Source: Planctomycetota bacterium
Lineage (GTDB): Bacteria; Planctomycetota; UBA1135; UBA2386
Assembly: GCA_947444055.1 (NCBI GenBank)
Contig: CANEYR010000011.1
Coordinates: 8,534-72,533 of the forward strand
Length of the DNA stretch: 64,000 nucleotides
Direction of reading: 5' to 3'
Part shown: in pieces, positions 1 to 64,000 of the stretch
How the letters are laid out: each line of letters starts with the position of its first letter
How positions within the stretch are numbered: position 1 is the stretch's first letter
Notes under the pieces: model-generated
What the model saw: only the letters and a program-made list of their open reading frames with translations
Databases searched by the model: none
Told to the model about the DNA's origin: nothing
Position numbers and translations under genes: made by a program

Positions 1-68
1 CATTGGAGGCCGCGCATCGTGGCCCGCGCCTCTGCGCAAAGCCATGCTGCCCGCCAGCCAACGTTCGA

Positions 69-452
69 TCAGTGCGAGGACGCTTGAGGCGACGCGTGCG
101 GCTCGCTGATGTCGGCGATCGGCGCCATCTCCTGAATCGTCTCGACCAACGCCTTCAGCGCCTTCTTCGCCACGTGCGGACTCTTCCCGAGCACTTCGCC
201 CTTGCTGTCCTTCAGCACCACGAAGGCGCCATCGTCAGCGATGTGCGGCACGAAGTGATGGATGTCGCGGACCGCCTTGCGCACATGCAAGACATCGATC
301 CCCACGGGGATACGTCCGGGGCTTTTGAGTCCAACGAGCAGCGGCGAGCCGTCGGTACCCTTGAGTGTGAACGTGTAACGGCCCTGTTCGTCGGCAATGA
401 GTTCGAAGGTTGCGTCCATACACCAGTCAGCCACGGGGGAGTGGCTCTCCAT
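69..452 (-). CDS. YegP/DUF1508 (UPF0339) family protein
   Basis: 127-aa ORF with two tandem ~50-aa repeats of the DUF1508 pattern (FELIADEQGRYTFTLKGTDGSPLL and VVLKDSKGEVLGKS). Confidence 0.65.
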   Translation of the reverse strand: MESHSPVADWCMDATFELIADEQGRYTFTLKGTDGSPLLVGLKSPGRIPVGIDVLHVRKAVRDIHHFVPHIADDGAFVVLKDSKGEVLGKSPHVAKKALKALVETIQEMAPIADISEPHASPQASSH

Positions 453-651
453 GGGCCTTGACGGTTGACCGGGGGTCGGATGTTCCCTTTGTGGGTACTT
501 TTCAGATCCGCGTTACAGGAACGGGGATCGCCAAGTTCCAGTCCTGCGGTGGATGGCACGCAGACTGCCAAGATCGCACGCCATGTGAGGCCGCCCGAAT
601 ACTTCAGCGCCGTGAGGTGGGCGTGAACTTGGCGCGCGAGCCACTGCCGGG

Positions 652-1158
652 TCACGGCCGGGGCGCGCGGGTCGATGCCCGCGAGGGCGGCGTGCCACAG
701 CTCGGTGGCCGCTTCGGCGCCAGCCACTTCCGCCAGCTCGACGCGGGCAGCGGTGAGGCGGGCAGCATCCTCTGACCAAGCAGCGACCGCGGCCTGCTGC
801 GCCGCCGCCATCGCGGCGGTGCGAGCCGACGGCGGAAGGGCACGCATCGCCAGCACCCGCGTGATCGCGTCAGCCCCATGGGCAGCAGCGGTGCCGCGAC
901 CGCGACCGGGCCGTGAACCGTGCGCGCCCGCACGACGTAGGTGCCGGCCAGCAACTGCAAGAGAACGGTGGCACCGCAGCCTGGACTCGCCATCTGCGTG
1001 CACTCGTCGCCAGCGACCACATCGACGGTGAGCGGCAGTTGTTCGGGGTTCTCAATGCACAGCTCCATCACCACCGGTTGGGTGCCGAGCGGTGTGGCAT
1101 GGCAGCCAACGAGCACACTGACGGCAAGGAAGCAGGTGACGACGTGAGGCATGAGCAA
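652..1158 (-). CDS. Putative lipoprotein; reading frame appears inconsistent downstream
   Basis: The N-terminus MPHVVTCFLAVSVLVGC has a lipobox (LVGC). The first ~95 aa look protein-like. The rest is Arg-rich off-frame-like sequence, while a second frame (ORF 212..1003) looks protein-like from about 850 down to about 530. Confidence 0.3.
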   Translation of the reverse strand: MLMPHVVTCFLAVSVLVGCHATPLGTQPVVMELCIENPEQLPLTVDVVAGDECTQMASPGCGATVLLQLLAGTYVVRARTVHGPVAVAAPLLPMGLTRSRGCWRCVPFRRRLAPPRWRRRSRPRSLLGQRMLPASPLPASSWRKWLAPKRPPSCGTPPSRASTRAPRP

Positions 1159-1255
1159 GGAGGCAGACTACGGAGCGACCCGGTTGCCTACAGAAATCGT
1201 GAGACCCGCACTCCACCGCACGACGTTACGATCCGCGCCCTTGCTGGAGGATCGC

Positions 1256-3940
1256 ATGCTGCAAAAGGCCCTGATCGCGCTACTCGTGGTGTTGCTGCTC
1301 GGAGCAGGGTTGGCCGCGTACTTCGCAGCCGACAGCGCCAACCTCGAGCAACCACCCAGTCTCCCGACCGCGACCGCGACTGCCAGCGAAGCGGTCGCGG
1401 CGGCCAGCACGCCCACCCAGCCAACCGATGCCACTGCCGACACCGGCAGCGCCGAACGGGCCGTCGCCGAAGCGCTGACCGACGCCACCCAGCGCCCGCT
1501 GCCCGACAAGCAAAACTGGATCGAGGTCAAGGTCATCGACAAGGCCACCGGTTCGCCAAGTTCTGGCGCGATCGTGCATTGGTTTGACGAGACAGCGTGG
1601 GAGTACCTCGTCAAGAAACAGCCAGAACTCGCCATGTCACATGGCGAATTGCATTGGCAGGGCGAACGTCTCGCCGAGCTCGCGGGCTGGCGAACACGCA
1701 GCAATGCCGAAGGCCAAGCACGCGTCACGGGCAAGGGATCCTTGACAGTGATCGCCCAGCACGAATCGCTCTACGGCAAGCTGCAGCTGCAGAGCAACGC
1801 GGTGTTGCCGATCGGCGGCCACGTGATCGAACTCGTGCCCGAGCTGTGCCTGCTGGTGCGCGCCGTCAACGAACGCGGCCAGCCATGCGTCAACGTGCCG
1901 GTATCGGTCGCGATCTTCACCAAGGGAGGCGACCAGATCGGGCCGTTCGGTTGGTCTGCACTCGCGAACACCCGCGCCCCGGACGGCATCGCCACGATCC
2001 GGCACTTGCAGAGTCTGCGAGCGGATGTGTTCGGATGGGGCGAGGAGGCCTCGGCGAACTTGGTGTGGCGGGCGCGGTTGTTCTTGCCCGGCGTTGCAGA
2101 ACAAGGAACCGCCTTCAACCCATTGGCCCCACCGACCGAGCCGATCGAGTTGCGCGTGCCACCCTGCGGCAGTGTGCGCATTCGCGGCACATTCGCGGGC
2201 AAGCCACTGCCGGGCTTTGACTCCGCATCGATCTCGGCCGTGCAAGAGAACGAACACCGATTCTACGACTCCGCGCGCCAGCAACCCGTCGATGCGGATG
2301 GGCAGGTGCGGTTTGCGTGGGTGCCGATCGGCCAGCCATACAACGCCTACACCCAGGCAATCGGCGGCATCTCGACCACGTTCGCGGGCCCTCGAGCGAG
2401 CGGGCAAGAAGTGGAAGTCGTGCTCGAACCAACCGGCGACACCGTGCTGCTGACGGGGCGCTTGCTGATGCCCGACCGCACGCCGCTCGCCGAGCAAAAG
2501 GTGCAAGCTCGCGCGACCGGCCCCGAACTGCGCAACCAAGTCGAGCTAGGCACCGATCGCGACGGTCGCTTCCTGTTTTCGGTTGGGACGGCACAGAAAG
2601 AGAACCGCGTCGACCAGCTGTGGTTTGAACTGCGCCGGACCGGCGAGCAACCGCTGCGCGCGGAGGCCAGCGGCCGCACCCTGCGCGCGGGCAGTGAAGA
2701 ACTCGGCGACCTCGTGCTCGGCGATGGCACGCTCGTCGTTGCGGGACGCGTGGTCGCCAACGGCGAGCCCTACCTCACGCCAGTTCAGTTGCGCGTCGAA
2801 CGCGAGAGTGCTGCCGACGGCAAGCGTGCCGCCCAGTGGCGCCGCGTTGACGGCATGCTCAATCACCAAGACGGCGCGGGTGGTTTTGCGATCCGCGGCA
2901 CGGCGATCCCCGGCCGCTATCGCCTGGTGCCCTCGACCGATCGTGCCCTGCCGACTGCGCCGATCGAGTTCGCAGTGGGTGCGAGCGATGTCGTCGTCAG
3001 CCTCGATTGTGGGCAGTCGTTCGCGGCCAGTGTGCTGTTGCCCGATGGCGCCTCGTCGCAGTTCATCACGGTCGCACTGGTGCCGCCGACGCCGCCGACA
3101 CCGTCGACGCCAACGTCGCCGGACGGGCGACGCAACGATCGGCTGACCAGCAACCTTGGCCAAAAACGCGGGCCGCGCCACGACGTGCTATGGCCTGCCG
3201 TTCCCGCCGGCACCTACTCGCTCGAAGTTCGGTTGTGGGCCATCGGCAAACCGCTGGTGACGATTGCCGGCGTCGTGCTGCCGCTGCCGAAGGAAGGCGA
3301 TGCGCGCCTCGTCGACATCGACCTGCGGTCGCTGGTGCGCAACGTGACGCTTGGCTTGCACGGCGCCGATGGCGTCCTGATAGAGAACGCCAACGGCCTC
3401 GCCTTCCCGGCGGTGCAAGCATCGAGCACCGAGTGGGTCGGGCTGCAGCTCTACGGCACCAAGCCGCAGCTGCTGCTGCCCACCGGACCGTTCGACCTGC
3501 TGGTGTGCCTGAGCGGCTACCGGCCACTACCGGCTCGCGGCAACAGCGACCACATCGACCTGCGCTGCGATCTGTGGCCAACCTTGTCGGTGCTCGTTCC
3601 CGGCATTCCCAAGTTGCCCGAAAAGGCGCGTGTCACCGTCTCCCTGAAGTCACCCTCGGTACCGGACCAGCGCTACCGCAGCCAGTGGTCATCTGGCGAG
3701 CGCAGCGAGTACATGCAACCGCAAGGCCACCAAGTGTCGGTGCGCGATGGCAAGGCGAGCGTGCCGATCGGCGAGGGCATCTACGGCCTGCGCGTGCAAG
3801 TCAGCGCGAACCGGCAGCAGCACACGATCGAAGGCCACACGCCGACGGAGGTGTTGTCGACTGCCGGCGAAGTGACCGTGGCGGTGCCGGCGGCGCAGTG
3901 GCAAAAAGCGATCGAGGCCATCTCGAAGCCCGCGAAGTGA
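1256..3940 (+). CDS. Large membrane-anchored/secreted protein with repeated beta-sandwich (carboxypeptidase-regulatory-like) segments
   Basis: GGAGGA lies 4 nt upstream of the ATG at 1256. The N-terminus has a TM/signal anchor (MLQKALIALLVVLLLGAGLAAYF). A long ORF follows with Ala/Thr/Pro linkers and a PTPPTPSTPTSP linker. No catalytic motif was recognised. Confidence 0.6.
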   Translation: MLQKALIALLVVLLLGAGLAAYFAADSANLEQPPSLPTATATASEAVAAASTPTQPTDATADTGSAERAVAEALTDATQRPLPDKQNWIEVKVIDKATGSPSSGAIVHWFDETAWEYLVKKQPELAMSHGELHWQGERLAELAGWRTRSNAEGQARVTGKGSLTVIAQHESLYGKLQLQSNAVLPIGGHVIELVPELCLLVRAVNERGQPCVNVPVSVAIFTKGGDQIGPFGWSALANTRAPDGIATIRHLQSLRADVFGWGEEASANLVWRARLFLPGVAEQGTAFNPLAPPTEPIELRVPPCGSVRIRGTFAGKPLPGFDSASISAVQENEHRFYDSARQQPVDADGQVRFAWVPIGQPYNAYTQAIGGISTTFAGPRASGQEVEVVLEPTGDTVLLTGRLLMPDRTPLAEQKVQARATGPELRNQVELGTDRDGRFLFSVGTAQKENRVDQLWFELRRTGEQPLRAEASGRTLRAGSEELGDLVLGDGTLVVAGRVVANGEPYLTPVQLRVERESAADGKRAAQWRRVDGMLNHQDGAGGFAIRGTAIPGRYRLVPSTDRALPTAPIEFAVGASDVVVSLDCGQSFAASVLLPDGASSQFITVALVPPTPPTPSTPTSPDGRRNDRLTSNLGQKRGPRHDVLWPAVPAGTYSLEVRLWAIGKPLVTIAGVVLPLPKEGDARLVDIDLRSLVRNVTLGLHGADGVLIENANGLAFPAVQASSTEWVGLQLYGTKPQLLLPTGPFDLLVCLSGYRPLPARGNSDHIDLRCDLWPTLSVLVPGIPKLPEKARVTVSLKSPSVPDQRYRSQWSSGERSEYMQPQGHQVSVRDGKASVPIGEGIYGLRVQVSANRQQHTIEGHTPTEVLSTAGEVTVAVPAAQWQKAIEAISKPAK

Positions 3941-3944
3941 GCGC

Positions 3945-4205
3945 TTGCCAGGCGCCACCACGCCGCCCACCATGCACGGCCCCGCTCCCGTGACGAACAC
4001 CCCCATCAAACAAGTCTGGATCGAAGCCGGCTGCATCTGCTGCAAGCTGTGCCAAGACATCGCGCCGCAGGTGTTCTCGGTCGAGGACGACAAGGACTGC
4101 ATCGTCAAGGCAGACGCCGGGGTGCACTTCGCCAGGCTGCGCGACGACATCGAGCAAGCGATGCGCGACTGCCCGGTCGAAGTCATCAAGCTCGCGCACG
4201 GCTGA
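3945..4205 (+). CDS. Ferredoxin (single Fe-S cluster type)
   Basis: It carries CxxCxxC (CICCKLC) plus a distal CP (MRDCPVEV). The 86-aa size is typical of small ferredoxins. Confidence 0.75.
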   Translation: MPGATTPPTMHGPAPVTNTPIKQVWIEAGCICCKLCQDIAPQVFSVEDDKDCIVKADAGVHFARLRDDIEQAMRDCPVEVIKLAHG

Positions 4206-4225
4206 GGCGCGGCGGCCAATGCCCG

Positions 4226-7200
4226 TCAGGTGCCGGGGTTCGTCACCGAAACGTTGAAGTACTTCGCCGCCGGGTGATGGCAGATCACCGCCGACGTGCT
4301 CTGTTCTGGCACCAGCTGGAACTCTTCGCTCAGCACCACGCCGATGCGCGACGCCTCAAGCAACGGCAGCAGCTTTTGCTGGTCTTCGATGTTGGGACAG
4401 GCCGGATAGCCGAACGAGAACCGGCTGCCTTGGTACTTCTGCTTGAAGAGGTCGTCGATGTCCGGCGCGTCGGCGACCGCAATGCCGAGCTGCTGACGCA
4501 TGCGCTTGTGCCAGTACTCGGCCAGCGCCTCCGCACCTTCGACCGACAAGCCGTGGAAGTGCAGGTACTCGTCGTAGCGGTTCTCGCGGAACAGGCGTTC
4601 GCTCTCGAGCGTCGCCACGGCCCCCATCGTCACCAGCGAGAAGCCGACGACGTCGAGCTCGCCGCTCTCCTTGCTGCGGAAGAAGTCCGTCATGCACAGC
4701 CGGCGACCACCGGGCTGGCGCGGGAAGTCAAACCGACAGATCTCGGTCTTGCGATCGAGATGGTCGAGCACAATCAGCGTGTTGCGGTCGGCGAAGCACG
4801 GCCAGTAGCCGTAGACCACGCGCGGCTCGAGCGTCTTGTCGGTGCGCACCTTCTTCGCCAGTTCGCGGAAGCGCGGCTCGACCGTCTCCGCGATGAAGCG
4901 CGTGTAGTCCGCTTCGCTGCGCTTGCCTTGCTTGTATTGCCACTGCAACCGGAAGAGCGCCTTCCTGTTGACGTACTGAAGGACTGTGCCGAGATCGAGT
5001 TCTTCCGGCGTCACCACCGCGGGCCCCCAGAACGGCGGTGTTGGCACTACAGCGGCCGGCGCCACGCCGCTGTTGGTGTATTCGGCGAACGCGCGCGCCA
5101 ACAACTGCTCTTTCTCGTGGCGCGACATGCGGCGATGACTGGTCACCCGCTTGCCGGGCTCGGGCGACTGCGTCAGCGTCTTGGCCTTCGAACGCCCGGT
5201 CAGCTCGTCCATGATGTGCAAGCCTGAGAACGCGTCGGTGCCGTAGTAGACGGGACCAGTCGTGTAGGCCTCGCGCAGGTCGCTCTCGACGTAGTGGCGA
5301 TTGAGCGCCGCACCACCGCAGATGACCGGCGTCGTGATGCCGCGCTGGCTCATCAGCTCGAGGTTCTCCTTCATCACCACGGTCGACTTGACGAGCAGCC
5401 CGCTCATGCCGATCGCGTCCGCCTTGTGTTCCTTGCCCGCTTCGAGGATGCGATCGATCGGCACCTTGATGCCGAGGTTGACGACGCGATAGCCGTTGTT
5501 GCTGACGACGATGTCGACCAGGTTCTTGCCGATGTCGTGCACGTCGCCGCGCACGGTGGCGATCACCATCACGCCCTTGGCCTCGCCTTCGACCTTGTCC
5601 ATGAACGGCTGCAGGTAGGCGACCGCCGTCTTCATGCATTCGGCACTTTGCAGCACGAACGGCAATTGCATCTCGCCGCTGCCGAACAACTCGCCAACCA
5701 CTTTCATGCCGTCGAGCAGCACGTCGTTGATGATCGCCAGCGGCGTGTACTTCTGGCGCGCCTCGTCGAGGTGCTTGCCGATGCCAATCTTGTTGCCGTC
5801 GACGATGCGCTTCTTCAGCCGCTCTTCGATCGGCAGCGAGTTCTCGTCGGTGCCCGAACTGGTGTCGATGCGCTTCTTGCCAGTGAAGCGCGCCAGGAAC
5901 GCAAACAACGGGTCGTAGCCGTCGCGGCGGCGGTCGTAGATCAGATCGAGCGTGACCTGGCGATCGCCGTCGTCGAGCTTGTGCGTCGGGATGATCTTGC
6001 TCGCATGCACGATCGCGGCATCGAGGCCGTGCTTGCGCGCCTCGGCGAGATAGACCGAGTTGAGAATCTGGCGCGGATACGGATCGAGCCCGAAGCTGAT
6101 GTTGGAGAGGCCGAGGATCGTGCGCACGCCGGGGATGTGCTTCTTGATCAACTCGATGCCCTTCAGCGTCTGCACGCCCGCATCGCGCGACGCTTCGTCG
6201 CCGGAACCGATCGTGAACGTCAGCGGGTCGAAGATCAGGTCGCCCGGGTTCATGCCGTGGCGATGCACCACGATGTCGTGCAGGCGCTTCGCGACCTCTA
6301 ACTTGCGCTCGGCGGTCTTGGCCATGCCGTCTTCGTCGATCGTCAGCGCCACGAACATGGCGCCGTAGCGGCGCGCCAGACGGCAAAGCGCGTCGGCCTT
6401 CTCTTCGCCGTCCTCGAGGTTGATCGAGTTGATGATCGCGCGCCCTGGGATCACTTGCAGCGCCTTCTCGACCACGTCGATCTGCGTGCTATCGACCATG
6501 ATCGGCGCCGTCACCTGCTGCACCATCGGTCGCAACAGCTTCAGCATGTCGCCGGCTTCGTCGCGGCCGACAAACGCCATGCAGACGTCGAGCACGTGCG
6601 AGCCTTCATGCACCTGCTCTTTGCCCATGTGCAGCATGCCGTCGACATCGCCCGCCACCATCAGCTCCTTGAACTTGCGCGAGCCGTTCGCATTCGTGCG
6701 TTCGCCGATGATCAACGGACCACTGTCCTGATCGAGCGGGGTGGCATGGAACAGCGACGCCAATTGCGGCTGGTAGTCAGTTGGACGTTCGCGCGGGCGC
6801 AGCGCCTTCATGCCCTCGGCCATCGCCGCGACGTGCTCTGGCGTGGTGCCACAGCAGCCACCGACGACGCCGACGCCAAACTCGGTGACGAACCGTGCCT
6901 GGAAGCGCGCCAGCTCGGCGGGTGTCAGGTCGTAGACCGCTTTGCCGCCGACGTTGCGCGGCAGGCCGGCGTTTGGCATCACCATGATCGAACGCGTCGT
7001 GGTCTTGCCGAGGTGGCGCACCGACTCCTGCATGAGGTCGGGGCCGGTCGCGCAGTTGAGGCCGACGACATCGACTGGCAGCGCTTCGAGCGTCGTCACG
7101 GCCGCCGCGATGTCACTGCCGACCAGCATGGTGCCCGTGGTCTCGATCGTCACCGTGCAGAAGATCGGCACTTCACGACCGAGATCCGCCATCGCATCCC

Positions 7201-7753
7201 GCGCCGCCATGATCGCGATCTTGACCTGCAGCAGGTCCTGGCACGTCTCGATGTTGAGGCAGTCGACGCCACCAGCGATCAGGCCCTTGGCGTAGATGCG
7301 GTAGGCATCGAATTGCTCTTCGGGCGTGATGTGGCCGAGCGTCACCAGCTTGGTGCCGGGCCCCATGCTGCCAGAGACGAAGCGCGGCCGTTCCTTGGTC
7401 GAGAACTTGTCGGCCGCCTTGCGCGCGACCTGGGCGGCGATCTCGTTCAGTTCAAACGCGCGATGCGCGAGGTCGAACTCCGCCAAGACGTACGGCATGC
7501 CGCCGAAGGTGTTGGTCTCGACGACATCGGCGCCCGCCGCGTAGTAGCGCTCGTGAATCGCCTGGATGACGTCGGGGCGCGTCTCGACCAACAACTCGTT
7601 GCAGCCTTCGAGGCCGCGGAAGTCGTCGAGGGTCAGATTCGCCATGTGAATCTGCGTTCCCATGCCCCCGTCGAACACCAGCACGCGGTCGCGCAGCACA
7701 CGAAGGATCGGGAATTGGTCGAGGCGGGCGCGAGGGTCGAAACGAGGCGTCAT
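4226..7753 (-). CDS. metH: Cobalamin-dependent methionine synthase
   Basis: ~1175 aa with an Hcy-binding N-terminus (VFDGGMGTQI), a pterin-binding region, the B12-binding motif GDVHDIGKNLV, and a C-terminal AdoMet-activation domain. The start is taken at MTPRFDP (7753). The ORF is open to 7804. Confidence 0.95.
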   Translation of the reverse strand: MTPRFDPRARLDQFPILRVLRDRVLVFDGGMGTQIHMANLTLDDFRGLEGCNELLVETRPDVIQAIHERYYAAGADVVETNTFGGMPYVLAEFDLAHRAFELNEIAAQVARKAADKFSTKERPRFVSGSMGPGTKLVTLGHITPEEQFDAYRIYAKGLIAGGVDCLNIETCQDLLQVKIAIMAARDAMADLGREVPIFCTVTIETTGTMLVGSDIAAAVTTLEALPVDVVGLNCATGPDLMQESVRHLGKTTTRSIMVMPNAGLPRNVGGKAVYDLTPAELARFQARFVTEFGVGVVGGCCGTTPEHVAAMAEGMKALRPRERPTDYQPQLASLFHATPLDQDSGPLIIGERTNANGSRKFKELMVAGDVDGMLHMGKEQVHEGSHVLDVCMAFVGRDEAGDMLKLLRPMVQQVTAPIMVDSTQIDVVEKALQVIPGRAIINSINLEDGEEKADALCRLARRYGAMFVALTIDEDGMAKTAERKLEVAKRLHDIVVHRHGMNPGDLIFDPLTFTIGSGDEASRDAGVQTLKGIELIKKHIPGVRTILGLSNISFGLDPYPRQILNSVYLAEARKHGLDAAIVHASKIIPTHKLDDGDRQVTLDLIYDRRRDGYDPLFAFLARFTGKKRIDTSSGTDENSLPIEERLKKRIVDGNKIGIGKHLDEARQKYTPLAIINDVLLDGMKVVGELFGSGEMQLPFVLQSAECMKTAVAYLQPFMDKVEGEAKGVMVIATVRGDVHDIGKNLVDIVVSNNGYRVVNLGIKVPIDRILEAGKEHKADAIGMSGLLVKSTVVMKENLELMSQRGITTPVICGGAALNRHYVESDLREAYTTGPVYYGTDAFSGLHIMDELTGRSKAKTLTQSPEPGKRVTSHRRMSRHEKEQLLARAFAEYTNSGVAPAAVVPTPPFWGPAVVTPEELDLGTVLQYVNRKALFRLQWQYKQGKRSEADYTRFIAETVEPRFRELAKKVRTDKTLEPRVVYGYWPCFADRNTLIVLDHLDRKTEICRFDFPRQPGGRRLCMTDFFRSKESGELDVVGFSLVTMGAVATLESERLFRENRYDEYLHFHGLSVEGAEALAEYWHKRMRQQLGIAVADAPDIDDLFKQKYQGSRFSFGYPACPNIEDQQKLLPLLEASRIGVVLSEEFQLVPEQSTSAVICHHPAAKYFNVSVTNPGT

Positions 7754-8001
7754 CGTGCGTTTTGGGCGCGGCAGCATACGCCCCCAAAGAGCGCCCCAGG
7801 CCATGGTTTCCCCGGCCTATCGCGTTGGCGACGTCCTTGGCTAGAGCCACTTTCGCACTTGCCGAGGTCGAGCAGGCCTAAGACACGCCCGACGGCCCCG
7901 GATGCTTCGTGAGCGACCCCCCGTTCCCTCCAAAGAGGGTGGCATCGGGGTTCGACCAGCGAAAACGGACCAACGCGGCAGTTCTTGCGTCATGGCGGCC
8001 C

Positions 8002-9470
8002 TCACCGCCTCGGCAACTGCACGCGCAAGGCTTTCTGCGCCGTTGCAACCAGCGTGTCGACGACGGCGGAGCGGTGACCCGGGGCGCTGACAAACAGGCG
8101 CTGCGCACCACATGGCAGGCCGCGCAAGCCAGCGCCGCCACCCGTCGCCTCGATCCATTGGTCCTCGAACACGACGACCGCATCGAGCGGTTCGCCGTCG
8201 CTGCCAACCACCGTCAGATCCAACTGGCCTGCTGGCACCGTGATGCACCACGGCCCTTCGCCGCGCAACAACGTGCGGAACGGCAGCGATTGCTCGTTCT
8301 GCTGCACGAACACCACGTCACCGCTGCGCAGATCCGGGCCTCGCCACGCCCCATCGCTGCCGAGCGCCCATTCTTGGTACTGGCCAACCTGCTGCCACCC
8401 TGGCCGCGCGAACGCCCCGTGCGCCTTGCGCAACGGCGCCCCATCCGCACCGACCACCCGCAATGGATGTGGCGACTCCAGAGCCACGTTCCCCACCTCG
8501 ACCGTCTCCGCCGACCCTCGGCGCGGCACCTGAACCCACAGCAATCGCGAGCGCAGCGCCTGGGCATCATCTTCCACTTCAAGCAACCGCATGCCGGCGG
8601 ACTCGGTTGGCAATTCGAACCGCCCATCGGCGCCGAAGACCCACTCGCCCTCTTCACGCTGCTCGTCTTCGGACCAGCGCGTGCGCAGACGAACTCGGGC
8701 CGCGCGCGGTTGCCCACGCGGATCGACGACTTGGCCACGGACACGCACGTCATCGGTCCAGCGGACCACGAGCGGATCCGGCACCAAGCTCGCGTCCGCG
8801 AACACAAACTCGCGCGACGAAGAATCGCCGCGACTTGTATCGACCACGCCCAGAATGAACGCGCCGGTGAGCGGCACTTGGACCGCCTCTGGTTCTGCAG
8901 GCGCCGACGCCGGTTGGCCTTCGTACCGCACAAACAACCGCAAGGTCGCCGCCTTTGCATTCTCGACCTGCACGCCGCAGAAGCCGATGTGCGCACCAGG
9001 TGCTGGTTGCCCCAGCCAGTCCTTGATGACAACCGGCACGTTGAAGGCCGCGCCCAGTCGCCATGGCGGCGCCCAGTGACCACTGCGACTGACCGTTCCG
9101 TATTTGGGATGACGCAGCACTTGCAGGTGCCAATCGCGATCACCATTCGGTCGCGCAATGCGCACGAACCCTTCGGCATCGCTGACGCCACGGTGCGAGA
9201 ACCAAAACTCGCCAGCCATCGGCGCCTTGCTCTCCTCGACCAAGAACACCTCCGCGCCAGCGACCGGCTCGCCGGTGAAGTCATCGAGGATGCGAGTGAG
9301 GTACGGCCCACGATCCTTTGCTACCGCCCCGGGAAACAGTTCGTCCGCGATGGTGACGCGTTCGGGCGCCACGCAGGCGGTGAATGCGAGCAACGGCAGC
9401 GCCAGAGTGCAGCGTGTAGAGGACAGTCGCATAGGGAAGGCAGCCGCGCAGGCAAGGCTCGTGCCGTTCA
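8002..9470 (-). CDS. Secreted hypothetical protein (beta-sandwich repeats)
   Basis: A signal-like N-terminus (MRLSSTRCTLALPLLAFTAC) lies inside the longer 738-aa ORF. The upstream part of that ORF is antisense to the ThrE gene. The alternative start is at 9431. Confidence 0.55.
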
Positions 9471-9500
9471 TGACGCCCGCGCTGACCGTCGCGAGCCCCG

Positions 9501-10721
9501 TCAAGCAAGGCGGCGCGAATCTGGCTCGACATCCAGCGGCGGCGGCAACAGCACGCCGGCCATCAACAGACCAGCCACGATCGATCCACCGACGAGCGCC
9601 ATCTGGAACAAGAACGGCACGCTCTGCGACGAATCGGACAACGCCGTCGTCAGTCCGCGCAAACCGAGACTGCCTGGCACCAACAACATCAGCCCCGGCG
9701 TTCGCATCACCGCGGCCGGTCGCCGCTGCCATCGCGCAAACACGTTGGCGGCAAGCGCGACGCCCAGCGCGCCGACGAACGCGCCGAGTTCGCGGCCGAG
9801 CACTTCTGCCCCCAGGCGCGCACCGCCATAGCCGATCGCGACCGCGAGCAGCATCCACAGCGTTTGGTTGCGGCGTGCACGCAGCAGAATGACGAACGCG
9901 ATCCACGTCGACGCGAGTGCCAACAGATGCCAAGCCAGCGGCAAGCGATCCACCACCGGCGGCGTCAGCGCGCCGACCAAGGCCTCCGCACAGCGATCGC
10001 CGATGCCGACGCCGACCGCCATCGTCAACAGCACCGCGAGCGTTCCCATCAGGCGAGCACTTCCAGAAGCGAGATGACGCATCGCCAGCTCTGCCAAGGC
10101 CGTCGTGAACGACAATCCAGGCAACAGCACAACGATCGCAGCGAAAGTGGCCACCGTGGCATCCACCGCCAGGCCACACGCAGCCGCCAGGTGAACAAGG
10201 AAGGCGACGACGGCGCATGCGAGCGGAGCCTGCACGTCGCCGAGCCCTGGGCGCCAGCTCGAGACGATCGAGATCAAACCGACCACCAGCCCAGCGACGC
10301 CGGCCACCGCGACTTCCAAAGCGCCGCCGCCAAACAGCACGCCAGCACCCGCACCGGCCAAGCCGTGCGCCAGCACATCGAGCATGGGGCGTTGCTGGCT
10401 TGGCGACGCCATCACCGCCTGCACTCGCAACAGGCCGTCCTGCGGCGACAGCCGACCGCCGACGACCAAGTCGCGGATCGCATACAGCTCCGCGAGGCGG
10501 CCGAGGTCATGGGCTCCCGGCTGCACCCTGAGCAAGTGCGTCGTCGCTTCGCCGCCGCGTTCCCCGAGAGCCGCCATGATCGCGGTCGGCGTCGAGAAGA
10601 AGCTGCCCTGCAAACCGAGCGCGCGGCAACACGCGTCCATCGAGTCTTCGACGCGGTAAGACGGACTGCCGAGCGCGTGCATCGCCCGGCCGATCTCCAG
10701 CACGAACTGGTTCCTGGTCAC
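9501..10721 (-). CDS. Threonine/serine exporter (ThrE) family membrane protein
   Basis: It has a ThrE/DUF1212-like N-domain (FVLEIGRAMHALGSPSYRVEDSM) followed by many TM helices. The GTG start at 10721 was chosen because the ORF otherwise overlaps fliN. Confidence 0.75.
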   Translation of the reverse strand: MTRNQFVLEIGRAMHALGSPSYRVEDSMDACCRALGLQGSFFSTPTAIMAALGERGGEATTHLLRVQPGAHDLGRLAELYAIRDLVVGGRLSPQDGLLRVQAVMASPSQQRPMLDVLAHGLAGAGAGVLFGGGALEVAVAGVAGLVVGLISIVSSWRPGLGDVQAPLACAVVAFLVHLAAACGLAVDATVATFAAIVVLLPGLSFTTALAELAMRHLASGSARLMGTLAVLLTMAVGVGIGDRCAEALVGALTPPVVDRLPLAWHLLALASTWIAFVILLRARRNQTLWMLLAVAIGYGGARLGAEVLGRELGAFVGALGVALAANVFARWQRRPAAVMRTPGLMLLVPGSLGLRGLTTALSDSSQSVPFLFQMALVGGSIVAGLLMAGVLLPPPLDVEPDSRRLA

Positions 10722-10768
10722 GACGCCGAGCCTAGTCTGACTAGGCCCCAGTTTCCCGATCCGCCCCG

Positions 10769-11164
10769 TCAGCGCAGGCTTTCGATGCGCCCCTGTGCAT
10801 CGACGATCTGGGTGATGCGCAGCCCATAACAATCGTCGACCAGCACCACTTCGCCGCGAGCCACCAGCTTGCCGTTCACGCGCAGATCGACGGGCTCTTC
10901 GGCCTTCTTGTCGAGCGCGATGACGCTGCCAGGAACGAGCTTGAGCACGTCCTCGAGACTCATCTGCGCACGACCGACTTCGACCGCGATCGGGATCTCG
11001 ACATCGAGCAGCAGGTCGAGATTGCGCGACGTGTCGTTCTTTAGACCCGCGCCGAGTTGGCCAAACGCCACCGGCTGCACGGCCGCAGCCGCGAGTTCGG
11101 CGCCCGCTTGCGCCACCTTCGTGGCGCCCCAGTCGCTTTCAGAGAAGGGTGGGTTATCGACCAT
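10769..11164 (-). CDS. fliN: Flagellar motor switch protein FliN
   Basis: It has the SpoA-type C-terminus (LLDVEIPIAVEVGRAQMSLEDVLKLVPGSVIALDK...VDLRVNGKLVARGEVV). It sits directly after fliM. Confidence 0.9.
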   Translation of the reverse strand: MVDNPPFSESDWGATKVAQAGAELAAAAVQPVAFGQLGAGLKNDTSRNLDLLLDVEIPIAVEVGRAQMSLEDVLKLVPGSVIALDKKAEEPVDLRVNGKLVARGEVVLVDDCYGLRITQIVDAQGRIESLR

Positions 11165-11167
11165 TGC

Positions 11168-12163
11168 CTACCGGCCCATCACATCGGCCACTTGCACGCC
11201 GAACCTGTTGCCGATCCGTCCGATGTGGGCGGTGAACTTCGGCTTGCCCATGACCGGCACGGTGGCCGGTTGGCCGACGCGCGCGGTGAGCGGAATCACG
11301 TCGCCGAGCTGCAAATCCATCAGCTGCCGCAAACGGATGTTGGCGCCACCGAGCTCGACCGAGAGATCGATCGGCATGTCACGAACGGTCGCCCCGAGCT
11401 TGTCGCGCATGGCACCTGGCTCCATGCGCGCAACCGAGTCACGGCCAAACTTGTCGAGCAGCGGCTCGAGCGAAGCGAACGGAATGACGAGTCGCAGGTC
11501 GCCGATCAGAAAGTCACCGGCGGCCTGGAAGTAGACCGACACCACGACGTCCTGCGCCGGCAGGATCTGTGCCATCGAAGGATTGCAGAAGCGGTTGATG
11601 AACGACCACTTCAACTTCACGACTTCACTCAGGCTCTCGCAGATGCGATCGAGGCACGGACCGACCAACGCCTCCGCGACCGTGTGCTCGGCTAGCGTGA
11701 AGTCCTTCGGCACCTTCGTGACTTTGCCCGAACCACCGAGAATGCGATCGACGGCGCCATAGAGCAGGCTCGTGCTGGCGGTAAACAGCACCGGCAAGCG
11801 GAACGGCTCCATCTGCACGACGTAGATCGCGACCGGCCCCGGCAGCTGATCGAGCCAACTGCCAAACCGCAGTTGTTCGACGGCAACGCAGTCGCAGCGC
11901 GTGTCGAGTCGCAGCTTGTCGCCGATCGTCGCTGACAGCAGTTTGCCAGCACTCTCGAAGTAGCGCTCCATGCCGCGAATCTGCTCGCGCCCAAGTCGAT
12001 TGGGCTTCAGCAGGTCGATCGGGCTGATGACCCGACCGCCGTTGTCGCCCGCGGGCGCCGTCGGCATCGCGCGCGGCGCCGGCTCCGGTTCGACCGCACC
12101 ACCCTCACTGCGGAACATGTCCAGCAGGGTGTCGATCTCTTCGTTGGTGAGGATCTCGTTCAA
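11168..12163 (-). CDS. fliM: Flagellar motor switch protein FliM
   Basis: The N-terminus MNEILTNEEIDTLL is the CheY-P binding LSQxEIDxLL type. The 331-aa size and the position between fliL and fliN fit FliM. Confidence 0.9.
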   Translation of the reverse strand: MNEILTNEEIDTLLDMFRSEGGAVEPEPAPRAMPTAPAGDNGGRVISPIDLLKPNRLGREQIRGMERYFESAGKLLSATIGDKLRLDTRCDCVAVEQLRFGSWLDQLPGPVAIYVVQMEPFRLPVLFTASTSLLYGAVDRILGGSGKVTKVPKDFTLAEHTVAEALVGPCLDRICESLSEVVKLKWSFINRFCNPSMAQILPAQDVVVSVYFQAAGDFLIGDLRLVIPFASLEPLLDKFGRDSVARMEPGAMRDKLGATVRDMPIDLSVELGGANIRLRQLMDLQLGDVIPLTARVGQPATVPVMGKPKFTAHIGRIGNRFGVQVADVMGR

Positions 12164-12190
12164 GGGGGCTCCGGGGGGAGTGTCAGGGCG

Positions 12191-12709
12191 TCACTGGAAA
12201 AGCCAGTCGACCCACAAGATACGCATGACTCTGGCGACCTTGTCCGCACCCTTGGGAAAGAGCACACGATCCAATTCGTCGATCATGTCCTTCTCAAGAA
12301 TGCGCATGCCGGTCTCGGACCGCAGCTCTTCCATGCTGCGGTTCATCAGCAAGAGCAGCGCGGCGTGGTTGGCCTGATCCCAGTTCTGTTTGATCTGGTC
12401 GAAGGCCTGGGTTTCATGGTCGGACCGCGCCGTGTAGACGAATTTGAACTCGACACGCGCCGTGGCTTTGCCAGCGCGCGTGTGCGGGTTGAACGTCTTC
12501 TTGATGAGGTCCGGATGCGTGTAGTCCTCTTCCTCGAAGTGAGGCTCTTCCTTCACCACCTCTTTGACCTTCGGTGGGACCGCGAAGACGACGCCCGCAC
12601 CGCCAACGATGGCGCCGAGTGCAATGAGCACGATCGGGGGCAAGCCCTTCTTCTTCTTCTTGCCGTCTTCGGCTTTGCCGTCTGCTTCTTTCTTTTTGTC
12701 TTCGGCCAC
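12191..12709 (-). CDS. fliL: Flagellar basal-body-associated protein FliL
   Basis: It has a Lys-rich N-terminus, a single TM helix and a FliL-like C-domain. It lies immediately upstream of fliM. Confidence 0.8.
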   Translation of the reverse strand: MAEDKKKEADGKAEDGKKKKKGLPPIVLIALGAIVGGAGVVFAVPPKVKEVVKEEPHFEEEDYTHPDLIKKTFNPHTRAGKATARVEFKFVYTARSDHETQAFDQIKQNWDQANHAALLLLMNRSMEELRSETGMRILEKDMIDELDRVLFPKGADKVARVMRILWVDWLFQ

Positions 12710-12811
12710 GTGTGTTTGCTCCAGCGCCGCTGATCCGATGCCAGGCGGGCTATCGACTGCTGCCGATCTTGGTGTTGAAGAATTCGTCGCTCCTGCGCGC
12801 AGGCTCGGCCA

Positions 12812-13927
12812 TCAGTTGCCTTTGCCCGGTGTCGTCGACTCCTTGCTGACGCGCATGCGCTTCTTCATCACGTCCTGCGTCATCGGTGTCGGCAGCGCTT
12901 TGAGGATCTCGTTGACCGCGTCCTTGTCCATGAACTCGAGCAGCTTCAACACTTCGTCCTGGCCCTTGTCGTTCTTCCATTGCGACTCGATGAGCTCCGC
13001 CGCCTTCTCCGGCTCGAACGAGGCCAGCGTCTGCGCATTGCGTTTCAGCGCCGCGACCTCGTCGTTGCGGACGAGCTTGACCTGATCCTGGAACCGTTGG
13101 ATCTTGGCGTCGAGCTCGCGCTGCATCTGTTCGACTTCGTTGCGCTCTTTGCCGAGCGCCGCTTGCCGCTTGCTGATGTCGTCGTTGAGTTCGCGCAATT
13201 CTTGCTCGCGCAGATCCTGCGCGACCTTGCGCCGCTCGATGTCCGCAACCAGCCCCTGCACGCGCTGCCAGGCTTCGTTGATCTGCTCGGGGGTGATGCC
13301 CGCCGGCAAGCCGGAGAATCGGAATAGCTCCCCCGGCGCGTACTGGCTCTTGCCGTTGGCCAGCGAGTTCTGGAGGTGATCGAAGTCACCCTCCGGCGTG
13401 CCGTGGCCCTTGTCATTCTTGGCTGGCGGCTTGGCGTGTTCGTCCTTCGCTTGCTTGGCGTGCGCACCCTTGGCGTGCGGGTCCTCCCCGTGCCCAGCCG
13501 CTGGCGCCTCGCCGCCACCGTGGCCGTCATCCGCCTTCTTCTCCGGCTCGACCAGAGAACGCCCGGTCTTCTGCTTGCGGGGCGCTTGCTCCGCCTTTGG
13601 ATCCTGCGTCGCGTCGTGCGAGGCGTCGGCGGCCGCTGGCTTGCTCTCGCCACTCGGCGTCGCGTGGGCGTCGGTCGCCGCCCCGTGCTCCGCGTCGGGC
13701 TTGCCCGCCTCCCCCTCGGGCTTCGCCGCATCCCCGTGTTCGCCCGCGGCCTTCTCGCCGTCCTTCGCCCCTTCCTCGCCCTCGGGCGGCGCCGGGAAGA
13801 ACGAGCCGAGCAACGGAATGTTCGCAGTGCCGACGTGGTTGAGACGGCCGGTGGCGGCGAGACCGCCAACCAACGAACCGGCGAAGAGCACGACGCCGAG
13901 AACCAACTTGACGATCAAACCCATCAT
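12812..13927 (-). CDS. Flagellar-operon protein with TM anchor, long His/Lys/Glu/Ala-rich linker, coiled coil and MgtE_N-like C-terminal domain (YlxF/MotE-like)
   Basis: It has an N-terminal TM helix, ~170 aa of low complexity (EHGDAAKPEGEAGKPDAEHG..HAKGAHAKQAKDEHAKPPAK), then a coiled coil and FEPEKAAELIE..LLEFMDKDAVNEILKALP. It lies between fliJ and fliL. Confidence 0.55.
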   Translation of the reverse strand: MMGLIVKLVLGVVLFAGSLVGGLAATGRLNHVGTANIPLLGSFFPAPPEGEEGAKDGEKAAGEHGDAAKPEGEAGKPDAEHGAATDAHATPSGESKPAAADASHDATQDPKAEQAPRKQKTGRSLVEPEKKADDGHGGGEAPAAGHGEDPHAKGAHAKQAKDEHAKPPAKNDKGHGTPEGDFDHLQNSLANGKSQYAPGELFRFSGLPAGITPEQINEAWQRVQGLVADIERRKVAQDLREQELRELNDDISKRQAALGKERNEVEQMQRELDAKIQRFQDQVKLVRNDEVAALKRNAQTLASFEPEKAAELIESQWKNDKGQDEVLKLLEFMDKDAVNEILKALPTPMTQDVMKKRMRVSKESTTPGKGN

Positions 13928-14379
13928 CGGACTTCTCCTTCATCCATCGCGTTTGCCGCACGGACGCCGCGCGCCAGTGCTGCCAATTCATCGAGCTCGG
14001 CTTGTTCTTGCCGTTGTGCCGTCTGCTTCCAGGCCGCGTGCTGCTGCTCGCGCAGCCTCTGCAGCGTGCGCAGATCGCGCGCCTTCTGCGCGTAGTCAGC
14101 CCGCACGACATCGAGCTTCTGCTGGGCCTCGACGCGTTGCTTGTTGAGGCGCCATTGGTGGCGGCGCAGGCCGTTCTCCAGCGCCTTTGCCAACTGCCCG
14201 ATCGCATCGGGGCGCGCGCCCTGGTCCGCGCACTCGCGCAGGCCTTGCGCCACAGCCGCGAGACGTTGCTCGATCGTGGCCACCGCTGCCATCGCCGTGG
14301 CCAACTCGCGCCGCGCCGTGCGTTCGAACTGGGCGCGCAAGCGCAACAGGGGTGCTAGCCGAAACCGGAACCTGCGCAT
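13924..14379 (-). CDS. fliJ: Flagellar export chaperone FliJ
   Basis: 151-aa all-helical protein starting MRRFRFRLAPLLRLR. It lies directly downstream of fliI. Confidence 0.7.
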   Translation of the reverse strand: MRRFRFRLAPLLRLRAQFERTARRELATAMAAVATIEQRLAAVAQGLRECADQGARPDAIGQLAKALENGLRRHQWRLNKQRVEAQQKLDVVRADYAQKARDLRTLQRLREQQHAAWKQTAQRQEQAELDELAALARGVRAANAMDEGEVR

Positions 14380-14480
14380 GCCTTGCCTATCGACCGTGGC
14401 ATCGGCGAATGCTGAGTCGATGTCGAAGATCGCGGCAGTGAGCGCCCGTACCTGCCACCCGGTCCCGAGGCGGGAACGAT

Positions 14481-15794
14481 TCAGCTACCGGCAATCTGCT
14501 GCAGCAGCTTCTGGGTGTCGGCGGCGCCGCGAGACTCGCTGCCGTGGAACAGCAGGCCTTCGATGGCGCCGATCTTGGCGATGGCTTGGTCGAGCAACGG
14601 GTCCGCTCCCTTGCGGTAGGCACCCACCGCCACCAGATCGCGGTTCTCTTCGTAGTGCGCCAGCAGTTCTCGCAGCCGCCGCGCCCGCCGTTGGTGGTCC
14701 GGCGTCGTCACCTTCGGCATCAGACGGCTGATCGAACCCAACACGTCAATCGAGGGAAAGCGGCCGCGCTCCGCGATACGTCGGCTCAAAACGATGTGGC
14801 CGTCAAGGTAGCCACGCAGCGCGTCGGCGACCGGTTCGTTCATGTCATCGCCATCGACCAACACCGTGAACAGGCCGGTGATGGTGCCGTTGCCGTCGCT
14901 ACCGAGTCGTTCGACCAACCGCGGCAACGAGGTGAACAACGACGGCGGATAGCCGCGCAGCGTTGGTGGCTCGCCGGCGGCCAGACCGACTTCGCGCACC
15001 GCCATCGCGTAGCGCGTCACCGAGTCCATCATGAACAGCACGTCCGCACCCTGCGCGCGGAACGCTTCGGCAATCGTCACCGCGACCATCGGCGCCTTCA
15101 GCCGCAGCATCGGCGCGGCGTCGGAGGTGCAGGCGATGACGACGCTCTTGCGCAGACCTTCGGCGCCGAGCGCGTCGGTGACGAACTCCCCGACTTCGCG
15201 GCCACGCTCACCGATCAGCGCGATCACGTTCACTTGGCCAGCTTTGCTGCGTGCGATCTGCCCCATCAACGTCGACTTGCCGACGCCGGAACCAGCGAAG
15301 ATGCCGATGCGCTGGCCTTTGCCGATGGTCAGCATGCCGTCGATCGCGGCGACGCCGGTGTCGATGGGCCGATCGATCGGCGTGCGTTGCAGCGGTGACG
15401 GCGCGTCCCCGGTCAGCGGACGCAGCGCGCCCTCGATCGGCGGGCCGCCATCGAGGGGACGACCGAGAGCGTCGACCACGCGGCCGAGCAGGCCAGCCCC
15501 GACCGGCACCGCCAAGGGTCGGTGTTCGTTCTGCACACGATCCCACGGCGCCACGCGGTGCGCATCGCCGAGCGCCATCACGACCGCATCCTCGCGATCG
15601 AAGCCGACGACCTCCGCGGGCAGCGCCAGCTTGCCGCCGTCGGCACCGATCGTGCAGGTGTCGCCGATCGCCGCCGCCAGCCCCGTGACGTGGATCGCAA
15701 TGCCACGAATCGCCCGCACGCGGCCTTCGGCGCGCGGCCGATTGAGGGCGCGAGCAGCGGTCACGGCGCGTTGCAACCCGGCCGGCAAGGTCAC
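14481..15794 (-). CDS. fliI: Flagellum-specific ATP synthase FliI
   Basis: It has Walker A GIFAGSGVGKST, Walker B VLFMMDSVTR and F1-beta-like architecture. The GTG start at 15794 overlaps the fliH stop (GTGA). Confidence 0.92.
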   Translation of the reverse strand: MTLPAGLQRAVTAARALNRPRAEGRVRAIRGIAIHVTGLAAAIGDTCTIGADGGKLALPAEVVGFDREDAVVMALGDAHRVAPWDRVQNEHRPLAVPVGAGLLGRVVDALGRPLDGGPPIEGALRPLTGDAPSPLQRTPIDRPIDTGVAAIDGMLTIGKGQRIGIFAGSGVGKSTLMGQIARSKAGQVNVIALIGERGREVGEFVTDALGAEGLRKSVVIACTSDAAPMLRLKAPMVAVTIAEAFRAQGADVLFMMDSVTRYAMAVREVGLAAGEPPTLRGYPPSLFTSLPRLVERLGSDGNGTITGLFTVLVDGDDMNEPVADALRGYLDGHIVLSRRIAERGRFPSIDVLGSISRLMPKVTTPDHQRRARRLRELLAHYEENRDLVAVGAYRKGADPLLDQAIAKIGAIEGLLFHGSESRGAADTQKLLQQIAGS

Positions 15795-16387
15795 GTGGAA
15801 GCCTCGCGGCGCACTTCGTCGCAGATGCGTTCCAGCACTTCGCGCGGATCGTATTGCAGGCGGCCAGCCCCAGTCTCGGCGCGAACACCACCACGCGGGA
15901 TGGCGGCGTCGGCGACGAAGCGGGCGGCGGCGACCTCTTCCTGCACTTCGCTCATGCCTTGCAACGCGGTCTGCACGGTTTGCAAATCGAGCGGATGCAA
16001 GCGCACGACCAAGTCGGTGGTCTGGCTGCCGTGCACACAATCGCGCAGGCAACGCACAACCGTGGCGGTCGGATCGACGAGGCCCTTCTGCAGCGCGTCG
16101 CCGACGATTTCGCGCGCGAGCGCAAGGCCAAGCTCGACGGCGAGCCCGGCCACTTCGTCGAGGCGCGCGGTGACTTGCTGCGGCAGCGCTTCCACCGTGC
16201 GGCGAGCGCTGCGCGCGAGTTCGAGCAGCGCTTGCACCGCGGCGGCGCGTTGCGCTTGCAGGTCCTTCAAGTCGAGCAGTTGGCGCGCAGGACTCTGGGC
16301 GGCAACCGCCCCGGTGCGAACGGCGTGCAAGCGCACGCCGATCAGCGGCGCGTGCATGGGAACAGCGGCGGTGGAGGTCGTCATCAC
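15791..16387 (-). CDS. fliH: Flagellar assembly protein FliH
   Basis: 198 aa, lying between fliG and fliI. The C-terminal region is FliH/YscL-like (VRLHPLDL...GGVRAETGAGRLQYD). Confidence 0.75.
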   Translation of the reverse strand: MMTTSTAAVPMHAPLIGVRLHAVRTGAVAAQSPARQLLDLKDLQAQRAAAVQALLELARSARRTVEALPQQVTARLDEVAGLAVELGLALAREIVGDALQKGLVDPTATVVRCLRDCVHGSQTTDLVVRLHPLDLQTVQTALQGMSEVQEEVAAARFVADAAIPRGGVRAETGAGRLQYDPREVLERICDEVRREAST

Positions 16388-17407
16388 TTACACCATCTGC
16401 TCGGCAGCGCCGCCGGCCTTGATCTCGCCCTTGTCCATCAAGTCGCGGATCATTTTAAGGATCTCGTTCTGCGCCGTCATCACGTCGGACAGCGGCGTCG
16501 GCCCCAGGTTGTCGCGCTCTTCGCGCACCATGTCGGAGGCGCGCTTGCTGAGATTGCCGAGGATCGCTTGCTCAACCGGCGGAATCGCGGCCTTCAGTGA
16601 AATCGAGAGCTGCCGCGAATCGACCGCAGCGAGGATCTTCTGCATCGACTTCTTGTCGAGCTTTTGGATGTCGTCGAAGGTGAACATCTCTTCACGGATG
16701 GCCCCGGCGATGCTGGCGTCAGCGGCCTCGATCTTCTCGAGCACCGTCTTCTCGCCGCCGCCCAGATTGTTGAGCAACGACGCCGCGGCTTTGACCCAGG
16801 CCTTCGGCTCCGCTCGCAACGAGGTGAGACCGAGGTCTTTGACTTTCTTGCGCATGACGTCGAGCACGCGCTGCACGACGTCCGCCGGGGTGCGATCGAG
16901 CGTCGCGACGCGGTGAACGAGATCGGCGCGCAGATCCTCTTCGAGATGTTTCAGCACTTCACCGCCCTTCCTGCGATCGAGGTGCGCCAAGAACACCGCC
17001 GCGATCTGCGGGTGCTCCTCGGTCAACAGGCTGGCGAGATCGGGGGCGCTCAGCGCTTCGAACATCGCGAACGGGCGCTTCGCCAGAATGTCGCTGTTGG
17101 CCCGGCGGGCCACGTCGCCGCTGCGTTCCTCGCCAAAGGCCCGCGACAGCACGTTCTTCATCAAGCCGCTGACATCACCGAGCGCCATGCCACCAAGGCG
17201 CATGCGCTGCACGGCGGCCTGGTAGACGGTGCGCACCGTCTCGCGATCGATCGCCATCTCCTGCAGCTCCTGCATGGCGCGCGTGACCTTGTCGACGGTG
17301 TCGTCGGTGAAACTGCGCAAGACCTTCGCGGCCAGCTCCTGGTCGATCGACAGCAGCAGCATCGCGATGACCTTGTCGGTCGGCATGTTCTTGATGGCAT
17401 CGACCAT
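16388..17407 (-). CDS. fliG: Flagellar motor switch protein FliG
   Basis: 339 aa with the FliG C-terminal torque helix region (MSKRASDMVREE...) and the MFTFDDI motif. Confidence 0.92.
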   Translation of the reverse strand: MVDAIKNMPTDKVIAMLLLSIDQELAAKVLRSFTDDTVDKVTRAMQELQEMAIDRETVRTVYQAAVQRMRLGGMALGDVSGLMKNVLSRAFGEERSGDVARRANSDILAKRPFAMFEALSAPDLASLLTEEHPQIAAVFLAHLDRRKGGEVLKHLEEDLRADLVHRVATLDRTPADVVQRVLDVMRKKVKDLGLTSLRAEPKAWVKAAASLLNNLGGGEKTVLEKIEAADASIAGAIREEMFTFDDIQKLDKKSMQKILAAVDSRQLSISLKAAIPPVEQAILGNLSKRASDMVREERDNLGPTPLSDVMTAQNEILKMIRDLMDKGEIKAGGAAEQMV

Positions 17408-17419
17408 GGGAAGAATCCG

Positions 17420-18901
17420 TTATGCCTTCTGCTCGACGAGCCAGGTCTCGAGCAGTTTGGCGAGGGCGGCGGGGTCGTTGGCGATGGAGCGCTCGATCTC
17501 GCGGCGCATACGCTTTTGCTGCTCTTCGGGCGGCAGATCCTCTTCCGCGACCTCGGACTTGGCCGCGGGGGAGGTGGCGCTGGCGGCGGCGGACGACGAC
17601 GACGAACGCTTGAACAAGCCGCGCAAGAACATCACGACGACGACCACGCCGAGCACCTGACCGACGGTCGGCCCCCAGCGCAGCGCCAGTTCGCCCATGC
17701 TCGGCCCGGTACTCATCTCCTCCGCGAGCACCACTGGCGCAAAGTCACCGACCATCGTGCTGAACGCTTCGGGCTGATCGCGGGCCGGATCCCAGCCGAC
17801 GATCGCCTTCACGGTGTTCATCAGGTCGTCCTTGATGAACCCTTGGGTTTGCTCGAGCGAACGGTCGTAGAGCAGCGCCACCGTCATGCGCTTGACGTCG
17901 GGCATGCTCTTGCCAGTCCGTCGCTCGCCGATCTCAGTGACGAACTTGCGATCCTTGGTCTCGTTCTTGCTCGTGCTGCTGCTGGCATCCGCGGCCTTGC
18001 CTGGTGTGCTGGTCGCGTCCTTGCGCGACGTCTCCGAACTCACCAGCGCTTCGGTTGGCACCACCTTCTCACTGCGAATCTCCCACAGGGTGTCGAGCAC
18101 GACGCTGACCGACACCGAGGTCTTGCCGGGCCACAGTTGGTCGAGACGTTCTTGCGCCATGCGCGTGCGTTCGTCGCTCAGCGATCGCTGCAGCGTCAAG
18201 AACTCCGAGGTGCCACCGCCACCTTCACGCTCCGGATCGTGACGAAAGCGCTGATTGCCGGCCGCGCTGACCACTTCGATGTTCTGCGGCGGCAACGTCA
18301 GCTGCGACGACGCCAACGACGACGCGGCGCGCGCGATCGCTTCGAACGACACGCCGTTGCGCAGCTTGAGAATGACCGTGGCCGTCGGCTTCTGGTCGGC
18401 ATCGCGATCGCGGAAGGCGGCGCGGGCGCGCGGCCGACTGGCCGTCACCGTCACTTGCAGCACCCCTTCGAGTTGCAAGATCGCCGCCACCACACTGCCC
18501 CGCGTGGCTGCGTCGAGCTTGTAAGCCTTGGTTTCGGCGTCCTCGATCAGACTGAAGCCACCGCCAACCGCCGCGGTTTCGCCGCCGGTCAGCCCCGCTT
18601 CGATGATCGCTTGGTTCGCGAGACCGATCTTGCGGCGCTCGACGCGCAGCGTGCGGCCGTCGTCGCCAGGCTCGAAGGTCACGCCCGCGCTCTGCAATGC
18701 CGTCTTGGCGCGCCCGATTTCCTCGCCGCTCTTGGAGGTAAACACCGTCTCGTAACTGGGTTGGCCAGCAAACCACACGATGGCGCCAAGGCCAACGATG
18801 GTCGCCACGGTCACCGCCGTCACGACGAAGCGTTGCCCGGCATCGAGCCGACTCCAGATGCCCTTCGATTGGGACAGGATGTCGTTCATTACGTTGCGCA
18901 T
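17420..18901 (-). CDS. fliF: Flagellar MS-ring protein FliF
   Basis: It has an N-terminal TM helix, YscJ/FliF-type domains, a C-terminal TM helix and a FliG-binding tail. It lies between fliE and fliG. Confidence 0.9.
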   Translation of the reverse strand: MRNVMNDILSQSKGIWSRLDAGQRFVVTAVTVATIVGLGAIVWFAGQPSYETVFTSKSGEEIGRAKTALQSAGVTFEPGDDGRTLRVERRKIGLANQAIIEAGLTGGETAAVGGGFSLIEDAETKAYKLDAATRGSVVAAILQLEGVLQVTVTASRPRARAAFRDRDADQKPTATVILKLRNGVSFEAIARAASSLASSQLTLPPQNIEVVSAAGNQRFRHDPEREGGGGTSEFLTLQRSLSDERTRMAQERLDQLWPGKTSVSVSVVLDTLWEIRSEKVVPTEALVSSETSRKDATSTPGKAADASSSTSKNETKDRKFVTEIGERRTGKSMPDVKRMTVALLYDRSLEQTQGFIKDDLMNTVKAIVGWDPARDQPEAFSTMVGDFAPVVLAEEMSTGPSMGELALRWGPTVGQVLGVVVVVMFLRGLFKRSSSSSAAASATSPAAKSEVAEEDLPPEEQQKRMRREIERSIANDPAALAKLLETWLVEQKA

Positions 18902-18902
18902 G

Positions 18903-19280
18903 TCACATCACCGAGCGTGAGAGTTTCTCCCACGCATCGACCATCTTGTTGCGGACTTCGATCAGTAAGTTGAACGCCACTTCGCTCTTGCTGGAAGCGA
19001 TCATCACGTCGTGCAAGTCGACGTCTTCGCCGAGTGCCAGACCGCGAGCCTTGTCCCGCGAGTCTTCTTGCATCGCCTGCACGTTCTGGATCGAGTCGGC
19101 GAGGAAGCCAGCGAAGTCGGGGCCGTCTTTCGTCGGCAGTTCCGGCGAACGCCCCGGCACCGGCGCGATGCGCTGCGGATCCTGGGTGCCGTTCATGCCA
19201 GACGACATCGCCTGCATGACTTCCCGTTGCATGCTCATCGGATCGAAGCCGCCGAGCGCCGATAGGTCGAAGCCGGTCAT
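18903..19280 (-). CDS. fliE: Flagellar hook-basal body complex protein FliE
   Basis: It has a FliE-type C-terminus (DVDLHDVMIASSKSEVAFNLLIEVRNKMVDAWEKLSR). Confidence 0.85.
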   Translation of the reverse strand: MTGFDLSALGGFDPMSMQREVMQAMSSGMNGTQDPQRIAPVPGRSPELPTKDGPDFAGFLADSIQNVQAMQEDSRDKARGLALGEDVDLHDVMIASSKSEVAFNLLIEVRNKMVDAWEKLSRSVM

Positions 19281-19294
19281 AGTTCAGTCCTCAC

Positions 19295-19753
19295 TTAGCT
19301 CTTCATGTTGTTGATGGTGTTCTGCAACATGCCGCGGTAGGTGCGCAGTGCCGTCAGATTGGCATCGAAGCTGCGCTCGATGACCTGCATGTCGACCAGC
19401 TCTTGGAAGAGGTCGACGTTGCTGCCGAGCACCTTGCCGGTCTCGTCGGCGTCCGGGTGGCCAGGTTGGTAGAACACCGGGAACGGCGACTGGTCTTCGG
19501 CCACGTTGGCCAAGGTCACACCGCTCGCGGTGCGCACCTTGTCGCCTGCCGCACCGCGCGCCGCTTCTTCGAGCAGTTCCTCGAAGACCACGACCTTGCG
19601 GCGGTAGGGCTCGTTCTTGGCATTGCCCGTGCGATGCATGTTGCCGAGGTTGCTGGCGACGATTTCCGAACGCTGCAGCTCGGCGCGCAAGCCGGCACCG
19701 GCGATGTCGAAGCCGCGAAACACACCCTTCATCGGATCGGTCATCTGGATCAC
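19295..19753 (-). CDS. flgC: Flagellar basal-body rod protein FlgC
   Basis: It has a rod-protein N-terminal motif (AGAGLRAELQRSEIVASNLGNMHRT) and a FlgC C-terminus. Confidence 0.9.
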   Translation of the reverse strand: MIQMTDPMKGVFRGFDIAGAGLRAELQRSEIVASNLGNMHRTGNAKNEPYRRKVVVFEELLEEAARGAAGDKVRTASGVTLANVAEDQSPFPVFYQPGHPDADETGKVLGSNVDLFQELVDMQVIERSFDANLTALRTYRGMLQNTINNMKS

Positions 19754-20097
19754 CTGCCGAAGATGGCTTTGTTGATGGTGGCGAAGTAGCTGCCGACGCG
19801 GCGCGTCATGACGTCGTGCAAGAGCGAGGTCTTGCCGAGCATCGAGAGCTCATCCATGAGCACGACGTTGTTCTGGCCAGGCGGCCCCGACTGATCGCGC
19901 TCGGTGATGGGCTCGACCGACTCCACCGATTCGCCCTTCCCCTCCGCCTCGCGCAGCAGATCCTCGAAGCGCACGACGTACTTCTTGAAACCAGCCACGT
20001 TCTGGTTGGCCACGTTGTGGATCGACGCCTTGGTCCGGGCGTCGAGCACGTCGAGCATTCGCTGCTGGAACGTGATGTCGCGATCGAAGTCGATCAT
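19750..20097 (-). CDS. flgB: Flagellar basal-body rod protein FlgB
   Basis: The internal start MIDFDRDITFQQRMLDVLDARTKASIHNVANQNVAGFK matches the rod N-terminal motif. It overlaps the flgC start by 4 nt. Confidence 0.85.
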   Translation of the reverse strand: MIDFDRDITFQQRMLDVLDARTKASIHNVANQNVAGFKKYVVRFEDLLREAEGKGESVESVEPITERDQSGPPGQNNVVLMDELSMLGKTSLLHDVMTRRVGSYFATINKAIFGR

Positions 20098-20239
20098 GGT
20101 TTTGCCTGATTGCCTCTCAAGCATCGACGCATGGGCATTCCCGCCTTGAGACGGGAGGATCCGATCCGTCGGGCACGTCGTGAACCGCAGGTGTTGCACG
20201 ACGCCACAGGGAACTTCGTCTGACCGCCGCCGAGACCGT

Positions 20240-20770
20240 TTACGTCGCCGCGGGGGTTTCGAGCCAGACCCGACCACTTGCCAGGTCGCCACCAAAGCGC
20301 TCGACGATCTTGGCCAGGCGGTAGCGGAAGATCCGCAGCACGTCGGCCTCAACGAAACAACGCGAGATCAGAGGTGCAAGCGGACCGCCACGAACCGCCA
20401 TTTCGACGCGATCGCCGAGCAGAGTTCCGCCGTTCACCGCCTCGAACGTGTGCGTATGCAGCCAACGCCGATAGGGCCCTCGTTCCTGTTCATCCGCGAA
20501 GCAGAAGGGCGGCTCCCACCTCGCAATTCGGGTCCGCCACCGCAAAGGAATGCCGCGCACTCGCAACCGATAGTCGATGCGGGTATCGACCTGCATGTGT
20601 ATCGGCACCGGCGTCAAGATGTGGAATTGCATCGCCGACGGCGTCAGCAACGGCAAATTGGTTGGTTCACTGAAGAACGCCCAAGCCGCCTCAGTCGGCC
20701 GCGGCACCCACAAGGTCGACCGCAGAACCTTGGCTCCGGGCAAATGCAGTGTTCCACCGGCGATAGCCAT
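20240..20770 (-). CDS. SRPBCC ligand-binding domain protein (COG4276-like)
   Basis: It has the pattern RWEPPFCFADEQERGPYRRWLHTHTF..GGTLLGDRVEM, typical of this SRPBCC subgroup. The start is taken at MAIAGG. Confidence 0.65.
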   Translation of the reverse strand: MAIAGGTLHLPGAKVLRSTLWVPRPTEAAWAFFSEPTNLPLLTPSAMQFHILTPVPIHMQVDTRIDYRLRVRGIPLRWRTRIARWEPPFCFADEQERGPYRRWLHTHTFEAVNGGTLLGDRVEMAVRGGPLAPLISRCFVEADVLRIFRYRLAKIVERFGGDLASGRVWLETPAAT

Positions 20771-20774
20771 GGCG

Positions 20775-21620
20775 TCAGATCGAACCGCGTGCGGGCGCCC
20801 GGACGACACACCGAACCGGCAACTGCACCTCGAAGTAGCGGCGATCGCTGGCGACCGAAGGGCTGTTGTAGCCCATCGTGCGCAGTTCGCCCGCCGCCTC
20901 GTAGGCGGGATTGCGAGCCAACCATGCATCCAGACAGGTGCGCAGTTCGGCAACGCGGCTCGGCCGGTCGTAACCACGCGACCCGATCGTGACCACTGTC
21001 ATCGGCGCCACGTCGACGACCTCGACCTTGCCATCAGCCCCCGGCGCACCGAGGTTCGACGACCCGTATAGGAAGGCCATCGAGGCCTCGCGTGTGCGCT
21101 CGCCATCGGTCTGGTAGTCGATCTGCACCGGCGTCGTCATCGCAATCTGCTTGGCTTGGATGTGTTGAAACAACGGCCAGAAAGCACCTATCGCACCGCC
21201 GCGCATAGGCGTGCGCACCATGCGGTACGCGGGGTAGTGGCGCAGTTCGAGCTCGCCAAGGGCCGTGAACCCAGGCACGCCTGCGGGCAGTTCCGCTTCG
21301 ACGACTGGCTGAAACGTCATATCTTCGAATAGGTCGAGCACAGACGGCAGCAGAGCCGCCGCGTCCTCTTGCAAAGACAGCTCGGCCAGTCGCGCCTTCG
21401 CGGCAAGACCAGCGGGCAGGCACTCTTTGGCGGTGGCTAGGGAAGCTTGCAGCCGCGGCAAGCCTTCGACTGCCCCGAATTCACGAATGGCATCGAGACC
21501 GAAGGCCACCACTGCGGTCGCTGTCTGCCGCGCTAGCAGATCCGACGGCGACAGCAGGCGCTCTTGCGCATCAAGACCGAGTGCCGGGAACCATGACAAC
21601 GCCATCGCGGTGAATCGCAT
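20775..21620 (-). CDS. SOUL/HBP heme-binding-like family protein with N-terminal extension
   Basis: The C-terminal ~190 aa follow the SOUL pattern (ELRHYPAYRMVRT...AFWPLFQHIQ...IAMTTPV...MAFLYG...TMGYNSP). Confidence 0.7.
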   Translation of the reverse strand: MRFTAMALSWFPALGLDAQERLLSPSDLLARQTATAVVAFGLDAIREFGAVEGLPRLQASLATAKECLPAGLAAKARLAELSLQEDAAALLPSVLDLFEDMTFQPVVEAELPAGVPGFTALGELELRHYPAYRMVRTPMRGGAIGAFWPLFQHIQAKQIAMTTPVQIDYQTDGERTREASMAFLYGSSNLGAPGADGKVEVVDVAPMTVVTIGSRGYDRPSRVAELRTCLDAWLARNPAYEAAGELRTMGYNSPSVASDRRYFEVQLPVRCVVRAPARGSI

Positions 21621-21679
21621 GGCGGGGTGTTCGCTACAACCCCGCCGATGGATGCAGCCAGATTCTCAGGAAGCGCGCG

Positions 21680-22474
21680 TCAGAGCTTGGCGATTGCCAC
21701 CACGTTTTCCTGTGCCGATACGACAGCACCCTCGACGGCTTCGACCGTAAGCACGAAGGCAGTGACCTGACGCACCGGCAGCCGCGCGTCGACGCGGATC
21801 ACTGCATCCCCGGCGCCGGCAGGCAAAGCAAACAGACCACCATCCACCGGCGGGCCAGTGCGCGCAGCATCCACGATCCAGAGCTGGTAGCGATGGTTCG
21901 CATCAAGAGGAACAAAGCCTCGCAACCGCAAATAGCCTTCCTGGCGCCGCGCGTTCCAAACGATGTCGCCGCCCAATCCGCCCCGCAAGGGACTCGGGCC
22001 TGGCTGCAGCGAGCACTGCTGGGTGTCAGACGCCGCTAGCAGCAGGGCAGCCCGTGACTGCGCCGACATCGGTGAACCCCTGTCGACTGGCCAAAGCCAC
22101 AACAACAGGCTCGCAGCGACCAGCAGCCACGGCAGCAAACGCCAGCCTCGATCACCATTCGGTGGCTCGACCAAGAACGGTGGCGACGGTGTTCTGGACA
22201 CAACGGGCGACGGGTTGCCAGCGAACCATGCCAGGGCATCCGCCTGCAACTTCGCGGTGATGGCAACGAGCTGCGACGCCGCGACCGAAACTTCGTCCTC
22301 GCTATGCAGTGCCAACGGAACGGCCGCAGCGGCGTCCGCGAATCCAGCAAGTGCGTCGCCCGCACGCTCATCCAGCATCACCCGAGCGAACTCCGCTTCG
22401 TCAGCAGGCTCCAACCAAGCCATGGTCGCATCCGCGAGCAACGCCTCGCGTTGAGAAAGGTCGAGATCACTCAT
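21680..22474 (-). CDS. Anti-sigma factor (RskA-like C-terminal domain)
   Basis: It overlaps the sigma-factor stop by 4 nt and has a central TM helix. The C-terminus is YQLWIVDAARTGPPVDGGLF...AFVLTVEAVEGA. Confidence 0.75.
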   Translation of the reverse strand: MSDLDLSQREALLADATMAWLEPADEAEFARVMLDERAGDALAGFADAAAAVPLALHSEDEVSVAASQLVAITAKLQADALAWFAGNPSPVVSRTPSPPFLVEPPNGDRGWRLLPWLLVAASLLLWLWPVDRGSPMSAQSRAALLLAASDTQQCSLQPGPSPLRGGLGGDIVWNARRQEGYLRLRGFVPLDANHRYQLWIVDAARTGPPVDGGLFALPAGAGDAVIRVDARLPVRQVTAFVLTVEAVEGAVVSAQENVVAIAKL

Positions 22475-23025
22475 GACCTTGTTCCCCCTTCAACGGCCAC
22501 GACGCCAAGCATCGCGCGCAACCGGACCAAGCCGCGCCGCGCGTGGCTCTTCACGGTGCCGAGAGGAATGCCGACAGCCACTGCGATCTCTTGGTGCGAA
22601 CGCCCATGTCCGAGTGCCAGCTCAAGCACTTCTCGCTGTTCGGGCCGCAACTGCTGCATCGCGGCTCGAGCGCGAGCTGACTCGTCGCGAAGCTCCACAT
22701 CGTCGCTCGGTGCGTTCGCAGGCACGAAAGCTGGATGCTCAAGTTGGTCGGCAGCGGGGCGGATCGTTTGCCGACGCAGACGATCAACCAATCGACGGCG
22801 CGCAATGGTGAGCAAGAACGTCACTTCCTTGCCTTGGGCCGGATCGAAGCGATGTGCACTGCGCCAGACCTCGAGAAAGATGTCCTGCACGGCATCCTCG
22901 ACATCCTGGGCGTTGCGCAAGAACCGACGGGCTTGGTTCCACACCAGTGACGTGTAGCAACGCAGGAACTCGCCAACGGCGGCCATGTCACCACTCGCGA
23001 TCTGCGTCAACAAGGCTTGCGACAT
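22471..23025 (-). CDS. ECF-type RNA polymerase sigma factor
   Basis: It has sigma-70 regions 2 and 4 (DVEDAVQDIFLEVW; HQEIAVAVGIPLGTVKSHARRGL). The start is taken at MSQALLTQIASGD. The ORF is open to 23100. Confidence 0.85.
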   Translation of the reverse strand: MSQALLTQIASGDMAAVGEFLRCYTSLVWNQARRFLRNAQDVEDAVQDIFLEVWRSAHRFDPAQGKEVTFLLTIARRRLVDRLRRQTIRPAADQLEHPAFVPANAPSDDVELRDESARARAAMQQLRPEQREVLELALGHGRSHQEIAVAVGIPLGTVKSHARRGLVRLRAMLGVVAVEGGTRS

Positions 23026-23111
23026 GCAGGAGAAACCGTCGTGGCTGCTTCTACGGGCCGCGGCCGCCGCAAGCTTGTGAATTTTCCTCGTCGTCGGCAA
23101 CCGCCTCCGAA

Positions 23112-24023
23112 CTACCGAGGCAGGATCACGGCGTCGATGACGTGGATGACGCCATTGCCGGCGACCACATCCGTCGCGACCACGTTGGCGTTGTCGATCA
23201 TAACCTTGCCGTCGGTGACCTTGATCAGCACCGCACCACCCTGCAACGTCTTCGCCTCCTTGAGCTTGACGACGTCCGCAGCCTTCACGGTCCCGGCCAC
23301 GATGTGGTACTTGAGCACGTCGGCGAGCTTCTGCTTGTTCTCGGGCTTCAGCAGGTCGGCGAGGGTGTCGTTGCCGAGCTTGGCGAAGGCTTCGTCCGTC
23401 GGCGCAAACACCGTGAACGGTCCGCCGTTGGCGAGCGTGTCGGCGAGCCCAGCTGCCGTCGCCGCGGTCAGCAACGTCTTGAACTTGCCAGCCTTCGCAG
23501 CGGTAGCAACCAGATTGTCCGGTGGCAACAGCACGGAGTCGACCACGTGGATGACCCCATTGGTCGCCACGATGTCCGTCTTCACGACCTTGGCGCTGCC
23601 GACCATCACACCGCTCTTGTCGACGACGACGGCTAGGCTATTGCCTTGCACGGTTGCGAGTTCCTTCTGCAGCACGACCTTCTCGGCGGGCACGTTGCCG
23701 GCAACCACGTGGTAGGTGAGGATCGCCGCCAACTTCTTCTTGTTCTCGGGCTTCAGCAGCTCGGCGAGCGTGTCCTTGCCCAGCTTGGCAAACGCCTCGT
23801 CGGTCGGTGCGAATACCGTGAACGGCCCCTTGCCTTGCAAGGTGGCGACGAGATCAGCGGCCTTGACCGCTGCTACCAACGTGGTGAACTGGCCAGCCGC
23901 AACCGCGGTGGCAACGATGTCCTTGTCGGTTTTGCCGTGGGTAGCTTCGGCGGAGTCTTGCGCCGACAAACCGACCAACAAGAGGGTCGAAGAGAGAATC
24001 GAGAGGGAAAGGGGCGTGTGCAT
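23112..24023 (-). CDS. Secreted protein with two fasciclin (FAS1) domains
   Basis: It has a signal peptide ([21 protein letters not shown]) and two repeats each containing [17 protein letters not shown] and [10 protein letters not shown] / [10 protein letters not shown]. Confidence 0.9.
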
Positions 24024-24117
24024 GGTGTTTGTGCGCGCGCCACGAAGTGCTCGGATGCGCGCGATGACGTCTTCGCAGCAACCCACCACTTGGATGCAGG
24101 TGCTTTCCTGATATCCC

Positions 24118-24144
24118 GCAGAACCCGGCCCGCTGTATGAACGT
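24118..24144 (+). promoter_or_regulatory. Candidate ECF-type promoter (AGAAC-N17-CGT) just upstream of the B12-binding gene
   Basis: GAAC lies at 24121-24124 and CGT at 24142-24144, separated by 17 nt. The -10-like element ends 5 nt before the ATG at 24150, which would imply a near-leaderless transcript. Confidence 0.2.
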
Positions 24145-24149
24145 GCACC

Positions 24150-25211
24150 ATGGAGTCCCAAGGACGCTTCGCCGCCGGCTTGCTGCGGCATGGCGCGCGC
24201 GCTTACGCGACCATGGTGGTCGAGGCATTGGCCGACCAGAGTGCCGGCTTGTCGGCGCATGGCTTGCCGAGTTCGTTTGCGGATCCGATCGAAGACACCC
24301 GAGTGCGATTGCTGACACTTGCGGAAGCACTCGATGTCGATCGCCCAGAACTGATCGCGCGCCAGATCGCCTGGTACAAAGTTGCGTTCGCGCACCGCAA
24401 CGTGGCAGGTGACTACCTTGAGGCCAATCTGCACGCCATTCGCGACGCCCTGCTCCAACAGTTGCCGGCGCCATGCCACGAGATCGTGATGCGACACCTG
24501 GATGCCGGCGTACAGATGGCTCGAAATGCCCCCAGCGACCTTCCGAGCCACCTTGAGAGCGGCGGGGCCATGCTCACAGAAGCGCGCCAATTCCTGCTCG
24601 CGGTGCTGGAGAACCGCGCGCACGATGCACTTGACCTGGTAATGGCATGGCACGCCGCTGGCGCCAGCATTGCCGAGCTGCATGACCATGTGCTGACGCG
24701 AGCACAACGCGAAGTCGGTCGCATGTGGCTGATGGCCGAGATCCCGATCGCCGACGAACACTTCGCATCGCGCCTCGTCGAGCGTTGTCTGGACCGCTTG
24801 GCCGGTCTGGCGCCGCCCGCGATCCACCTTGGTCGATTCGTAGTGACGTGCGCCGTGGGCGGCAACCTGCATGACATCGGCCTGCGCATGGTCGCCGATC
24901 GCTTCGAAATGCACGGCTGGGATGCCTGGCACCTCGGCGCAGACATGCCGGCTCACGACTTTGAATGGCTGCTGCAGGATCGCCGCGTCGACCTGATCGC
25001 ACTTGGCGCCACCTTGGTGCTCCATGTCAGTACGGCCCGATCCACCATCGAACGACTGCGCGCAACGCTCGGCACGCGGTGCCCACCAATCCTGGTCGGT
25101 GGTCACCCGTTCACCCTCGTCGAGGACCTCTACCGCGTGATCGGCGCCGACGCCGTCGCCCACTCAGCAGCCGAAGCGGTGGCCTACGGCGAGTCGCTGA
25201 CCCGGGGCTGA
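24150..25211 (+). CDS. Cobalamin-binding protein: unknown helical N-domain + B12-binding_2 four-helix bundle + Rossmann B12-binding domain (CarH-like sensor module, no DNA-binding domain)
   Basis: It has the exact Wx9EH motif ([12 protein letters not shown]), the lower-ligand motif NLHDIG, and downstream LIALGATL and ILVGG. Confidence 0.8.
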
Positions 25212-25261
25212 AGATCAGGTAGCAAGGGCGCGCGGGACGAGCATGGCTATGCTCCCGCCGC

Positions 25262-26254
25262 GTGACGGCACCCCACTCACCCGGTCCGATGAACGCGCCG
25301 CCCTCCGCAGAGGGCAGCGAGGCTGCGCCAACCGCCGAAGTGGCTCATCTACTGGCCGGGTTGGCCTCTGCATGCCCTTCGATCGCGCCCAAGTACTTCT
25401 ACGACGAGCTTGGCTCGCGCCTGTTCACCGCGATCACAGCGCTGCCTGAGTACTACCCCACCCGGACAGAAGCCGAACTACTCGCGCAACACCTGCCCGC
25501 GATCACTGCGGCCGCACCAACCGTCGGCGCCACCCTGATCGACCTCGGAGCCGGCAACTGCGAGAAGGCGGCCCGCTTGTTTGCGGCCGTGCGCCCGACC
25601 ACCTACGTCGCGGTCGACATCTCTGCCGAGTTCTTGCGCGGCTGCTTGGCGCGGTTGCAGCGCCTGCATACCGGCATCACCATGCTCGGCGTCGGCACCG
25701 ACTTCTCGGCGCGCTTGGACCTGCCGCCGTCGGTGCCCAGCCATCGCCGACTCTTTTTCTATCCAGGTTCGTCGATCGGCAACTTCACGCCGCGCGACGC
25801 CCACACCTTCTTGCGCAGCGTGCGCGCCCAGATGCTGACGGACGGAGTGCTGTGGATCGGGGTCGATTTGCAGAAGGCGCGCGACGTGCTTGAACTCGCC
25901 TACGACGACCCGCTCGGCGTCACCGCGGCCTTCAACAAGAACGTGTTGCAGCACGTCAATCGCATCGTCGGCACCGACTTCGATCTCGCCGATTGGCGCC
26001 ATGTCGCCTTCTACGAGCCGCAGCTCGGCCGCATCGAGATGCACCTCGAAGCCGTCACGGACGTGCGCGTCACCTGGCCCGGTGGTGGCCGCCTGTTCCG
26101 CGCTGGCCAACGCATCCACACCGAGAACTCCTACAAGCACACCGTGCCCAGCTTTCGCGCGCTGCTCGCCGAGGCGGGGCTGCACACCGTCGGGCATTGG
26201 ACCGACGCCGCTGGCTGGTTCGCGTTCTTCGTCGCGACCCCGACGTCGCCGTGA
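25262..26254 (+). CDS. egtD: L-histidine N-alpha-methyltransferase (ergothioneine biosynthesis EgtD)
   Basis: It has PKYFYDELGSRLFTAITALPEYYPTRTEAELL and the SAM-binding segment LIDLGAGNCEKA, typical of EgtD (TIGR03438-type). Confidence 0.88.
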   Translation: MTAPHSPGPMNAPPSAEGSEAAPTAEVAHLLAGLASACPSIAPKYFYDELGSRLFTAITALPEYYPTRTEAELLAQHLPAITAAAPTVGATLIDLGAGNCEKAARLFAAVRPTTYVAVDISAEFLRGCLARLQRLHTGITMLGVGTDFSARLDLPPSVPSHRRLFFYPGSSIGNFTPRDAHTFLRSVRAQMLTDGVLWIGVDLQKARDVLELAYDDPLGVTAAFNKNVLQHVNRIVGTDFDLADWRHVAFYEPQLGRIEMHLEAVTDVRVTWPGGGRLFRAGQRIHTENSYKHTVPSFRALLAEAGLHTVGHWTDAAGWFAFFVATPTSP

Positions 26255-27438
26255 GCGACCCGCGACGACTGCACGGCCAAGCGCTGCTCAACGCCTTCGG
26301 TGAAGCGCGCGCCGCCACGCTCGCCGCCACCTTGGACCTCAGCGACGAGCAATGGCGCGTGCCCTACCACCGCGGCATCCAGCCCACCGCCTGGGATCTG
26401 GCGCACATCGCGTGGTTTGCGGAGTTCTGGTTGTTGCGCGGACCCCATCGCATCGACGTCGCCGGCAATGTGCTGGCCGATGGCGTGCTCGCCGACAGTG
26501 AGCGCGCGATCATCGGCCTCGATGAACGCTACGACTCGGCGCGCATCGCGCATCGCGCTCGCTGGGAGATGCCGCTGTTCGAACGCGGCGAGCTGTTGGA
26601 GCGCATGGCGCAACAACTGCAGGCCTGCACCGACCACATCGCGCGCCGCGACGATGCAAGCACGCTCTACCACGCGCGCTTTGCCGTGCTGCACGAACTG
26701 ATGCACATGGAAGCGCTGCTGTGGACGCGCGGCATTCTCGGCTATCCGGCACCAGCCGACCTGACGATGCGTCGCTTCACCGCCAGTCCCGAGGTGTTCG
26801 TCGCCGGCGGTGCGTTTGCCATCGGCCAGGGCCACGACGAGGACCGCTTCGCGTTCGACAACGAACTGCCGGGGCGCATGGTGCAACTGGAGGCCTTCTG
26901 CATCGACGCCACGCCCATCACCAACGGGCAGTTCCTCGCGTTGGTGCAGGCCGATGGCTACCGACGCACCGAACTGTGGCCCGGACGCGCTGGCACGTGG
27001 CTCGCGCGCGAACAACGCACGCAGCCCGAACGCTGGCGGCGGCTGGCGAACGATCGCTACGAGCATCGTTGGTTCCATCAGTGGGCGCCGCTGCCGCTCG
27101 ACGAACCGGTCGTGCACATCAATGCCTTTGAAGCCGAGGCCTACTGTCGCTTCGTCGGTCGCCGCCTGCCGCGCGCTGCCGAATGGGAAGTCGCCGCCGA
27201 TCGCATGGCGTGGGGTCACTCTGTTTGGGAATGGACCGCCGATGCGTTCGCGCCGTTCCCTGGTTTTCGCCCAGGGCCCTACACGACCTACTCGGCCCCG
27301 TGGTTTCACGCGCAGCGCGAGATGCGCGGCGGCGCCTTCGCCACGCACGCGCTGATGCACGACCGGCGCTACCGCAACTTCTTCCTGGCGCAGCGCACCG
27401 ACATCTTTGCCGGCTTCCGCACCGCCGCGGACGCGTAG
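26251..27438 (+). CDS. egtB: Sulfoxide synthase EgtB (DinB-like + FGE-sulfatase domains)
   Basis: The GTG start overlaps the egtD stop (GTGA). It has a DinB-like N-terminus (WDLAHIAWFAEFWLL) and an FGE-type C-terminus (SVWEWTADAFAPFPGF...RGGAFATH). ~395 aa. Confidence 0.85.
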   Translation: MSDPRRLHGQALLNAFGEARAATLAATLDLSDEQWRVPYHRGIQPTAWDLAHIAWFAEFWLLRGPHRIDVAGNVLADGVLADSERAIIGLDERYDSARIAHRARWEMPLFERGELLERMAQQLQACTDHIARRDDASTLYHARFAVLHELMHMEALLWTRGILGYPAPADLTMRRFTASPEVFVAGGAFAIGQGHDEDRFAFDNELPGRMVQLEAFCIDATPITNGQFLALVQADGYRRTELWPGRAGTWLAREQRTQPERWRRLANDRYEHRWFHQWAPLPLDEPVVHINAFEAEAYCRFVGRRLPRAAEWEVAADRMAWGHSVWEWTADAFAPFPGFRPGPYTTYSAPWFHAQREMRGGAFATHALMHDRRYRNFFLAQRTDIFAGFRTAADA

Positions 27439-27507
27439 TCACGCCAAGGGCTCTGGTCGAGCGATCACACCCGCCAAATCCTCAATTCCTCGGTCGTTTT
27501 TTCCCCT

Positions 27508-27524
27508 AATCCGAGCTTCGGATT
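27508..27524 (+). terminator. Weak hairpin after egtB (possible terminator)
   Basis: AATCCGA-GCT-TCGGATT lies in an unusually AT-rich patch. It is followed by TCCCC rather than a T tract. Confidence 0.2.
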
Positions 27525-27666
27525 TCCCCAGATCCGAGCAGTGCGCTGCTGGTGGCACAGCCAACACGGATCTCGCCACAGCCTGAGCGCCCGCCAGCCC
27601 ATGCCACCGTGCTCTCCTGGCACGCGACACGCCCGTTCCAGCGGGGCCGAACGCGCAGTCGATGGA

Positions 27667-28347
27667 ATGCTGATTGACACCTCGCCAGTCGATGCCGAAC
27701 CTCCTTGCCCGCCGAATGCCGTTGGCCCGATGAACTCGCCCCGCAACCTCAAGCGCCACGAAGGCGTCATCACCCGCCATGACCGGGAGCGCTTGCTCGG
27801 CCAGCGCGGCGCCGTGGTGTGGTTCACCGGCTTGTCCGGTTCGGGCAAATCGACCGTCGCCTGCGGCGTCGAAGAACGCCTCGTCGCGCAGGGCCGCCTC
27901 GTCTACGTCTTGGACGGCGACAACATCCGCCATGGCCTGTGCGCCGACCTTGGCTTTGCCGCGGCCGATCGCACCGAGAACATCCGCCGCATCAGCCATA
28001 CCGCCGCCCTGTTCGCCGACGCGGGCGTCATCGTGCTGACCGCGTTCATCTCGCCGTTCCGCGCCGATCGCGCGGCGGCTCGCGCCGTGCTCGGCAACGA
28101 CTTCCTCGAAGTGTTCGTCGATGCGCCGCTGGCGACGTGCGAACAACGCGACCCCAAAGGCCTCTACAAGAAGGCGCGCGCCGGCCAGATCCCGGAGTTC
28201 ACCGGCATCAGCTCGCCGTACGAAGCGCCCGAACATCCCGAACTGCACCTGCGCACCGGCGAGCGAACGCTGGCGCAATCGGTCGACGCCGTGCAGTCGT
28301 TCTTGGCCGCCCGCGGCCTGTTGGCAGCCTCTTCCGCCACGTCATGA
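27667..28347 (+). CDS. cysC: Adenylyl-sulfate (APS) kinase
   Basis: It has the canonical motifs [27 protein letters not shown] and [12 protein letters not shown]. The start is uncertain (27667 or about 27730). Confidence 0.9.
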
Positions 28348-29252
28348 CCAAGTACGCCCTCACCCATCTGGAGCAACTCGAGCACGAGAGCATCCAGATC
28401 ATCCGCGAAGTCGCCGCCGAGTTCGAACGGCCGGTGATGCTGTATTCGATCGGCAAGGACAGCGGCGTCATGCTGCGGCTGGCGCAGAAGGCGTTCGCGC
28501 CCGCGCGCATCCCGTTCAAGATCCTGCACATCAACACGACGTGGAAGTTCAAGGAGATGATCACGTTCCGCGACCAGATGGTGGCGGACCTGAAGCTCGA
28601 CTTCGACGAGTGGATCAATCTCGAAGGCAAGAAGGACGGCATCAATCCGTTCGTGCATGGCACGCAGCGCTACACGCACGTGATGAAGACCGAGGGTTTG
28701 AAGCAGGCCCTCAATGCGGGCCAATACGACGCCGCGTTTGGCGGGGCTCGGCGCGACGAAGAGAAAAGCCGCGCGAAGGAACGCGTGTTCAGCTTCCGCG
28801 ATCGCTTCCACCAGTGGGACCCGAAGAACCAACGGCCCGAGCTGTGGAACCTGTTCAACTGCCGCGTGCACAAGGGCGAGTCGATCCGCGTGTTCCCGAT
28901 CAGCAACTGGACCGAGCTCGACGTCTGGCTCTACATCCACAAAGAACAGCTGCCGGTGGTGCCGCTCTACTTCGCGAAGGCCCGGCCGGTCGTCCGGCGC
29001 GGCAACGCCTGGATCATGGTCGACGATGAACGCCTGCCGCTGCAGCCCGACGAGCAGCCGGAGATGCGCATGGTCCGCTTCCGCACGCTCGGCTGTTACC
29101 CGCTGACCGGCGCCATCGATTCGACTGCCGACACGCTGCCGAAGATCATCGAAGAGATGCTGCGCAGCCGCGACTCCGAACGACAGGGGCGCGTCATCGA
29201 CTTTGACGAAGCTGGTTCCATGGAGCAGAAGAAGCGCGAGGGCTATTTCTAA
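28344..29252 (+). CDS. cysD: Sulfate adenylyltransferase subunit 2
   Basis: It has the PAPS-reductase-fold motif [16 protein letters not shown] and a CysD-type C-terminus. The ATGA overlaps the cysC stop. Confidence 0.93.
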
Positions 29253-31198
29253 TGTCCTCCTACGCCCGCCAGATCGACGAGCTCGGCATCGACGGCTACC
29301 TCGCGCGCTACGGCCATCGCGAGATGCTGCGTTTCCTCACCTGCGGCAGCGTCGACGACGGCAAGTCGACGTTGATCGGACGGCTGCTCTTCGACTCGCA
29401 CATGATCTTCGACGACGTGCTGGCGGCGACCCGCAAGGCGTCCGAACGCTTCGGCACGACCGGTCAGGAGGTCGACTTGGCGCTGCTGGTCGACGGCCTG
29501 CAGGCCGAACGCGAACAGGGCATCACCATCGATGTCGCCTACCGCTACTTCGCCACCGAACGCCGCAAGTTCATCATCGCCGACACGCCTGGGCACGTGC
29601 AGTACACGCGCAACATGGCGACCGGCGCCTCCAACTGCGACCTCGCGGTGATCCTGATCGATGCGCGCTACGGCGTGCTCGAGCAAACGCGGCGGCACTC
29701 GTTCATCTGTTCGCTGCTCGGCATCCAGCACTTCGTGATCGCCGTCAACAAGATGGATCTGGTCGAGTTCCGCGAAGAGCGCTTCGAAGAGATCCGCACC
29801 GCCTACGCCGACTTCGCGGCGCGACTGTCCGTGCGCGACATCACGTTCATCCCGATGTCCGCACTGAAGGGCGAGAACGTCGTGCACCGCAGCACGCAGA
29901 TGCCGTGGTACCAAGGTTCGCCGCTGCTCGCCCACCTCGAGACCGTGCACTTGGCGAGCGACCGCAACCTCGTCGACCTGCGCTTCCCCGTGCAGCATGT
30001 GCTGCGCCCGGACCTCAACTTCCGCGGCTACTCGGGCACGATCGCGTCGGGCACGATCCGAGTTGGCGACACCATCGCCGCCCTGCCGTCGGGCAAGCAG
30101 AGCCAGATCAAGTCGATCGTCACCTTCGATGGCGACCTGCAAGAAGCGTTTGCGCCGATGGCGGTGACGCTGACGCTGACGACGGAGATCGACATCAGCC
30201 GCGGCGACATGCTGGTCGCCCCCAACAACGCGCCACCCCTCAGCAACGCGATCGAAGCCATGGTCGTGTGGTTTCATGAAGAACCGTTGCAGCCGGGCCG
30301 CCAGTTCTTGGTCAAGCACACGACGGTGCAGACGGCGGCGACCGTGACCGACCTGCGCTACCGCATCAACGTCGGCACGCTGCACCGCGAAGCCACGGGC
30401 TCCTTGCAGATGAACGAGGTCGGGCGCATTCGCCTCGAGTGCGCGCGGCCCTTGGCGGCGGATGCCTACAGCAAGAACCGCGCGACCGGCTCGTTCATCC
30501 TGATCGACCGCCTCAGCAACGCCACGGTTGGCGCCGGCATGGTCGTCGAACGCAAACTCGCCGACGATGCGACGAAGCGCGCCGCCGGCAGCGCGGACGC
30601 CGGCAGCAACGTGCGCCTGCAGCACAATCGCCGCATCAAGCCAGAAGCGCGCAAGCAGCGGTTGGGGCAAGAGCCGTTCGTGCTGTGGATCACCGGCCTG
30701 CCGCGCAGCGGCAAGTCGTCGCTGGCCTACGCGCTCGAGCAGTGGCTGTTTGACAACCAACGCCATGTGCACGTGCTCGACGGCGAGATCCTGCGGCTTG
30801 GCCTCAATCGCGACCTCGGGTTCAGCGGCGCCGATCGTTGGGAGAACCAACGGCGCGCCGCCGAAGTCGCCAAACTCAATCTCGCCTGCGGCATCAGCAC
30901 GATCGTGGCGCTGGTCTCGCCACTGCAATTCGAACGCGAACAGGCCCGCGACATCGTTGGCGCCGAGCACTTCCTGGAAGTGTTCTGCGATGCGCCGCTC
31001 GCCGCCTGCGAAGCGCGCGACCAGGACGGTCTCTACGCCCGCGCCCGCGCTGGCGAGATCGACAACGTCACCGGCGTCGACGCGCCGTATGAACCGCCGA
31101 CGAAACCGACCCTGGCGCTGGACACCGTGCGCGACTCGGTCGATGCGAACGTGCAGAAAGTCATCGCCCTTCTCCGCAGTCGCAGCCTTGTTCGCTGA
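29252..31198 (+). CDS. cysNC: Bifunctional sulfate adenylyltransferase subunit 1 / APS-kinase-like domain (CysN-CysC fusion)
   Basis: It has GTPase motifs [14 protein letters not shown] and NKMD. The C-terminal ~175 aa are APS-kinase-like but divergent ([17 protein letters not shown]). Confidence 0.92.
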
Positions 31199-31203
31199 TC
31201 ACC

Positions 31204-32415
31204 ATGGAACCAGTCATCGAAGCCAAGGGGCTCAGCAAGACGTACCGGATCTACGGTAACCCCTACCACCAACTGCTGGAGCTGATGCCGTGGAACAAGC
31301 GCCAACGGCACCACGCGGTGCATGCGCTGCATGACGTGTCCTTCGACGTCAAGCCAGGGGAGTGCATGGGGCTCGTCGGCTCCAACGGCGCTGGCAAGTC
31401 GACGCTGCTGAAGGTGCTCAGCGGCACCACCTACCCGACCGCGGGCAGCTACGCGGTGCGTGGCCGCGTCACCAGCCTGCTGGAGCTGGGGGCGGGGTTC
31501 CACATGGGCTTCACCGGCCGCGAGAACATCTTCATGAACGCGGCGATGATGGGCTTCTCGCGTAAAGAGGCGCAGAAGAAGTACCAGGAGATCGTCGACT
31601 TCAGCGAGCTCGGCGAATTCATCAACGCCCCCGTGCGCACCTACTCGTCCGGCATGGGCGCGCGCCTCGGCTTCTCGGTCGCGGTCGCCACCGAACCGGA
31701 TTTGTTGATCATCGATGAGATCCTGGCCGTCGGTGACATGAACTTCCGCCGCAAGTGCGTCGACAAAATCTTCGACTACAAGAAGCGCGGCAAGTCGATG
31801 TTCTTCTGCTCGCACTCGCTCTACGACGTGCGCCAGATCTGCGAACGCGCGATCTGGATGCGTTCGGGCCGCGTGCAGTTGCTCGCCGATGCGGTGACCG
31901 TCACCAACGAGTACGCAACCTACGAGAACAAGATCGCCGACGGCGCGGGCGACCCGGTGCCGTTTCGTGATGCTCCTGTCGTGCCCGACCGAGGCGTCGA
32001 TCACCCACACATCGTCGAAGGCTTGGTGATCGATCCGGCGACCGGCCAAGCGCGCAACCGCTTCTCGCCCGGTGACAACGCCGCGGTGCGCGTTCACATC
32101 AAGAATCCCAAGCGCGAGCGTCTGGTCGTCGCGGTCGGCGCCATGCGCACCGACGGCAGCCTGTGCTTTGGCCACACGACGCAGTTCGCCAACCTGCCTT
32201 TCGACTTCGCAGAGGGCCACGTGACCCTCTATCTCGACAACCTGCGGCTGTTGTCCGGCGAGTTCACGGTGCCGATCTGGCTGTTCGACGAGCACGGCGT
32301 GCATCGTTTCCAAGAACGGCCGGCGGCGCAGAATCTGATCGTCGCCAATCGCACGAAGGACATCGGCCTCTACCTGCAAGAGCACCGCTGGACGCTGGAA
32401 CCGATCAAGAAGTGA
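31204..32415 (+). CDS. Polysaccharide/O-antigen ABC exporter ATP-binding protein with C-terminal glycan-terminus-binding (Wzt_C-like) domain
   Basis: It has Walker A GSNGAGKST, the signature YSSGM, Walker B LLIIDE, and a ~150-aa beta-rich C-terminal extension. Confidence 0.88.
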   Translation: MEPVIEAKGLSKTYRIYGNPYHQLLELMPWNKRQRHHAVHALHDVSFDVKPGECMGLVGSNGAGKSTLLKVLSGTTYPTAGSYAVRGRVTSLLELGAGFHMGFTGRENIFMNAAMMGFSRKEAQKKYQEIVDFSELGEFINAPVRTYSSGMGARLGFSVAVATEPDLLIIDEILAVGDMNFRRKCVDKIFDYKKRGKSMFFCSHSLYDVRQICERAIWMRSGRVQLLADAVTVTNEYATYENKIADGAGDPVPFRDAPVVPDRGVDHPHIVEGLVIDPATGQARNRFSPGDNAAVRVHIKNPKRERLVVAVGAMRTDGSLCFGHTTQFANLPFDFAEGHVTLYLDNLRLLSGEFTVPIWLFDEHGVHRFQERPAAQNLIVANRTKDIGLYLQEHRWTLEPIKK

Positions 32416-32425
32416 TCGGCGCCGG

Positions 32426-32455
32426 TCGGCTCGGCTCGGCTCGGCTCGGCTCGGT
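32426..32455. repeat. Pentanucleotide microsatellite (TCGGC)x5 + TCGGT
   Basis: It was read directly in the convergent intergenic region between the ABC ATPase and permease genes. Confidence 0.9.
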
Positions 32456-32461
32456 CGCGGC

Positions 32462-32489
32462 CGTCGTCAGATCAGCGTCGTCAGATCAG
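32462..32489. repeat. 14-bp tandem duplication CGTCGTCAGATCAG x2 spanning the permease stop codon
   Basis: Read directly. The second copy contains the TGA (minus strand) of the 32481..33368 CDS. Confidence 0.9.
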
Positions 32490-33368
32490 GTCGGAGTACT
32501 TGTGCTTGCGGCTCATGAAGAACACGTAGCCGATCACGAACAGGCCCAAGGCCCACGCCGAGGCGACGCCGAGCTGCGGCCAAAAGGCACCTAGGCTCTC
32601 ACTGACGCCGCCGAGCGACAACCGGTACGCCTGGATCAATGGGAAGGCCGGGTTGCAGTTCGCAATCCACACCATCCACTCCGGCCCCACCTTGTCTTCG
32701 AGCAACTTCGGCTCCCAGAACACCGGCGACAAGAACATCCAGGCCATCGTCAGGATGCGCCACAGTTGCGCGGTGTCGCGCAAGAACACGTAGAGGTTCG
32801 CGAGCAGCAGTCCGATGCCGAGCGTCAGGACAAACTGCACCGCCATCACCAACGGCAACCCCAGCAGCAACCAGCCTGGCTGCGACACGCCCATGGCCCA
32901 GCCGGCGATGAAGCACACGATCGCGCCCACCAGAAACGTGATGATCGACGATGCCGCGACGTGCACGAGCATCACTTCGGAAGGGAAGGCGACCTTCTTC
33001 ACCAGGTTGCCGTTGTCGACGATCATCACGCACGACGTCGTCGTCGCTTCGCTCAGCGCGTGAAAGACGATGACCCCCGAGAACAGGTAGATCGCAAAGC
33101 CCGAGTCGGACATGCCACCCGCATTGCGATCGCGCAGCAGCTGGCCGAAGACGAGGTAGTAAACCGCAAACAGAAACAGCGGCTGCAGCAGGATCCACCC
33201 GACGCCGAGCATGCTGCCGTTGACGCGGCTCAGCAGGTCGCGGCGCAGGAAGTTCTGCACCATGAAGCGATTTCGCCAGACGAGAGTCGGGTAGCCCACG
33301 ATCGACGTGAGGTAACTGAAGGCTCCGCGCGAGGCGGTGGCGGCGTCAAAGTTGCGGACGAGTGTCAT
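32481..33368 (-). CDS. ABC-2 type polysaccharide exporter permease (Wzm-like)
   Basis: 295 aa with 6 predicted TM helices and the ABC-2 family pattern. It is convergent with the Wzt-like ATPase. Confidence 0.85.
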   Translation of the reverse strand: MTLVRNFDAATASRGAFSYLTSIVGYPTLVWRNRFMVQNFLRRDLLSRVNGSMLGVGWILLQPLFLFAVYYLVFGQLLRDRNAGGMSDSGFAIYLFSGVIVFHALSEATTTSCVMIVDNGNLVKKVAFPSEVMLVHVAASSIITFLVGAIVCFIAGWAMGVSQPGWLLLGLPLVMAVQFVLTLGIGLLLANLYVFLRDTAQLWRILTMAWMFLSPVFWEPKLLEDKVGPEWMVWIANCNPAFPLIQAYRLSLGGVSESLGAFWPQLGVASAWALGLFVIGYVFFMSRKHKYSDLI

Positions 33369-33510
33369 CGGTCGGCGGGCATTGGTCAGCGGGCGGCAGA
33401 CGTTACGGAACCGGCGCCAGCAGACCAGTGCGCCCTCGGGATCCGTTCATCGAACGCGGTGGCAACGGGACTCCAGGTGAACACACCGTCGCGAGCCTCG
33501 CCACCGGCGG

Positions 33511-34335
33511 TCAGCCCGCCGCCAAAGCTTCCAGCACCCGCTGCCGCAGCCATGGACGGCACACCACGATCTCATCATTGCGCGGATCCGGCCGGTTGTA
33601 GCCCTGATCCGAACCATCAAGACGGCACACCGTGAACCCCGCAGCGCGCGCCACCACCTCCGGCGCGCAGGTATCCCATTCCTTCAGGCCCTTCTTGTGC
33701 ACATAGGCATCGGCTTTGCCGAGCATCAACATCGCCACTTTGAAGCCGACGCTGCCGCAGGGGATGAGCTCGGCATCGCCGAGTTCGCGCGCGACCTTGG
33801 CGACGATCTCCGGCGTGTGACTGCGGCTGACGACCATGCGCAACCGCCGCGACAGGGGCGGGCCGTCATCGCCCGCCAGCACCATGGGCCATTCCCCACC
33901 CGCCCCATGCAGCGCCACGCGAATAGCACCAGCCGCGCATACCGCCGACACCACCCGGGAAATCGCCGGTAGCGCCACCGCTCCGAGCACGGGTCGCCCA
34001 TCGAGCGCCAACCCGACATGCACCGCCCAGTCCTGCCGTCCCTGTGAGAACTCCTTGGTGCCATCCAACGGATCGACGATCCACGTCCATCGCCGCGCCA
34101 AGCGCTCCGGCGCGTCCTTCGTCTCTTCCGACAAGATGCCGTCGTCGGGATAACGAGCCAGCAGAGCGCCCTGCAAATAACCGTCAGCAGCCTGGTCACC
34201 GACATCGCCAAGGATCGCTTCGTCCGTCCACCGACCGCTCGTTCGCACTGCCAACAAGCGTCGCCCCGCGTCCTCGGCAATGCGCGCAGCAAAGGCAAGG
34301 CGAGCGGCAATGTCAGCTTCCGTAGGCACGTTCAT
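33511..34335 (-). CDS. cysQ: 3'(2'),5'-bisphosphate nucleotidase (CysQ, inositol monophosphatase family)
   Basis: It has the IMPase motifs SEETKD, WIVDPLDGTKEF and EWDTCAP. Confidence 0.8.
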   Translation of the reverse strand: MNVPTEADIAARLAFAARIAEDAGRRLLAVRTSGRWTDEAILGDVGDQAADGYLQGALLARYPDDGILSEETKDAPERLARRWTWIVDPLDGTKEFSQGRQDWAVHVGLALDGRPVLGAVALPAISRVVSAVCAAGAIRVALHGAGGEWPMVLAGDDGPPLSRRLRMVVSRSHTPEIVAKVARELGDAELIPCGSVGFKVAMLMLGKADAYVHKKGLKEWDTCAPEVVARAAGFTVCRLDGSDQGYNRPDPRNDEIVVCRPWLRQRVLEALAAG

Positions 34336-34377
34336 GCCGTCCTCCCTAGCCGCCGCCGAACGTGAATGCCAGCGCGC

Positions 34378-35730
34378 TCACCCGTCGACTTCGAGCCCGC
34401 TCGGCAACGCGATGCCGAACAACCGTCGCGCGCATTCTTCGCCCTCCGCCAGCAACGTCGGGAAGTCCACTGCACAGTGATTGAGCACGCCAAAGCGATG
34501 CGAGCCAAGCCAGCGATACTCCCGCCGCAGCGACGCACCCCTGCTGGTCTCCACCCACAAGCGAGCCGCCGGATGCCGTTCGCGCAACCACGCCAGGGCC
34601 TCAGCACTCGGCGTCACCCCGGGCAAGCCATCGAACCGTCGAAATACAAAACTCGCCCCAGCCCCAGCCACCGGCGCCACGCGCGGCACCGACGTTGGCG
34701 ACAACCCCGCCGCCAAATGAATGGCCAGCCGCTCCAGATCGATGCCCGCCACCATTCTGTAGAGGGTCGCGAATTGCCCCGCCGACCGCGGGTTGATCTC
34801 AATGACGCGCACCGACTCGTCGTCGCCTACAAACAATTCAACATTGAAGAGTCCGTGGTCATAACCAACCGCCTTCACCGCCGCGACCGCGACTTCCTTG
34901 ACCTGCTGCTGCACGGGCTCAGGCAACCGCGATGGAAAGGTGAAGCCGGCGAAGTGGCGCGCGCCTTGCACAACGCCGGGATACATGCACTCATCCACCA
35001 CGCCCAGCACCTGCACATCCCCGCGCCACGCATAGCCGTCGACATTCACTTGGCTGCCGCGCATGGGCACTTCCAGCAACGGGCAATCGGTCGCACACGG
35101 CAGTGGCGTCACGCTCTTCGCCAACTGGGCGAAGGGTTTGTTGAGCAGCGCCAGCAGGTGGCGATCGACCCACGAGAGGCGCAAGTGCGCGGCCAGCTCG
35201 TCAGCGTCTTGCACGCAGCGCGCCATCACGGAGAACGACGCCTTCACCGGTTTGCAGAACAGCGGCCACTGCAGGCCTGCCTTGGCGACGGCGGCGGCGA
35301 GGCGTCGGGGATCGCGTAGTGCACGTTCTGGCAACCGCCACGGCAGCGCCGCCGCGTTCACCGTGGCGTCGGGCAGCGTGTTCGCGAGGGTCTGGCGGAA
35401 CAGCAGTTTGTGTTGGGCCCGCACGATGGCGGCGGGGTCGGCGCCCGGCAGGCCGAGCCGTTTCGCCATCACCGCCGCGAGCAGGCAACCAAACTGGTCG
35501 TCATTGGACCAAACGGCGTCGATGCGGCCGCGGTAGGTCGCGCACAGGCGATCGGCGAAGCGTTCGGCGTCGAAGGTGAGCAGCTTGAGCAAGCCGCGCG
35601 CGCGCATGCTGTCGAAGCCTTCGCGTTCGAGGTGCACGTCGTGGCTCTGGCGCAGCGCGTCGACACATTCCTGCTCCCACATACCTTGGAAGAGCAGGAG
35701 GAGGCGCAGCGGCGATCGCGGGCTCGGCAT
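34378..35730 (-). CDS. ATP-grasp domain protein
   Basis: 450 aa with a pre-ATP-grasp region followed by an ATP-grasp fold (VMARCVQDADEL..., VIEINPRSAGQFATLY). Confidence 0.7.
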   Translation of the reverse strand: MPSPRSPLRLLLLFQGMWEQECVDALRQSHDVHLEREGFDSMRARGLLKLLTFDAERFADRLCATYRGRIDAVWSNDDQFGCLLAAVMAKRLGLPGADPAAIVRAQHKLLFRQTLANTLPDATVNAAALPWRLPERALRDPRRLAAAVAKAGLQWPLFCKPVKASFSVMARCVQDADELAAHLRLSWVDRHLLALLNKPFAQLAKSVTPLPCATDCPLLEVPMRGSQVNVDGYAWRGDVQVLGVVDECMYPGVVQGARHFAGFTFPSRLPEPVQQQVKEVAVAAVKAVGYDHGLFNVELFVGDDESVRVIEINPRSAGQFATLYRMVAGIDLERLAIHLAAGLSPTSVPRVAPVAGAGASFVFRRFDGLPGVTPSAEALAWLRERHPAARLWVETSRGASLRREYRWLGSHRFGVLNHCAVDFPTLLAEGEECARRLFGIALPSGLEVDG

Positions 35731-35965
35731 CAGCGGGTAGAGGATGGCGGAGTCGGCGGCCGGTCACAACGGGGATGGAGCGGCGGCGGCGACGAGCGGT
35801 CGTGGTGGCGCTGCGGCGCTGCTTCGCGAGGGCGGTGGTGAATGTTCGGCAGACCTGTCGACGTGCGGGATCGATGACGGCGGTGCTGGTGTGCGGCGGC
35901 TCAGGTGGTGGCCACCCGGCCGCTGGTGGTCGGGTGGTCGCTTCCCTGTCTGGAGATATGCTGCC

Positions 35966-36018
35966 GTCGAACATGGACGTGCCGATGTTCGGCACTTCCA
36001 CCGAACACGAAGTTGGAC
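35966..36018 (+). other. attC-like or IS91-end hairpin element
   Basis: The element reads GTCGAAC-AT-GGACGTGCCGA-TGT-TCGGCACTTCC-12 nt-GTTGGAC. The right box fits GTTRRRY. The outer heptamers are complementary except for one position. Confidence 0.3.
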
Positions 36019-36167
36019 GAAACCGCTCCGCGGTAGCCCGCTCCTAGCCCCTCGTGCCGGTTGAGCGCGCCGTTCCTCCAGTCGCCACTGAATCCTCGCG
36101 GTCGCCCACGTCGTCGGCATGACACTTCTCGTCGCGGCGGGAGGTAGTCCCCTGACGAGGAAGACCG

Positions 36168-37007
36168 ATGACGCTGTTACGCGAGCGGATGGCAGAGGAC
36201 CTGCGCATTCGCAACTACTCCCCGAAGACGGTGGAGTGCTACGTGTCGATGATGGCGCGGTTCACGCGCGAGTTCGGGAAGCCGCCGGGCCAGCTCGGGC
36301 CGGCCGAGATCCGCACCTTCCAGGTGCGCCTGATCGAGAAGAAGGTGTCGTGGACGCAGTTCAACCAGACGGTCTGCGCGCTGCGGTTCTTCTACCGGGT
36401 GACGCTACCGCGCGACTTCGTGGTAGAGCACATCCCGTTCGCGAAGGTGAAGAGGAAGCTGCCGACGGTGCTGAGCGTCGACGAGGTGCGGCGGCTGCTG
36501 AGCGCGCCGACGAACATCAAGCATCGTGCGGTGCTGAGCCTGATCTACGCGACGGGCGTGCGACTGAACGAGGCCACGCACTTGCGAGTCAGCGACATCG
36601 ACAGCGCTCGCATGACGGTGCACATCCGCAACGGCAAGGGCGGCAAGCCGCGCATGGTGCCAATGTCCACGGCGCTGCGTGATTTGCTGCGCGCTTACTG
36701 GCTCGTGGATCACCCCCGTGACTATCTGTTTCCGGGGGTGCATCCAGATCGGCCGCTGCATGAGAGCAGTGTTCAGCATGCTTGCACCAAGGCGCGGTTG
36801 ATCGCTCGCATCGACAAGCCCGCGAGTATGCACACACTGCGCCACAGCTACGCGACGCATCTGCTTGAGCTCGGTGTCGACTTGCGCACGATCCAGAAGC
36901 TTCTGGGTCACGCGAGCTTGTCGACGACGGCGGTCTACATGCACGTGACCGGCCGGCTGCTGGACGCGGCGAACAAGGCAGTCGATCTGTTGGCGATCCC
37001 GACCTGA
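36168..37007 (+). CDS. Tyrosine recombinase (phage-integrase family, IS91-associated type)
   Basis: It has an N-terminal SAM-like core-binding domain (MAEDLRIRNYSPKTVECY) and catalytic residues in ATGVRLNEATHLRV, HTLRHSYATHLLE and GHASLSTTAVYMH. Confidence 0.9.
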   Translation: MTLLRERMAEDLRIRNYSPKTVECYVSMMARFTREFGKPPGQLGPAEIRTFQVRLIEKKVSWTQFNQTVCALRFFYRVTLPRDFVVEHIPFAKVKRKLPTVLSVDEVRRLLSAPTNIKHRAVLSLIYATGVRLNEATHLRVSDIDSARMTVHIRNGKGGKPRMVPMSTALRDLLRAYWLVDHPRDYLFPGVHPDRPLHESSVQHACTKARLIARIDKPASMHTLRHSYATHLLELGVDLRTIQKLLGHASLSTTAVYMHVTGRLLDAANKAVDLLAIPT

Positions 37008-37015
37008 CACCTGTC

Positions 37016-38176
37016 ATGGATCGGGCCACTCATGAAGTGGCCGACGTAGTCCGCCTCTTCGGCGACGCACTGTTGCGCGAAGGGGCGGTCACGCCGGCCC
37101 GGCGCCGCGTCATGCGCGCGCTGCTTGCCTGCCGCACGGCACAACTCGGCGGCCATGTCGAGTCGTGCGATTCGTGCGACTTCAAGCGCATCGCCTACAA
37201 CAGCTGCCGCAACCGGCATTGCCCGAAGTGCCAAAGCTCGCGGCAAGCGAAGTGGCTCGACGACCGCGCGAAGGACCTGTTGCCGGTCGAGTACTTCCAC
37301 GTCGTGTTCACGATGCCGGAAGAACTGGCGCGCATCGCGCTGCAGAACAAGCGCGTGGTCTACGGCATCCTGTTCGCGACATCGGCGGCGACGCTGCGCA
37401 CGATCGCTGCGGACGAGAAGCACCTCGGCGCCGAGGTCGGCTTTTTGTCGGTGCTGCACACATGGACCCAAGATCTGCGTCACCACCCGCACGTGCACTG
37501 CGTCGTGCCCGGCGGCGGTCTGGCGCCGGACGGCTCCTGGGTCGCTTGCCGTCCGGGGTTCTTCCTGCCGGTGCGCGTGCTCGGCGCAATGTTCCGCGGC
37601 AAGTTCGTGGCCGCGCTGCGGGCGGCGTTCGAACGTGGAGATCTGCGATTCCAGGGCTCGCTGCAGCCGCTGCGCGATCGCGCCGCGTTCGCCGCTTGCC
37701 TCGACCGAGCCATGGCCAAGTCGTGGGTCGTCTACAGCAAGCCGCCGTTCGGCGGGCCGGCGCAGGTGCTGAAGTACCTGGCGCGCTACACGCACCGCAT
37801 CGCCATCGGCAACCGGCGCATCCTCGATGTCTGCCCTGACGGGGTGACGTTCCGCTGCCGAGACCGCGCGCAACGCAATCGATCGCGCACGATGGTGCTG
37901 CCGGGAGTCGAGTTCCTGCGGCGCTTCCTGCAGCACATCCTGCCGCGCGGCTTCACTCGCTTGCGGCACTACGGGCTGCTCGCCAACCGGAAACGGGCGA
38001 CGAAACTCGCGGTGTGCCGCCTCCAACTCGGTGCGCCCATGCCGTCGACGGCGACGGTGCCGAGTGTGGTGCCGTTTCTATTGCCCGACGAACACTGCCC
38101 GGCGTGCCGCACAGGCCGACTGGTTCGTCGCCCGTGGCCAGGTCTTCGGATTCCAGAGGTCGCTGACTCGTCATGA
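37016..38176 (+). CDS. IS91-family transposase (zinc-binding N-domain + Y2 HUH domain)
   Basis: It has CDSCDF..SCRNRHCPKC, HTWTQDLRHHPHVHCVVPGG and LKYLARYTHRIAI, plus a C-terminal CPAC. Confidence 0.9.
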   Translation: MDRATHEVADVVRLFGDALLREGAVTPARRRVMRALLACRTAQLGGHVESCDSCDFKRIAYNSCRNRHCPKCQSSRQAKWLDDRAKDLLPVEYFHVVFTMPEELARIALQNKRVVYGILFATSAATLRTIAADEKHLGAEVGFLSVLHTWTQDLRHHPHVHCVVPGGGLAPDGSWVACRPGFFLPVRVLGAMFRGKFVAALRAAFERGDLRFQGSLQPLRDRAAFAACLDRAMAKSWVVYSKPPFGGPAQVLKYLARYTHRIAIGNRRILDVCPDGVTFRCRDRAQRNRSRTMVLPGVEFLRRFLQHILPRGFTRLRHYGLLANRKRATKLAVCRLQLGAPMPSTATVPSVVPFLLPDEHCPACRTGRLVRRPWPGLRIPEVADSS

Positions 38177-38434
38177 CGTCGCCTTGCTCGCTGACGACCC
38201 AGGGCAGTGCAATATCCGGTCGCGGATGCGGGCGAGGTCTGTACGTCGAGTGCTCAACACATGCCGTTCGCCACAGATCACGGGGCCTGCGACGACTTCG
38301 TGGCGTGAAAACCAAAGGGCAAGGGCGTCACCCTCAACCGTACCCTGCCACTCCGGCCCGCAGCGTCACTCAGCTACCTCGGTTGGCGGACCGTTACAGA
38401 ATTGCTTGCCCATAGCCGCTTGCACCGCGGCTTC

Positions 38435-38531
38435 GTCCAACTGATCCTATCCGGAAGAAGTCGCGTCCCGCCCGTCGCCGTTGTCGCGCATTTCGCGCGA
38501 CTTCCTCCGGATAGGATCCTCTTCGTTGGGC
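38435..38531 (+). other. attC-like recombination site A (97 bp)
   Basis: The site reads GTCCAAC (RYYYAAC)-T-23-bp arm-30-nt loop-23-bp arm (1 mismatch)-CTCTTC-GTTGGGC (GTTRRRY). Confidence 0.6.
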
Positions 38532-38548
38532 GGCGCAGGAGATCATCC

Positions 38549-38767
38549 ATGGCTGAGCGGTGGGAGTACAAGATCATCTACTTCAGCGCGGAGCGTTGGA
38601 CAGGCACCGGCCTGCCGTCCGACCTCAACCTGAAGTTCGACGAGTACGGGGCCCAGGGATGGGAGCTCGTCAGCACGGGGTCCATTGAACGGCCGTCTTT
38701 CATCCCGTGGGGTGCGTCGAAGACGGTTGGCGTCATCAGCTACTTCAAACGTCGGGTCAGCTCGTGA
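38549..38767 (+). CDS. DUF4177 domain protein (cassette 1)
   Basis: AGGAG lies 7 nt upstream of the ATG. The sequence WEYKIIYF...FDEYGAQGWELVS...SYFKRR matches the DUF4177 pattern. Confidence 0.8.
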   Translation: MAERWEYKIIYFSAERWTGTGLPSDLNLKFDEYGAQGWELVSTGSIERPSFIPWGASKTVGVISYFKRRVSS

Positions 38768-38777
38768 GGTTTGGCCC

Positions 38778-38846
38778 GCCCAACAAGCCGCCGGAGCCGG
38801 TGATCGCCGCAGCGGCGATCACGGCTCAGCGGCAAAGACGTTGGGC
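38778..38846 (+). other. attC-like recombination site B (69 bp)
   Basis: The site runs GCCCAAC...GTTGGGC with perfectly complementary boxes. Stems are GCCGC/GCGGC, GAGCC/GGCTC and GTGATCGCC/GGCGATCAC, with G38799 unpaired. Confidence 0.7.
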
Positions 38847-38855
38847 AGGCCGTCG

Positions 38856-39323
38856 ATGATCCTTGACGCGGGGCGGTGGAAGATCGAGGGCGATCGGGCC
38901 ACGACGGTGAGCTGCTACTCCTCGCTTCCTGTCGGCGTTGACTGCTCGTGCGCGGACTGCCGCAACTTCATGACTGCGGTTGATCGGGCGTTTCCAGACG
39001 AGTTCCGGGCAATCGCTCGCGGCCTGGGAGTCGACCTGGGCAAGCCTACGGAGCTTGCTCACTACGGCCGCGAGACCGCCGGTCTGCACATCTCGGGCGG
39101 ATGGTTCCACTTGGTCGGGGCCGTACTCGAAGGAGCAGATGCGTGGAAGGAGGTTGGCCCGGGATCCTGGACCGGAGCACTGGAGCAGTTGGTGGCAGGG
39201 TTCGAGTTTGGCTTCACTTCTCGGCTTGCTCTTGTCCGCGATCCCTTCCTTCGGCACTCGGTGGTGCAGCTCGAGTTCATGACCAGAGTGCCCTGGGTCA
39301 TCTCGGAAGCCGAGACACCTTGA
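38856..39323 (+). CDS. Hypothetical protein (cassette 2), 155 aa
   Basis: The ATG lies 9 nt after the R' box of site B, and the stop lies 2 nt before the R'' box of site C. It contains VDCSCADC. I recognise no family. Confidence 0.6.
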   Translation: MILDAGRWKIEGDRATTVSCYSSLPVGVDCSCADCRNFMTAVDRAFPDEFRAIARGLGVDLGKPTELAHYGRETAGLHISGGWFHLVGAVLEGADAWKEVGPGSWTGALEQLVAGFEFGFTSRLALVRDPFLRHSVVQLEFMTRVPWVISEAETP

Positions 39324-39325
39324 GG

Positions 39326-39395
39326 GCCCAACAAGCCCATGCAGCCGACCGGCGCCCCAAGCGGCGCCGGCGGCTGATGGCCAAAGACGCTGGCT
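39326..39395 (+). other. attC-like recombination site C (70 bp, degenerate right box)
   Basis: The site runs GCCCAAC...GCTGGCT. Stems are CCAT/ATGG, CAGCCG/CGGCTG and CCGGCGCC/GGCGCCGG, with G39341 and A39348 unpaired. It shares GCCCAACAAGCC and AAAGAC with site B. Confidence 0.6.
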
Positions 39396-39422
39396 GGACC
39401 ATCTGGACCTGCCCAGGATGCG

Positions 39423-39689
39423 ATGACAAGGAGACTCACCATCTCCCTGAAGCGCGAGCTTGGCATGTCGGCGACACGCGTCAGCATCGGAGCGCAGTGT
39501 CTCGTGCACGTCCTGGTTGCTGACTCGGCACCCCACAACTCTTCGAGCACACACCGCAGGTGGTCGATCACTACGGGAAGAGCCGCCCCACCACGAATCC
39601 ACATCTCGGCTGGTGAATTCAGTGAGGCGTCGATCGCCTCGAATGCTCTTCGGAGTCCGCTCGCGTCCACAGTTGCATCCAAGACCTGA
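39423..39689 (+). CDS. Possible cassette-3 ORF (88 aa), doubtful
   Basis: It begins 28 nt after site C and stops 6 nt before a truncated attC-like left half. The protein sequence is not convincing, and an antisense frame looks equally plausible. Confidence 0.2.
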   Translation: MTRRLTISLKRELGMSATRVSIGAQCLVHVLVADSAPHNSSSTHRRWSITTGRAAPPRIHISAGEFSEASIASNALRSPLASTVASKT

Positions 39690-39695
39690 CCAGCT

Positions 39696-39720
39696 TGCGA
39701 ACAAGCCCGCGGGCCAGATT
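39696..39720 (+). other. Truncated attC-like left half
   Basis: TGCGAACAAGCCCGCGGGC resembles the GCCCAACAAGCC starts of sites B and C. No matching right box occurs before the glycosyltransferase stop at 39747. Confidence 0.25.
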
Positions 39721-39746
39721 GCAGGCACGCCGGCACGCCCCATCCC

Positions 39747-42005
39747 TCACCCAGAAACCGGCACCGGCTCATCCAATCGCACAGCAACCTGCGGCAAGGT
39801 GAACAGTGGCTCCGGCGGCATCACGACGCGGCGCTTACCGGCGGCGGCAAAGGCCATTTCCTCCAACGCCATGGCCGGCGCCTCCCACGGGAACGCAGCT
39901 CGCACCGCGCGCGAGAACGTGCGCGCCTCCCGACGCAGCGTCGGCAGGTTTGCCAAGGCACTCACCAGCAACTGCGCAGCCGCGTCCGCCGACGGCTCGA
40001 ACACCCACGGCGTCCCCACATGCGCTCCAGGCAGTTCGACCGAACGCCGCGCGGAAGGGATCTTCACGGCCGCAGGCCCCACCATCAGCGCCTCCGTTGC
40101 CCCACCCTTGGTCGCCAACACCGGCAACCCACACGCCCGCGCCTCCAGCACCGGCAAACAGAACCCCTCCCCACGATATGGGTGCAGTAACACATCACAC
40201 GCGGTGTAGACCGAAGCCAACTGCGAGCGCGACAGCTCACCATCGATGACCCGCACCGGCGGCGTGCCCTTCGTCGCCCGGAATCGCTGCAACAGCTCGC
40301 CGAGATGGAACCCGCTGTAGTGCTGATCGTGCCCGACCGTCTTGATGACGACTGCGAACCGCGCCCCAGCAGCTCGCGCCGACAGCACCGCCCGCAAGAA
40401 CACGTCGAAGCCCTTCCGCCAGATCATGCCCCCACAAAACAACACCGCGGGCAGGTCCTGCTTCCACGCAACGAGGTCGGCGTCCGGTGGTGCCGCGTCA
40501 TTCATGGCCGCGTCCACCCCGTGTGGAATCACCTTGATGCCGCTCATCGGTCGCCCAGCGGCCGTCAACGTGCGATAGACGTGCTCACTGTGCACAACCA
40601 CCGTGTCAGCGTCCTGCGTCACGTGTGGAGTCAACTCCGCCGGCAACGCCCCATACTCCCAGTCCACACGCAGCGCGAACGTGCGGCACGCAGGCCGGGC
40701 GGCGCGAACGGGCCAACCTGACGCCAACCACAGGTCGACTTCGCCAGGATCACGACTGAGCAGGCATTCGAGTTCGGGCGCCCGCGCGCGGAATGCCGCC
40801 AACGAAGTGCGCAACGGCAAGGTCGGCACGAGCCGTACATCGACACGGTCGCGACGCAGCAGGGCGCGCGCTGTTTCGATCGACAACTCGGCACTGGATG
40901 ACGTTTCAAAGAAGGGCGCTTCCAGCACGACGGTGGGCCGCTGGGCGCGCATGGAGGGAACCGGCGGCGGCGGCGAGGCGGGCCGACAGCGGGTCAATTC
41001 TTCGATGACAAAAGCGCGCGCCCTTCGCCCCATCGTCGCCGCGGCCGTCGCCTCTCGGGTCGCGGTTTGCACGGCGACCGTGATCGCCGACGCCAAGGGC
41101 GCGAAGTGGGCGGCCGCGCCCGGCTCGTCGGGCACATTGCGGCCACCGATCGGCATGCACGTTCCGGCGGCGGTGAGCAGACTCGCCGTCGCGGCGAAGC
41201 GAGAGGCGCACACCGGCCGTCCTGAGGCCAATGCCAGCACCAGGGTGCGCGCCGACGACATGCTTCGCCACGGCAACAGCACCGCCACCGCGTCGCGCAC
41301 GTGCGCCGGCTCGAAGGGCGACACGATCACGTCCGCGCGCGGGTGGTCTTCGCCAAGCGCTTGCACGACGGGAAGCAGGGCCGCGGCATCCGCACTCGTC
41401 ACGACCACACGCAATCGTGGGCCGCTGGCGGCGAAGTGCTGCCGCCAGCAGGCAATCGCCAAATCGACACCACTGGCGCGATCGCCGTCGTCGACACACA
41501 CGATGGGTCCGTCGGCGCCGACCACCGGCAACGTCAGCCATGGCGCCAACTCGCGCTCGTCCAACGCGTGCAGCGGATTCTCCGTTCCCGACCACCGTAG
41601 TTCGGCGCGCACCCGCTCGAGCAAGTCGGCGGCCACAGCGCCATCGCGCGTTGGCAACACCGCGGTGGCGCGCGGCCACGTCAGGCCCGCTGCACGCACG
41701 GCGTCCGCGCGCTGCTGTGGCGACGCAAACACCAGCACCGGGGCGGTCGCGGCCACCACTTCACCCGCCGCTCGCATCAACAAGTCGATCTCCGCCGACG
41801 GCAGATGGGTGCCGACGCGCAGGTCGCGCACACCATCCGTCAGTGGCACCACTCGTTGGTTTGGCTCCGGCTCACCGGCCCTGACTGCGGCTAGCGATAG
41901 GGAGCAACGCACGCCGCTGCCGAGCGCCAAACGCAGGAAGCTGCGCAGAAGGCTTGCCACAGAGTCGTCGCCAAAGGGGTCGCCGTAGATCCGAACCTGA
42001 TTCAT
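39747..42005 (-). CDS. Multi-domain glycosyltransferase (GT-B fold, family 1/4-like C-terminal domain)
   Basis: 752 aa. The C-terminal half has the GT4 pattern (LFCGGMIWRKG...LLHPYRGEGFCLPVLEARACGLPVLAT). Confidence 0.8.
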   Translation of the reverse strand: MNQVRIYGDPFGDDSVASLLRSFLRLALGSGVRCSLSLAAVRAGEPEPNQRVVPLTDGVRDLRVGTHLPSAEIDLLMRAAGEVVAATAPVLVFASPQQRADAVRAAGLTWPRATAVLPTRDGAVAADLLERVRAELRWSGTENPLHALDERELAPWLTLPVVGADGPIVCVDDGDRASGVDLAIACWRQHFAASGPRLRVVVTSADAAALLPVVQALGEDHPRADVIVSPFEPAHVRDAVAVLLPWRSMSSARTLVLALASGRPVCASRFAATASLLTAAGTCMPIGGRNVPDEPGAAAHFAPLASAITVAVQTATREATAAATMGRRARAFVIEELTRCRPASPPPPVPSMRAQRPTVVLEAPFFETSSSAELSIETARALLRRDRVDVRLVPTLPLRTSLAAFRARAPELECLLSRDPGEVDLWLASGWPVRAARPACRTFALRVDWEYGALPAELTPHVTQDADTVVVHSEHVYRTLTAAGRPMSGIKVIPHGVDAAMNDAAPPDADLVAWKQDLPAVLFCGGMIWRKGFDVFLRAVLSARAAGARFAVVIKTVGHDQHYSGFHLGELLQRFRATKGTPPVRVIDGELSRSQLASVYTACDVLLHPYRGEGFCLPVLEARACGLPVLATKGGATEALMVGPAAVKIPSARRSVELPGAHVGTPWVFEPSADAAAQLLVSALANLPTLRREARTFSRAVRAAFPWEAPAMALEEMAFAAAGKRRVVMPPEPLFTLPQVAVRLDEPVPVSG

Positions 42006-42094
42006 CGCGCCTTCTCATCGGCAGTTGCGGGCCATTGCTGAAACCCTCGACAGCGATGTGGCATGGCTACACACCGCACGCCAAGATCCGGTGA

Positions 42095-43066
42095 ATGCCA
42101 GTTGTGACGACGTCGCACCCTGATCGCGCTGCGGCGACCCTCGCCAACCTGGCCGCGAGCGCCGTTCACGGGCCTGCAGAATTTGCCAGACCAGGACCTG
42201 ACGCCGCCGACTGCCGCATCGACCTGAAGCTGCTGCAGTGGCGAGCGCTCGCCGCCGCTGCGACGTGCAAAGCCAGCCGCGCCCACTTGGCGGCCTGGAA
42301 CGAAGAAACCCATCCCGACTTGTGGGCAGGCACCGTGCAAGACGGCACGGCTCGCGGCTTTGCCGTCCGCCTCGAAGAAGCGATCGCACTCGCACCACCG
42401 CCACCGCCGTCGCGCGCCGTCAGCGATCTGGACAACGCCAAGACGACGACTGGTCGCGATCTGCGCAAACGCAAGGACCTGTTGGTCGCGAGCGGCGGCG
42501 CGCGCGTGCGCTTCACCCGCAAAGAGGGGCTGTTGTTCGTCGATCGCAATGAAGAACTGCACTCGAGCAACTGCCTGCGTTTTGAAGCCCGCAGTGATCG
42601 TGGCTCGCTCGACCAGTTCGTCGCTGCCGCCGACGAACGGCCGCGCTTGTATTCCGCGCAGTTCTTGCAGGCGCAGCGCTACACCGAGGCGGCGGCAGCG
42701 CGCGAGTTGGTGCTAGCTGGCCGTCTTGGGCGCGGACCGCTGGGATGGAACTGCCAAGTCACGATCACCGCATGGGCCGATGAGCCGACGGTTCATCTCA
42801 CGATCACGATCGACAACCGGCTGGTCGGTTGGCGCTTGCGCGCGCGCTTCCTCGGCCTGCCGAGCGACGCGATCACACACGATTGCACCCCCGTGCGCGA
42901 CGTCGTCCAGAACGACGCGGGTGGATTCGTGGCGTTCACGCTGGCGCGAGCGGTTGGCACGCTGCACGTGAACGGCACGCCGATCGCTACGCCGGCCGCC
43001 AACTGCCAAGGCACGCTCGTGCACCACTTCCGCCTGGGGACTGTGCACAAGGGCGACGCGCCGTAG
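42095..43066 (+). pseudogene. Relic of a GH38 (alpha-mannosidase family) C-terminal domain
   Basis: Only the last ~200 codons resemble GH38 C-domains (LRFEARSDRGSLDQF; TITIDNRLVGWRLRARF; FTLARAVGTLH; CQGTLVHHFRLG). There is no room for the catalytic N-domain before the divergent glycosyltransferase gene. Confidence 0.45.
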
Positions 43067-43164
43067 GCAGTCGCCGCGGTACGCACTCCGTGCATCGAGC
43101 CCTCGACAGCCTCCGCGAACAGGGCTAGGGTGGCGCGGCTCAACGTCGCCCTCCCCACGCACTC

Positions 43165-44409
43165 GTGACCCATCTCGTTTGGTTTGCCGCCGGCGCACTC
43201 ACCGCGGTCATCGCCATGCACTTGGCTTCGCGGCGTCGTGCGTCGACGTCAACGGCCCCGCACGCAGGACGACAAGAAGAACCACCGCGGCCCCTCGCGT
43301 TGCCGCCGCCCGCGGCGGCGCCGGCACTGCCGCCAGACCCACCAGCACCACTGGCGGTGCGCCACTTGGCGGTGTCGATGGCGAACGAGCTCGCCAACCT
43401 GCTGTCCGGGGTCGAAGGGCGCGCCCACCATCTCATCCAAGCAGCGCCCGATCGCGCCTTGTTGCCGCAAACGGCCCAAGCCTTGCTCGTCGCGCTGCAG
43501 CGACTGCGCACGCTGCATTCAAAGCTGTTGGCTTTTGGCCAGGTTCGCCGCCGCACCAACACCGAGGCCACGTGCGAGCTGCCAGCGTTGGTGCGTCAGC
43601 TCGGCGACGAATTGCAGGTGCTGCAACTCGGGCTCGAACTTCGCTGGGAACCAGCCGATCACTTGCCTGCCCTCGCCGTGGATGCACAGATCGCGCACGA
43701 GGCGTTGCTGTTCTTGTGCAGTGCGATGCTGCGCGCAGAACGCGGCGCCACCCGCCTGTCGATCGTCAGTGAGACGTGCTTTGCCGGCGCCGAGCCGCAC
43801 CTGCAGTTGGAACTCACTCTCGAATGGAGCTCCGAGCCGCGTGTCACCGCCACCGACCTGCAAACGGATCCGACGTTCGCTCTCGATCTCGAAGCCGCCA
43901 ACCAACTCATCACCGAGCACGGCGGCGAACTTGTCATCCACCACCTGCCTGGTCGGTCCGTGCGAACGGTGGTGTACTGGCCCATTGCTCGCACCACGGC
44001 CAACGGCTCAGCGACCGGCCTCGAACCAGAACCGGTGCAACTGGCGCATCGCTACGGCGGCGCGCTCGTGCTCGAGTCGGATCCATCGGTGCGAGCGATG
44101 CTCGCCAGTGAACTGAAGGCCACAGGTCGCGCCGTGTTTGCCTGCGCGGACGGCGCCTCCGCCCGATCCTTCCTCGAAGCGACACCCGACCGGTTCGAAT
44201 TGATCATCGTCGACGATCCGGATCGCCTCGATGGCGGCGACGCGCTGGCCGCGACGATTCGCACGGTGGCCCCGCGCTTGAAAGTCTTCGTATTGGCGAC
44301 TGAGCCCCAAGCCATGACTGCCACCTGGCCAAACCTGCATCACATTCAAAAGCCGTTCGGCGTGCATGAACTGCGACGAGCGCTCGCGTCAGTTCTCGCC
44401 GCCGGGTAG
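43165..44409 (+). CDS. Membrane-anchored degenerate histidine-kinase-like domain fused to a receiver domain
   Basis: It has a TM helix, a Pro/Ala linker, and a DHp-like helix with Asn in place of the phospho-His (LAVSMANELANLL). N/G1/G2 boxes are not recognisable. The receiver retains D (LIIVDD), T (LATEP) and K (QKPF). Confidence 0.75.
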   Translation: MTHLVWFAAGALTAVIAMHLASRRRASTSTAPHAGRQEEPPRPLALPPPAAAPALPPDPPAPLAVRHLAVSMANELANLLSGVEGRAHHLIQAAPDRALLPQTAQALLVALQRLRTLHSKLLAFGQVRRRTNTEATCELPALVRQLGDELQVLQLGLELRWEPADHLPALAVDAQIAHEALLFLCSAMLRAERGATRLSIVSETCFAGAEPHLQLELTLEWSSEPRVTATDLQTDPTFALDLEAANQLITEHGGELVIHHLPGRSVRTVVYWPIARTTANGSATGLEPEPVQLAHRYGGALVLESDPSVRAMLASELKATGRAVFACADGASARSFLEATPDRFELIIVDDPDRLDGGDALAATIRTVAPRLKVFVLATEPQAMTATWPNLHHIQKPFGVHELRRALASVLAAG

Positions 44410-44439
44410 GTTGCGCCGCCCACCGCGGAGGATCGACCC

Positions 44440-45162
44440 CTGGCTCGCAAGAACAACCGACTACCGGATCAACTCCGGCCCATCACCTTCACCCGTTCCT
44501 ACACTGACTTGCCCGGCTCGGTGATGGCCGAATGCGGCAAGACCAAGGTCCTATGCACGGTCTCCGTGCAGGATCAGGTTCCGCAGTGGATGTACAACCG
44601 CCACCAAGGTGGTTGGCTCACTGCCGAGTACGCGATGCTGCCGGGTGCCGGCCAGCCGCGAAAACCGCGTGATGGCCGTACGGGGCGCCCGCTCGATGGT
44701 CGCAGCTTTGAGATCCAGCGCCTGGTTGGGCGCGCGCTGCGCTGCGCCGTGGACTTGGCGATGCTGCCGGAAGTGACGCTGTGGATCGACTGCGACGTCA
44801 TCTCCGCCGACGGTGGCACCCGCACAACTTCGATCAACGGTGCCGTGGTCGCGATGTACGACGCGCTGCTGTGGATGGAAGAACAGAAGCAGTTGCCGAA
44901 GTGGCCGCTGCGTGGCCTGGTCTCCGCCGTGTCGATCGGCATCGTTGGCACAACGCCGATGATCGACCTCGACTACACAGAAGACAGTGGTGCGGAAGTC
45001 GACCTCAGCATCGTGTGCTCAGCCGATGGGCGCTTGATTGAAGTGCAAGGCGGCGCGGAGAAGAAGCCGTTCGCGATGGAGCAGTTCCACGAGATGGTGA
45101 CGATGGGCCAGAACGCCTGCGCCACGATCCGCGACCTGCAGAAGAAGGCTCTCGGCATCTGA
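44440..45162 (+). CDS. rph: Ribonuclease PH
   Basis: The conserved N-terminus RKNNRLPDQLRPITFTRSYT lies upstream of the first ATG/GTG/TTG. CTG at 44440 is preceded by GGAGGA with a 7-nt spacer. The rest is typical RNase PH (GWLTAEYAMLPG, ISADGGTRT). Confidence 0.85.
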   Translation: MARKNNRLPDQLRPITFTRSYTDLPGSVMAECGKTKVLCTVSVQDQVPQWMYNRHQGGWLTAEYAMLPGAGQPRKPRDGRTGRPLDGRSFEIQRLVGRALRCAVDLAMLPEVTLWIDCDVISADGGTRTTSINGAVVAMYDALLWMEEQKQLPKWPLRGLVSAVSIGIVGTTPMIDLDYTEDSGAEVDLSIVCSADGRLIEVQGGAEKKPFAMEQFHEMVTMGQNACATIRDLQKKALGI

Positions 45163-45172
45163 GTGACGTGCG

Positions 45173-45790
45173 ATGGCGACGCTCTGGATCGGCACCAACA
45201 ACAAGAAGAAGCGCGCCGAGTTGGAGCGCATGCTGGCGCCACTCGGCCTTGAACTGCGCACACCGGACCAGCTCTTAGTGCCGTTCGATCCGATCGAAGA
45301 CCAACCCGACTTCGCCGGTAACGCTCGCGTCAAGGCCTGCTTGCTGGCGCGACTCGCCAACGGCTACGCCCTCGCCGACGACAGTGGGCTGTGCGTGGAT
45401 GCGTTGCACGGACGGCCAGGCGTGTTGTCGGCGCGCTATGGCGGCCCCGGCCTCGACGATCGTGGACGCTTGCTTCGCCTGCTCGAAGAATTGCGCCCGG
45501 TGCCGCTCGGCCAACGCACGGCGCACTTCCGCTGCAGCCTTTGCGTGTGCGCCCCCGATGGCCGCACGCTGGCCGCGATCGAAGAACGCTGCGAGGGCAC
45601 GCTGCTGACGGCACCGACTGGCGACGGCGGGTTTGGTTATGACCCGATCTTCGTGCCACTCGAGTTTGCGGGTGACCCGGCGAAGACGTTCGCGCAGCTC
45701 GATGCTGCGACCAAGGATCGGCTGAGCCACCGCGGCAAGGCTCTGCGCGCACTGGCGGCGGCGCTGCCACGGCTCGTGCAGGATCGGTAG
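45173..45790 (+). CDS. rdgB: Non-canonical purine NTP pyrophosphatase (RdgB/HAM1 family)
   Basis: It has TNNKKKRAEL, DDSGLCVDAL, GFGYDPIF and the SHRGKAL motif. It forms the conserved rph-rdgB pair. Confidence 0.88.
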   Translation: MATLWIGTNNKKKRAELERMLAPLGLELRTPDQLLVPFDPIEDQPDFAGNARVKACLLARLANGYALADDSGLCVDALHGRPGVLSARYGGPGLDDRGRLLRLLEELRPVPLGQRTAHFRCSLCVCAPDGRTLAAIEERCEGTLLTAPTGDGGFGYDPIFVPLEFAGDPAKTFAQLDAATKDRLSHRGKALRALAAALPRLVQDR

Positions 45791-45806
45791 GAACGGCGGC
45801 TCCAGA

Positions 45807-45850
45807 ATTACTCAGTATGCTGAGTAATTTTACTCAGTATGCTGAGTAGT
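45807..45850 (+). promoter_or_regulatory. Tandem 22-bp palindromic boxes (operator-like)
   Basis: ATTACTCAG-TATG-CTGAGTAAT (45807-45828) is followed directly by TTTACTCAG-TATG-CTGAGTAGT (45829-45850). It is an AT-rich island in GC-rich DNA, immediately 5' of the ATPase gene. Confidence 0.5.
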
Positions 45851-45853
45851 TCC

Positions 45854-47044
45854 ATGGCCGCCTTCCAACGTCCACAGGCTGAAGCACTTGCGAGCCGGCT
45901 GCTCGGTCCCCGCCGTTTCATTCAGGTCGTGGCCGGCCCCCGCCAAGTCGGTAAGACCACGCTGGTAGAGCAGGTCGTAGAGGCGATCGGCCTGCCTGTT
46001 CACTGGGCCAGCGGCGACGAACCCACCTTGCGCGGCGACGGCTGGATCGAACAACAGTGGGACACCGCTCGGACTCTGACTTCGAAGCAGTCGAGTGTGC
46101 TGGTGATCGACGAAGTGCAGAAGGCGCCGCGATGGTCAGAAACGGTGAAGCGCCTGTGGGACGAGGACTCGCGCAAGCGCTGCCCGCTGCGCGTCGTCCT
46201 GCTGGGTTCGGCCCCACTGCTGATCCAGGACGGGCTCACCGAGAGCCTGGCGGGACGTTTCGAGTTGATCCCACTTCGCCAATGGTCGTATCGCGAGATG
46301 CGCGACGCCTTCGGCTGGAGTCTCGACACCTACATGTTCCACGGAGGCTACCCGGGGGCCGCCGCGCTCGTCGACGAAGCCGACCGGTGGCAACGCTACA
46401 TCCGAGATGCGCTCGTCGAGACGACCATCTCGCGTGACGTCTTGTTGCTGACGCGCGTGCACAAACCGGCCTTGCTTCGGCGGCTCTTCGAGATCGGCTG
46501 CCGCTACTCCGGTCGAGAACTCTCGTTGACCAAGATCCTTGGGCAACTCCAGGATGCGGGGAACACCGTCACGCTCGCTCACTACCTGCAACTGCTCGAC
46601 GCGGCAGGCATGGTCTTGGGACTGCACAAGTACGCAGGCGATATCGCCCGCCAACGCGCGTCCATTCCCAAACTGCAAGTGCACGACGTCGGCCTGATGA
46701 CAGCCCTCGACGGCGTGCCGTTTGCCGAAGCCAAAGCGAACCCCGACTCCTGGGGGCGAATCGTGGAGTCCGCCGTCGGTGCGCACCTTGTGCGGTCTGC
46801 GGCCAGCGGCGAGTGCGAGTTGTTCTATTGGCGCGACGGCAACCACGAAGTCGATTTCGTCGTTCGGCGCGGCAAGCGCATCGTGGCGATCGAAGTCAAG
46901 AGCGGCCGTCGGCACGATGGGTTACCTGGCATGCACGCGTTCTCGGCTCGACACAAAGTTCATCGCCAACTCCTGGTCGGTACAAATGGCATTGCCATCG
47001 ACGCGTTCTTGCTCGAACCAGTCGCACACTGGTTTGCGGACTAA
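45854..47044 (+). CDS. AAA+ ATPase with C-terminal DUF4143 / PD-(D/E)xK-like domain (COG1373 type)
   Basis: It has Walker A GPRQVGKTT, Walker B VLVIDEVQ, and the C-terminal motif FYWRDGNHEVDFVV...IVAIEVKSG. An alternative ATG at 45839 lies inside the second palindrome. Confidence 0.85.
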   Translation: MAAFQRPQAEALASRLLGPRRFIQVVAGPRQVGKTTLVEQVVEAIGLPVHWASGDEPTLRGDGWIEQQWDTARTLTSKQSSVLVIDEVQKAPRWSETVKRLWDEDSRKRCPLRVVLLGSAPLLIQDGLTESLAGRFELIPLRQWSYREMRDAFGWSLDTYMFHGGYPGAAALVDEADRWQRYIRDALVETTISRDVLLLTRVHKPALLRRLFEIGCRYSGRELSLTKILGQLQDAGNTVTLAHYLQLLDAAGMVLGLHKYAGDIARQRASIPKLQVHDVGLMTALDGVPFAEAKANPDSWGRIVESAVGAHLVRSAASGECELFYWRDGNHEVDFVVRRGKRIVAIEVKSGRRHDGLPGMHAFSARHKVHRQLLVGTNGIAIDAFLLEPVAHWFAD

Positions 47045-47045
47045 A

Positions 47046-49865
47046 TCACACCGGCCGACTAGTCGCGATCGTCGCAGCCACTTCGCGCGGCGTCTTCATG
47101 CCGAGCAGGCCCAGCACATAGATGCCGATCGCGACGTAGAACACGTTCGAGAAGCCGATCGCCATGCTGAGCACGATGCAGAAGATCGAGCCGAACACCG
47201 AGAAGAACGCGTTCACGGCCCAGCCCCACGGCACCAAGTGCGGGCACTGCTCTTCGACGAGGCGCATGCCCGATGGGAACGGCATGCCAAGCACGAGCCC
47301 GGTCGGCACCAGCATCACCACCACCACCGCGACCCGCAGCCACAGTGGCACGCCGAGCAGCAGCGGCAGCAGGTGATTGACCGCGACCACGTCGAGCGCC
47401 ACGACCACGACGATGCCCAGCAAGATCAGGCGCAGGTGCTTGGCGCGCACTTGCGTGATGCGACCTGCGAGCAACGACCCGGTGCCAGCCGACGCCAGCA
47501 GACTGACGAGCACCACAGATAGCGCGTAGGTCGGATGCCCGAGGAAGATCACGAGCTTCTGCATCAACGCGATCTCGATCAGCATGAAGCCGAGCCCCAG
47601 CGCCGCGAAGTAGCCGAAGAACCGGAAGGCGCCGGGCGTGCGCAGCCCTTCATTCGCGAGCTTGCGCAGCGGCAAGAAGATCATGGCCACGGCTAGCAGC
47701 AGGATCTGCACCAGCGACGCCAACAGCACCATGTGGCCAACGGGAAAGTCGGTCTGGTAGTTGAAGAACTTGTCGCCGCCCATGCGAGTCGCACCGCCGC
47801 TGAACAGACTGGACCAGCGGTAGTAGTTGAAGAAGAACGGTGCGTCGTCGGTCGATGGCGACACGTCGAACTCGTAGTCGCGCACGAACGCGTCTCGTTC
47901 CTCAGCCGTGCCGCGCAGCAATCGGTTGAAGTCGCCGACCGTCGTGCGCATGTAGGCAGCGTGCGCCAAGAACGTCGGCTTGCTGTGCTCGAGCAACTGC
48001 AGCGCGGTCGCGGCAACGTCCGGTCCGCGCAAAGCCTCCGGCAGCATCGCTGCGGCGATCACTTCGCCGTTGCCGAGGTTCGCCGCGAGCCCCAGCATGC
48101 CATCGACCGCGGCCGTGAGTTTGGCCGGATCGGCGGCGAGCCCGGCGAGGCCTGCGATACCGGCTTGCAAGGCAGCGCGCGAATCGGCGAAGTACGTTGG
48201 CTCGGCCACGAACGGTGCCGTCGAAGCGCGCAGCGGATCAAACACCAAGCCGACGAAGCCCTCGCGTCGCGCGAAGTCACGCAACGCCGCGATCTCCACC
48301 GCGGTGAATGGCGACTTCTTGATCATGGTCGACGCCCACGTCGTCCCTTGGAACACGCACAGATGCGCCGCCGGATCCGCGATGCCGAGGTCGCGCAGCG
48401 ACGAGCAAGCGATGTTGGCCAGTCGCAGGGTCTCGCGCGATTTCTTCGGGGCCCTCTCGATGAAGCGCGACCACGTGACGATGCCGTGCTCGTTCAAGTG
48501 CTCCCAGAAGTCGCGCACCGCCTCGACCGTGTAGAGGTAGCTCTCCGACAGCGTGTAGGCGCCCGTGCTCAACGCCGTGTAGGAGTCGACGCCGCTCATC
48601 TGGATGACGTCGTAGGTCTGCGGGTTGCTGCGCAACCAAGCGCGGCCTTCGCTGTTGATCAGCTCGATGCGATCGGACAGCGCATGCCCGCCCTTCTTGA
48701 ACAGGCCCCCGAGGTAGTCGTCATAGAGCTCGGTGACCATCTCGATCATCGCGGTGTTGAGCTCGACGGCGCGCACGTGTTTGGCCCCGTTGCCGAGCGC
48801 CACCATCACGTCGACGCCGCCGCCGACGCCGATCACCATGACGTTTTGGTCGGTGCGCCCTGATGCCTTGTGCACGACGTAGGCAGAGGCCGCTTGCGTG
48901 TCATCGAGGAACGCGAAGTCGCCGATCTTCGAGGCGTCTTTGAACAGCATCGTCGGCGCCGTGCCGTCTTGGCCGACGGCGCGCGATTCGATCAAGCGCC
49001 CGTCGATCAGACCTTGGTCGCCACCGATCATCGGCGGCGCCATCAAACTCGGACCGACCTGCACTTCCGCGGTCGCGCTGTAGATCTTGGTGAGCTCGCC
49101 ACTCTGGCCGCCGAGTTTGCCTTCGAACTGCAACTGCCGCAGCATCGCTTCGGCGAACGCGCCTTCCTTGCCGGGCGCGTAGGGCACCTTCCAATCGAGC
49201 GGCCCGATGCCGAGCGCAGTCGCACCACCGGCAAAGCCGATGCTGAGCCATCCCGCGAGCGCCAGTCCAGGGACCGTGAGCAGCAGGTAGTGCCGCGGCG
49301 CGCCGAGGCTGAAGCAGAAGGCAGCAATCAGGCCGAAGACGCCGGCGAACACGACGGTCGCGGAGCTGCCGAACTGCTTCATCAGCAGCACGCTGACGCC
49401 AGCGCCGAGCGCACTGCCGACAAGGTCAGCGAAGTAGAGTCGATTGACGTGCGCGACGTAGCGCGTGAGGGCCAAGCCGATGCCGAGGCCGCCCAGCAAG
49501 AACGGCACGAAGATCACCAAGTAAATGAAGAACAGCGCGAGCATGTTCTCCTTGGCCTCCCAGATGGCGAGGCTGTCGATGCGCACGAACGTGGCAAAGC
49601 AGAAAGCCAGCACGACACTGATGCCGTACGCGAGGCTCGTCCACACCAACCAACGCTGCGCCGATCCCTCTTTGCTACCAAGGCGTGTCGCGGTCAACAG
49701 ACTGCCCGAGGCACCGAAACCGAGTAGCCCGATCGAGATCACCAAGTAGGTGAAGTGGTGCCACATCATGATCGCGAAGACGCGCGTCAACGCGATCTCG
49801 AACAGGATGACGGACAGGCCGAGGCAAAAGATGCCGGCGAGGATCGACTTTTTGGTGGCAGGCAT
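47046..49865 (-). CDS. Large polytopic membrane protein with central spermidine-synthase-like (aminopropyltransferase fold) domain
   Basis: ~939 aa with TM bundles at both ends and the methyltransferase-fold motif VMVIGVGGGVDVMVAL..VRAVELN. The start is taken at MPATKKS. Confidence 0.8.
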   Translation of the reverse strand: MPATKKSILAGIFCLGLSVILFEIALTRVFAIMMWHHFTYLVISIGLLGFGASGSLLTATRLGSKEGSAQRWLVWTSLAYGISVVLAFCFATFVRIDSLAIWEAKENMLALFFIYLVIFVPFLLGGLGIGLALTRYVAHVNRLYFADLVGSALGAGVSVLLMKQFGSSATVVFAGVFGLIAAFCFSLGAPRHYLLLTVPGLALAGWLSIGFAGGATALGIGPLDWKVPYAPGKEGAFAEAMLRQLQFEGKLGGQSGELTKIYSATAEVQVGPSLMAPPMIGGDQGLIDGRLIESRAVGQDGTAPTMLFKDASKIGDFAFLDDTQAASAYVVHKASGRTDQNVMVIGVGGGVDVMVALGNGAKHVRAVELNTAMIEMVTELYDDYLGGLFKKGGHALSDRIELINSEGRAWLRSNPQTYDVIQMSGVDSYTALSTGAYTLSESYLYTVEAVRDFWEHLNEHGIVTWSRFIERAPKKSRETLRLANIACSSLRDLGIADPAAHLCVFQGTTWASTMIKKSPFTAVEIAALRDFARREGFVGLVFDPLRASTAPFVAEPTYFADSRAALQAGIAGLAGLAADPAKLTAAVDGMLGLAANLGNGEVIAAAMLPEALRGPDVAATALQLLEHSKPTFLAHAAYMRTTVGDFNRLLRGTAEERDAFVRDYEFDVSPSTDDAPFFFNYYRWSSLFSGGATRMGGDKFFNYQTDFPVGHMVLLASLVQILLLAVAMIFLPLRKLANEGLRTPGAFRFFGYFAALGLGFMLIEIALMQKLVIFLGHPTYALSVVLVSLLASAGTGSLLAGRITQVRAKHLRLILLGIVVVVALDVVAVNHLLPLLLGVPLWLRVAVVVVMLVPTGLVLGMPFPSGMRLVEEQCPHLVPWGWAVNAFFSVFGSIFCIVLSMAIGFSNVFYVAIGIYVLGLLGMKTPREVAATIATSRPV

Positions 49866-50068
49866 CGTTCTTGGGTAGCTGCGGCAGCGAGCGGTCTGGC
49901 GATTGTCGGCCCGCCAGCGGGTTCGACCAAACCTAAACTCCCTGGCGAGCGCGGTGGTCTTGCCAGTCGCATCGCGAGACAGTGTCTTCACAGCGGCGCG
50001 GCAACTCGCGATCCCATCGTCTTCCCGGCAGCGGGACCGCCGCGTTAGCTCTCACGCAGCAGTGATGC

Positions 50069-50941
50069 TCAAGCGGTCGCTTCGCCTTCGGCGGGAGCTT
50101 CAGCGACCCCCGCGGCGATCTCACTCTCCGTCGACCCCGCTGCCGCCGCGGCATCCTTGGCGCGCTGCACTTCCTCGTCGGCCTCGATGCCGGCCATGAT
50201 CTGCTCGGCCGTCACCGCGTCGTCGCCGCGGAACGCCAAGTGGATCTCGTCGAAGCAGTTCACCTGCGAAGCGCGCAGATAGCCCTGCTTCATCATTTCG
50301 AGCAAAGCGATCAACGTCCCGATCAAGCCGTAGCGACCTTCGGTCTTGTCGAAGATTTCCGAAAAGCGCACTTCACGGCGCAGCTTGAACGTCGCCACCA
50401 GCCGCCGCGTATAGAAGCCGACGTCGCGCTTCTCGCGTTCGATCTGCATCGTGCCCTGTTGCCCGATCTCTTCGAGCAACCTGGCGAATGCCGAAGTGAG
50501 GTCCCAAATGCCGACTTCGCCGAGGTCCAGCAAGTCGTCATCGCCTTGCTCCACCAAATGTGGCGGTTGCGGCAACAGCAGCGGTGCCATGCGCGCCCGA
50601 TGGTCAGAACGGGTGTCGAGTTCGCGGGCCAGATCGCGGTAGCGCTTGTACTCAAGCAACCGCCGGATGAGGTCATCTTTGGGATCCAGCTCTTGCTCGA
50701 GCTCGACCGTCTCGTTCGGCAGCAGCTCGCGCGACTTGATCTCCATCAGTGAACTCGCCATCACGATGAAGTCCCCGATGTCCTGCAAATCGAGCTGCTG
50801 CAGCACCTGCAGATGCTTGAGGTAGTCCTCCAGAATGCGCGCGATGCGAATCGCGTGGATGTCCACCTCCTGTTGGCGCACGAGGTGCAACAGAAGGTCC
50901 ATCGGACCGGAGAAGACCGGGAGCTCGACGCGATAGCTCAC
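50069..50941 (-). CDS. scpA: Segregation and condensation protein A
   Basis: It has VELPVFSGPMDLLLHLVRQQEVDI and LVMASSLMEIKSRELLP. The GTG start at 50941 was chosen to avoid overlap with the upstream gene. It has an acidic C-terminal tail. Confidence 0.8.
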   Translation of the reverse strand: MSYRVELPVFSGPMDLLLHLVRQQEVDIHAIRIARILEDYLKHLQVLQQLDLQDIGDFIVMASSLMEIKSRELLPNETVELEQELDPKDDLIRRLLEYKRYRDLARELDTRSDHRARMAPLLLPQPPHLVEQGDDDLLDLGEVGIWDLTSAFARLLEEIGQQGTMQIEREKRDVGFYTRRLVATFKLRREVRFSEIFDKTEGRYGLIGTLIALLEMMKQGYLRASQVNCFDEIHLAFRGDDAVTAEQIMAGIEADEEVQRAKDAAAAAGSTESEIAAGVAEAPAEGEATA

Positions 50942-51003
50942 GGCGGCGAAGGATAGCGAGGTCGCGTCCGAAACGAAGCCTGCTGCCCCAGACAATTCCT
51001 GGG

Positions 51004-53946
51004 CTACGGCGCGAAGGTCATCTTCACGGCGTTGCTCGCGTGCACGAACGAAACCCCGTCGCCGAGCACATAGGCATGCCACAGAGGTTGCCCGATCAGA
51101 CTCGGGTCGTTGAGCGGCGGCAACACGAGCGACGCCGTCGCCCGGCCGGTGCCATCCAGCACGCCGATGGTGTTCTGATAGATCGCCGAGTTGGCGAGCG
51201 ACAGGCTGAGCTGCAGCCAAGGGTCGGGGTTGAGTGGAATGTGCAGTCCAAACAGCGGCAGCCCTGGGGTCGTCCCGTACGAACCGGCCAGCACATAGAA
51301 CTGGTTCGCGTGCGCCGTTCCGGCCACCAGTTGCCAGTCCTGGCGGCCGCCGGCTGACACCGAAATGCGCGGCTGGTCGCGAAATAGGGTGCGCGCCTCG
51401 CCCTTCACCAGGGTGAACTCATCCTCGACGCCGGACAGCCCGAGGAACTTGGCATTGAGGCGGTCGCCGTCGACATCGATCACGAACGAGCCAAGGTTGG
51501 CGAGGCTGACATGCATCGCCGGATGGTTGAGGGGGCCACCACTAACCCACCCAGCGCTGCCGGCCACGACGTACACCGCGCCCTCGTGCGGCGCCTTGCC
51601 CGCCGTCGCCTTGCCGTAGGCACCATCGCCGTTGGCCTTGCCATCCCCACGATCGAGCACCATGTTCGGCTGCAGCGTGCTGCTGAAGCCATAGTGCCCA
51701 TCCAGCAAGAACGAGCGCTCGTAGCTGTGGCTGTGGCCACTCAACACCAGATCGACGCCGCCCGCCTCCAACAACGGCAACGCGATCTGTCGCATATCCA
51801 CCAACCGGCCGCCGCTGTCCGCCGGGTTGTCGGAGTGATGCGACCCAAACGTGTAGGGAGGATGGTGGAAGAAGGCGACGATCCAGCGCGCCGCCGTGTT
51901 CGCGAGATCCGCTTGCAGCCACGTCATCATCGCGCCAGTCGACGTGCGATCGCTGTCCATCGAATCGAGGCAGACGAAGTGCACGTGCCCACGATCGAAC
52001 GCGTAGTAGGCCTCGGTCCCGGTCGGCAGCCCGCCAGCTTCCCCGGCCTGCGGCAGCGTGAAGATGTCGTAGTAGGGGCCGGTCTGCGCGGCGGTGTTCA
52101 CGCTGGCAGCGTCGTGGTTGCCAAGCGTTGACCAAGTGAACGCCGTCCGCATCTGCGCGTCGTAGACGTCGAACACGCCGGTCTGGTACTCCCGATCGGT
52201 ACCAACGAAATAGGCGTTGTCGCCCAGCATCAGGATCGCATCCGCGGGCTGCCCGCCGCCATAGATCGTGAACAGCTCGCGCACGATGTACTGCGGAAAC
52301 CAGCCAACCCCTGCATCGCCTAACGCCCAGACGCGCAGCGGTCGCACCGCCCCGACGGGTGGCAACGTGCGCAGCGTCCCTGGCGACGCCGTTGCGAACA
52401 GCCCGTTCGCGTCGCCAATTGCATAGTGATAGGTCGTCTCCGCCGCGAGCCCAGTGGCGGTGGCGGCGTGATTCACACGCAAGGTCGGATCGAACACCAC
52501 CGGCTGCAGGGTCGCCGTCGAGGCGCCTAGCCACAGCTGGGTTGCCGTCGGCTGATCCGTGCGCCACCGCACGACGGCACTGCTCGGGGTGCCGTTCTGC
52601 AAGTACGGGCCGCGCACCACACTGATCGGCCCCGCATCGCCGAGCACTTCGCAGTCGAAACTGATGTCCGCGCTGGTCGCGGCGTACTGATGGATCTCGA
52701 CGGCAATCACGTTGTTGCCGGTGACGAGCAAGGCCGGATCGAACGGAAACACATGGAACGCGTTCTCGCCAGCGCCGCTGACCGAGATGGAGGCGGTAGA
52801 GAACGGCGAGATGGGGCCGTTGTGCAGGTTCCAGCGCCCGACTTCGACACCGTTGACGTAGATCACCGCACCGTCGTCACACAACACACGCACGCGAGCC
52901 GTCGGCAACGTCGCCGGGTTGGTCAACAGAAACGAGTGTCGGAACCACGTCGTCAGGTGGTACGCACCCGCTGGCCCGCTGGCCACCACCGTCGCTTCGT
53001 CACCATCGCCGTAACCGAGCTGGGCTGGGCCTGCCGCCCACACGGTGTCGTCGAAGGTCGGCACATACCAATCCACCGCCGGCAGTGTGCCGTTGTCGCG
53101 GTAGCGCCACGTCGAGCCAAGCCCAACTAGCACTTGCGGCGTGCGCGGCGTCGCGGCGCTCGCCGCGGGCGGCACCACGCGCGGGCTCGTAGGGGGGGCA
53201 GCGAGGACGGGCTCGTCCGTGGTTGCGTGCAGCGCGGCCGTGCGTTCGGCCGCCGCCAAATCAGACCGCCCGGCGGCCGCGAACACACGCCCTCGCCGTT
53301 CATGCCAGATCGTGCGCTTCTGCAAATGTGGTCGCAGCAAATCGATCGCCGACAAGGCCGCCGCGAACCGGCCCGCTTTGACATGCAGCGCCGCCGCTTC
53401 ATCGACGAGCGCCACCACCGGTCCAAGTGCAGAGAGTCCTCGCTCCACCGCCGCCAAGGCACTCGCATCGGCGCCCGACTTCGCCAACGCCCGCGCCAAC
53501 TCGAGATACTGCTCGGCATCGGCGCCGTCGTCGGCCATGCCAGCCGCGAACGCCGGCGCTGCCTCGGCGGCGCGATCGAGACGCATCAAGATGCGCCCAC
53601 GCAACCGCCACAGCGAACGATCCGCAGAACCCAGGGACTGCGCGCGCCGACACGCTTGTAGGGCGGCGACATCGTTGCCGTCGCGTGACTCGAGCACCGC
53701 CATCGCGCCGACCGCGCCCACATGATCGGGGACCAACTGCAACGCCCGCATGAGATCACGCCGCGCCCCTTGCTGATCCTCCATGGCGATGAGCACACGC
53801 GCCCGTTCGACATGCAGGGCCACGTCCATCGGCGCCCTGAGCAGGCGCTCACTGACGTCGGCGAGGCGACGTTCGAGATCGTGCGGCACGGCTTCGACAG
53901 CCATCGCCAAGACCAACACGAGCGAGAGAGACGCGACTGCGAGCAT
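51004..53946 (-). CDS. Secreted TPR-repeat + purple-acid-phosphatase-like metallophosphoesterase
   Basis: It has a signal peptide and N-terminal TPRs. The metallophosphatase motifs are GDAG, GDNAY, GNHD, FHHPPY and SGHSHSYER. It also has a C-terminal beta module. Confidence 0.8.
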   Translation of the reverse strand: MLAVASLSLVLVLAMAVEAVPHDLERRLADVSERLLRAPMDVALHVERARVLIAMEDQQGARRDLMRALQLVPDHVGAVGAMAVLESRDGNDVAALQACRRAQSLGSADRSLWRLRGRILMRLDRAAEAAPAFAAGMADDGADAEQYLELARALAKSGADASALAAVERGLSALGPVVALVDEAAALHVKAGRFAAALSAIDLLRPHLQKRTIWHERRGRVFAAAGRSDLAAAERTAALHATTDEPVLAAPPTSPRVVPPAASAATPRTPQVLVGLGSTWRYRDNGTLPAVDWYVPTFDDTVWAAGPAQLGYGDGDEATVVASGPAGAYHLTTWFRHSFLLTNPATLPTARVRVLCDDGAVIYVNGVEVGRWNLHNGPISPFSTASISVSGAGENAFHVFPFDPALLVTGNNVIAVEIHQYAATSADISFDCEVLGDAGPISVVRGPYLQNGTPSSAVVRWRTDQPTATQLWLGASTATLQPVVFDPTLRVNHAATATGLAAETTYHYAIGDANGLFATASPGTLRTLPPVGAVRPLRVWALGDAGVGWFPQYIVRELFTIYGGGQPADAILMLGDNAYFVGTDREYQTGVFDVYDAQMRTAFTWSTLGNHDAASVNTAAQTGPYYDIFTLPQAGEAGGLPTGTEAYYAFDRGHVHFVCLDSMDSDRTSTGAMMTWLQADLANTAARWIVAFFHHPPYTFGSHHSDNPADSGGRLVDMRQIALPLLEAGGVDLVLSGHSHSYERSFLLDGHYGFSSTLQPNMVLDRGDGKANGDGAYGKATAGKAPHEGAVYVVAGSAGWVSGGPLNHPAMHVSLANLGSFVIDVDGDRLNAKFLGLSGVEDEFTLVKGEARTLFRDQPRISVSAGGRQDWQLVAGTAHANQFYVLAGSYGTTPGLPLFGLHIPLNPDPWLQLSLSLANSAIYQNTIGVLDGTGRATASLVLPPLNDPSLIGQPLWHAYVLGDGVSFVHASNAVKMTFAP

Positions 53947-53993
53947 GTGCGATTCTTATCGGGTCTCTTGCCAGAGTGCCTTCGTTCGGCCAC

Positions 53994-55700
53994 TCAGTAG
54001 TTGTTTTGAATGCGCACGCCGTTGGTCGCGTCGAGCGGCAACGCTGGCGGCTGCGTCCAATCGAGGGTCACGGCTTGCAGGAAGGCGAGCAGGCCTGCTT
54101 GCGCTGGCACCGAGAAGACGAAGGTCGCCGCCCCCGCGGCACTCGCGGTGAACCCGACCGTCACATCCGGCGTGCACAGCAACGTGCATGCTTGCCAAGG
54201 TGCAGGCAACGGCACCGCGACTTGTTGTCCGCCAAGCGCCAACACGCCGAGCGCCTGCGCAGTCGCACCGCTCAGCTGCAGAGTCGCAACGTGGCTGCCG
54301 TTTGGCTGCGGGCTGAGGCTGCCAACCATCGCCACGGTCGCGCAGGGCGCCGAATAGGTAGACACGCTGGCAGTCAGCTGCAGCCCCAGATGATCGAACA
54401 GAGCCAAGCCCATCTGGGCGCCGCACGTTCGGTAATCAGCCTCGGTATTCCAAGTCGTCGTGTCGGGGCCGCGCAGGTACGTGCCTTCGAACGTGATCGC
54501 CATCACCGGCGACTGCAGCCCTGGCGCGTTCAACCACCCATTCACACCACTCCAACGATCGTGGCACATCGACTCCACAAACGGGCGCGAGGTCAGCGCA
54601 CTGCTCTGGGTCGTGCCAAGGTTGACAAACGGACTGCGCGCCTTGAAGCGCACGATCCACTGGCCCTCGACGACGTTGACCACCGGGATGACACCCGTGT
54701 TGTTGGTGGTCGCGTTCCAGTTCGCGTTGGCGACATGCTGGAAGTGAAACGGGTAGTTGACACCGTGAGAACTGTGCAGGTTGAGCAACACACGAATCGG
54801 ATTGCTGCCGGGGCTGGCGACCGTGCCCATGTAGCCCTCGATCGCCGTGCGCAACGCGATGATCTCCGGTTGCATGCTGTTGTACGGCGCCGTCCATTCG
54901 TTCTCGAGGTTGGCGGAGTTGGCGTTGACGCGGTAGTTGCCGAGGAACACACCATCGGGGTTCACCATCGGGCACAACTCGATCAGAGCGTGATCGAGCA
55001 ACACCTCCGCTTGCGGATTCCCTGATAGCAACCACTCGACAAAGCCCTCGACCGTGAAGTAACTCGTCGTCTCGGCTGGGTGAATGCCGGCGTGAATCCA
55101 CACTCGCACTTTGCCAGCGTCGGGCACCGTCGAGTCCGTCAGTTCGATGCGATGAATCGGGCGCCCCTGCACAGAATTGCCCAGCGTCGCGATCGAGCGG
55201 ATCTTCGGATGGCCTGCGAGCGTGGCCATCCATGCGTCCTTGCGCGTCACCGAGTAGGGGAAGTACTTCGCCAGCCGAATCGCCGCGACCGCCGGCGGCG
55301 TCACCAACGTGAAGCGATGCGTCGTTCCTTGCAGGACGGGAACGGCGCTCGTTGGCACTCGCGAATAGCCACCAAACGTGGTGCCGTTCGTCGATTGCGA
55401 CCACACCGGCAAGATGATGTCGGAGTATCCAGTATTGGTTACAGACACATTCAGCACTGCCCCTGCTGGCGCGAGATTGGCAATCTCACAATGCCACCAG
55501 CGGCGGAAACTCGACGGCAACGCCGCATTCACATTGTCGTTCTCCATCTCAATCGTGAGGTTCCAGCTGCCGGCTGGGCCCGCGACCACCGCCGCCGAGC
55601 GCAAACGCATGGTCTCACCGGTGAAGGTGACACTCGGCGTCTGGGCGAGTACAGACGCAACGACAAGCGGCAGCAGAGCCGCGACGAGACGAGACCGCAT
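53994..55700 (-). CDS. Secreted M14-family zinc carboxypeptidase with N-terminal beta-sandwich and C-terminal module
   Basis: It has a signal peptide (MRSRLVAALLPLVVASVLA), the zinc motif HAGIHPAETT, and LCPMVNPDG. Confidence 0.8.
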   Translation of the reverse strand: MRSRLVAALLPLVVASVLAQTPSVTFTGETMRLRSAAVVAGPAGSWNLTIEMENDNVNAALPSSFRRWWHCEIANLAPAGAVLNVSVTNTGYSDIILPVWSQSTNGTTFGGYSRVPTSAVPVLQGTTHRFTLVTPPAVAAIRLAKYFPYSVTRKDAWMATLAGHPKIRSIATLGNSVQGRPIHRIELTDSTVPDAGKVRVWIHAGIHPAETTSYFTVEGFVEWLLSGNPQAEVLLDHALIELCPMVNPDGVFLGNYRVNANSANLENEWTAPYNSMQPEIIALRTAIEGYMGTVASPGSNPIRVLLNLHSSHGVNYPFHFQHVANANWNATTNNTGVIPVVNVVEGQWIVRFKARSPFVNLGTTQSSALTSRPFVESMCHDRWSGVNGWLNAPGLQSPVMAITFEGTYLRGPDTTTWNTEADYRTCGAQMGLALFDHLGLQLTASVSTYSAPCATVAMVGSLSPQPNGSHVATLQLSGATAQALGVLALGGQQVAVPLPAPWQACTLLCTPDVTVGFTASAAGAATFVFSVPAQAGLLAFLQAVTLDWTQPPALPLDATNGVRIQNNY

Positions 55701-55732
55701 GGTGCGCAGAGTCGCGCCCCCGTCGCCTGCGG

Positions 55733-56752
55733 TCAACGGCCGAGCAGCCGCGCCACCTCTTCCGCACAGCCCCACGCCAACGTGTAGCCCGAGCCGCCGT
55801 GGCCATAGTTGTGCACGAGACGCCGCCCATCGGATCGCACTTCCGGCTCCAGGCGCACGGTCCGCCGATACGGTCGCAGACCAACGCGCACGGTGCGCAC
55901 GCTCGCACTGTGTAGGTTTGGCACGCGAACGCCGATGCCATCGAGGATCGCCTGCGTGTCACCCGCATCCGGCGCCAGCCGCGCGTCGCCAACCTGCGCC
56001 GTGCCGCCAAGCACGATGTCGTTGCGGCGCGGGATGACATAAAAGGGCTGCGCTCCGGTGTCGTCGATCCAGGCTGGGCCGGCGTAGGTACCCTCGACCA
56101 CCACCACTTGGCCGCGCACAGGTTGCAGTTCTCGATCGTCACACAATTCGCGGGCGCCGAGCCCCGTGCAGTTGACGACCAGCGGCGCGCACGCCAACGC
56201 CTCGTCCCACCCACACAGTTCCCGACGCACAAGACGCCCGCCGCGCGCCAGCAGCGTGGCCACCAGCCACGGTAGGTACACCGGCACTTCACACACTGGC
56301 ACATCAACGGCGATTGCCGCCCGGTACGGCGCTGGCACCCGCTCTGGCGGCAGACGCTCGACGCCACCCGCCGCCGATGCCCACCACAAATCAGGGTGCT
56401 GCTCGGCGAAGACTTCGATGCACGCCTGCATGCGCACGCCAGTCGCCGCGTCGCGAGCCAGTGAAACCAGGCGCTGGAACGTCACCGCACTCCACCGCAG
56501 CACGCGATCGCGCGGTTGGGCCAGGAACGGATACCAGATTGCACCCGCCACCGCCGACACCGTGTCCGCCGGGTCGTCCTTCGTCCACACTTCGACCGAC
56601 CAGCCGCGTTCTTGCAGCACGAGTGCGGTGGTCAATCCGATGACGCCAGCGCCGACGACGAGAACCTCAGCCACGAGGTCCGCAACCGTTGGGAGAAGGT
56701 GAATTCGACATGCGCCGACGCAGCCTACCACGCGCCCGGCGCCCTCTCGCAA
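55733..56752 (-). CDS. FAD-dependent D-amino-acid oxidase family protein
   Basis: It has the dinucleotide motif VVGAGVIGLTTA and the C-terminal DAO signature HNYGHGGSGYTLAWGCA. The start is uncertain. Confidence 0.8.
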   Translation of the reverse strand: MREGAGRVVGCVGACRIHLLPTVADLVAEVLVVGAGVIGLTTALVLQERGWSVEVWTKDDPADTVSAVAGAIWYPFLAQPRDRVLRWSAVTFQRLVSLARDAATGVRMQACIEVFAEQHPDLWWASAAGGVERLPPERVPAPYRAAIAVDVPVCEVPVYLPWLVATLLARGGRLVRRELCGWDEALACAPLVVNCTGLGARELCDDRELQPVRGQVVVVEGTYAGPAWIDDTGAQPFYVIPRRNDIVLGGTAQVGDARLAPDAGDTQAILDGIGVRVPNLHSASVRTVRVGLRPYRRTVRLEPEVRSDGRRLVHNYGHGGSGYTLAWGCAEEVARLLGR

Positions 56753-56780
56753 GTCCGCAGCGACGACCTACCATCCGCTG

Positions 56781-57845
56781 ATGGCCGTCGGTCCTGCCCC
56801 CGCTGCAAACGCCCGCCCACTCGCGCGCCGCCGACGCCTGCTCTTCGCATTGCTGCCGCTGCTCGCCCTGCTGCTTGTCACCGAGGTCACCATTCGCCTA
56901 GTGCGCGCGCCGGGTCACTTCGGCAGTTTCCGCGACTTGCGCACGGACTTGCTGCACCGCAACTACCCAGCCGAACGCCACGCCACGCTCGGTTACGTGC
57001 CGCGCGCCAACTTCGCCAGCCGCGACAACCACTGGGGCACCCAAGTCTCGATCGATGGCGATGGCATGCGGCGCCACGGCGCCACCCCGACCCCGGTCGG
57101 CACGCGTGTCATCGCGACCGTCGGCGACTCGTTCACGTTCGGTGACCAAGTCGACGACGACGCCACGTGGCCAGCCCAACTCGAAGTGCACATGCAGCAG
57201 CCGGTGAAGAACGGTGGCGTGTTCGGCTACAGCCTCACCCAATCCGTGCTGCGCGCCGAAGACATGCTGGAGCGCTTTCCCGTGCAAGCGTTGGTCGTCA
57301 GCTTCATCGCCGATGACCTGACTCGCTGCGAGTATGCCAAGCGCTACACGCCGCTGCCTTGGTTTGACTTCGCCGGCGACGGACTCGTGCTGCGCAATGT
57401 GCCGATCGACCACGCGGCAGCAAGTAGTGACTCAAGCAAGGCCTGGAAAGACCTGCTCGGCCACAGCGCCGTGCTCGATGCGATCTTCGCCAACACCGCG
57501 CGCGCGTGGTGGGTTGAGAACGAGAAGCAGGTCACGGTGCCGCATCTGGTTGGCCGCGGCAAAGACCTTGGCAAGCGCTTGCTCGATCGCATCGCCGGGG
57601 CGTGCAAACGGCGCGACGTGCAACTGCTGGTGGTCTTGCAAGGCGATCAGTCGAACGAAGCGGCTCTCGAAGTGATGCAGCACGCGGCGGCTCGCGGCCT
57701 GCCTACGCTGGACCTGGCGACGCGCTTTGCCGCGCTGCACACCACCGATCCCTCCCTGCACGGGCGCTTCTTCGCGGGCCACATGACGCGCGAAGGCAAC
57801 CGCTGGGTCGCGCAGGAAATAGCCGCCGCGCTACGCAAGGGCTGA
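56781..57845 (+). CDS. SGNH/GDSL-type hydrolase-like protein with N-terminal anchor
   Basis: It has a TM/signal anchor (LLFALLPLLALLLV) and a block I-like motif VIATVGDSFTFGD. Confidence 0.55.
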   Translation: MAVGPAPAANARPLARRRRLLFALLPLLALLLVTEVTIRLVRAPGHFGSFRDLRTDLLHRNYPAERHATLGYVPRANFASRDNHWGTQVSIDGDGMRRHGATPTPVGTRVIATVGDSFTFGDQVDDDATWPAQLEVHMQQPVKNGGVFGYSLTQSVLRAEDMLERFPVQALVVSFIADDLTRCEYAKRYTPLPWFDFAGDGLVLRNVPIDHAAASSDSSKAWKDLLGHSAVLDAIFANTARAWWVENEKQVTVPHLVGRGKDLGKRLLDRIAGACKRRDVQLLVVLQGDQSNEAALEVMQHAAARGLPTLDLATRFAALHTTDPSLHGRFFAGHMTREGNRWVAQEIAAALRKG

Positions 57846-57871
57846 GGCGGCAAGCAACGCCGGTCAGAAGG

Positions 57872-60460
57872 TCAGAACAGTCGGACGCGGTAGCCGTTGG
57901 TCAGATCGAAGCGGACACCGATGCCGATATCACACGCCAAGGTCGGCCCGAACAGCTGCAGACCTTGGGTGTAGAACTGCAGACCAAGCCCCGAAGGCAC
58001 CATCGGCATCTGCCAATTGTGGCTGCTGCCGACGAGCATCAAGTCGACGCTCGCATGTTGCACGCAGCCGCAGAACGGGGCGAGCGCCACATTCGGATCG
58101 GTCAGACCGATGAACACCATGGGGAACGCAGACGGATCCCCGCCCACCAACTCGAACTGCAGCACACCGCCGATATGGGGGGCGCCACGCACTTCGAGGT
58201 TGGCGCTCGAACACGTGCCGCCGAGGTTCGCCACACCACCGGGCGGCACCGTCGACGAGCCGTAGAACTTGAACGGCACGCCCTGACCAACGCCGCCACT
58301 GGTGATTGGCGACCAAGTGAAGAACGAGCTCTGCACCCCATCGCCGGTCCACGGGGCGTCCTTCACCGTGATCGGCACGACGAAGGGCCCCGCAGCGAGA
58401 CTGCCGCTGAGTTGCACGCGCAGGTAGTGACGGCCGCCGGGCACGCTCGCCGAGTTGATCGTCAGCGGCACTGGCAGACCGACCACCACCGACTGCACTT
58501 GCCGCGTCGTATCGGTCAGCAACGTGTCGTCAACGCGATAGATGCCCGTCATCGACGTGCGCACCGAGTAGCCCGGCGTCGTGACCAGGTTGTTGAGAAT
58601 GCCTGGACTGCCAGCCACTGGCACGCCAACGGTGCTGGGGTCGCCGTTGTAGACCTCGAGGAAGACGCCGGTGATGGACGGCGCGGTCGCCGTGTCTTGG
58701 TAGGCAAAGACCTCGATCGCGCTGACGCACCAAGTGCCGTTCGTCACAAAGTCATCAGCGAGCGTCCAGTTCGCGGAGGCCGACGGGAACGCGTCGTAAC
58801 CAAGCACCGTCAATCCATGCGGCGGGCTGGTCTGCACCACGCTGGCGGGCGCGCCACCAGCCCCAGCCGTCGGATCACTGATGATCGGGCCGGCGTTGTA
58901 AATCTCGGGGCGCTGCAGGACGAGATCGAAGAGTCCCGCTGCTTGGTTCTTGCCGCCGACGCGAACGAAGTAGCTGCCGCCCGCGAGGTTCATCGTCAGG
59001 GTCGATCCCTGCCCACAGGCTCCGCCGGTGTCATCGTTGCAGGCGATCGGAACCAGGCCCGCACAGGTGCCGCCGAAGACCTGCAGCACGGTGTCGATGG
59101 TGCGCGTCGGGGTGCACGTCGTGAACGTGTGATCGCCGGCGCACGTGGTGAACGAGAACCACATGTCGCGCCCGACATTGGTCCCGCACGCAAAGGCTTG
59201 CACCGAGTTCGTGCTGCCGACGTTGTTGAACGGTCCATTGACGCCGAAGGCGAGCGGCATGGCGGTCGCACAGTCGTCGTTCGTCACCACGGGCGACGCC
59301 ACCGCGAGAATCGCCGCTTGCACGCCGGTGTGCAGAATGCTGGTCCCGAAGTTGGCGGTGCTAGCCGTGGTGCAAGCCCCGTGCGTATGAATCGCCACCG
59401 CCGCACCCGTCGTGTTATCGACCACCGGTCCGCCCGAAGTGCCGCCGCAGGTGTCGATCACGTATTCGAGCCGGAAGCCGGTGACTACCACCAGCCCGCC
59501 GCTGTGCACCTGCTGGACCTGGTTTCGCGTTCCCGTGCCGCTCGCGGCCGAGCACTGGCAGCTGGCGTTGCCACCGGCCGCATTGTTCGCGTTGGTGCCA
59601 TCGAGGCCAAACCCGATGTTGGCCAGAGAAGTCGCCAAGGGCGGCATCACCGTGGCCAACGTGAACGCGGCCCCTTGCTCCTGAAAGGTCGTGCGCCCAG
59701 TCGTCGGATTGGGGAAGCAACGGAACGCCCAATAGTCATTGGCCACGCCAGCGTCGAGGTACGCCGAGACGGACAAGTCGACCATGAACTGCTTGGCCGG
59801 CGGCGGGAACACCAACGAGCAATTGGCCGAGGAGGCCGGCACATCGAACTGCAGCACCTGGCCATTCGCGAAGCAGTGCCCCGCCGACAAGTGCACTTTG
59901 TCAGGACCGCTCGGGTAATTGATGATCCAGCCCGTGCACCCAATCGGGTCGAGACGACCCGTGCGCGCATCCGTCGACGGCATTCGATTGTCCTGCGATC
60001 CGCAGATGGAGTCAGGCAGCAAGACCGTCGGGTTGATGTCGCCGGCGACGACCTGCTGGATGTCGACGAGGTTGCCCTGCGTGTTCGGGCCGGCCACGAG
60101 CTCTACCAACACCGAGCTGCCGTTGAAGTAGCAACTGGTGTTGCCCCATTGCGCCAAGTGTTCGCGGCGCATCGTCATCGTCTGCCCATCCAGCACCGAA
60201 GTGATGCGCAACAGACTGCCCCGGCCGAGTTGCGCATTGTGGAAGTTGAGCCGCAACCACGGTGTGCCGACTGGCAGCATGACGAACTGGCTCCAAACGA
60301 CGACATCGATCGGCAGCGCGTTGGCGTGCACACCACTCTGCACGGATACGTATTCGAGGTGGCTCGGCGGCGGACTCGCTTGCGCGCCTAGCGGCGCTAT
60401 CAGCAACGAGCACGCCAGGAGGGCAATCGACAACGGGGCCAGTGCAGATTGGGGACGCAT
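57872..60460 (-). CDS. Secreted trypsin-like (S1) serine protease with pre-peptidase C-terminal-type and further beta domains
   Basis: It has a signal peptide, the His motif LSAGHC and the Ser motif DTCGGTSGGPV. A Cys-rich PPC-like domain is present (DDCATAMPL...DMWFSF...VRVGG). Confidence 0.75.
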   Translation of the reverse strand: MRPQSALAPLSIALLACSLLIAPLGAQASPPPSHLEYVSVQSGVHANALPIDVVVWSQFVMLPVGTPWLRLNFHNAQLGRGSLLRITSVLDGQTMTMRREHLAQWGNTSCYFNGSSVLVELVAGPNTQGNLVDIQQVVAGDINPTVLLPDSICGSQDNRMPSTDARTGRLDPIGCTGWIINYPSGPDKVHLSAGHCFANGQVLQFDVPASSANCSLVFPPPAKQFMVDLSVSAYLDAGVANDYWAFRCFPNPTTGRTTFQEQGAAFTLATVMPPLATSLANIGFGLDGTNANNAAGGNASCQCSAASGTGTRNQVQQVHSGGLVVVTGFRLEYVIDTCGGTSGGPVVDNTTGAAVAIHTHGACTTASTANFGTSILHTGVQAAILAVASPVVTNDDCATAMPLAFGVNGPFNNVGSTNSVQAFACGTNVGRDMWFSFTTCAGDHTFTTCTPTRTIDTVLQVFGGTCAGLVPIACNDDTGGACGQGSTLTMNLAGGSYFVRVGGKNQAAGLFDLVLQRPEIYNAGPIISDPTAGAGGAPASVVQTSPPHGLTVLGYDAFPSASANWTLADDFVTNGTWCVSAIEVFAYQDTATAPSITGVFLEVYNGDPSTVGVPVAGSPGILNNLVTTPGYSVRTSMTGIYRVDDTLLTDTTRQVQSVVVGLPVPLTINSASVPGGRHYLRVQLSGSLAAGPFVVPITVKDAPWTGDGVQSSFFTWSPITSGGVGQGVPFKFYGSSTVPPGGVANLGGTCSSANLEVRGAPHIGGVLQFELVGGDPSAFPMVFIGLTDPNVALAPFCGCVQHASVDLMLVGSSHNWQMPMVPSGLGLQFYTQGLQLFGPTLACDIGIGVRFDLTNGYRVRLF

Positions 60461-60618
60461 GATGACTCAACCTCGGGACGACGGCCGCGAGCGAGATGCC
60501 CGACGGAAGGCGGAAATCATGCGCAAACGGCGAAGGCGCGGGAAGGGGCTGGCGGCGATGGCGGCGATGGTGGGTCGGCAAGTCCGCCGTTGCTCGCCTT
60601 CCCAGCCCTGACAGTCGG

Positions 60619-61102
60619 TCACTTCTTGTCGGCGAGCCAACGCTTCACGCGCGCATACCAACTGCTCGCCCAACACCTCGCGACAAGTTCCTCGTACTTC
60701 TTCCAACCGCCATCGCGATCACCCTTCTGAAACGCGTCCCGCGCTTCGCCAAACAGCTGCTTCGCTGCCCCTTCCTGGTGTTGTCGCAGCTCGCCGAACT
60801 TGCCCATCACCTCGCGCGCAGCGTCCGCGAACTCGAAGGCATCGCGAAACACCAAAAAGTCGCCGACCCAGCGTCGCGTTCAACTGCACCTGCCCTTCTT
60901 GCGCCTCCACCTTCAGGTCCTTGCCCGAACGCGACGCCCGCAGCGTCGAACCGTCGCCGTAACGACCGGTCCACTGCTGTCCCTTGCCGGCCAGCTCGAG
61001 CACGCCGCGGGAAGTGAACCAAGTGCCGCTGACTTCTTGCGCTAGCCCGGCGACAGACGCGAGAACGGCGGCCAACGATGAACGCACGATGCAGGTGAGC
61101 AT
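60619..61102 (-). pseudogene. Small secreted protein split by a 1-nt frameshift in an A5/T5 run
   Basis: ORFs 60719..61102 (signal peptide MLTCIVRSSLAAVLASVAGLA) and 60619..60855 overlap in different frames. The total span is 484 nt (3n+1). Removing one base of A5 at 60854-60858 gives one 160-aa ORF. Confidence 0.55.
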
Positions 61103-61174
61103 GGAACCTCGGAGCGTGAAGCTAACGCACCCCGACCGCGCCATGTAAGCAGCGCGTCAACCCGCGCGCTCAGC

Positions 61175-61894
61175 TCAGTAGTCGACGTCGTTCTTGCTGA
61201 CGATCAACACCACATCCGAGACGCCCGCGATGCGGCTCAACGCCGCCGTCAACTGCTCGGCGCGCGCTTCCGCCAACAACGTCACGTCGTAGGTCAGCCG
61301 CAGGCTCTTGCCGTCGCCCGATGGCTCGATGTGCAGCATGTTCGACCGCTTCGAAAACTCCGGCAGCAACTTCAAGTAGGCCTCGCTGTTCTGGGCCTGA
61401 TCGAACGTGAAGCGCAGGATGAACTCACTCTTGTAGAGCGCGCCAAAGTTGAGCGCGTGCATCGCCACCGCCAGCGCCGCGACGAGGCCGACGCCAATGC
61501 CCGCCAACTCCCAGTAGCCGAGTCCCGCCGCCATGCCGAGCGCCAACGCCGCGAACACAAACGAGGTGTCGCGCGTGTCCTTCACCACCGTGCGGAAACG
61601 GATGATCGATAGCGCGCCGACCAACGTGAACGCCGTCGCCAAGCTGTTGCGCACCGTCATCATCACGATCGCGACGATGGTGGCGATGAACACGATCGTC
61701 TGCGTGAACGATTGCGAATAGGACAGGCCCTTGTGCGTCGCGCGGTAGACGAGCGCCAAGACCACACCGAGCCCGGCGGCAGCGAGGCTGCGCACGATCA
61801 GTTGGTAGGTGCTCAGGGACATCACGGTGTCGACGGCGGCTTGGCCGACACCTTGGGGCAATTGCGTCAGAGTCGTAAGCAGCATGGCATTCAT
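61175..61894 (-). CDS. DUF4956 domain membrane protein
   Basis: It has TM helices and the conserved segment LSIIRFRTVVKDTRDTSFVF. It lies directly downstream of the VTC-domain gene. Confidence 0.8.
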   Translation of the reverse strand: MNAMLLTTLTQLPQGVGQAAVDTVMSLSTYQLIVRSLAAAGLGVVLALVYRATHKGLSYSQSFTQTIVFIATIVAIVMMTVRNSLATAFTLVGALSIIRFRTVVKDTRDTSFVFAALALGMAAGLGYWELAGIGVGLVAALAVAMHALNFGALYKSEFILRFTFDQAQNSEAYLKLLPEFSKRSNMLHIEPSGDGKSLRLTYDVTLLAEARAEQLTAALSRIAGVSDVVLIVSKNDVDY

Positions 61895-62634
61895 GTCAGG
61901 CTAGAGGCGAGACCGAGCGCTTCGGTCGCGGCGCACACCTTCGAGATGGATTGTCGGCGTAGCTCGTACGCCTGCAGGATGCGGTGAAACCAAGCGGGCA
62001 CGTGGCGACGGAACTTGATCTCCATCACCGTGAACCCGCGCAACATCGCGCGCGCTGGCGCGACCTCGTCGAACATCGTGTCGGTCGCGCGCGCCGCCAA
62101 TTCGGCGTCGAACGTCAACCGGAAGTCAGGGTCGAACTTGCTGATGTACGGGCGCCGCAAGTAGTCGACGAGCACATAGGGCTGAATGCCGGCGCGAAAG
62201 CGGGCGCACTCGAACTGGTCGCGCACGTCGCCGGGCGCGGCGTTCACCAGCAATTCGCGCGACAGCGCCTCGCCACGCGCCCGCTTGCCCATCGCGGCCC
62301 CGATCGGCGTCCGGTGCTTGAACACGAGATTGTTGTGGCGGCCTTTGATCTCGAGAAACCACGGCGCCGTGTCCTCGACCTCACGGCCGTAGGTGCGCAG
62401 GCGAAACTTCGAACGCGTCAGGCGGCCGTCGTTCTTGTCGTGGAACGCCGAGAAGCGGCGATCATCGAAGTAGAGGCTGCGCACGAAATACTGCTGGTGC
62501 GCCTGCTTCTGCACGAACGGATCGAGCTCGACGAAATGCTGCAGTTCGGCCTCGACGGCCTCGCGCGTCGTGCGATCGAGCACGTACTTGAACTCAAACC
62601 GCAAGAAGTGCAGTGGCGAGGCGGCGGGCATCAT
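61891..62634 (-). CDS. VTC (polyphosphate polymerase / CYTH-like) domain protein
   Basis: It has LRFEFKYVL, YFVRSLYFDD, KFRLRTYG and FLEIKGRHN. The start is at MMPAAS and overlaps the upstream stop (ATGA). Confidence 0.8.
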   Translation of the reverse strand: MMPAASPLHFLRFEFKYVLDRTTREAVEAELQHFVELDPFVQKQAHQQYFVRSLYFDDRRFSAFHDKNDGRLTRSKFRLRTYGREVEDTAPWFLEIKGRHNNLVFKHRTPIGAAMGKRARGEALSRELLVNAAPGDVRDQFECARFRAGIQPYVLVDYLRRPYISKFDPDFRLTFDAELAARATDTMFDEVAPARAMLRGFTVMEIKFRRHVPAWFHRILQAYELRRQSISKVCAATEALGLASSLT

Positions 62635-63998
62635 CGCGACACTCCGCGACTCTGGCCCTGCGTCTGCTGCCACGCTTGCAGCGCCCCGGCCGGCAGGGCT
62701 TGCAGCACCGCCGGGAACGGCAGCGCGTCGCGTCGGCGCGTCGGCGCTTCTGCATCGCAGTCGACGAGGCGGGCGGTGTTGCGCATGCGCGTGCTAGTGC
62801 CGTCCACGTATTCCTGTTCGTACTCGGCCAGCAGCTCGCCTACCACACGGCTGTCGCTCACTTCGACGCGCGACCACGTGTCGGCGGTCGGCAGCGCCCC
62901 ATTGGCTTCGACGACGCAACGCTGCAGCCACAGCTCGCCGCCGGCGTCGTAGCGCCAGTTCTTCTTGTAGGCATTGGCCGCCTTGCCGCAGCGGCGGACC
63001 TCGCAGTGCAGCGCATGCGCAATCGAGCCGTCCTTCGCTTCGAGTGCCTTGCCGCAGCCGTCAAACAGGCAGCGCACCGCGAGCAGCACCGAACCCTCGC
63101 CGATCGAGACGCCCTTGTCGCCATTGCCTTCGAAGCGGCAGTTCTCGATCACGGCCCGCGAGGTCATCAGATCGACGCCGTCGTTGGCCGAACGCAGAAA
63201 CGAGGAGTCGCGGATGACGACGGTGCTGATGTCGCAATCGAGCGCATCGGCGCGCGCGCCCGCCAACACCACCCGGTCGAACACCACATCGGCGTAGACC
63301 ACGTGCACGAGGTCGTCGTACTGGTGGTTCTCGTGAAAGCGACAATCCTGCACGAGCACTTCGCGGCAGCCGTGCAGCGACACCATCGAGCAGTACTCCG
63401 CGAGCGGGACTTTGTAGCCACTGCCACCGGCGAACTCGCAGTGCTGCAGGACCGACTCGCTGCAGCCTGGTCCGTCCAACGCCACCGTTCCCCACGGGTC
63501 CTGGTCTTTGGTCTTCGGGATGAAGCGAATGGGCTGCGACGCCGTACCGCGTGCGGTCACCCTGCCATGGAACAGCAGCGATGCCTTCGGTCCGAGTCGC
63601 ACGATCGTGCCAGCAGCGATCTCGACCTCACCATGCACATCGCGCACGCCGTCGATCAGGACCTCCCCGCTCCATTGCTCATCTGCGAGCGACCGCCACG
63701 ACCGCTGCGCCGCGAACAACAAGTCGTGGACGTGCATCGGCAGAGACTCCCGTTGAGCCGCTCTGCCCACTCCCCTGCCGCGAGACGGGAAGACAGCAAC
63801 CGGAGCTTCGCCGACCCAATCGACCAGCCGAATGTCGAACGTCGCCGGCAAGCAATGCCGCGCGCCAGTGGAACAGTTCGGCGACCACAGCGGTGCCGAC
63901 TGTCCGCAGCCACCGAATGCGATCATCAAGCTGGTGCCGGTGGCCAACGCCGCCGGGTAGGGCACTTCCACGACATGCGGCCCGTCGGCGTGCTGCAC
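62631..63998 (-). CDS. Right-handed parallel beta-helix repeat protein (5' end at or beyond window edge)
   Basis: It has repeated ~22-aa turns (VQDCRFHEN, VIRDSSFLRSANDGVDL, IENCRFEGNGDKGVSI, LLAVRCLFDGCGKALEA). The ORF is open to the last bases of the window. Confidence 0.65.
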   Translation of the reverse strand: MQHADGPHVVEVPYPAALATGTSLMIAFGGCGQSAPLWSPNCSTGARHCLPATFDIRLVDWVGEAPVAVFPSRGRGVGRAAQRESLPMHVHDLLFAAQRSWRSLADEQWSGEVLIDGVRDVHGEVEIAAGTIVRLGPKASLLFHGRVTARGTASQPIRFIPKTKDQDPWGTVALDGPGCSESVLQHCEFAGGSGYKVPLAEYCSMVSLHGCREVLVQDCRFHENHQYDDLVHVVYADVVFDRVVLAGARADALDCDISTVVIRDSSFLRSANDGVDLMTSRAVIENCRFEGNGDKGVSIGEGSVLLAVRCLFDGCGKALEAKDGSIAHALHCEVRRCGKAANAYKKNWRYDAGGELWLQRCVVEANGALPTADTWSRVEVSDSRVVGELLAEYEQEYVDGTSTRMRNTARLVDCDAEAPTRRRDALPFPAVLQALPAGALQAWQQTQGQSRGVSR

Positions 63999-64000
63999 AC

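Follow-up and report, generated by a model that had tools for sequence, protein, structure and literature searches.

Photocobilins such as SasPcob and AbDPcob (8J2W, 8J2X, and 8J2Y), described in 2021–2024, combine a four-helix cap carrying a Wx9EH motif, a Rossmann B12 domain with a His as lower axial ligand, plus a bilin-binding globin; what the stand-alone representatives do physiologically is still unclear (Zhang et al., 2024, PMC10979010). [quoted passage not shown] Planctomycete members are already part of the photoglobin data set, and the genomic contexts reported to date are two- and one-component systems as well as SpoIIE/STAS proteins, not ECF sigma factors (PMC8717448). A coupling of light to an ECF sigma/membrane anti-sigma pair is known from the CarF-CarR-CarQ system of Myxococcus (CarQ/CarR), in which singlet oxygen switches on the ECF branch via CarF, separately from the B12 photoreceptor CarH, which itself acts on DNA (PMC8156234). 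For the mycobacterial SigK-RskA system, the natural stimulus has been described as obscure (PMC9861118).

In the 64,000-nucleotide stretch of planctomycete DNA analyzed here (the window), a plus-strand gene (24150..25211) encodes a 353-aa protein which, based on its reading frame, Pfam domains, PDB matches, and AlphaFold2 model, is a photoglobin-B12 (photocobilin-type) photoreceptor. Its best PDB sequence matches are the photocobilins 8J2W, 8J2X, and 8J2Y. In a Foldseek search with the full-length model (pLDDT 95.8, pTM 0.92), the B12 module superposed on SasPcob with an rmsd of 1.8 Å over 210 columns, at about 28% identity over the aligned module, and also matched the B12 domains of CtMerR and CarH. 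The four-helix B12-binding_2 cap spans residues 146–217 (24585..24800, plus strand; Pfam E 5.8e-8, also Foldseek) and contains G190-x-x-W193 and E203-H204, while the Rossmann B12-binding domain spans residues 232–344 (24843..25181, plus strand; Pfam E 4.3e-16) with the lower axial ligand H241 in G238-N-L-H241-D-I-G244; curated cut-offs were exceeded by both. The twelve-residue Wx9EH motif (W193-x9-E203-H204), the NLHDIG lower-ligand motif containing H241 and the Rossmann fold had all been pointed out in the original prediction and were recovered here. The MerR-type DNA-binding domain that it reported as missing is indeed absent, as Pfam yielded neither a MerR nor an HTH match in the 353-aa protein. 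In an alignment of 68 homologs (43 clade members and 25 distant homologs; 29–69% identity), E203, H204, and H241 were invariant and W193 was kept in 67, so that the presence of the motifs is not a matter of chance.

The elements GxxW, EH, and GxxH, which belong to the signature of light-sensing B12 modules (PMC11796333), occur in the photoreceptor as G190-R-M-W193, E203-H204, and G238-N-L-H241; the fourth SignatureFinder element, GxxxP, was not located in its sequence. The CarH-type B12 module probably holds adenosylcobalamin. Alternatively, the protein could sense how much cobalamin is available, the redox state or heme instead of light, in the way suggested for some proteins of the AerR/PpaA/SCHIC type, and report this to the neighboring ECF pair. 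Such a role would fit the residue two positions before the lower-ligand His, canonically Asp or Glu, which is Asn239 in the window protein and Asn in most clade members (N 28, D 14, E 1; n = 43; distant homologs D 13, E 12). The SOUL heme-binding-family protein encoded in the adjacent operon and an EH motif reading ER in the photocobilin-like proteins of two gammaproteobacterial loci (L101 and L102, see below) point in the same direction. However, GxxW, EH, and GxxH are invariant across the clade, the lower-ligand His is likewise invariant whereas SCHIC domains bind heme in place of B12, and neighboring genes in relatives are light-related (photolyase, furan-fatty-acid genes); we therefore consider such a sensing role very improbable. 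Cobalamin use is indicated in the window by a B12-dependent MetH, and a scan of this stretch detected no Rfam family of any kind, hence no cobalamin riboswitch either.

The N-terminal ~140 residues had been correctly described as helical but were not recognized in the original prediction. This all-helical domain (residues 1–140; 24150..24569, plus strand) is a photoglobin, i.e., a phycobiliprotein-like, bilin-binding globin, as indicated by profile search, PF00502, and Foldseek. While phmmer with the N-domain sequence alone gave no match in the PDB, a profile built from its homologs matched the biliverdin domain of SasPcob (E 9e-10), AbPcob (6e-7), and allophycocyanin beta (3e-7), and 10 out of 29 homologous N-domains matched PF00502. 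As the domain order is permuted in comparison to SasPcob, Foldseek with the full-length model detected the B12 module only, and the N-domain was modeled separately. The resulting search of residues 1–140, proposed earlier as a check, identified a known domain, with smURFP, ApcE, allophycocyanins, and SasPcob as matches (TM 0.66–0.79; query-normalized TM to SasPcob 0.68–0.69). D49, kept in 42 of the 43 clade members, and W75, present in all 68 homologs, align with Asp270 and Trp296 of SasPcob at the same 26-residue spacing, and both of the latter are biliverdin contacts (PMC10979010). Unlike in typical photoglobins, the position of the CXQD Cys (46) is occupied by Pro in most of this clade (39/43), with Cys or Ser in 17 of the 25 distant homologs. 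Bilin binding would consequently have to be non-covalent, as in SasPcob, which also lacks the Cys and holds biliverdin non-covalently (PMC10979010); the Cys is thus not required for membership among photocobilins. The domain probably holds a non-covalently bound bilin, e.g., biliverdin. Neither a heme oxygenase nor an ABM gene was seen near the photoreceptor gene, the rest of the window being annotated in part.

With its N-domain identified as a photoglobin, the protein is a member of the published photoglobin-B12/photocobilin family (PMC8717448, PMC10979010), sharing with it the globin fold, the helix-3 Asp, the hydrophobic position on helix 4, and the fusion to B12-binding_2 and B12-binding. 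It differs from SasPcob in the globin being located at the N-terminus, an order known from a described subgroup (PMC8717448, PMC10979010), and in Asn239 replacing Glu/Asp. In larger homologs, HisKA-HATPase_c is attached to this module, with REC present in some of them, and two distant unfused homologs sit in ABM-photocobilin-histidine-kinase operons. The light-sensing B12 module, the W-x9-E-H motif, and the lower-ligand His are common to CarH and LitR as well, whereas the extra bilin-type domain and the lack of a MerR DNA-binding domain set the protein apart, the latter making regulation by operator binding impossible; the NCBIfam CarH model scored 42.5 bits against a cut-off of 400. In Streptomyces, LitR controls the ECF sigma gene litS. 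AerR/PpaA proteins bind B12, lack a DNA-binding domain and act through protein-protein contact, but the target of AerR is the repressor CrtJ and not a sigma/anti-sigma pair, and AerR is not known to have a photoglobin. No AerR or PpaA entries appeared among the PDB or NCBIfam matches of the photoreceptor, which is probably not of this type; the analogy to these proteins in the original prediction is dispensable.

Several homologs are annotated by JGI as “methanogenic corrinoid protein MtbC1” and weak NCBIfam similarity exists to MtgC, MtbC, and MtaC, which would suit a corrinoid protein that carries methyl groups for a methyltransferase, a context named in the original prediction as speaking against a sensor. 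The NCBIfam scores are, however, far under the cut-offs (best 56 bits versus 370) and cognate methyltransferase genes occur in none of the neighborhoods examined, which speaks against this context. Considering also the Wx9EH motif, the photoglobin domain, and the fact that the downstream EgtD is SAM-dependent and confined to the lineage of the window, a methyl carrier is hardly conceivable.

The photoreceptor gene is separated by a divergent intergenic region of exactly 126 bp (24024..24149), as predicted, from a minus-strand operon whose gene order agrees with the earlier description. The product of the first gene (23112..24023) is secreted and has two FAS1 (fasciclin) domains, matched by Pfam Fasciclin in two stretches (E 3e-79; start MHTPLSL); the genes after it encode a SigK/RpoE-like ECF sigma factor (22471..23100; Pfam Sigma70_r2 and r4_2), an RskA-type anti-sigma (21680..22474; Pfam RskA_C E 9.6e-9) and a SOUL heme-binding-family protein (20775..21620; Pfam SOUL E 1.6e-14). 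The last gene, coding for an SRPBCC/Polyketide_cyc2-like protein (about 20240..20770), gave a weak match under the cut-off (Pfam E 1e-4), and its orthologs in two related loci (L001 and L003) give the same Pfam matches. Homologs of the sigma factor are 170–184 aa in length, and its true start is likely M26 at 23025. The anti-sigma features an N-terminal part of ~108 aa (presumably cytoplasmic), one hydrophobic stretch (the presumed membrane span) and the C-terminal RskA_C.

A sigma factor with regions 2 and 4 followed by an RskA_C anti-sigma is a feature of modules of the SigK-RskA type (ECF18/19; fasciclin targets MPT70/MPT83 in Mycobacterium), and M. tuberculosis SigK (4NQW, 3e-22) is in fact the closest solved relative of the sigma factor described here. 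Further common traits are the overlapping, translationally coupled genes (the anti-sigma ATG overlaps the sigma stop codon in ATGA), a fasciclin in the unit and an apparent autoregulation of the operon. In contrast to SigK, both positions aligned to the redox cysteines C133/C183, a pair that 94% of ECF18 and 56% of ECF19 members retain (PMC7509140), are Met; in addition, the fasciclin gene comes first in the sigma operon and a photoreceptor gene is attached. The second-best solved relative, RpoE of Rhodobacter sphaeroides (2Q1Z, 4e-21), controls a regulon that overlaps in a fasciclin protein and in the CMAS/amine-oxidase/DUF1365 furan-fatty-acid genes (PMC7074977, PMC7380195, PMC3546557). Its anti-sigma ChrR combines a zinc-ASD with a cupin, and no such protein was found here, where the anti-sigma matches RskA_C only in Pfam; moreover, the signal in Rhodobacter is singlet oxygen and not a dedicated photoreceptor.

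Related loci were collected by a search with a 13-sequence alignment, resulting in 37 species-level loci, 35 of which were informative, i.e., contained enough upstream DNA. In every one of these 35 planctomycete loci (41–65% identity) the sigma gene adjoins the photoreceptor gene, and in 34 the fasciclin gene lies between the two, with fasciclin/sigma/RskA in divergent orientation, while the outer flanking genes vary. A lack of linkage to the ECF operon in relatives had been considered as the observation that would count against the original prediction, and the survey gave the opposite. Starting from the sigma factor, the photoreceptor was located within the 4.5-kb flank of 19 of the 20 closest sigma genes (≥54% identity), and the single exception also lacks RskA. 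In 56 of 80 loci with related sigma genes no photocobilin is present within 4.5 kb, and the sigma module can thus work without one. Being placed back-to-back with a sigma/anti-sigma switch in dozens of relatives, the photoreceptor is probably the light input of this switch. The partnership with an ECF sigma/anti-sigma operon is a context not mentioned for photocobilins in PMC10979010 and PMC8717448, and this genomic wiring appears to be new. A grouping of the photoreceptor gene with the downstream egtD/senA-like genes was also considered but rejected, since none of the related loci contains them. The window sequence and its relatives stem from lake, river, and ocean metagenomes; a search for sequencing runs of all kinds returned DNA runs only.

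Other lineages have rebuilt the pairing independently, with no fewer than four distinct arrangements of the genes. Locus L074 encodes a photocobilin-like protein, a photolyase-like protein, sigma, and RskA on one strand; in L100, a photocobilin-like gene follows sigma after a 5-nt gap; and in L123 and L125, sigma-RskA is convergent with photocobilin-like and CMAS genes. The gammaproteobacterial loci L101 and L102 feature sigma, an RskA of 81–87 aa reduced to its N-terminal part and a convergent photocobilin-like gene, with a fasciclin gene nearby in both and SOUL, photolyase, and folE in L101. As this anti-sigma lacks a membrane or periplasmic part, only a cytoplasmic signal is possible. The homology of the truncated RskA rests on matches to the N-terminal parts of anti-sigmas encoded after sigma in 20 other loci, while BLASTP of the window RskA N-domain gave no alignment with the L101 protein; further relatives of the gammaproteobacterial photocobilin-like gene were found in two more loci, both uninformative. 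An alternative option would be signaling to an unlinked partner, e.g., a histidine kinase or a c-di-GMP enzyme, with the adjacency reflecting a common light-response neighborhood. Characterized and predicted photocobilins indeed act on kinases or diguanylate cyclases, and stand-alone SasPcob modulated the diguanylate-cyclase domain of another organism in vitro (PMC10979010). Nevertheless, no conserved kinase or GGDEF gene is found near the photoreceptor in the clade, whereas the sigma operon is always there, and together with the repeated rebuilding of the pairing this renders an unlinked partner quite improbable.

The promoter regions gave further hints regarding the output. An ECF-type motif, TGCATCC-N16-CGAA, was identified by motif search at 24072..24098 (minus strand), directed toward the fasciclin/sigma/anti-sigma operon, and a second one at 21630..21656 (minus strand), immediately upstream of the SOUL gene; in total, the window contains three matches versus 0.26 expected. 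The third (39674–39701, plus strand) has no gene downstream and probably occurs by chance. In every related locus the motif lies upstream of the sigma operon in the same orientation, and it directly precedes SOUL in all related loci that have this gene. SOUL and SRPBCC are encoded at the locus as predicted, but they do not always belong to the unit: they are confined to the closest relatives and stand behind their own ECF-type promoter. The motif is also present back-to-back in the intergenic region of a furan-fatty-acid-type cluster made up of CMAS/DUF1295 and FA-desaturase/amine-oxidase/DUF1365/CMAS, which in 19 of 37 loci is located 3′ of the photoreceptor gene. Altogether, the motif marks four predicted targets, namely the sigma operon, SOUL-SRPBCC, the furan-fatty-acid-type cluster and, in about a third of the loci, the photoreceptor gene itself (42–45 nt from its start in 10 of 37 loci, further upstream in three more). 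In R. sphaeroides, furan fatty acids related to singlet oxygen are products of CMAS-type, amine-oxidase-type, and DUF1365 proteins, and their levels rise upon deletion of the anti-sigma ChrR (PMC7380195), and the fasciclin RSP_1409 is induced by photo-oxidative stress (PMC7074977). In M. kansasii, the fasciclin genes mpk70/83 bear putative SigK sites and are induced by light (PMC9861118).

These promoters also bear on the question of which component is the trigger. The ECF pair could be activated as in RpoE-ChrR or SigK-RskA, with the membrane/periplasmic part of RskA responding to singlet oxygen, lipid damage or proteolysis, and the photocobilin would then be a co-regulated member or modulator of the regulon, located downstream, e.g., as feedback element or tetrapyrrole-binding photoprotective protein. 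This is in line with the transmembrane segment and RskA_C being kept in the clade, with the ECF-type promoter of the photoreceptor gene in the loci mentioned above, with the many sigma-RskA and fasciclin modules lacking a photocobilin, and with regulon members of R. sphaeroides that are needed for sigma-E activation (PMC3546557). Yet, in ~15 loci the gene is instead preceded by a sigma-70-like TTGAGC-N18-TAnAAC promoter, so that it is not generally ECF-dependent; the photocobilin-like genes of L101 and L102 are paired with an anti-sigma devoid of membrane and periplasmic parts; and in homologs the module serves as sensor input fused or adjacent to kinases. Co-regulation in place of triggering, including each of these variants of signal and downstream role, is for us an unlikely but serious alternative. 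For the photoreceptor gene of the window itself, neither a sigma-70-type promoter nor an ECF-type motif could be assigned. A target gene can also be an input via feedback, and with the periplasmic RskA_C kept in the clade, the pair could respond mainly to a signal from the envelope or from singlet oxygen.

Our preferred reading, which we hold to be about evenly poised between right and wrong, is that the photoreceptor acts as cytoplasmic light sensor of the adjacent SigK/RpoE-like sigma/RskA pair, with a photo-oxidative-stress regulon as output. The more specific idea that a stand-alone photocobilin would be a light-gated partner of an RskA-type anti-sigma, as anti-anti-sigma or co-anti-sigma, is somewhat more tentative. 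Observed are the identity of the domains, the conservation of the ligand residues and of the synteny, and the promoter motif. In the sequence of events that we infer, comprising cofactor binding, light sensitivity, signal direction and physical partner, the photoglobin would pack against the CarH-type B12 module in a stand-alone photoreceptor. Light would cleave the Co-C bond, whereupon His204 may become the upper ligand, and the conformation or oligomeric state of the photoreceptor would be altered. The altered form could bind the cytoplasmic N-domain of RskA, or the sigma/anti-sigma complex, differently, and thereby set sigma free. The sigma factor would then transcribe from the TGCATCC-N16-CGAA promoters its own operon (fasciclin, sigma, RskA) and SOUL-SRPBCC, and in relatives also the furan-fatty-acid-type lipid-modification cluster and sometimes the photoreceptor gene.

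The locus, its ~40 syntenic relatives and several independent rebuilds point to one output, an ECF pair with a recognizable promoter and a photo-oxidative-stress regulon. If true, SigK/RpoE-like ECF sigma factors would have gained a direct green-to-red photoreceptor input in Planctomycetota and, independently, in some Gammaproteobacteria; stand-alone photocobilins would thereby receive their first natural output pathway, and the soluble two-chromophore photoreceptor would be added as a new class of ECF input. The long-obscure stimulus logic of SigK-RskA-fasciclin modules would likewise gain a concrete candidate. This bears on the stimulus of mycobacterial SigK-RskA, a system controlling fasciclin antigens that are light-induced in M. 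kansasii (PMC9861118). If confirmed, the compact set of sensor, sigma, anti-sigma, and promoter might serve as a green-to-red light switch, and non-phototrophic aquatic bacteria would be able to anticipate light damage directly instead of awaiting singlet oxygen.

The photoreceptor gene (24150..25211, plus strand) is an ORF of 353 aa whose product carries two Pfam domains above their curated cut-offs, B12-binding_2 at residues 146–217 and B12-binding at residues 232–344. The CarH-type motif quoted in the original prediction is indeed present, with the cap reading W193-x9-E203-H204 and the lower-ligand histidine, H241, lying within G238-N-L-H-D-I-G244. It is conserved in an alignment of 68 homologues (29–69% identity) and is thus no chance pattern: E203, H204, H241, E188, G190 and R191 never vary, and W193 occurs in 67 of the 68. 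By sequence, the nearest solved relatives are the photocobilins SasPcob (8J2W, 8J2X) and AbPcob (8J2Y) and the B12 domain of CtMerR (8JBS); a PDB sequence search also gave a weak second alignment of residues 56–110 with the C-terminal globin of SasPcob.

The N-terminal domain, left unrecognised in that first reading, is instead a photoglobin. A profile built from 29 homologous N-domains matched the biliverdin-binding globin of SasPcob (E 9e-10), AbPcob (E 6e-7) and many allophycocyanin and phycocyanin chains (best E 3e-7), and ten of the 29 domains individually matched Pfam Phycobilisome. When residues 1–140 were modelled separately with AlphaFold2 (pLDDT 90) and searched against the PDB by structure, the top matches were biliverdin-binding smURFP, the ApcE bilin domain and allophycocyanins, with SasPcob also recovered (TM 0.66–0.79, rmsd 2.1–3.0 Å). 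In the profile alignment, D49 and W75 correspond to Asp270 and Trp296 of SasPcob, which hold its biliverdin (PMC10979010). The cysteine of the photoglobin CXQD motif is a proline in 39 of 43 members of the clade, i.e., the close homologues, and this exchange is specific to them; SasPcob likewise has no cysteine for covalent attachment and binds biliverdin non-covalently. Together with the B12 module, the globin evidence identifies the protein as a photoglobin-B12 fusion, or “photocobilin.” The very confident full-length AlphaFold2 model (pLDDT 95.8, pTM 0.92) implies a fixed packing of the globin on the B12 module.

The divergent operon was recovered by Pfam as originally described, with genes for fasciclin, an ECF sigma, an anti-sigma with RskA_C, SOUL and a weakly matching SRPBCC protein, and the gap separating it from the photoreceptor gene was confirmed at 126 bp. 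A 683-aa open frame (23112–25163, minus strand), which spans the fasciclin gene and continues antisense to most of the photoreceptor gene, was rejected as a shadow ORF typical of 65% G+C DNA, the fasciclin start being 24023. For the linkage in relatives, seven loci were obtained by exact-protein look-up and 37 more by scanning a single genome from each species; the latter are all MAGs, nearly all labelled Planctomycetota, with photoreceptors 41–65% identical to the window protein. Gene content was scored by tblastn with the window's neighbouring proteins. The linkage, which the original prediction had set as a check, was found throughout, with the sigma gene adjoining the photoreceptor gene in 35 of 35 loci with enough upstream DNA, a divergently oriented fasciclin gene between them in 34 of these 35, and RskA in 30 of the 32 reaching far enough. 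SOUL and SRPBCC are limited to the closest relatives (at least 56% identity), and the outer flanks vary widely, with e.g., flagellar genes, an Na/Pi transporter, a sulfatase plus alcohol dehydrogenase or a riboflavin kinase. In the window, the locus lies between flagellar fliF, fliE, flgC and flgB (17420–20352, minus strand) and cysC, cysD, cysNC and a Wzt-like ABC ATPase (27541–32415, plus strand); both blocks are syntenic with a related locus, L003, itself without egtD/senA. Further along (36168–38176, plus strand), a mobile element comprises a tyrosine recombinase (Phage_integrase) followed by an IS91-family transposase (Y2_Tnp, Zn_Tnp_IS91).

The pairing was also viewed from the sigma side, in 80 loci with sigma relatives of 44–73% identity and a flank of 4.5 kb. 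A photoreceptor lies within this flank in 19 of the 20 closest loci (at least 54% identity). The sole exception, L078 (58% identity), also lacks RskA, and sensor and anti-sigma may have been lost together; its fasciclin-sigma pair (3538–5022) is flanked by a gene that by eye resembles a TPR-repeat gene and by one read as fpg. No photocobilin occurs within 4.5 kb in 56 of the 80 loci, nearly all of lower identity and mostly sigma-RskA with or without fasciclin from Steroidobacteraceae and Phycisphaerales. The pairing recurs, rebuilt with a different arrangement of genes, in six loci: a same-strand series of photocobilin-like, photolyase-like, sigma and RskA genes (L074); sigma and, after a 5-nt gap, a photocobilin-like gene shortly before the contig end (L100); sigma-RskA facing, in convergent orientation, a photoglobin-B12 gene of 25% identity together with CMAS (L123, L125); and, in Gammaproteobacteria, sigma, a protein of 81–87 aa and a convergent photocobilin-like gene (L101, L102), surrounded in L101 by photolyase, fasciclin, SOUL and folE. 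In the photocobilin-like proteins of L101 and L102, the EH motif reads ER.

A motif common to the intergenic regions, TGCATCC-N16(17)-CGAA, points to the fasciclin/sigma/anti-sigma operon in every locus (24072–24098, minus strand, in the window), and three matches occur in the window against 0.26 expected. The second (21630–21656, minus strand) stands directly upstream of SOUL, as in all loci having SOUL. Only about 10 nt separate its end from the SOUL start codon (21618–21656, minus strand), likewise in relatives, so that the SOUL mRNA would have little or no leader, unless translation truly begins at a later codon. The third, with N17 (39674–39701, plus strand), has no plus-strand gene downstream, and a long minus-strand gene begins beyond it at 39747; it probably arose by chance, or may mark a small transcript that lacks annotation. 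A gene cluster absent from the 64-kb window follows the photoreceptor gene, about 1 kb downstream, in 19 of the 37 genome loci. It consists of CMAS and DUF1295 on one side and, divergently oriented, FA-desaturase/amine-oxidase/DUF1365/CMAS on the other, and resembles the furan-fatty-acid genes ufaM, ufaD and ufaO. Among the cluster-bearing loci (L005, L016, L018, L022–L027, L030, L031, L034, L036, L037, L039–L041, L043–L045), the motif occurs in the cluster's intergenic region in 15, back-to-back in both directions in 14. The promoter of the photoreceptor gene itself differs among loci: an ECF-type motif lies at a fixed 42–45 nt from the start codon in 10 of 37 and further upstream in three more, and a sigma-70-like TTGAGC-N18-TAnAAC takes its place in about 15. 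Neither could be assigned to the window gene.

The best solved relatives of the window sigma are Mycobacterium tuberculosis SigK (E 3e-22), whose two redox cysteines are both Met here, and Rhodobacter sphaeroides RpoE (E 4e-21). UfaM (CMAS-type), UfaD (amine-oxidase-like) and UfaO (DUF1365) make furan fatty acids, which accumulate on deletion of the anti-sigma ChrR (PMC7380195), and sigma-E activation by singlet oxygen requires regulon members (PMC3546557). Photo-oxidative stress induces the fasciclin protein RSP_1409 (PMC7074977), and the M. kansasii fasciclin genes mpk70 and mpk83, with putative SigK sites, are light-induced, the SigK-RskA stimulus being called obscure (PMC9861118). This literature connects such sigma/fasciclin/furan-fatty-acid modules with light and photo-oxidative stress. 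Next after the photoreceptor gene (25262–27438, plus strand) come egtD (TIGR03438, 349 bits) and a gene for an EgtB/SenA-like synthase of sulfoxide or selenoxide type, and nothing resembling a terminator was seen in between; the synthase scores 411 bits against the SenA model NF041186, slightly below the cut-off of 420. This gene pair is confined to the window's own lineage (L046), being absent from all of some 40 related loci. Singlet oxygen is quenched by ergothioneine-type betaines, and the insertion thus fits the photo-oxidative theme.

Judged from sequence, light-driven control of the sigma/RskA pair by the photoreceptor is the best-supported reading of the locus. The protein is predicted to bind AdoCbl and probably also a bilin; light would alter either its conformation or its state of oligomerisation, a response shown before in SasPcob, AbDPcob and CarH; a putative contact with RskA's cytoplasmic part or the sigma/RskA complex would shift; and the freed sigma would transcribe the TGCATCC-N16-CGAA regulon. 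Cobalamin use is plausible, since the window encodes a full-length B12-dependent MetH (4226–7804, minus strand; S-methyl_trans, Pterin_bind, B12-binding_2, B12-binding, Met_synt_B12), and the window sequence was detected in freshwater and sediment metagenomes. SigK is both inhibited and activated by the cytoplasmic RskA N-domain, and naturally truncated RskA proteins exist (PMC7509140). RskA of the window clade retains its periplasmic domain, which leaves room for a second or alternative input and thereby for the main rival reading, in which the photoreceptor is a regulon member and not the trigger. Bearing on this choice, the 81–87-aa anti-sigma that follows a SigK-like sigma in the gammaproteobacterial MAGs (L101, 5057–5320; L102, 5036–5281; both plus strand) shares homology with the N-terminal region of the RskA-type genes following sigma in 20 other loci and is too short to include the membrane segment and the RskA_C domain that full-length RskA has. 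Such a cytoplasmic domain alone cannot receive a periplasmic signal, which speaks for a sensor in the cytoplasm; the photoreceptor encoded next to it is the obvious candidate.

The photoglobin-B12 architecture, including the globin-first order, is already published (PMC8717448, PMC10979010, PMC11796333) and abundant, with 3,464 cluster representatives reaching E ≤1e-30 in a profile search and whole-profile coverage in nearly all of the best 150. Among homologues of at most 38% identity, L008 and L050 are operons of ABM, photocobilin and histidine kinase, and L048 and L049 are isolated genes with no obvious partner; the motif is absent from L008, L049 and L050, and L048 has a variant only, inside its photocobilin gene. 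Larger homologues join the same module to histidine kinases. These kinase fusions and kinase operons mark the module as a general sensor input, which the window clade has attached to an ECF operon. No report of this pairing turned up in the photoglobin, photocobilin, SignatureFinder and ECF re-classification papers or in a full-text search of the literature. The protein family is known, and what is apparently new is that a photocobilin is combined with a SigK/RpoE-like ECF operon and with a regulon for fasciclin and furan fatty acids; being directly testable with a small set of parts, it is of moderately high interest.

Follow-up and report, generated by a model that had tools for sequence, protein, structure and literature searches.

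A probable CALIN headed by an apparently cassette-like recombinase/IS91 unit in a Planctomycetota genome

The attC site of an integron cassette folds, as a single strand, into a hairpin made up of an R box, an unpaired spacer, an L box and a stem, which is recognised by the integron integrase (IntI) and exchanged at G|TT. Such sites are also targeted by mobile elements, including the IS1111-attC group of insertion sequences. Group IIC-attC introns are likewise attC-targeting mobile elements (PMC8876359). The definition of CALINs, the integrons of Planctomycetes and the group with a co-oriented "inverted integrase" have been described by Cury et al. 2016 (PMC4889954), with 38% of CALINs having a neighbouring IS, and Planctomycetes-specific attC models exist (PMC8352920). 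We call a locus a CALIN here when it has two or more attC sites spaced by 4 kb or less and no integron integrase in the vicinity.

The window (the whole 64-kb stretch of DNA analysed) comes from a member of the Planctomycetota. We interpret the region from 35.95 to 39.40 kb as a CALIN, in which a piece of a chromosomal integron of the Planctomycetota type, without its integrase, lies antisense in the short spacer that separates a GT4 glycosyltransferase gene from an ATP-grasp gene (probability roughly 85%). The features of the region are as follows, with numbers such as L023 denoting the loci used for comparison:

34378..35730, minus strand: ATP-grasp gene, left flank, native operon (Pfam ATP-grasp_4); 42-74 nt downstream of the GT4 gene in L050-L053
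35950..36011, plus strand: attI-like remnant; its homologues are the stretch separating a bona fide intI from the unit in L023, and the left flank in L028
36012..36066, plus strand: left end of the recombinase/IS91 unit, with a GTTGGAC core followed by a small palindrome (ACCGC-TCC-GCGGT); defined by identity among copies and by junctions
36168..37007, plus strand: int279, an IntI/Xer-like tyrosine recombinase of 279 aa (PF13495 and PF00589)
37016..38176, plus strand: IS91-family Y2 HUH transposase (NF033538, 423.8 bits, cutoff 125; PF14319 Zn_Tnp_IS91 and PF04986 Y2_Tnp)
38408..38531, plus strand: right end of the unit, within which site A occupies 38435-38531; conserved, fold z about -6, flanks diverging right after GTT
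38549..38767, plus strand: cassette ORF1, 72 aa, DUF4177 (PF13783, 26 bits, cutoff 25); GC3 0.84
38778..38846, plus strand: site B, an intact attC (R'' GCCCAAC, R' GTTGGGC); 94.7 bits with family model R1 (see below), fold z -5.9 to -7.2, with covariation
38856..39323, plus strand: cassette ORF2, 155 aa, of an uncharacterised family with an invariant CxCxxC; GC3 0.74
39326..39395, plus strand: site C, an attC with an intact hairpin and a degenerate R' (GCTGGCT); 78.3 bits with R1, R-box pairs broken
39396..39746, no strand assigned: non-coding tail from site C to the GT4 stop codon, holding an alleged half-site (39696-39707) and some native spacer
39747..42005, minus strand: GT4 glycosyltransferase gene, right flank, native operon (Pfam Glyco_trans_1_4 / Glycos_transf_1); adjoins the ATP-grasp gene in relatives

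As in the CALINs of Cury et al. (PMC4889954), two or more attC sites fall inside 4 kb and intI is missing from their vicinity, the cassettes are of unknown function and the array adjoins a gene of an IS family. The array differs in that its "neighbouring IS" takes the form of the first cassette, and in that an attI-like remnant is kept at its head. The attC family is that of the sedentary chromosomal integrons of Planctomycetes with a co-oriented integrase, in which intI, the attI region and one-strand cassettes follow in that order (L023 and L037), but the window lacks the integrase and has only three att-type sites. The recombinase/IS91 unit resembles IS1111-attC elements and group IIC-attC introns in being a mobile element that recurs site-specifically at integron recombination sites. 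Those elements, however, insert within or beside attC and have no attC of their own, whereas the unit brings its own attC-like site, core-site bounds and a Y2 HUH transposase together with a tyrosine recombinase.

The island interrupts a glycan-biosynthesis locus, as a sequence-only reading of this DNA had proposed: the GT4 and ATP-grasp genes on its flanks belong to a sulfated-glycan operon. Comparison with related loci, a check suggested by the same reading, shows an empty site in L050-L053; by synteny, approximately 4 kb has been inserted in an operon spacer of 42-74 nt that is uninterrupted in three relatives. The native spacers of these relatives are too diverged to place the island junctions, and only some 20 nt ahead of the ATP-grasp start look native. 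The claim that the island is visibly less GC-rich than its surroundings is weak: the cassettes have a GC content of 61-63% and the flanks 67-70%, but 1-kb bins across the window span 60.7-70.4%.

Sites A, B and C lie and read exactly as originally proposed, as does the cassette-style packing, with 17 and 9 nt from R' to the start codons (ATG at 38549 and 38856) and 10 and 2 nt from the stop codons to R''. The outer boxes conform to RYYYAAC/GTTRRRY in A (GTCCAAC/GTTGGGC) and B, but not in C, where R' (GCTGGCT) is without the invariant GTT. The earlier count of three complete sites needs amending: B is intact, C keeps its whole structure but carries a mutation in the crossover triplet, and A is the end of the recombinase/IS91 unit. 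A pattern scan of the whole 64-kb window for RYYYAAC and GTTRRRY separated by 40-150 nt finds A and B only, both of which are strong hairpins. When folded as single-stranded DNA, A and B have z scores of -5.6 to -7.2 on either strand, with R'' and R' closing both hairpins; site C has a z score of -3.5 to -3.7.

The bulged bases on the left arms of B and C are as first described (the bulged G of B can be placed at 38799 or 38800), and the motif common to the two sites, GCCCAACAAGCC, has exact copies at B and C only in the 64-kb window. That structure is conserved more than sequence is borne out by the B/C family (n = 15 sequences), in which 8 of 24 pairs show compensatory changes. The consensus structure of this family has an asymmetric spacer (2 nt versus 6 nt) and a bulge at column 25 of the R''-L'' arm. 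Site C is the sole member of the 15 that has C rather than T at the R' GTT column; judging from this GTT to GCT change, it is probably recombination-dead. In aadA-type attC sites, the canonical extrahelical bases on the bottom strand are G and T; unlike these, the bulged bases of B and C would read C or T.

A covariance model specific to the B/C family (R1), built in this analysis, detects same-strand arrays in Planctomycetota metagenome genomes (L004, with 11 sites per 8 kb, and L006, L008, L010, L013, L026, L049 and L063), in which each site is preceded by a short ORF. B and C are members of a conserved attC family whose sites make up cassette arrays in Planctomycetota. An Rfam scan of the window gave no matches; Rfam holds no attC family. 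Several candidates were discarded: a weak R1 match at 63857-63923 of the window (20.4 bits) has no attC-like fold, three of 15 loci from the genome-collection pattern scan (L003, L005 and L016) are chance matches in which the hairpin is absent, and seven of 20 loci from a metagenome 18-mer scan are also chance matches.

As GC-rich hairpins just past stop codons, these palindromes might instead be REP-type repeats or transcription terminators unrelated to integrons, a reading that we regard as scarcely credible and effectively refuted. No T-run is present, and the palindromes are not a dispersed repeat within the window, as no further copies occur in its 64 kb; elsewhere, copies sit in arrays behind short ORFs. 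The R1 score of site B is 94.7 bits on the plus strand versus 28.6 on the minus strand, and strand-specific core boxes and the asymmetric spacer are kept across phylum-wide arrays linked to IntI.

Of the two small-ORF cassettes, the first has AGGAG 8 nt ahead of the ATG of ORF1. ORF2 belongs to a family of 1082 cluster representatives (E<=1e-3) in which C30, C32 and C35 are invariant, and it has no relative in Pfam, NCBIfam or PDB. The tail downstream of site C (39396-39746) shows no GC3 signal in any frame, no match in Pfam or NCBIfam, no fold and no model hit; when this tail and the left segment were compared by tblastx with all the comparison loci, only the identical locus, L001, matched. 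A truncated fourth site had been proposed in this tail, but the evidence does not uphold it. The region 39690-39770 does not fold (z = +0.86), the alleged half-site at 39696, TGCGAACAAGCC, has 3 mismatches to the B/C motif over 12 positions, and it scores 4.7 bits (E = 8.6) with the family covariance model. Matches to the motif with up to two mismatches are near chance in number (13 found, 7.7 expected), and 39696 is not among them.

The CALIN-like character of the array, also part of the original reading, holds: its three sites lie within 1 kb, there is no integron integrase in the 64 kb of the window, and the B/C family adjoins IntI in relatives. Bona fide IntI genes lie directly upstream of, and co-oriented with, the arrays in L037 (432 bits), L023 (416 bits) and L029 (410 bits), the cutoff being 265 in each case. 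Both site types, A and B, are linked to true IntI in these three relatives. That the host belongs to the Planctomycetota also counts in favour of the CALIN reading. When two Planctomycetota IntI proteins were used as tblastn queries against the 64-kb window, only int279 was found, with no intI remnant at the attI-like segment. We also found no intI in the 8-kb stretches of L002, L004, L008, L010, L013, L014 and L015, which are arbitrary cuts of longer contigs. The attI-like remnant itself is identical to L023 at 41 of 58 positions (a score reached by 1 of 500 shuffles) and to L028 at 24 of 28 (0 of 500 shuffles).

Were int279 the array's own unusually short integrase, the locus would be a complete integron with a co-oriented integrase. 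VchIntIA is the closest solved structure to this protein, which has an IntI-type N-terminal domain (PF13495). Its gene precedes the array in the same orientation, an arrangement known from "inverted-integrase" integrons, and the catalytic residues of the protein (R, K, H-x-x-R, H and Y) are all present in the alignment. Its profile scores are nevertheless 197.5 bits against TIGR02249 (cutoff 265) and 139.6 bits against PRK15417 (cutoff 435), each match being broken into two stretches. The IntI-specific insert of approximately 35-45 aa between the catalytic patches is missing by comparison with VchIntIA (2a3v) and the IntI proteins of L023 and L037: in the alignment, residues 173-195 of int279 face residues 176-240 of the VchIntIA chain. 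Furthermore, int279 is present in addition to the true IntI in L023 and L037, and is always found with the IS91 transposase in a core-bounded unit, even where that unit sits at an interior position of an array or away from arrays altogether. We consider it very unlikely that int279 is the integrase of this array; the view that the nearby tyrosine recombinase is not IntI agrees with both its profile scores and its missing insert.

Site A had been taken for an attC upstream of the first ORF. Instead, a 2.5-kb unit (36012-38531) has this attC-like site as its 3' end, and the recombinase and IS91 transposase pair that the unit carries therefore belongs to the array rather than being its neighbour. 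The site consists of R'' (GTCCAAC), a single T, a 23-bp stem with one conserved mismatch, a variable loop of 30 nt, a 6-nt spacer and R' (GTTGGGC). Among 13 copies, 94% of cells are paired versus 31-43% for slid partners, and 4 of 29 stem pairs show compensatory changes. The arms are 0.83-0.91 identical and the loop approximately 0.5. The spacer asymmetry (1 nt versus 6 nt) and the internal mismatch are conserved. Site A goes undetected by R1 with filters off, so its status as an attC rests on this architecture and on the behaviour of its junctions. Its stem, with an identity of 0.9, is more conserved than the coding genes (0.76-0.81); this pattern would sooner be expected of a transposon end than of an attC and counts against that status.

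At the left end of the unit, mean pairwise identity among eight copies is 0.88, versus 0.48 in the next 100 nt. The GTTGGAC at this end fits the GTTRRRY core type and is the complement of the R'' of site A, with which it covaries among unit copies: GTTGAAC occurs with GTTCAAC, and GTTGGAC with GTCCAAC. The flanks of the left end and of the site A copies switch exactly at G|TT. The left edge abuts five different attC sites (L025, L026, L035, L038/39 and L063) and the IntI-proximal region in L023 and L037, with other DNA in the remaining loci. One genome holds two copies of the unit with identical transposase and site A but different flanks. We considered GTTGGAC/GTCCAAC as plain terminal inverted repeats of an IS lying inside an attC, and dropped this in view of the fusion of the left end to five attC crossover points. 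Because the unit is bounded by cores, recurs at attC and IntI-proximal junctions and diverges from its surroundings at G|TT, it behaves like a cassette.

The transposase carries the HPHVH and YLARY motifs in its translation and has thousands of homologues, mostly in Planctomycetota metagenomes and mostly on contigs of 2-3 kb that break at the unit ends. In the IS91 family, tnpA is preceded by terIS, which has a subterminal palindrome and is cleaved at a GTTC-type site, and followed by oriIS, in which one or more palindromes abut a 4-nt target (GTTC, CTTG or GTCC). Members of the family generate no target duplication, move through a single-stranded circle intermediate and are described as being without terminal inverted repeats. 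A few ISfinder entries of this family have an upstream integrase-like ORF. The unit shares with IS91/ISCR elements the Y2 HUH transposase and the physical association with integrons, and its hairpin ends, GTT-type tetranucleotide at both borders and absence of a target duplication are compatible with theirs. ISCR1, in complex class 1 integrons, lies beyond the 3'-conserved segment and not at cassette crossover points, unlike the unit.

Site A may be an oriIS-like hairpin, the cis-acting end of an IS91-family element that is self-mobile and has a tyrosine recombinase gene as well. Such an element would be moved by its own enzymes and insert on the 5' side of GTT-type targets, with a preference for attC/attI core sites; the neighbouring array may then owe its location to IS-linked events. 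We rate this as a real possibility, somewhat short of an even chance. The GTTG and the ACCGC..GCGGT palindrome on the left, the hairpin abutting GTTN on the right and the lack of duplication are compatible with IS91 rules. The homologues on contigs broken at the unit ends point the same way, as do ends (55 nt left, approximately 125 nt right minus the loop) that are 0.83-0.91 identical, compared with 0.76-0.81 for the genes and 0.33-0.48 for the internal spacers. At four left junctions (L018, L047, L048 and L062) no att site can be recognised, mini-derivatives with neither gene occur (L026), and the junction in L054/55 is at the R'' side of an inverted attC, which is rarely expected from bottom-strand IntI recombination.

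A GTTN target alone, however, would not place 5 of 12 independent left junctions on an attC crossover and at least two on an IntI-proximal site, a distribution that IntI-mediated exchange directly predicts; the unit junctions observed are also those expected from such exchange. The complementarity and covariation of R'' and the left core are hallmarks of attC sites, as are the asymmetry of the spacer and the variability of the loop, and the unit is co-oriented with the downstream array in every case having one. Its ends are complementary over approximately 17 nt, whereas the IS91 family is described as lacking terminal inverted repeats. In addition, canonical one-ended IS91 transposition takes DNA beyond terIS (upstream), not downstream cassettes.

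On the CALIN reading, the plus-strand order is an attI-like remnant of approximately 60 nt, the 2.5-kb unit from GTTGGAC to site A, the DUF4177 cassette with site B and the 155-aa cassette with site C. As no IntI is in view, the array would be static unless IntI were supplied in trans. From their sequences, A and B would be competent for exchange, and site C, having lost the invariant GTT, probably marks the dead end of the array. The fragment may have arrived by decay of a resident integron, by IntI-mediated insertion at a non-att site or by an IS-linked rearrangement. Insertion by IntI at attG sites (Loot et al., bioRxiv 10.1101/2022.09.11.507474) would explain cassettes in an ordinary spacer far from an integrase, but a cassette circle should hold no attI, so the attI-like remnant at the head does not fully fit a simple attC x attG insertion.

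The CALIN of the window is one more example of a well-described class. Its empty-site comparison, with approximately 4 kb in a spacer of 42-74 nt, documents that cassette clusters end up far from any integrase, and the attI-like remnant with which the array begins speaks for its descent from an integron that was once complete, or from a fragment of such an integron. The recombinase/IS91 unit is an interesting and apparently undescribed passenger: our literature searches found no IS91 and recombinase unit described as a cassette, and here a widespread IS91/tyrosine-recombinase pair is packaged exactly as a cassette would be and recurs at attI and attC crossover points. Tentatively, and with more doubt than confidence, we suggest that the unit could be an integron hitch-hiker: a self-mobile, cassette-shaped element with its own attC-like hairpin and core sites that would use or mimic the att sites of integrons to land on, with attI as first choice and attC as second, and that may contribute to the seeding of cassette clusters without an integrase in Planctomycetota genomes. 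If IntI moves the unit, it would be a very large cassette carrying transposition genes; if the unit moves itself, it would be a new att-site-targeting element linking rolling-circle transposons and integrons.

The palindromes A, B and C are present in the sequence exactly as the sequence-only reading described them, and the two small ORFs are packed among them as claimed: their start codons lie 17 and 9 nt past an R' box, and R'' boxes come 10 and 2 nt after their stop codons (R'' and R' being the outer core boxes). The features are as follows:

36012-38531, unit of 2.5 kb with a 279-aa tyrosine recombinase and an IS91-family transposase, ending in site A
38435-38531, site A, attC-like palindrome
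38549-38767, plus strand, ORF1
38778-38846, plus strand, site B, attC-like palindrome
38856-39323, plus strand, ORF2
39326-39395, plus strand, site C, attC-like palindrome

A regular-expression scan of both strands of the 64 kb for RYYYAAC..(40-150 nt)..GTTRRRY finds two places only, sites A and B. Both are hairpins of very high stability: in single-stranded DNA folds of either strand the outer boxes pair and the z-scores are -5.6 to -7.2. Site C folds with a z-score of -3.5 to -3.7; its palindrome is present, but with GCTGGCT as R' it is the sole family member without the invariant GTT, and its description as a complete attC holds only in part. Exact copies of GCCCAACAAGCC occur in the window in B and C only, and Rfam gives zero matches there. 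The truncated fourth left half proposed at 39696 is not supported: it has no fold (z = +0.86), 3 of its 12 positions depart from the motif, and the family model gives it 4.7 bits. The reported dip in GC content amounts to 3-6 points below the immediate flanks but lies within the normal range of the window.

Scanning one genome per species for the exact pattern yielded 15 loci; the hairpin is the same as in B and C in 12 of these, nearly all of them Planctomycetota metagenome-assembled genomes. The window host is itself placed in the Planctomycetota by MetH relatives at up to 89% identity. In the 15-sequence alignment, the consensus structure has a paired R box, unpaired spacers of 2 nt versus 6 nt, a bulged base on the R''-L'' arm and compensatory changes in 8 of 24 pairs. 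The covariance model built from this alignment (R1) scores B at 94.7 bits on the plus strand versus 28.6 on the minus strand, and C at 78.3 bits on the plus strand. R1 also detects 11 same-strand attC sites within 8 kb at locus L004, seven at L010, and further same-strand arrays at L006, L008, L013, L026, L049 and L063, with a short ORF preceding each site. By sequence and predicted structure, B and C belong to an attC family of the Planctomycetota; Planctomycetes integrons and taxon-specific Planctomycetes attC models have already been published (PMC4889954, PMC8352920). B-type arrays were also seen on short contigs in two non-Planctomycetota bins, L009 (binned as Brevundimonas) and L011 (binned as Minisyncoccia). 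The L009 sites at 961-1029 and 593-662 have scores identical to those at 3299-3367 and 3666-3735 of the Phycisphaerales locus L002, and for both arrays mis-binning is more likely than cross-phylum transfer.

Three related contigs carry GT4, ATP-grasp, inositol-phosphatase-family and ABC-2 permease genes in order, with the ATP-grasp protein 67-68% identical. The gap between GT4 and ATP-grasp is 42-74 nt in these relatives versus 4,016 nt in the window (35731-39746), where the inserted genes are antisense to the operon; the array is an insertion in the GT4/ATP-grasp spacer. The same island is present in a second assembly (L001). The segments 35731-35949 and 39396-39746 give no sign of coding, and a comparison with the collected loci revealed no homologues of them. 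Sulfate-activation enzymes and an ABC-2/Wzt exporter make the neighbourhood consistent with a sulfated-glycan locus. Window positions 27541-35730 hold two APS-kinase genes, a CysN/CysC-type fusion, a CysQ-like inositol-phosphatase-family gene, Wzm/Wzt-type ABC-2 exporter genes and the ATP-grasp gene, which suggests a sulfated-polysaccharide locus conserved across related Planctomycetota.

Proteins were called IntI at the TIGR02249 cutoff of 265 bits. Loci L023 and L037 encode proteins of 416 and 432 bits, each matched in one full-length stretch, directly upstream of site A and B-type attC sites and co-oriented with them, which is the "inverted integrase" arrangement described by Cury et al. 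(PMC4889954); at L029 a 410-bit IntI is followed by the site-A hairpin. When the L023 and L037 integrases were used as tblastn queries against the window, the 279-aa recombinase was the sole match. It scores 197.5 bits, split into two stretches. Its closest solved structure is VchIntIA, and its residues 173-195 align opposite VchIntIA chain residues 176-240, so the recombinase lacks approximately 40 aa of the segment specific to IntI; the catalytic residues are intact. The locus therefore fits the definition of a CALIN (a cluster of attC sites lacking an integron integrase). Both the earlier observation and its CALIN interpretation are essentially right.

Ahead of the unit the window retains approximately 60 nt with homology to the attI-like region next to IntI in L023 and to that of L028, and this remnant argues against simple insertion of a cassette circle. 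The array may have come about through the decay of a resident integron, through insertion by IntI at a non-att site or through an IS-linked rearrangement. ATGTTCGGCA occurs twice upstream of the unit (35843-35852 and 35985-35994, 142 nt apart), and GTTCGG-type repeats recur in the IntI-proximal region of L023 as well; these could be attI integrase-binding direct repeats or chance.

ORF1 encodes a DUF4177 protein, barely above the Pfam cutoff. The ORF2 family is real, widespread and uncharacterised: it comprises 1082 cluster representatives, its members are approximately 155 aa long and share CxCxxC(RNF) as an invariant motif, and no Pfam model or PDB relative was found for it.

A metagenome scan with the right-arm 18-mer recovered 13 true copies of site A. 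Conservation stops after ..C-GTT in all 13, the next four bases differ (GGGC, ATGC, AGCT, GGCC, AGAT, TTGG), and arrays of B-type attC sites lie downstream in the same orientation. The stem is 94% paired, with four compensated pairs, a 30-nt variable loop and one never-paired internal position. This position (38456/38507; alignment A4 columns 22/74) is A·C, C·C or C·A between invariant neighbouring pairs, and may play a part in recognition comparable to that of an extrahelical base. At L015 a decayed IS91 remnant precedes a site-A copy at 93% identity, with similarity ending right after GTTGGGCG. In L015:1515-2173 an IntI/Xer-like recombinase is reduced to its N-terminal 46 codons, which continue in frame into the C-terminal half of the IS91 transposase; this is a diverged copy of the unit with an internal deletion.

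At its left end the unit reads GTTGRAC-GAAACCGCTNCGCGGTAGC. The core there is reverse-complementary to R'', and the two covary (GTTGAAC/GTTCAAC; GTTGGAC/GTCCAAC in the window). Five different B-type attC sites (L025, L026, L035, L038/39, L063) are joined to this left end exactly at their crossover points; elsewhere the left junction falls on the IntI-proximal region in L023, L037, L028 and the window, and on no recognisable att site in L018, L047, L048 and L062. One assembly (GCA_020638735.1) holds two copies with identical transposase and site A and different flanks. By every structural criterion, the unit (36012-38531) takes its place in arrays as a gene cassette with site A as its attC.

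Which enzymes move the unit is treated as a sub-question within the CALIN explanation, and two readings are roughly equal. Movement by IntI as a cassette is favoured by the precise and repeated attachment to att crossover points, the co-orientation of unit and downstream array wherever an array is present, and the covarying core sites. The unit could equally be self-mobile under the rules of the IS91 family, in which the upstream end, terIS, has a palindrome and a GTTC-type cleavage site, the downstream end, oriIS, has palindromes next to a GTTC, CTTG or GTCC target, target duplication is absent and the intermediate is a single-stranded circle. With GTTN as the target, these rules lead to the same junctions. 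Self-mobility also draws support from the ends being more alike among eight copies (0.83-0.91 identity) than the genes (0.76-0.81) or the internal spacers (0.33-0.48), from homologues in the thousands with contig breaks typical at unit ends, from the four left junctions without an att site, from the L054/L055 junction on the R'' side of an inverted attC, and from a derivative in L026 lacking both genes.

Several loci depart from the usual layout. On the reverse strand of L029, approximately 100-330 nt from the contig end, a bona fide IntI and an attI-like region lead directly to the site-A hairpin, with no R'' box and no recombinase or transposase genes. The 6-nt spacers on both sides (GCAGAG / CTCTGC) are perfectly complementary, and L025 (1054-1152), which has the unit, shares an identical hairpin; L029 could have lost the unit precisely or could represent another ancestral state. 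The L026 derivative (reverse strand, 442-992) spans 460 nt within an array with both conserved ends, and L047:12578-12674 is a second site-A-type site 1.1 kb past the first; these are MITE-like or decayed copies. In L054 (2988-3053 and 5460-5620) and L055 the unit adjoins the R'' side of an attC in an oppositely oriented array; in L054 a partial tandem copy of site A comes after site A itself, then efflux genes, with no array. This arrangement is either a rearrangement or an assembly chimera.

Literature searches turned up no description of a cassette-formatted IS91/recombinase unit, which is weak evidence of novelty. The array itself is of a known kind, and it is this unit that deserves specialist attention.
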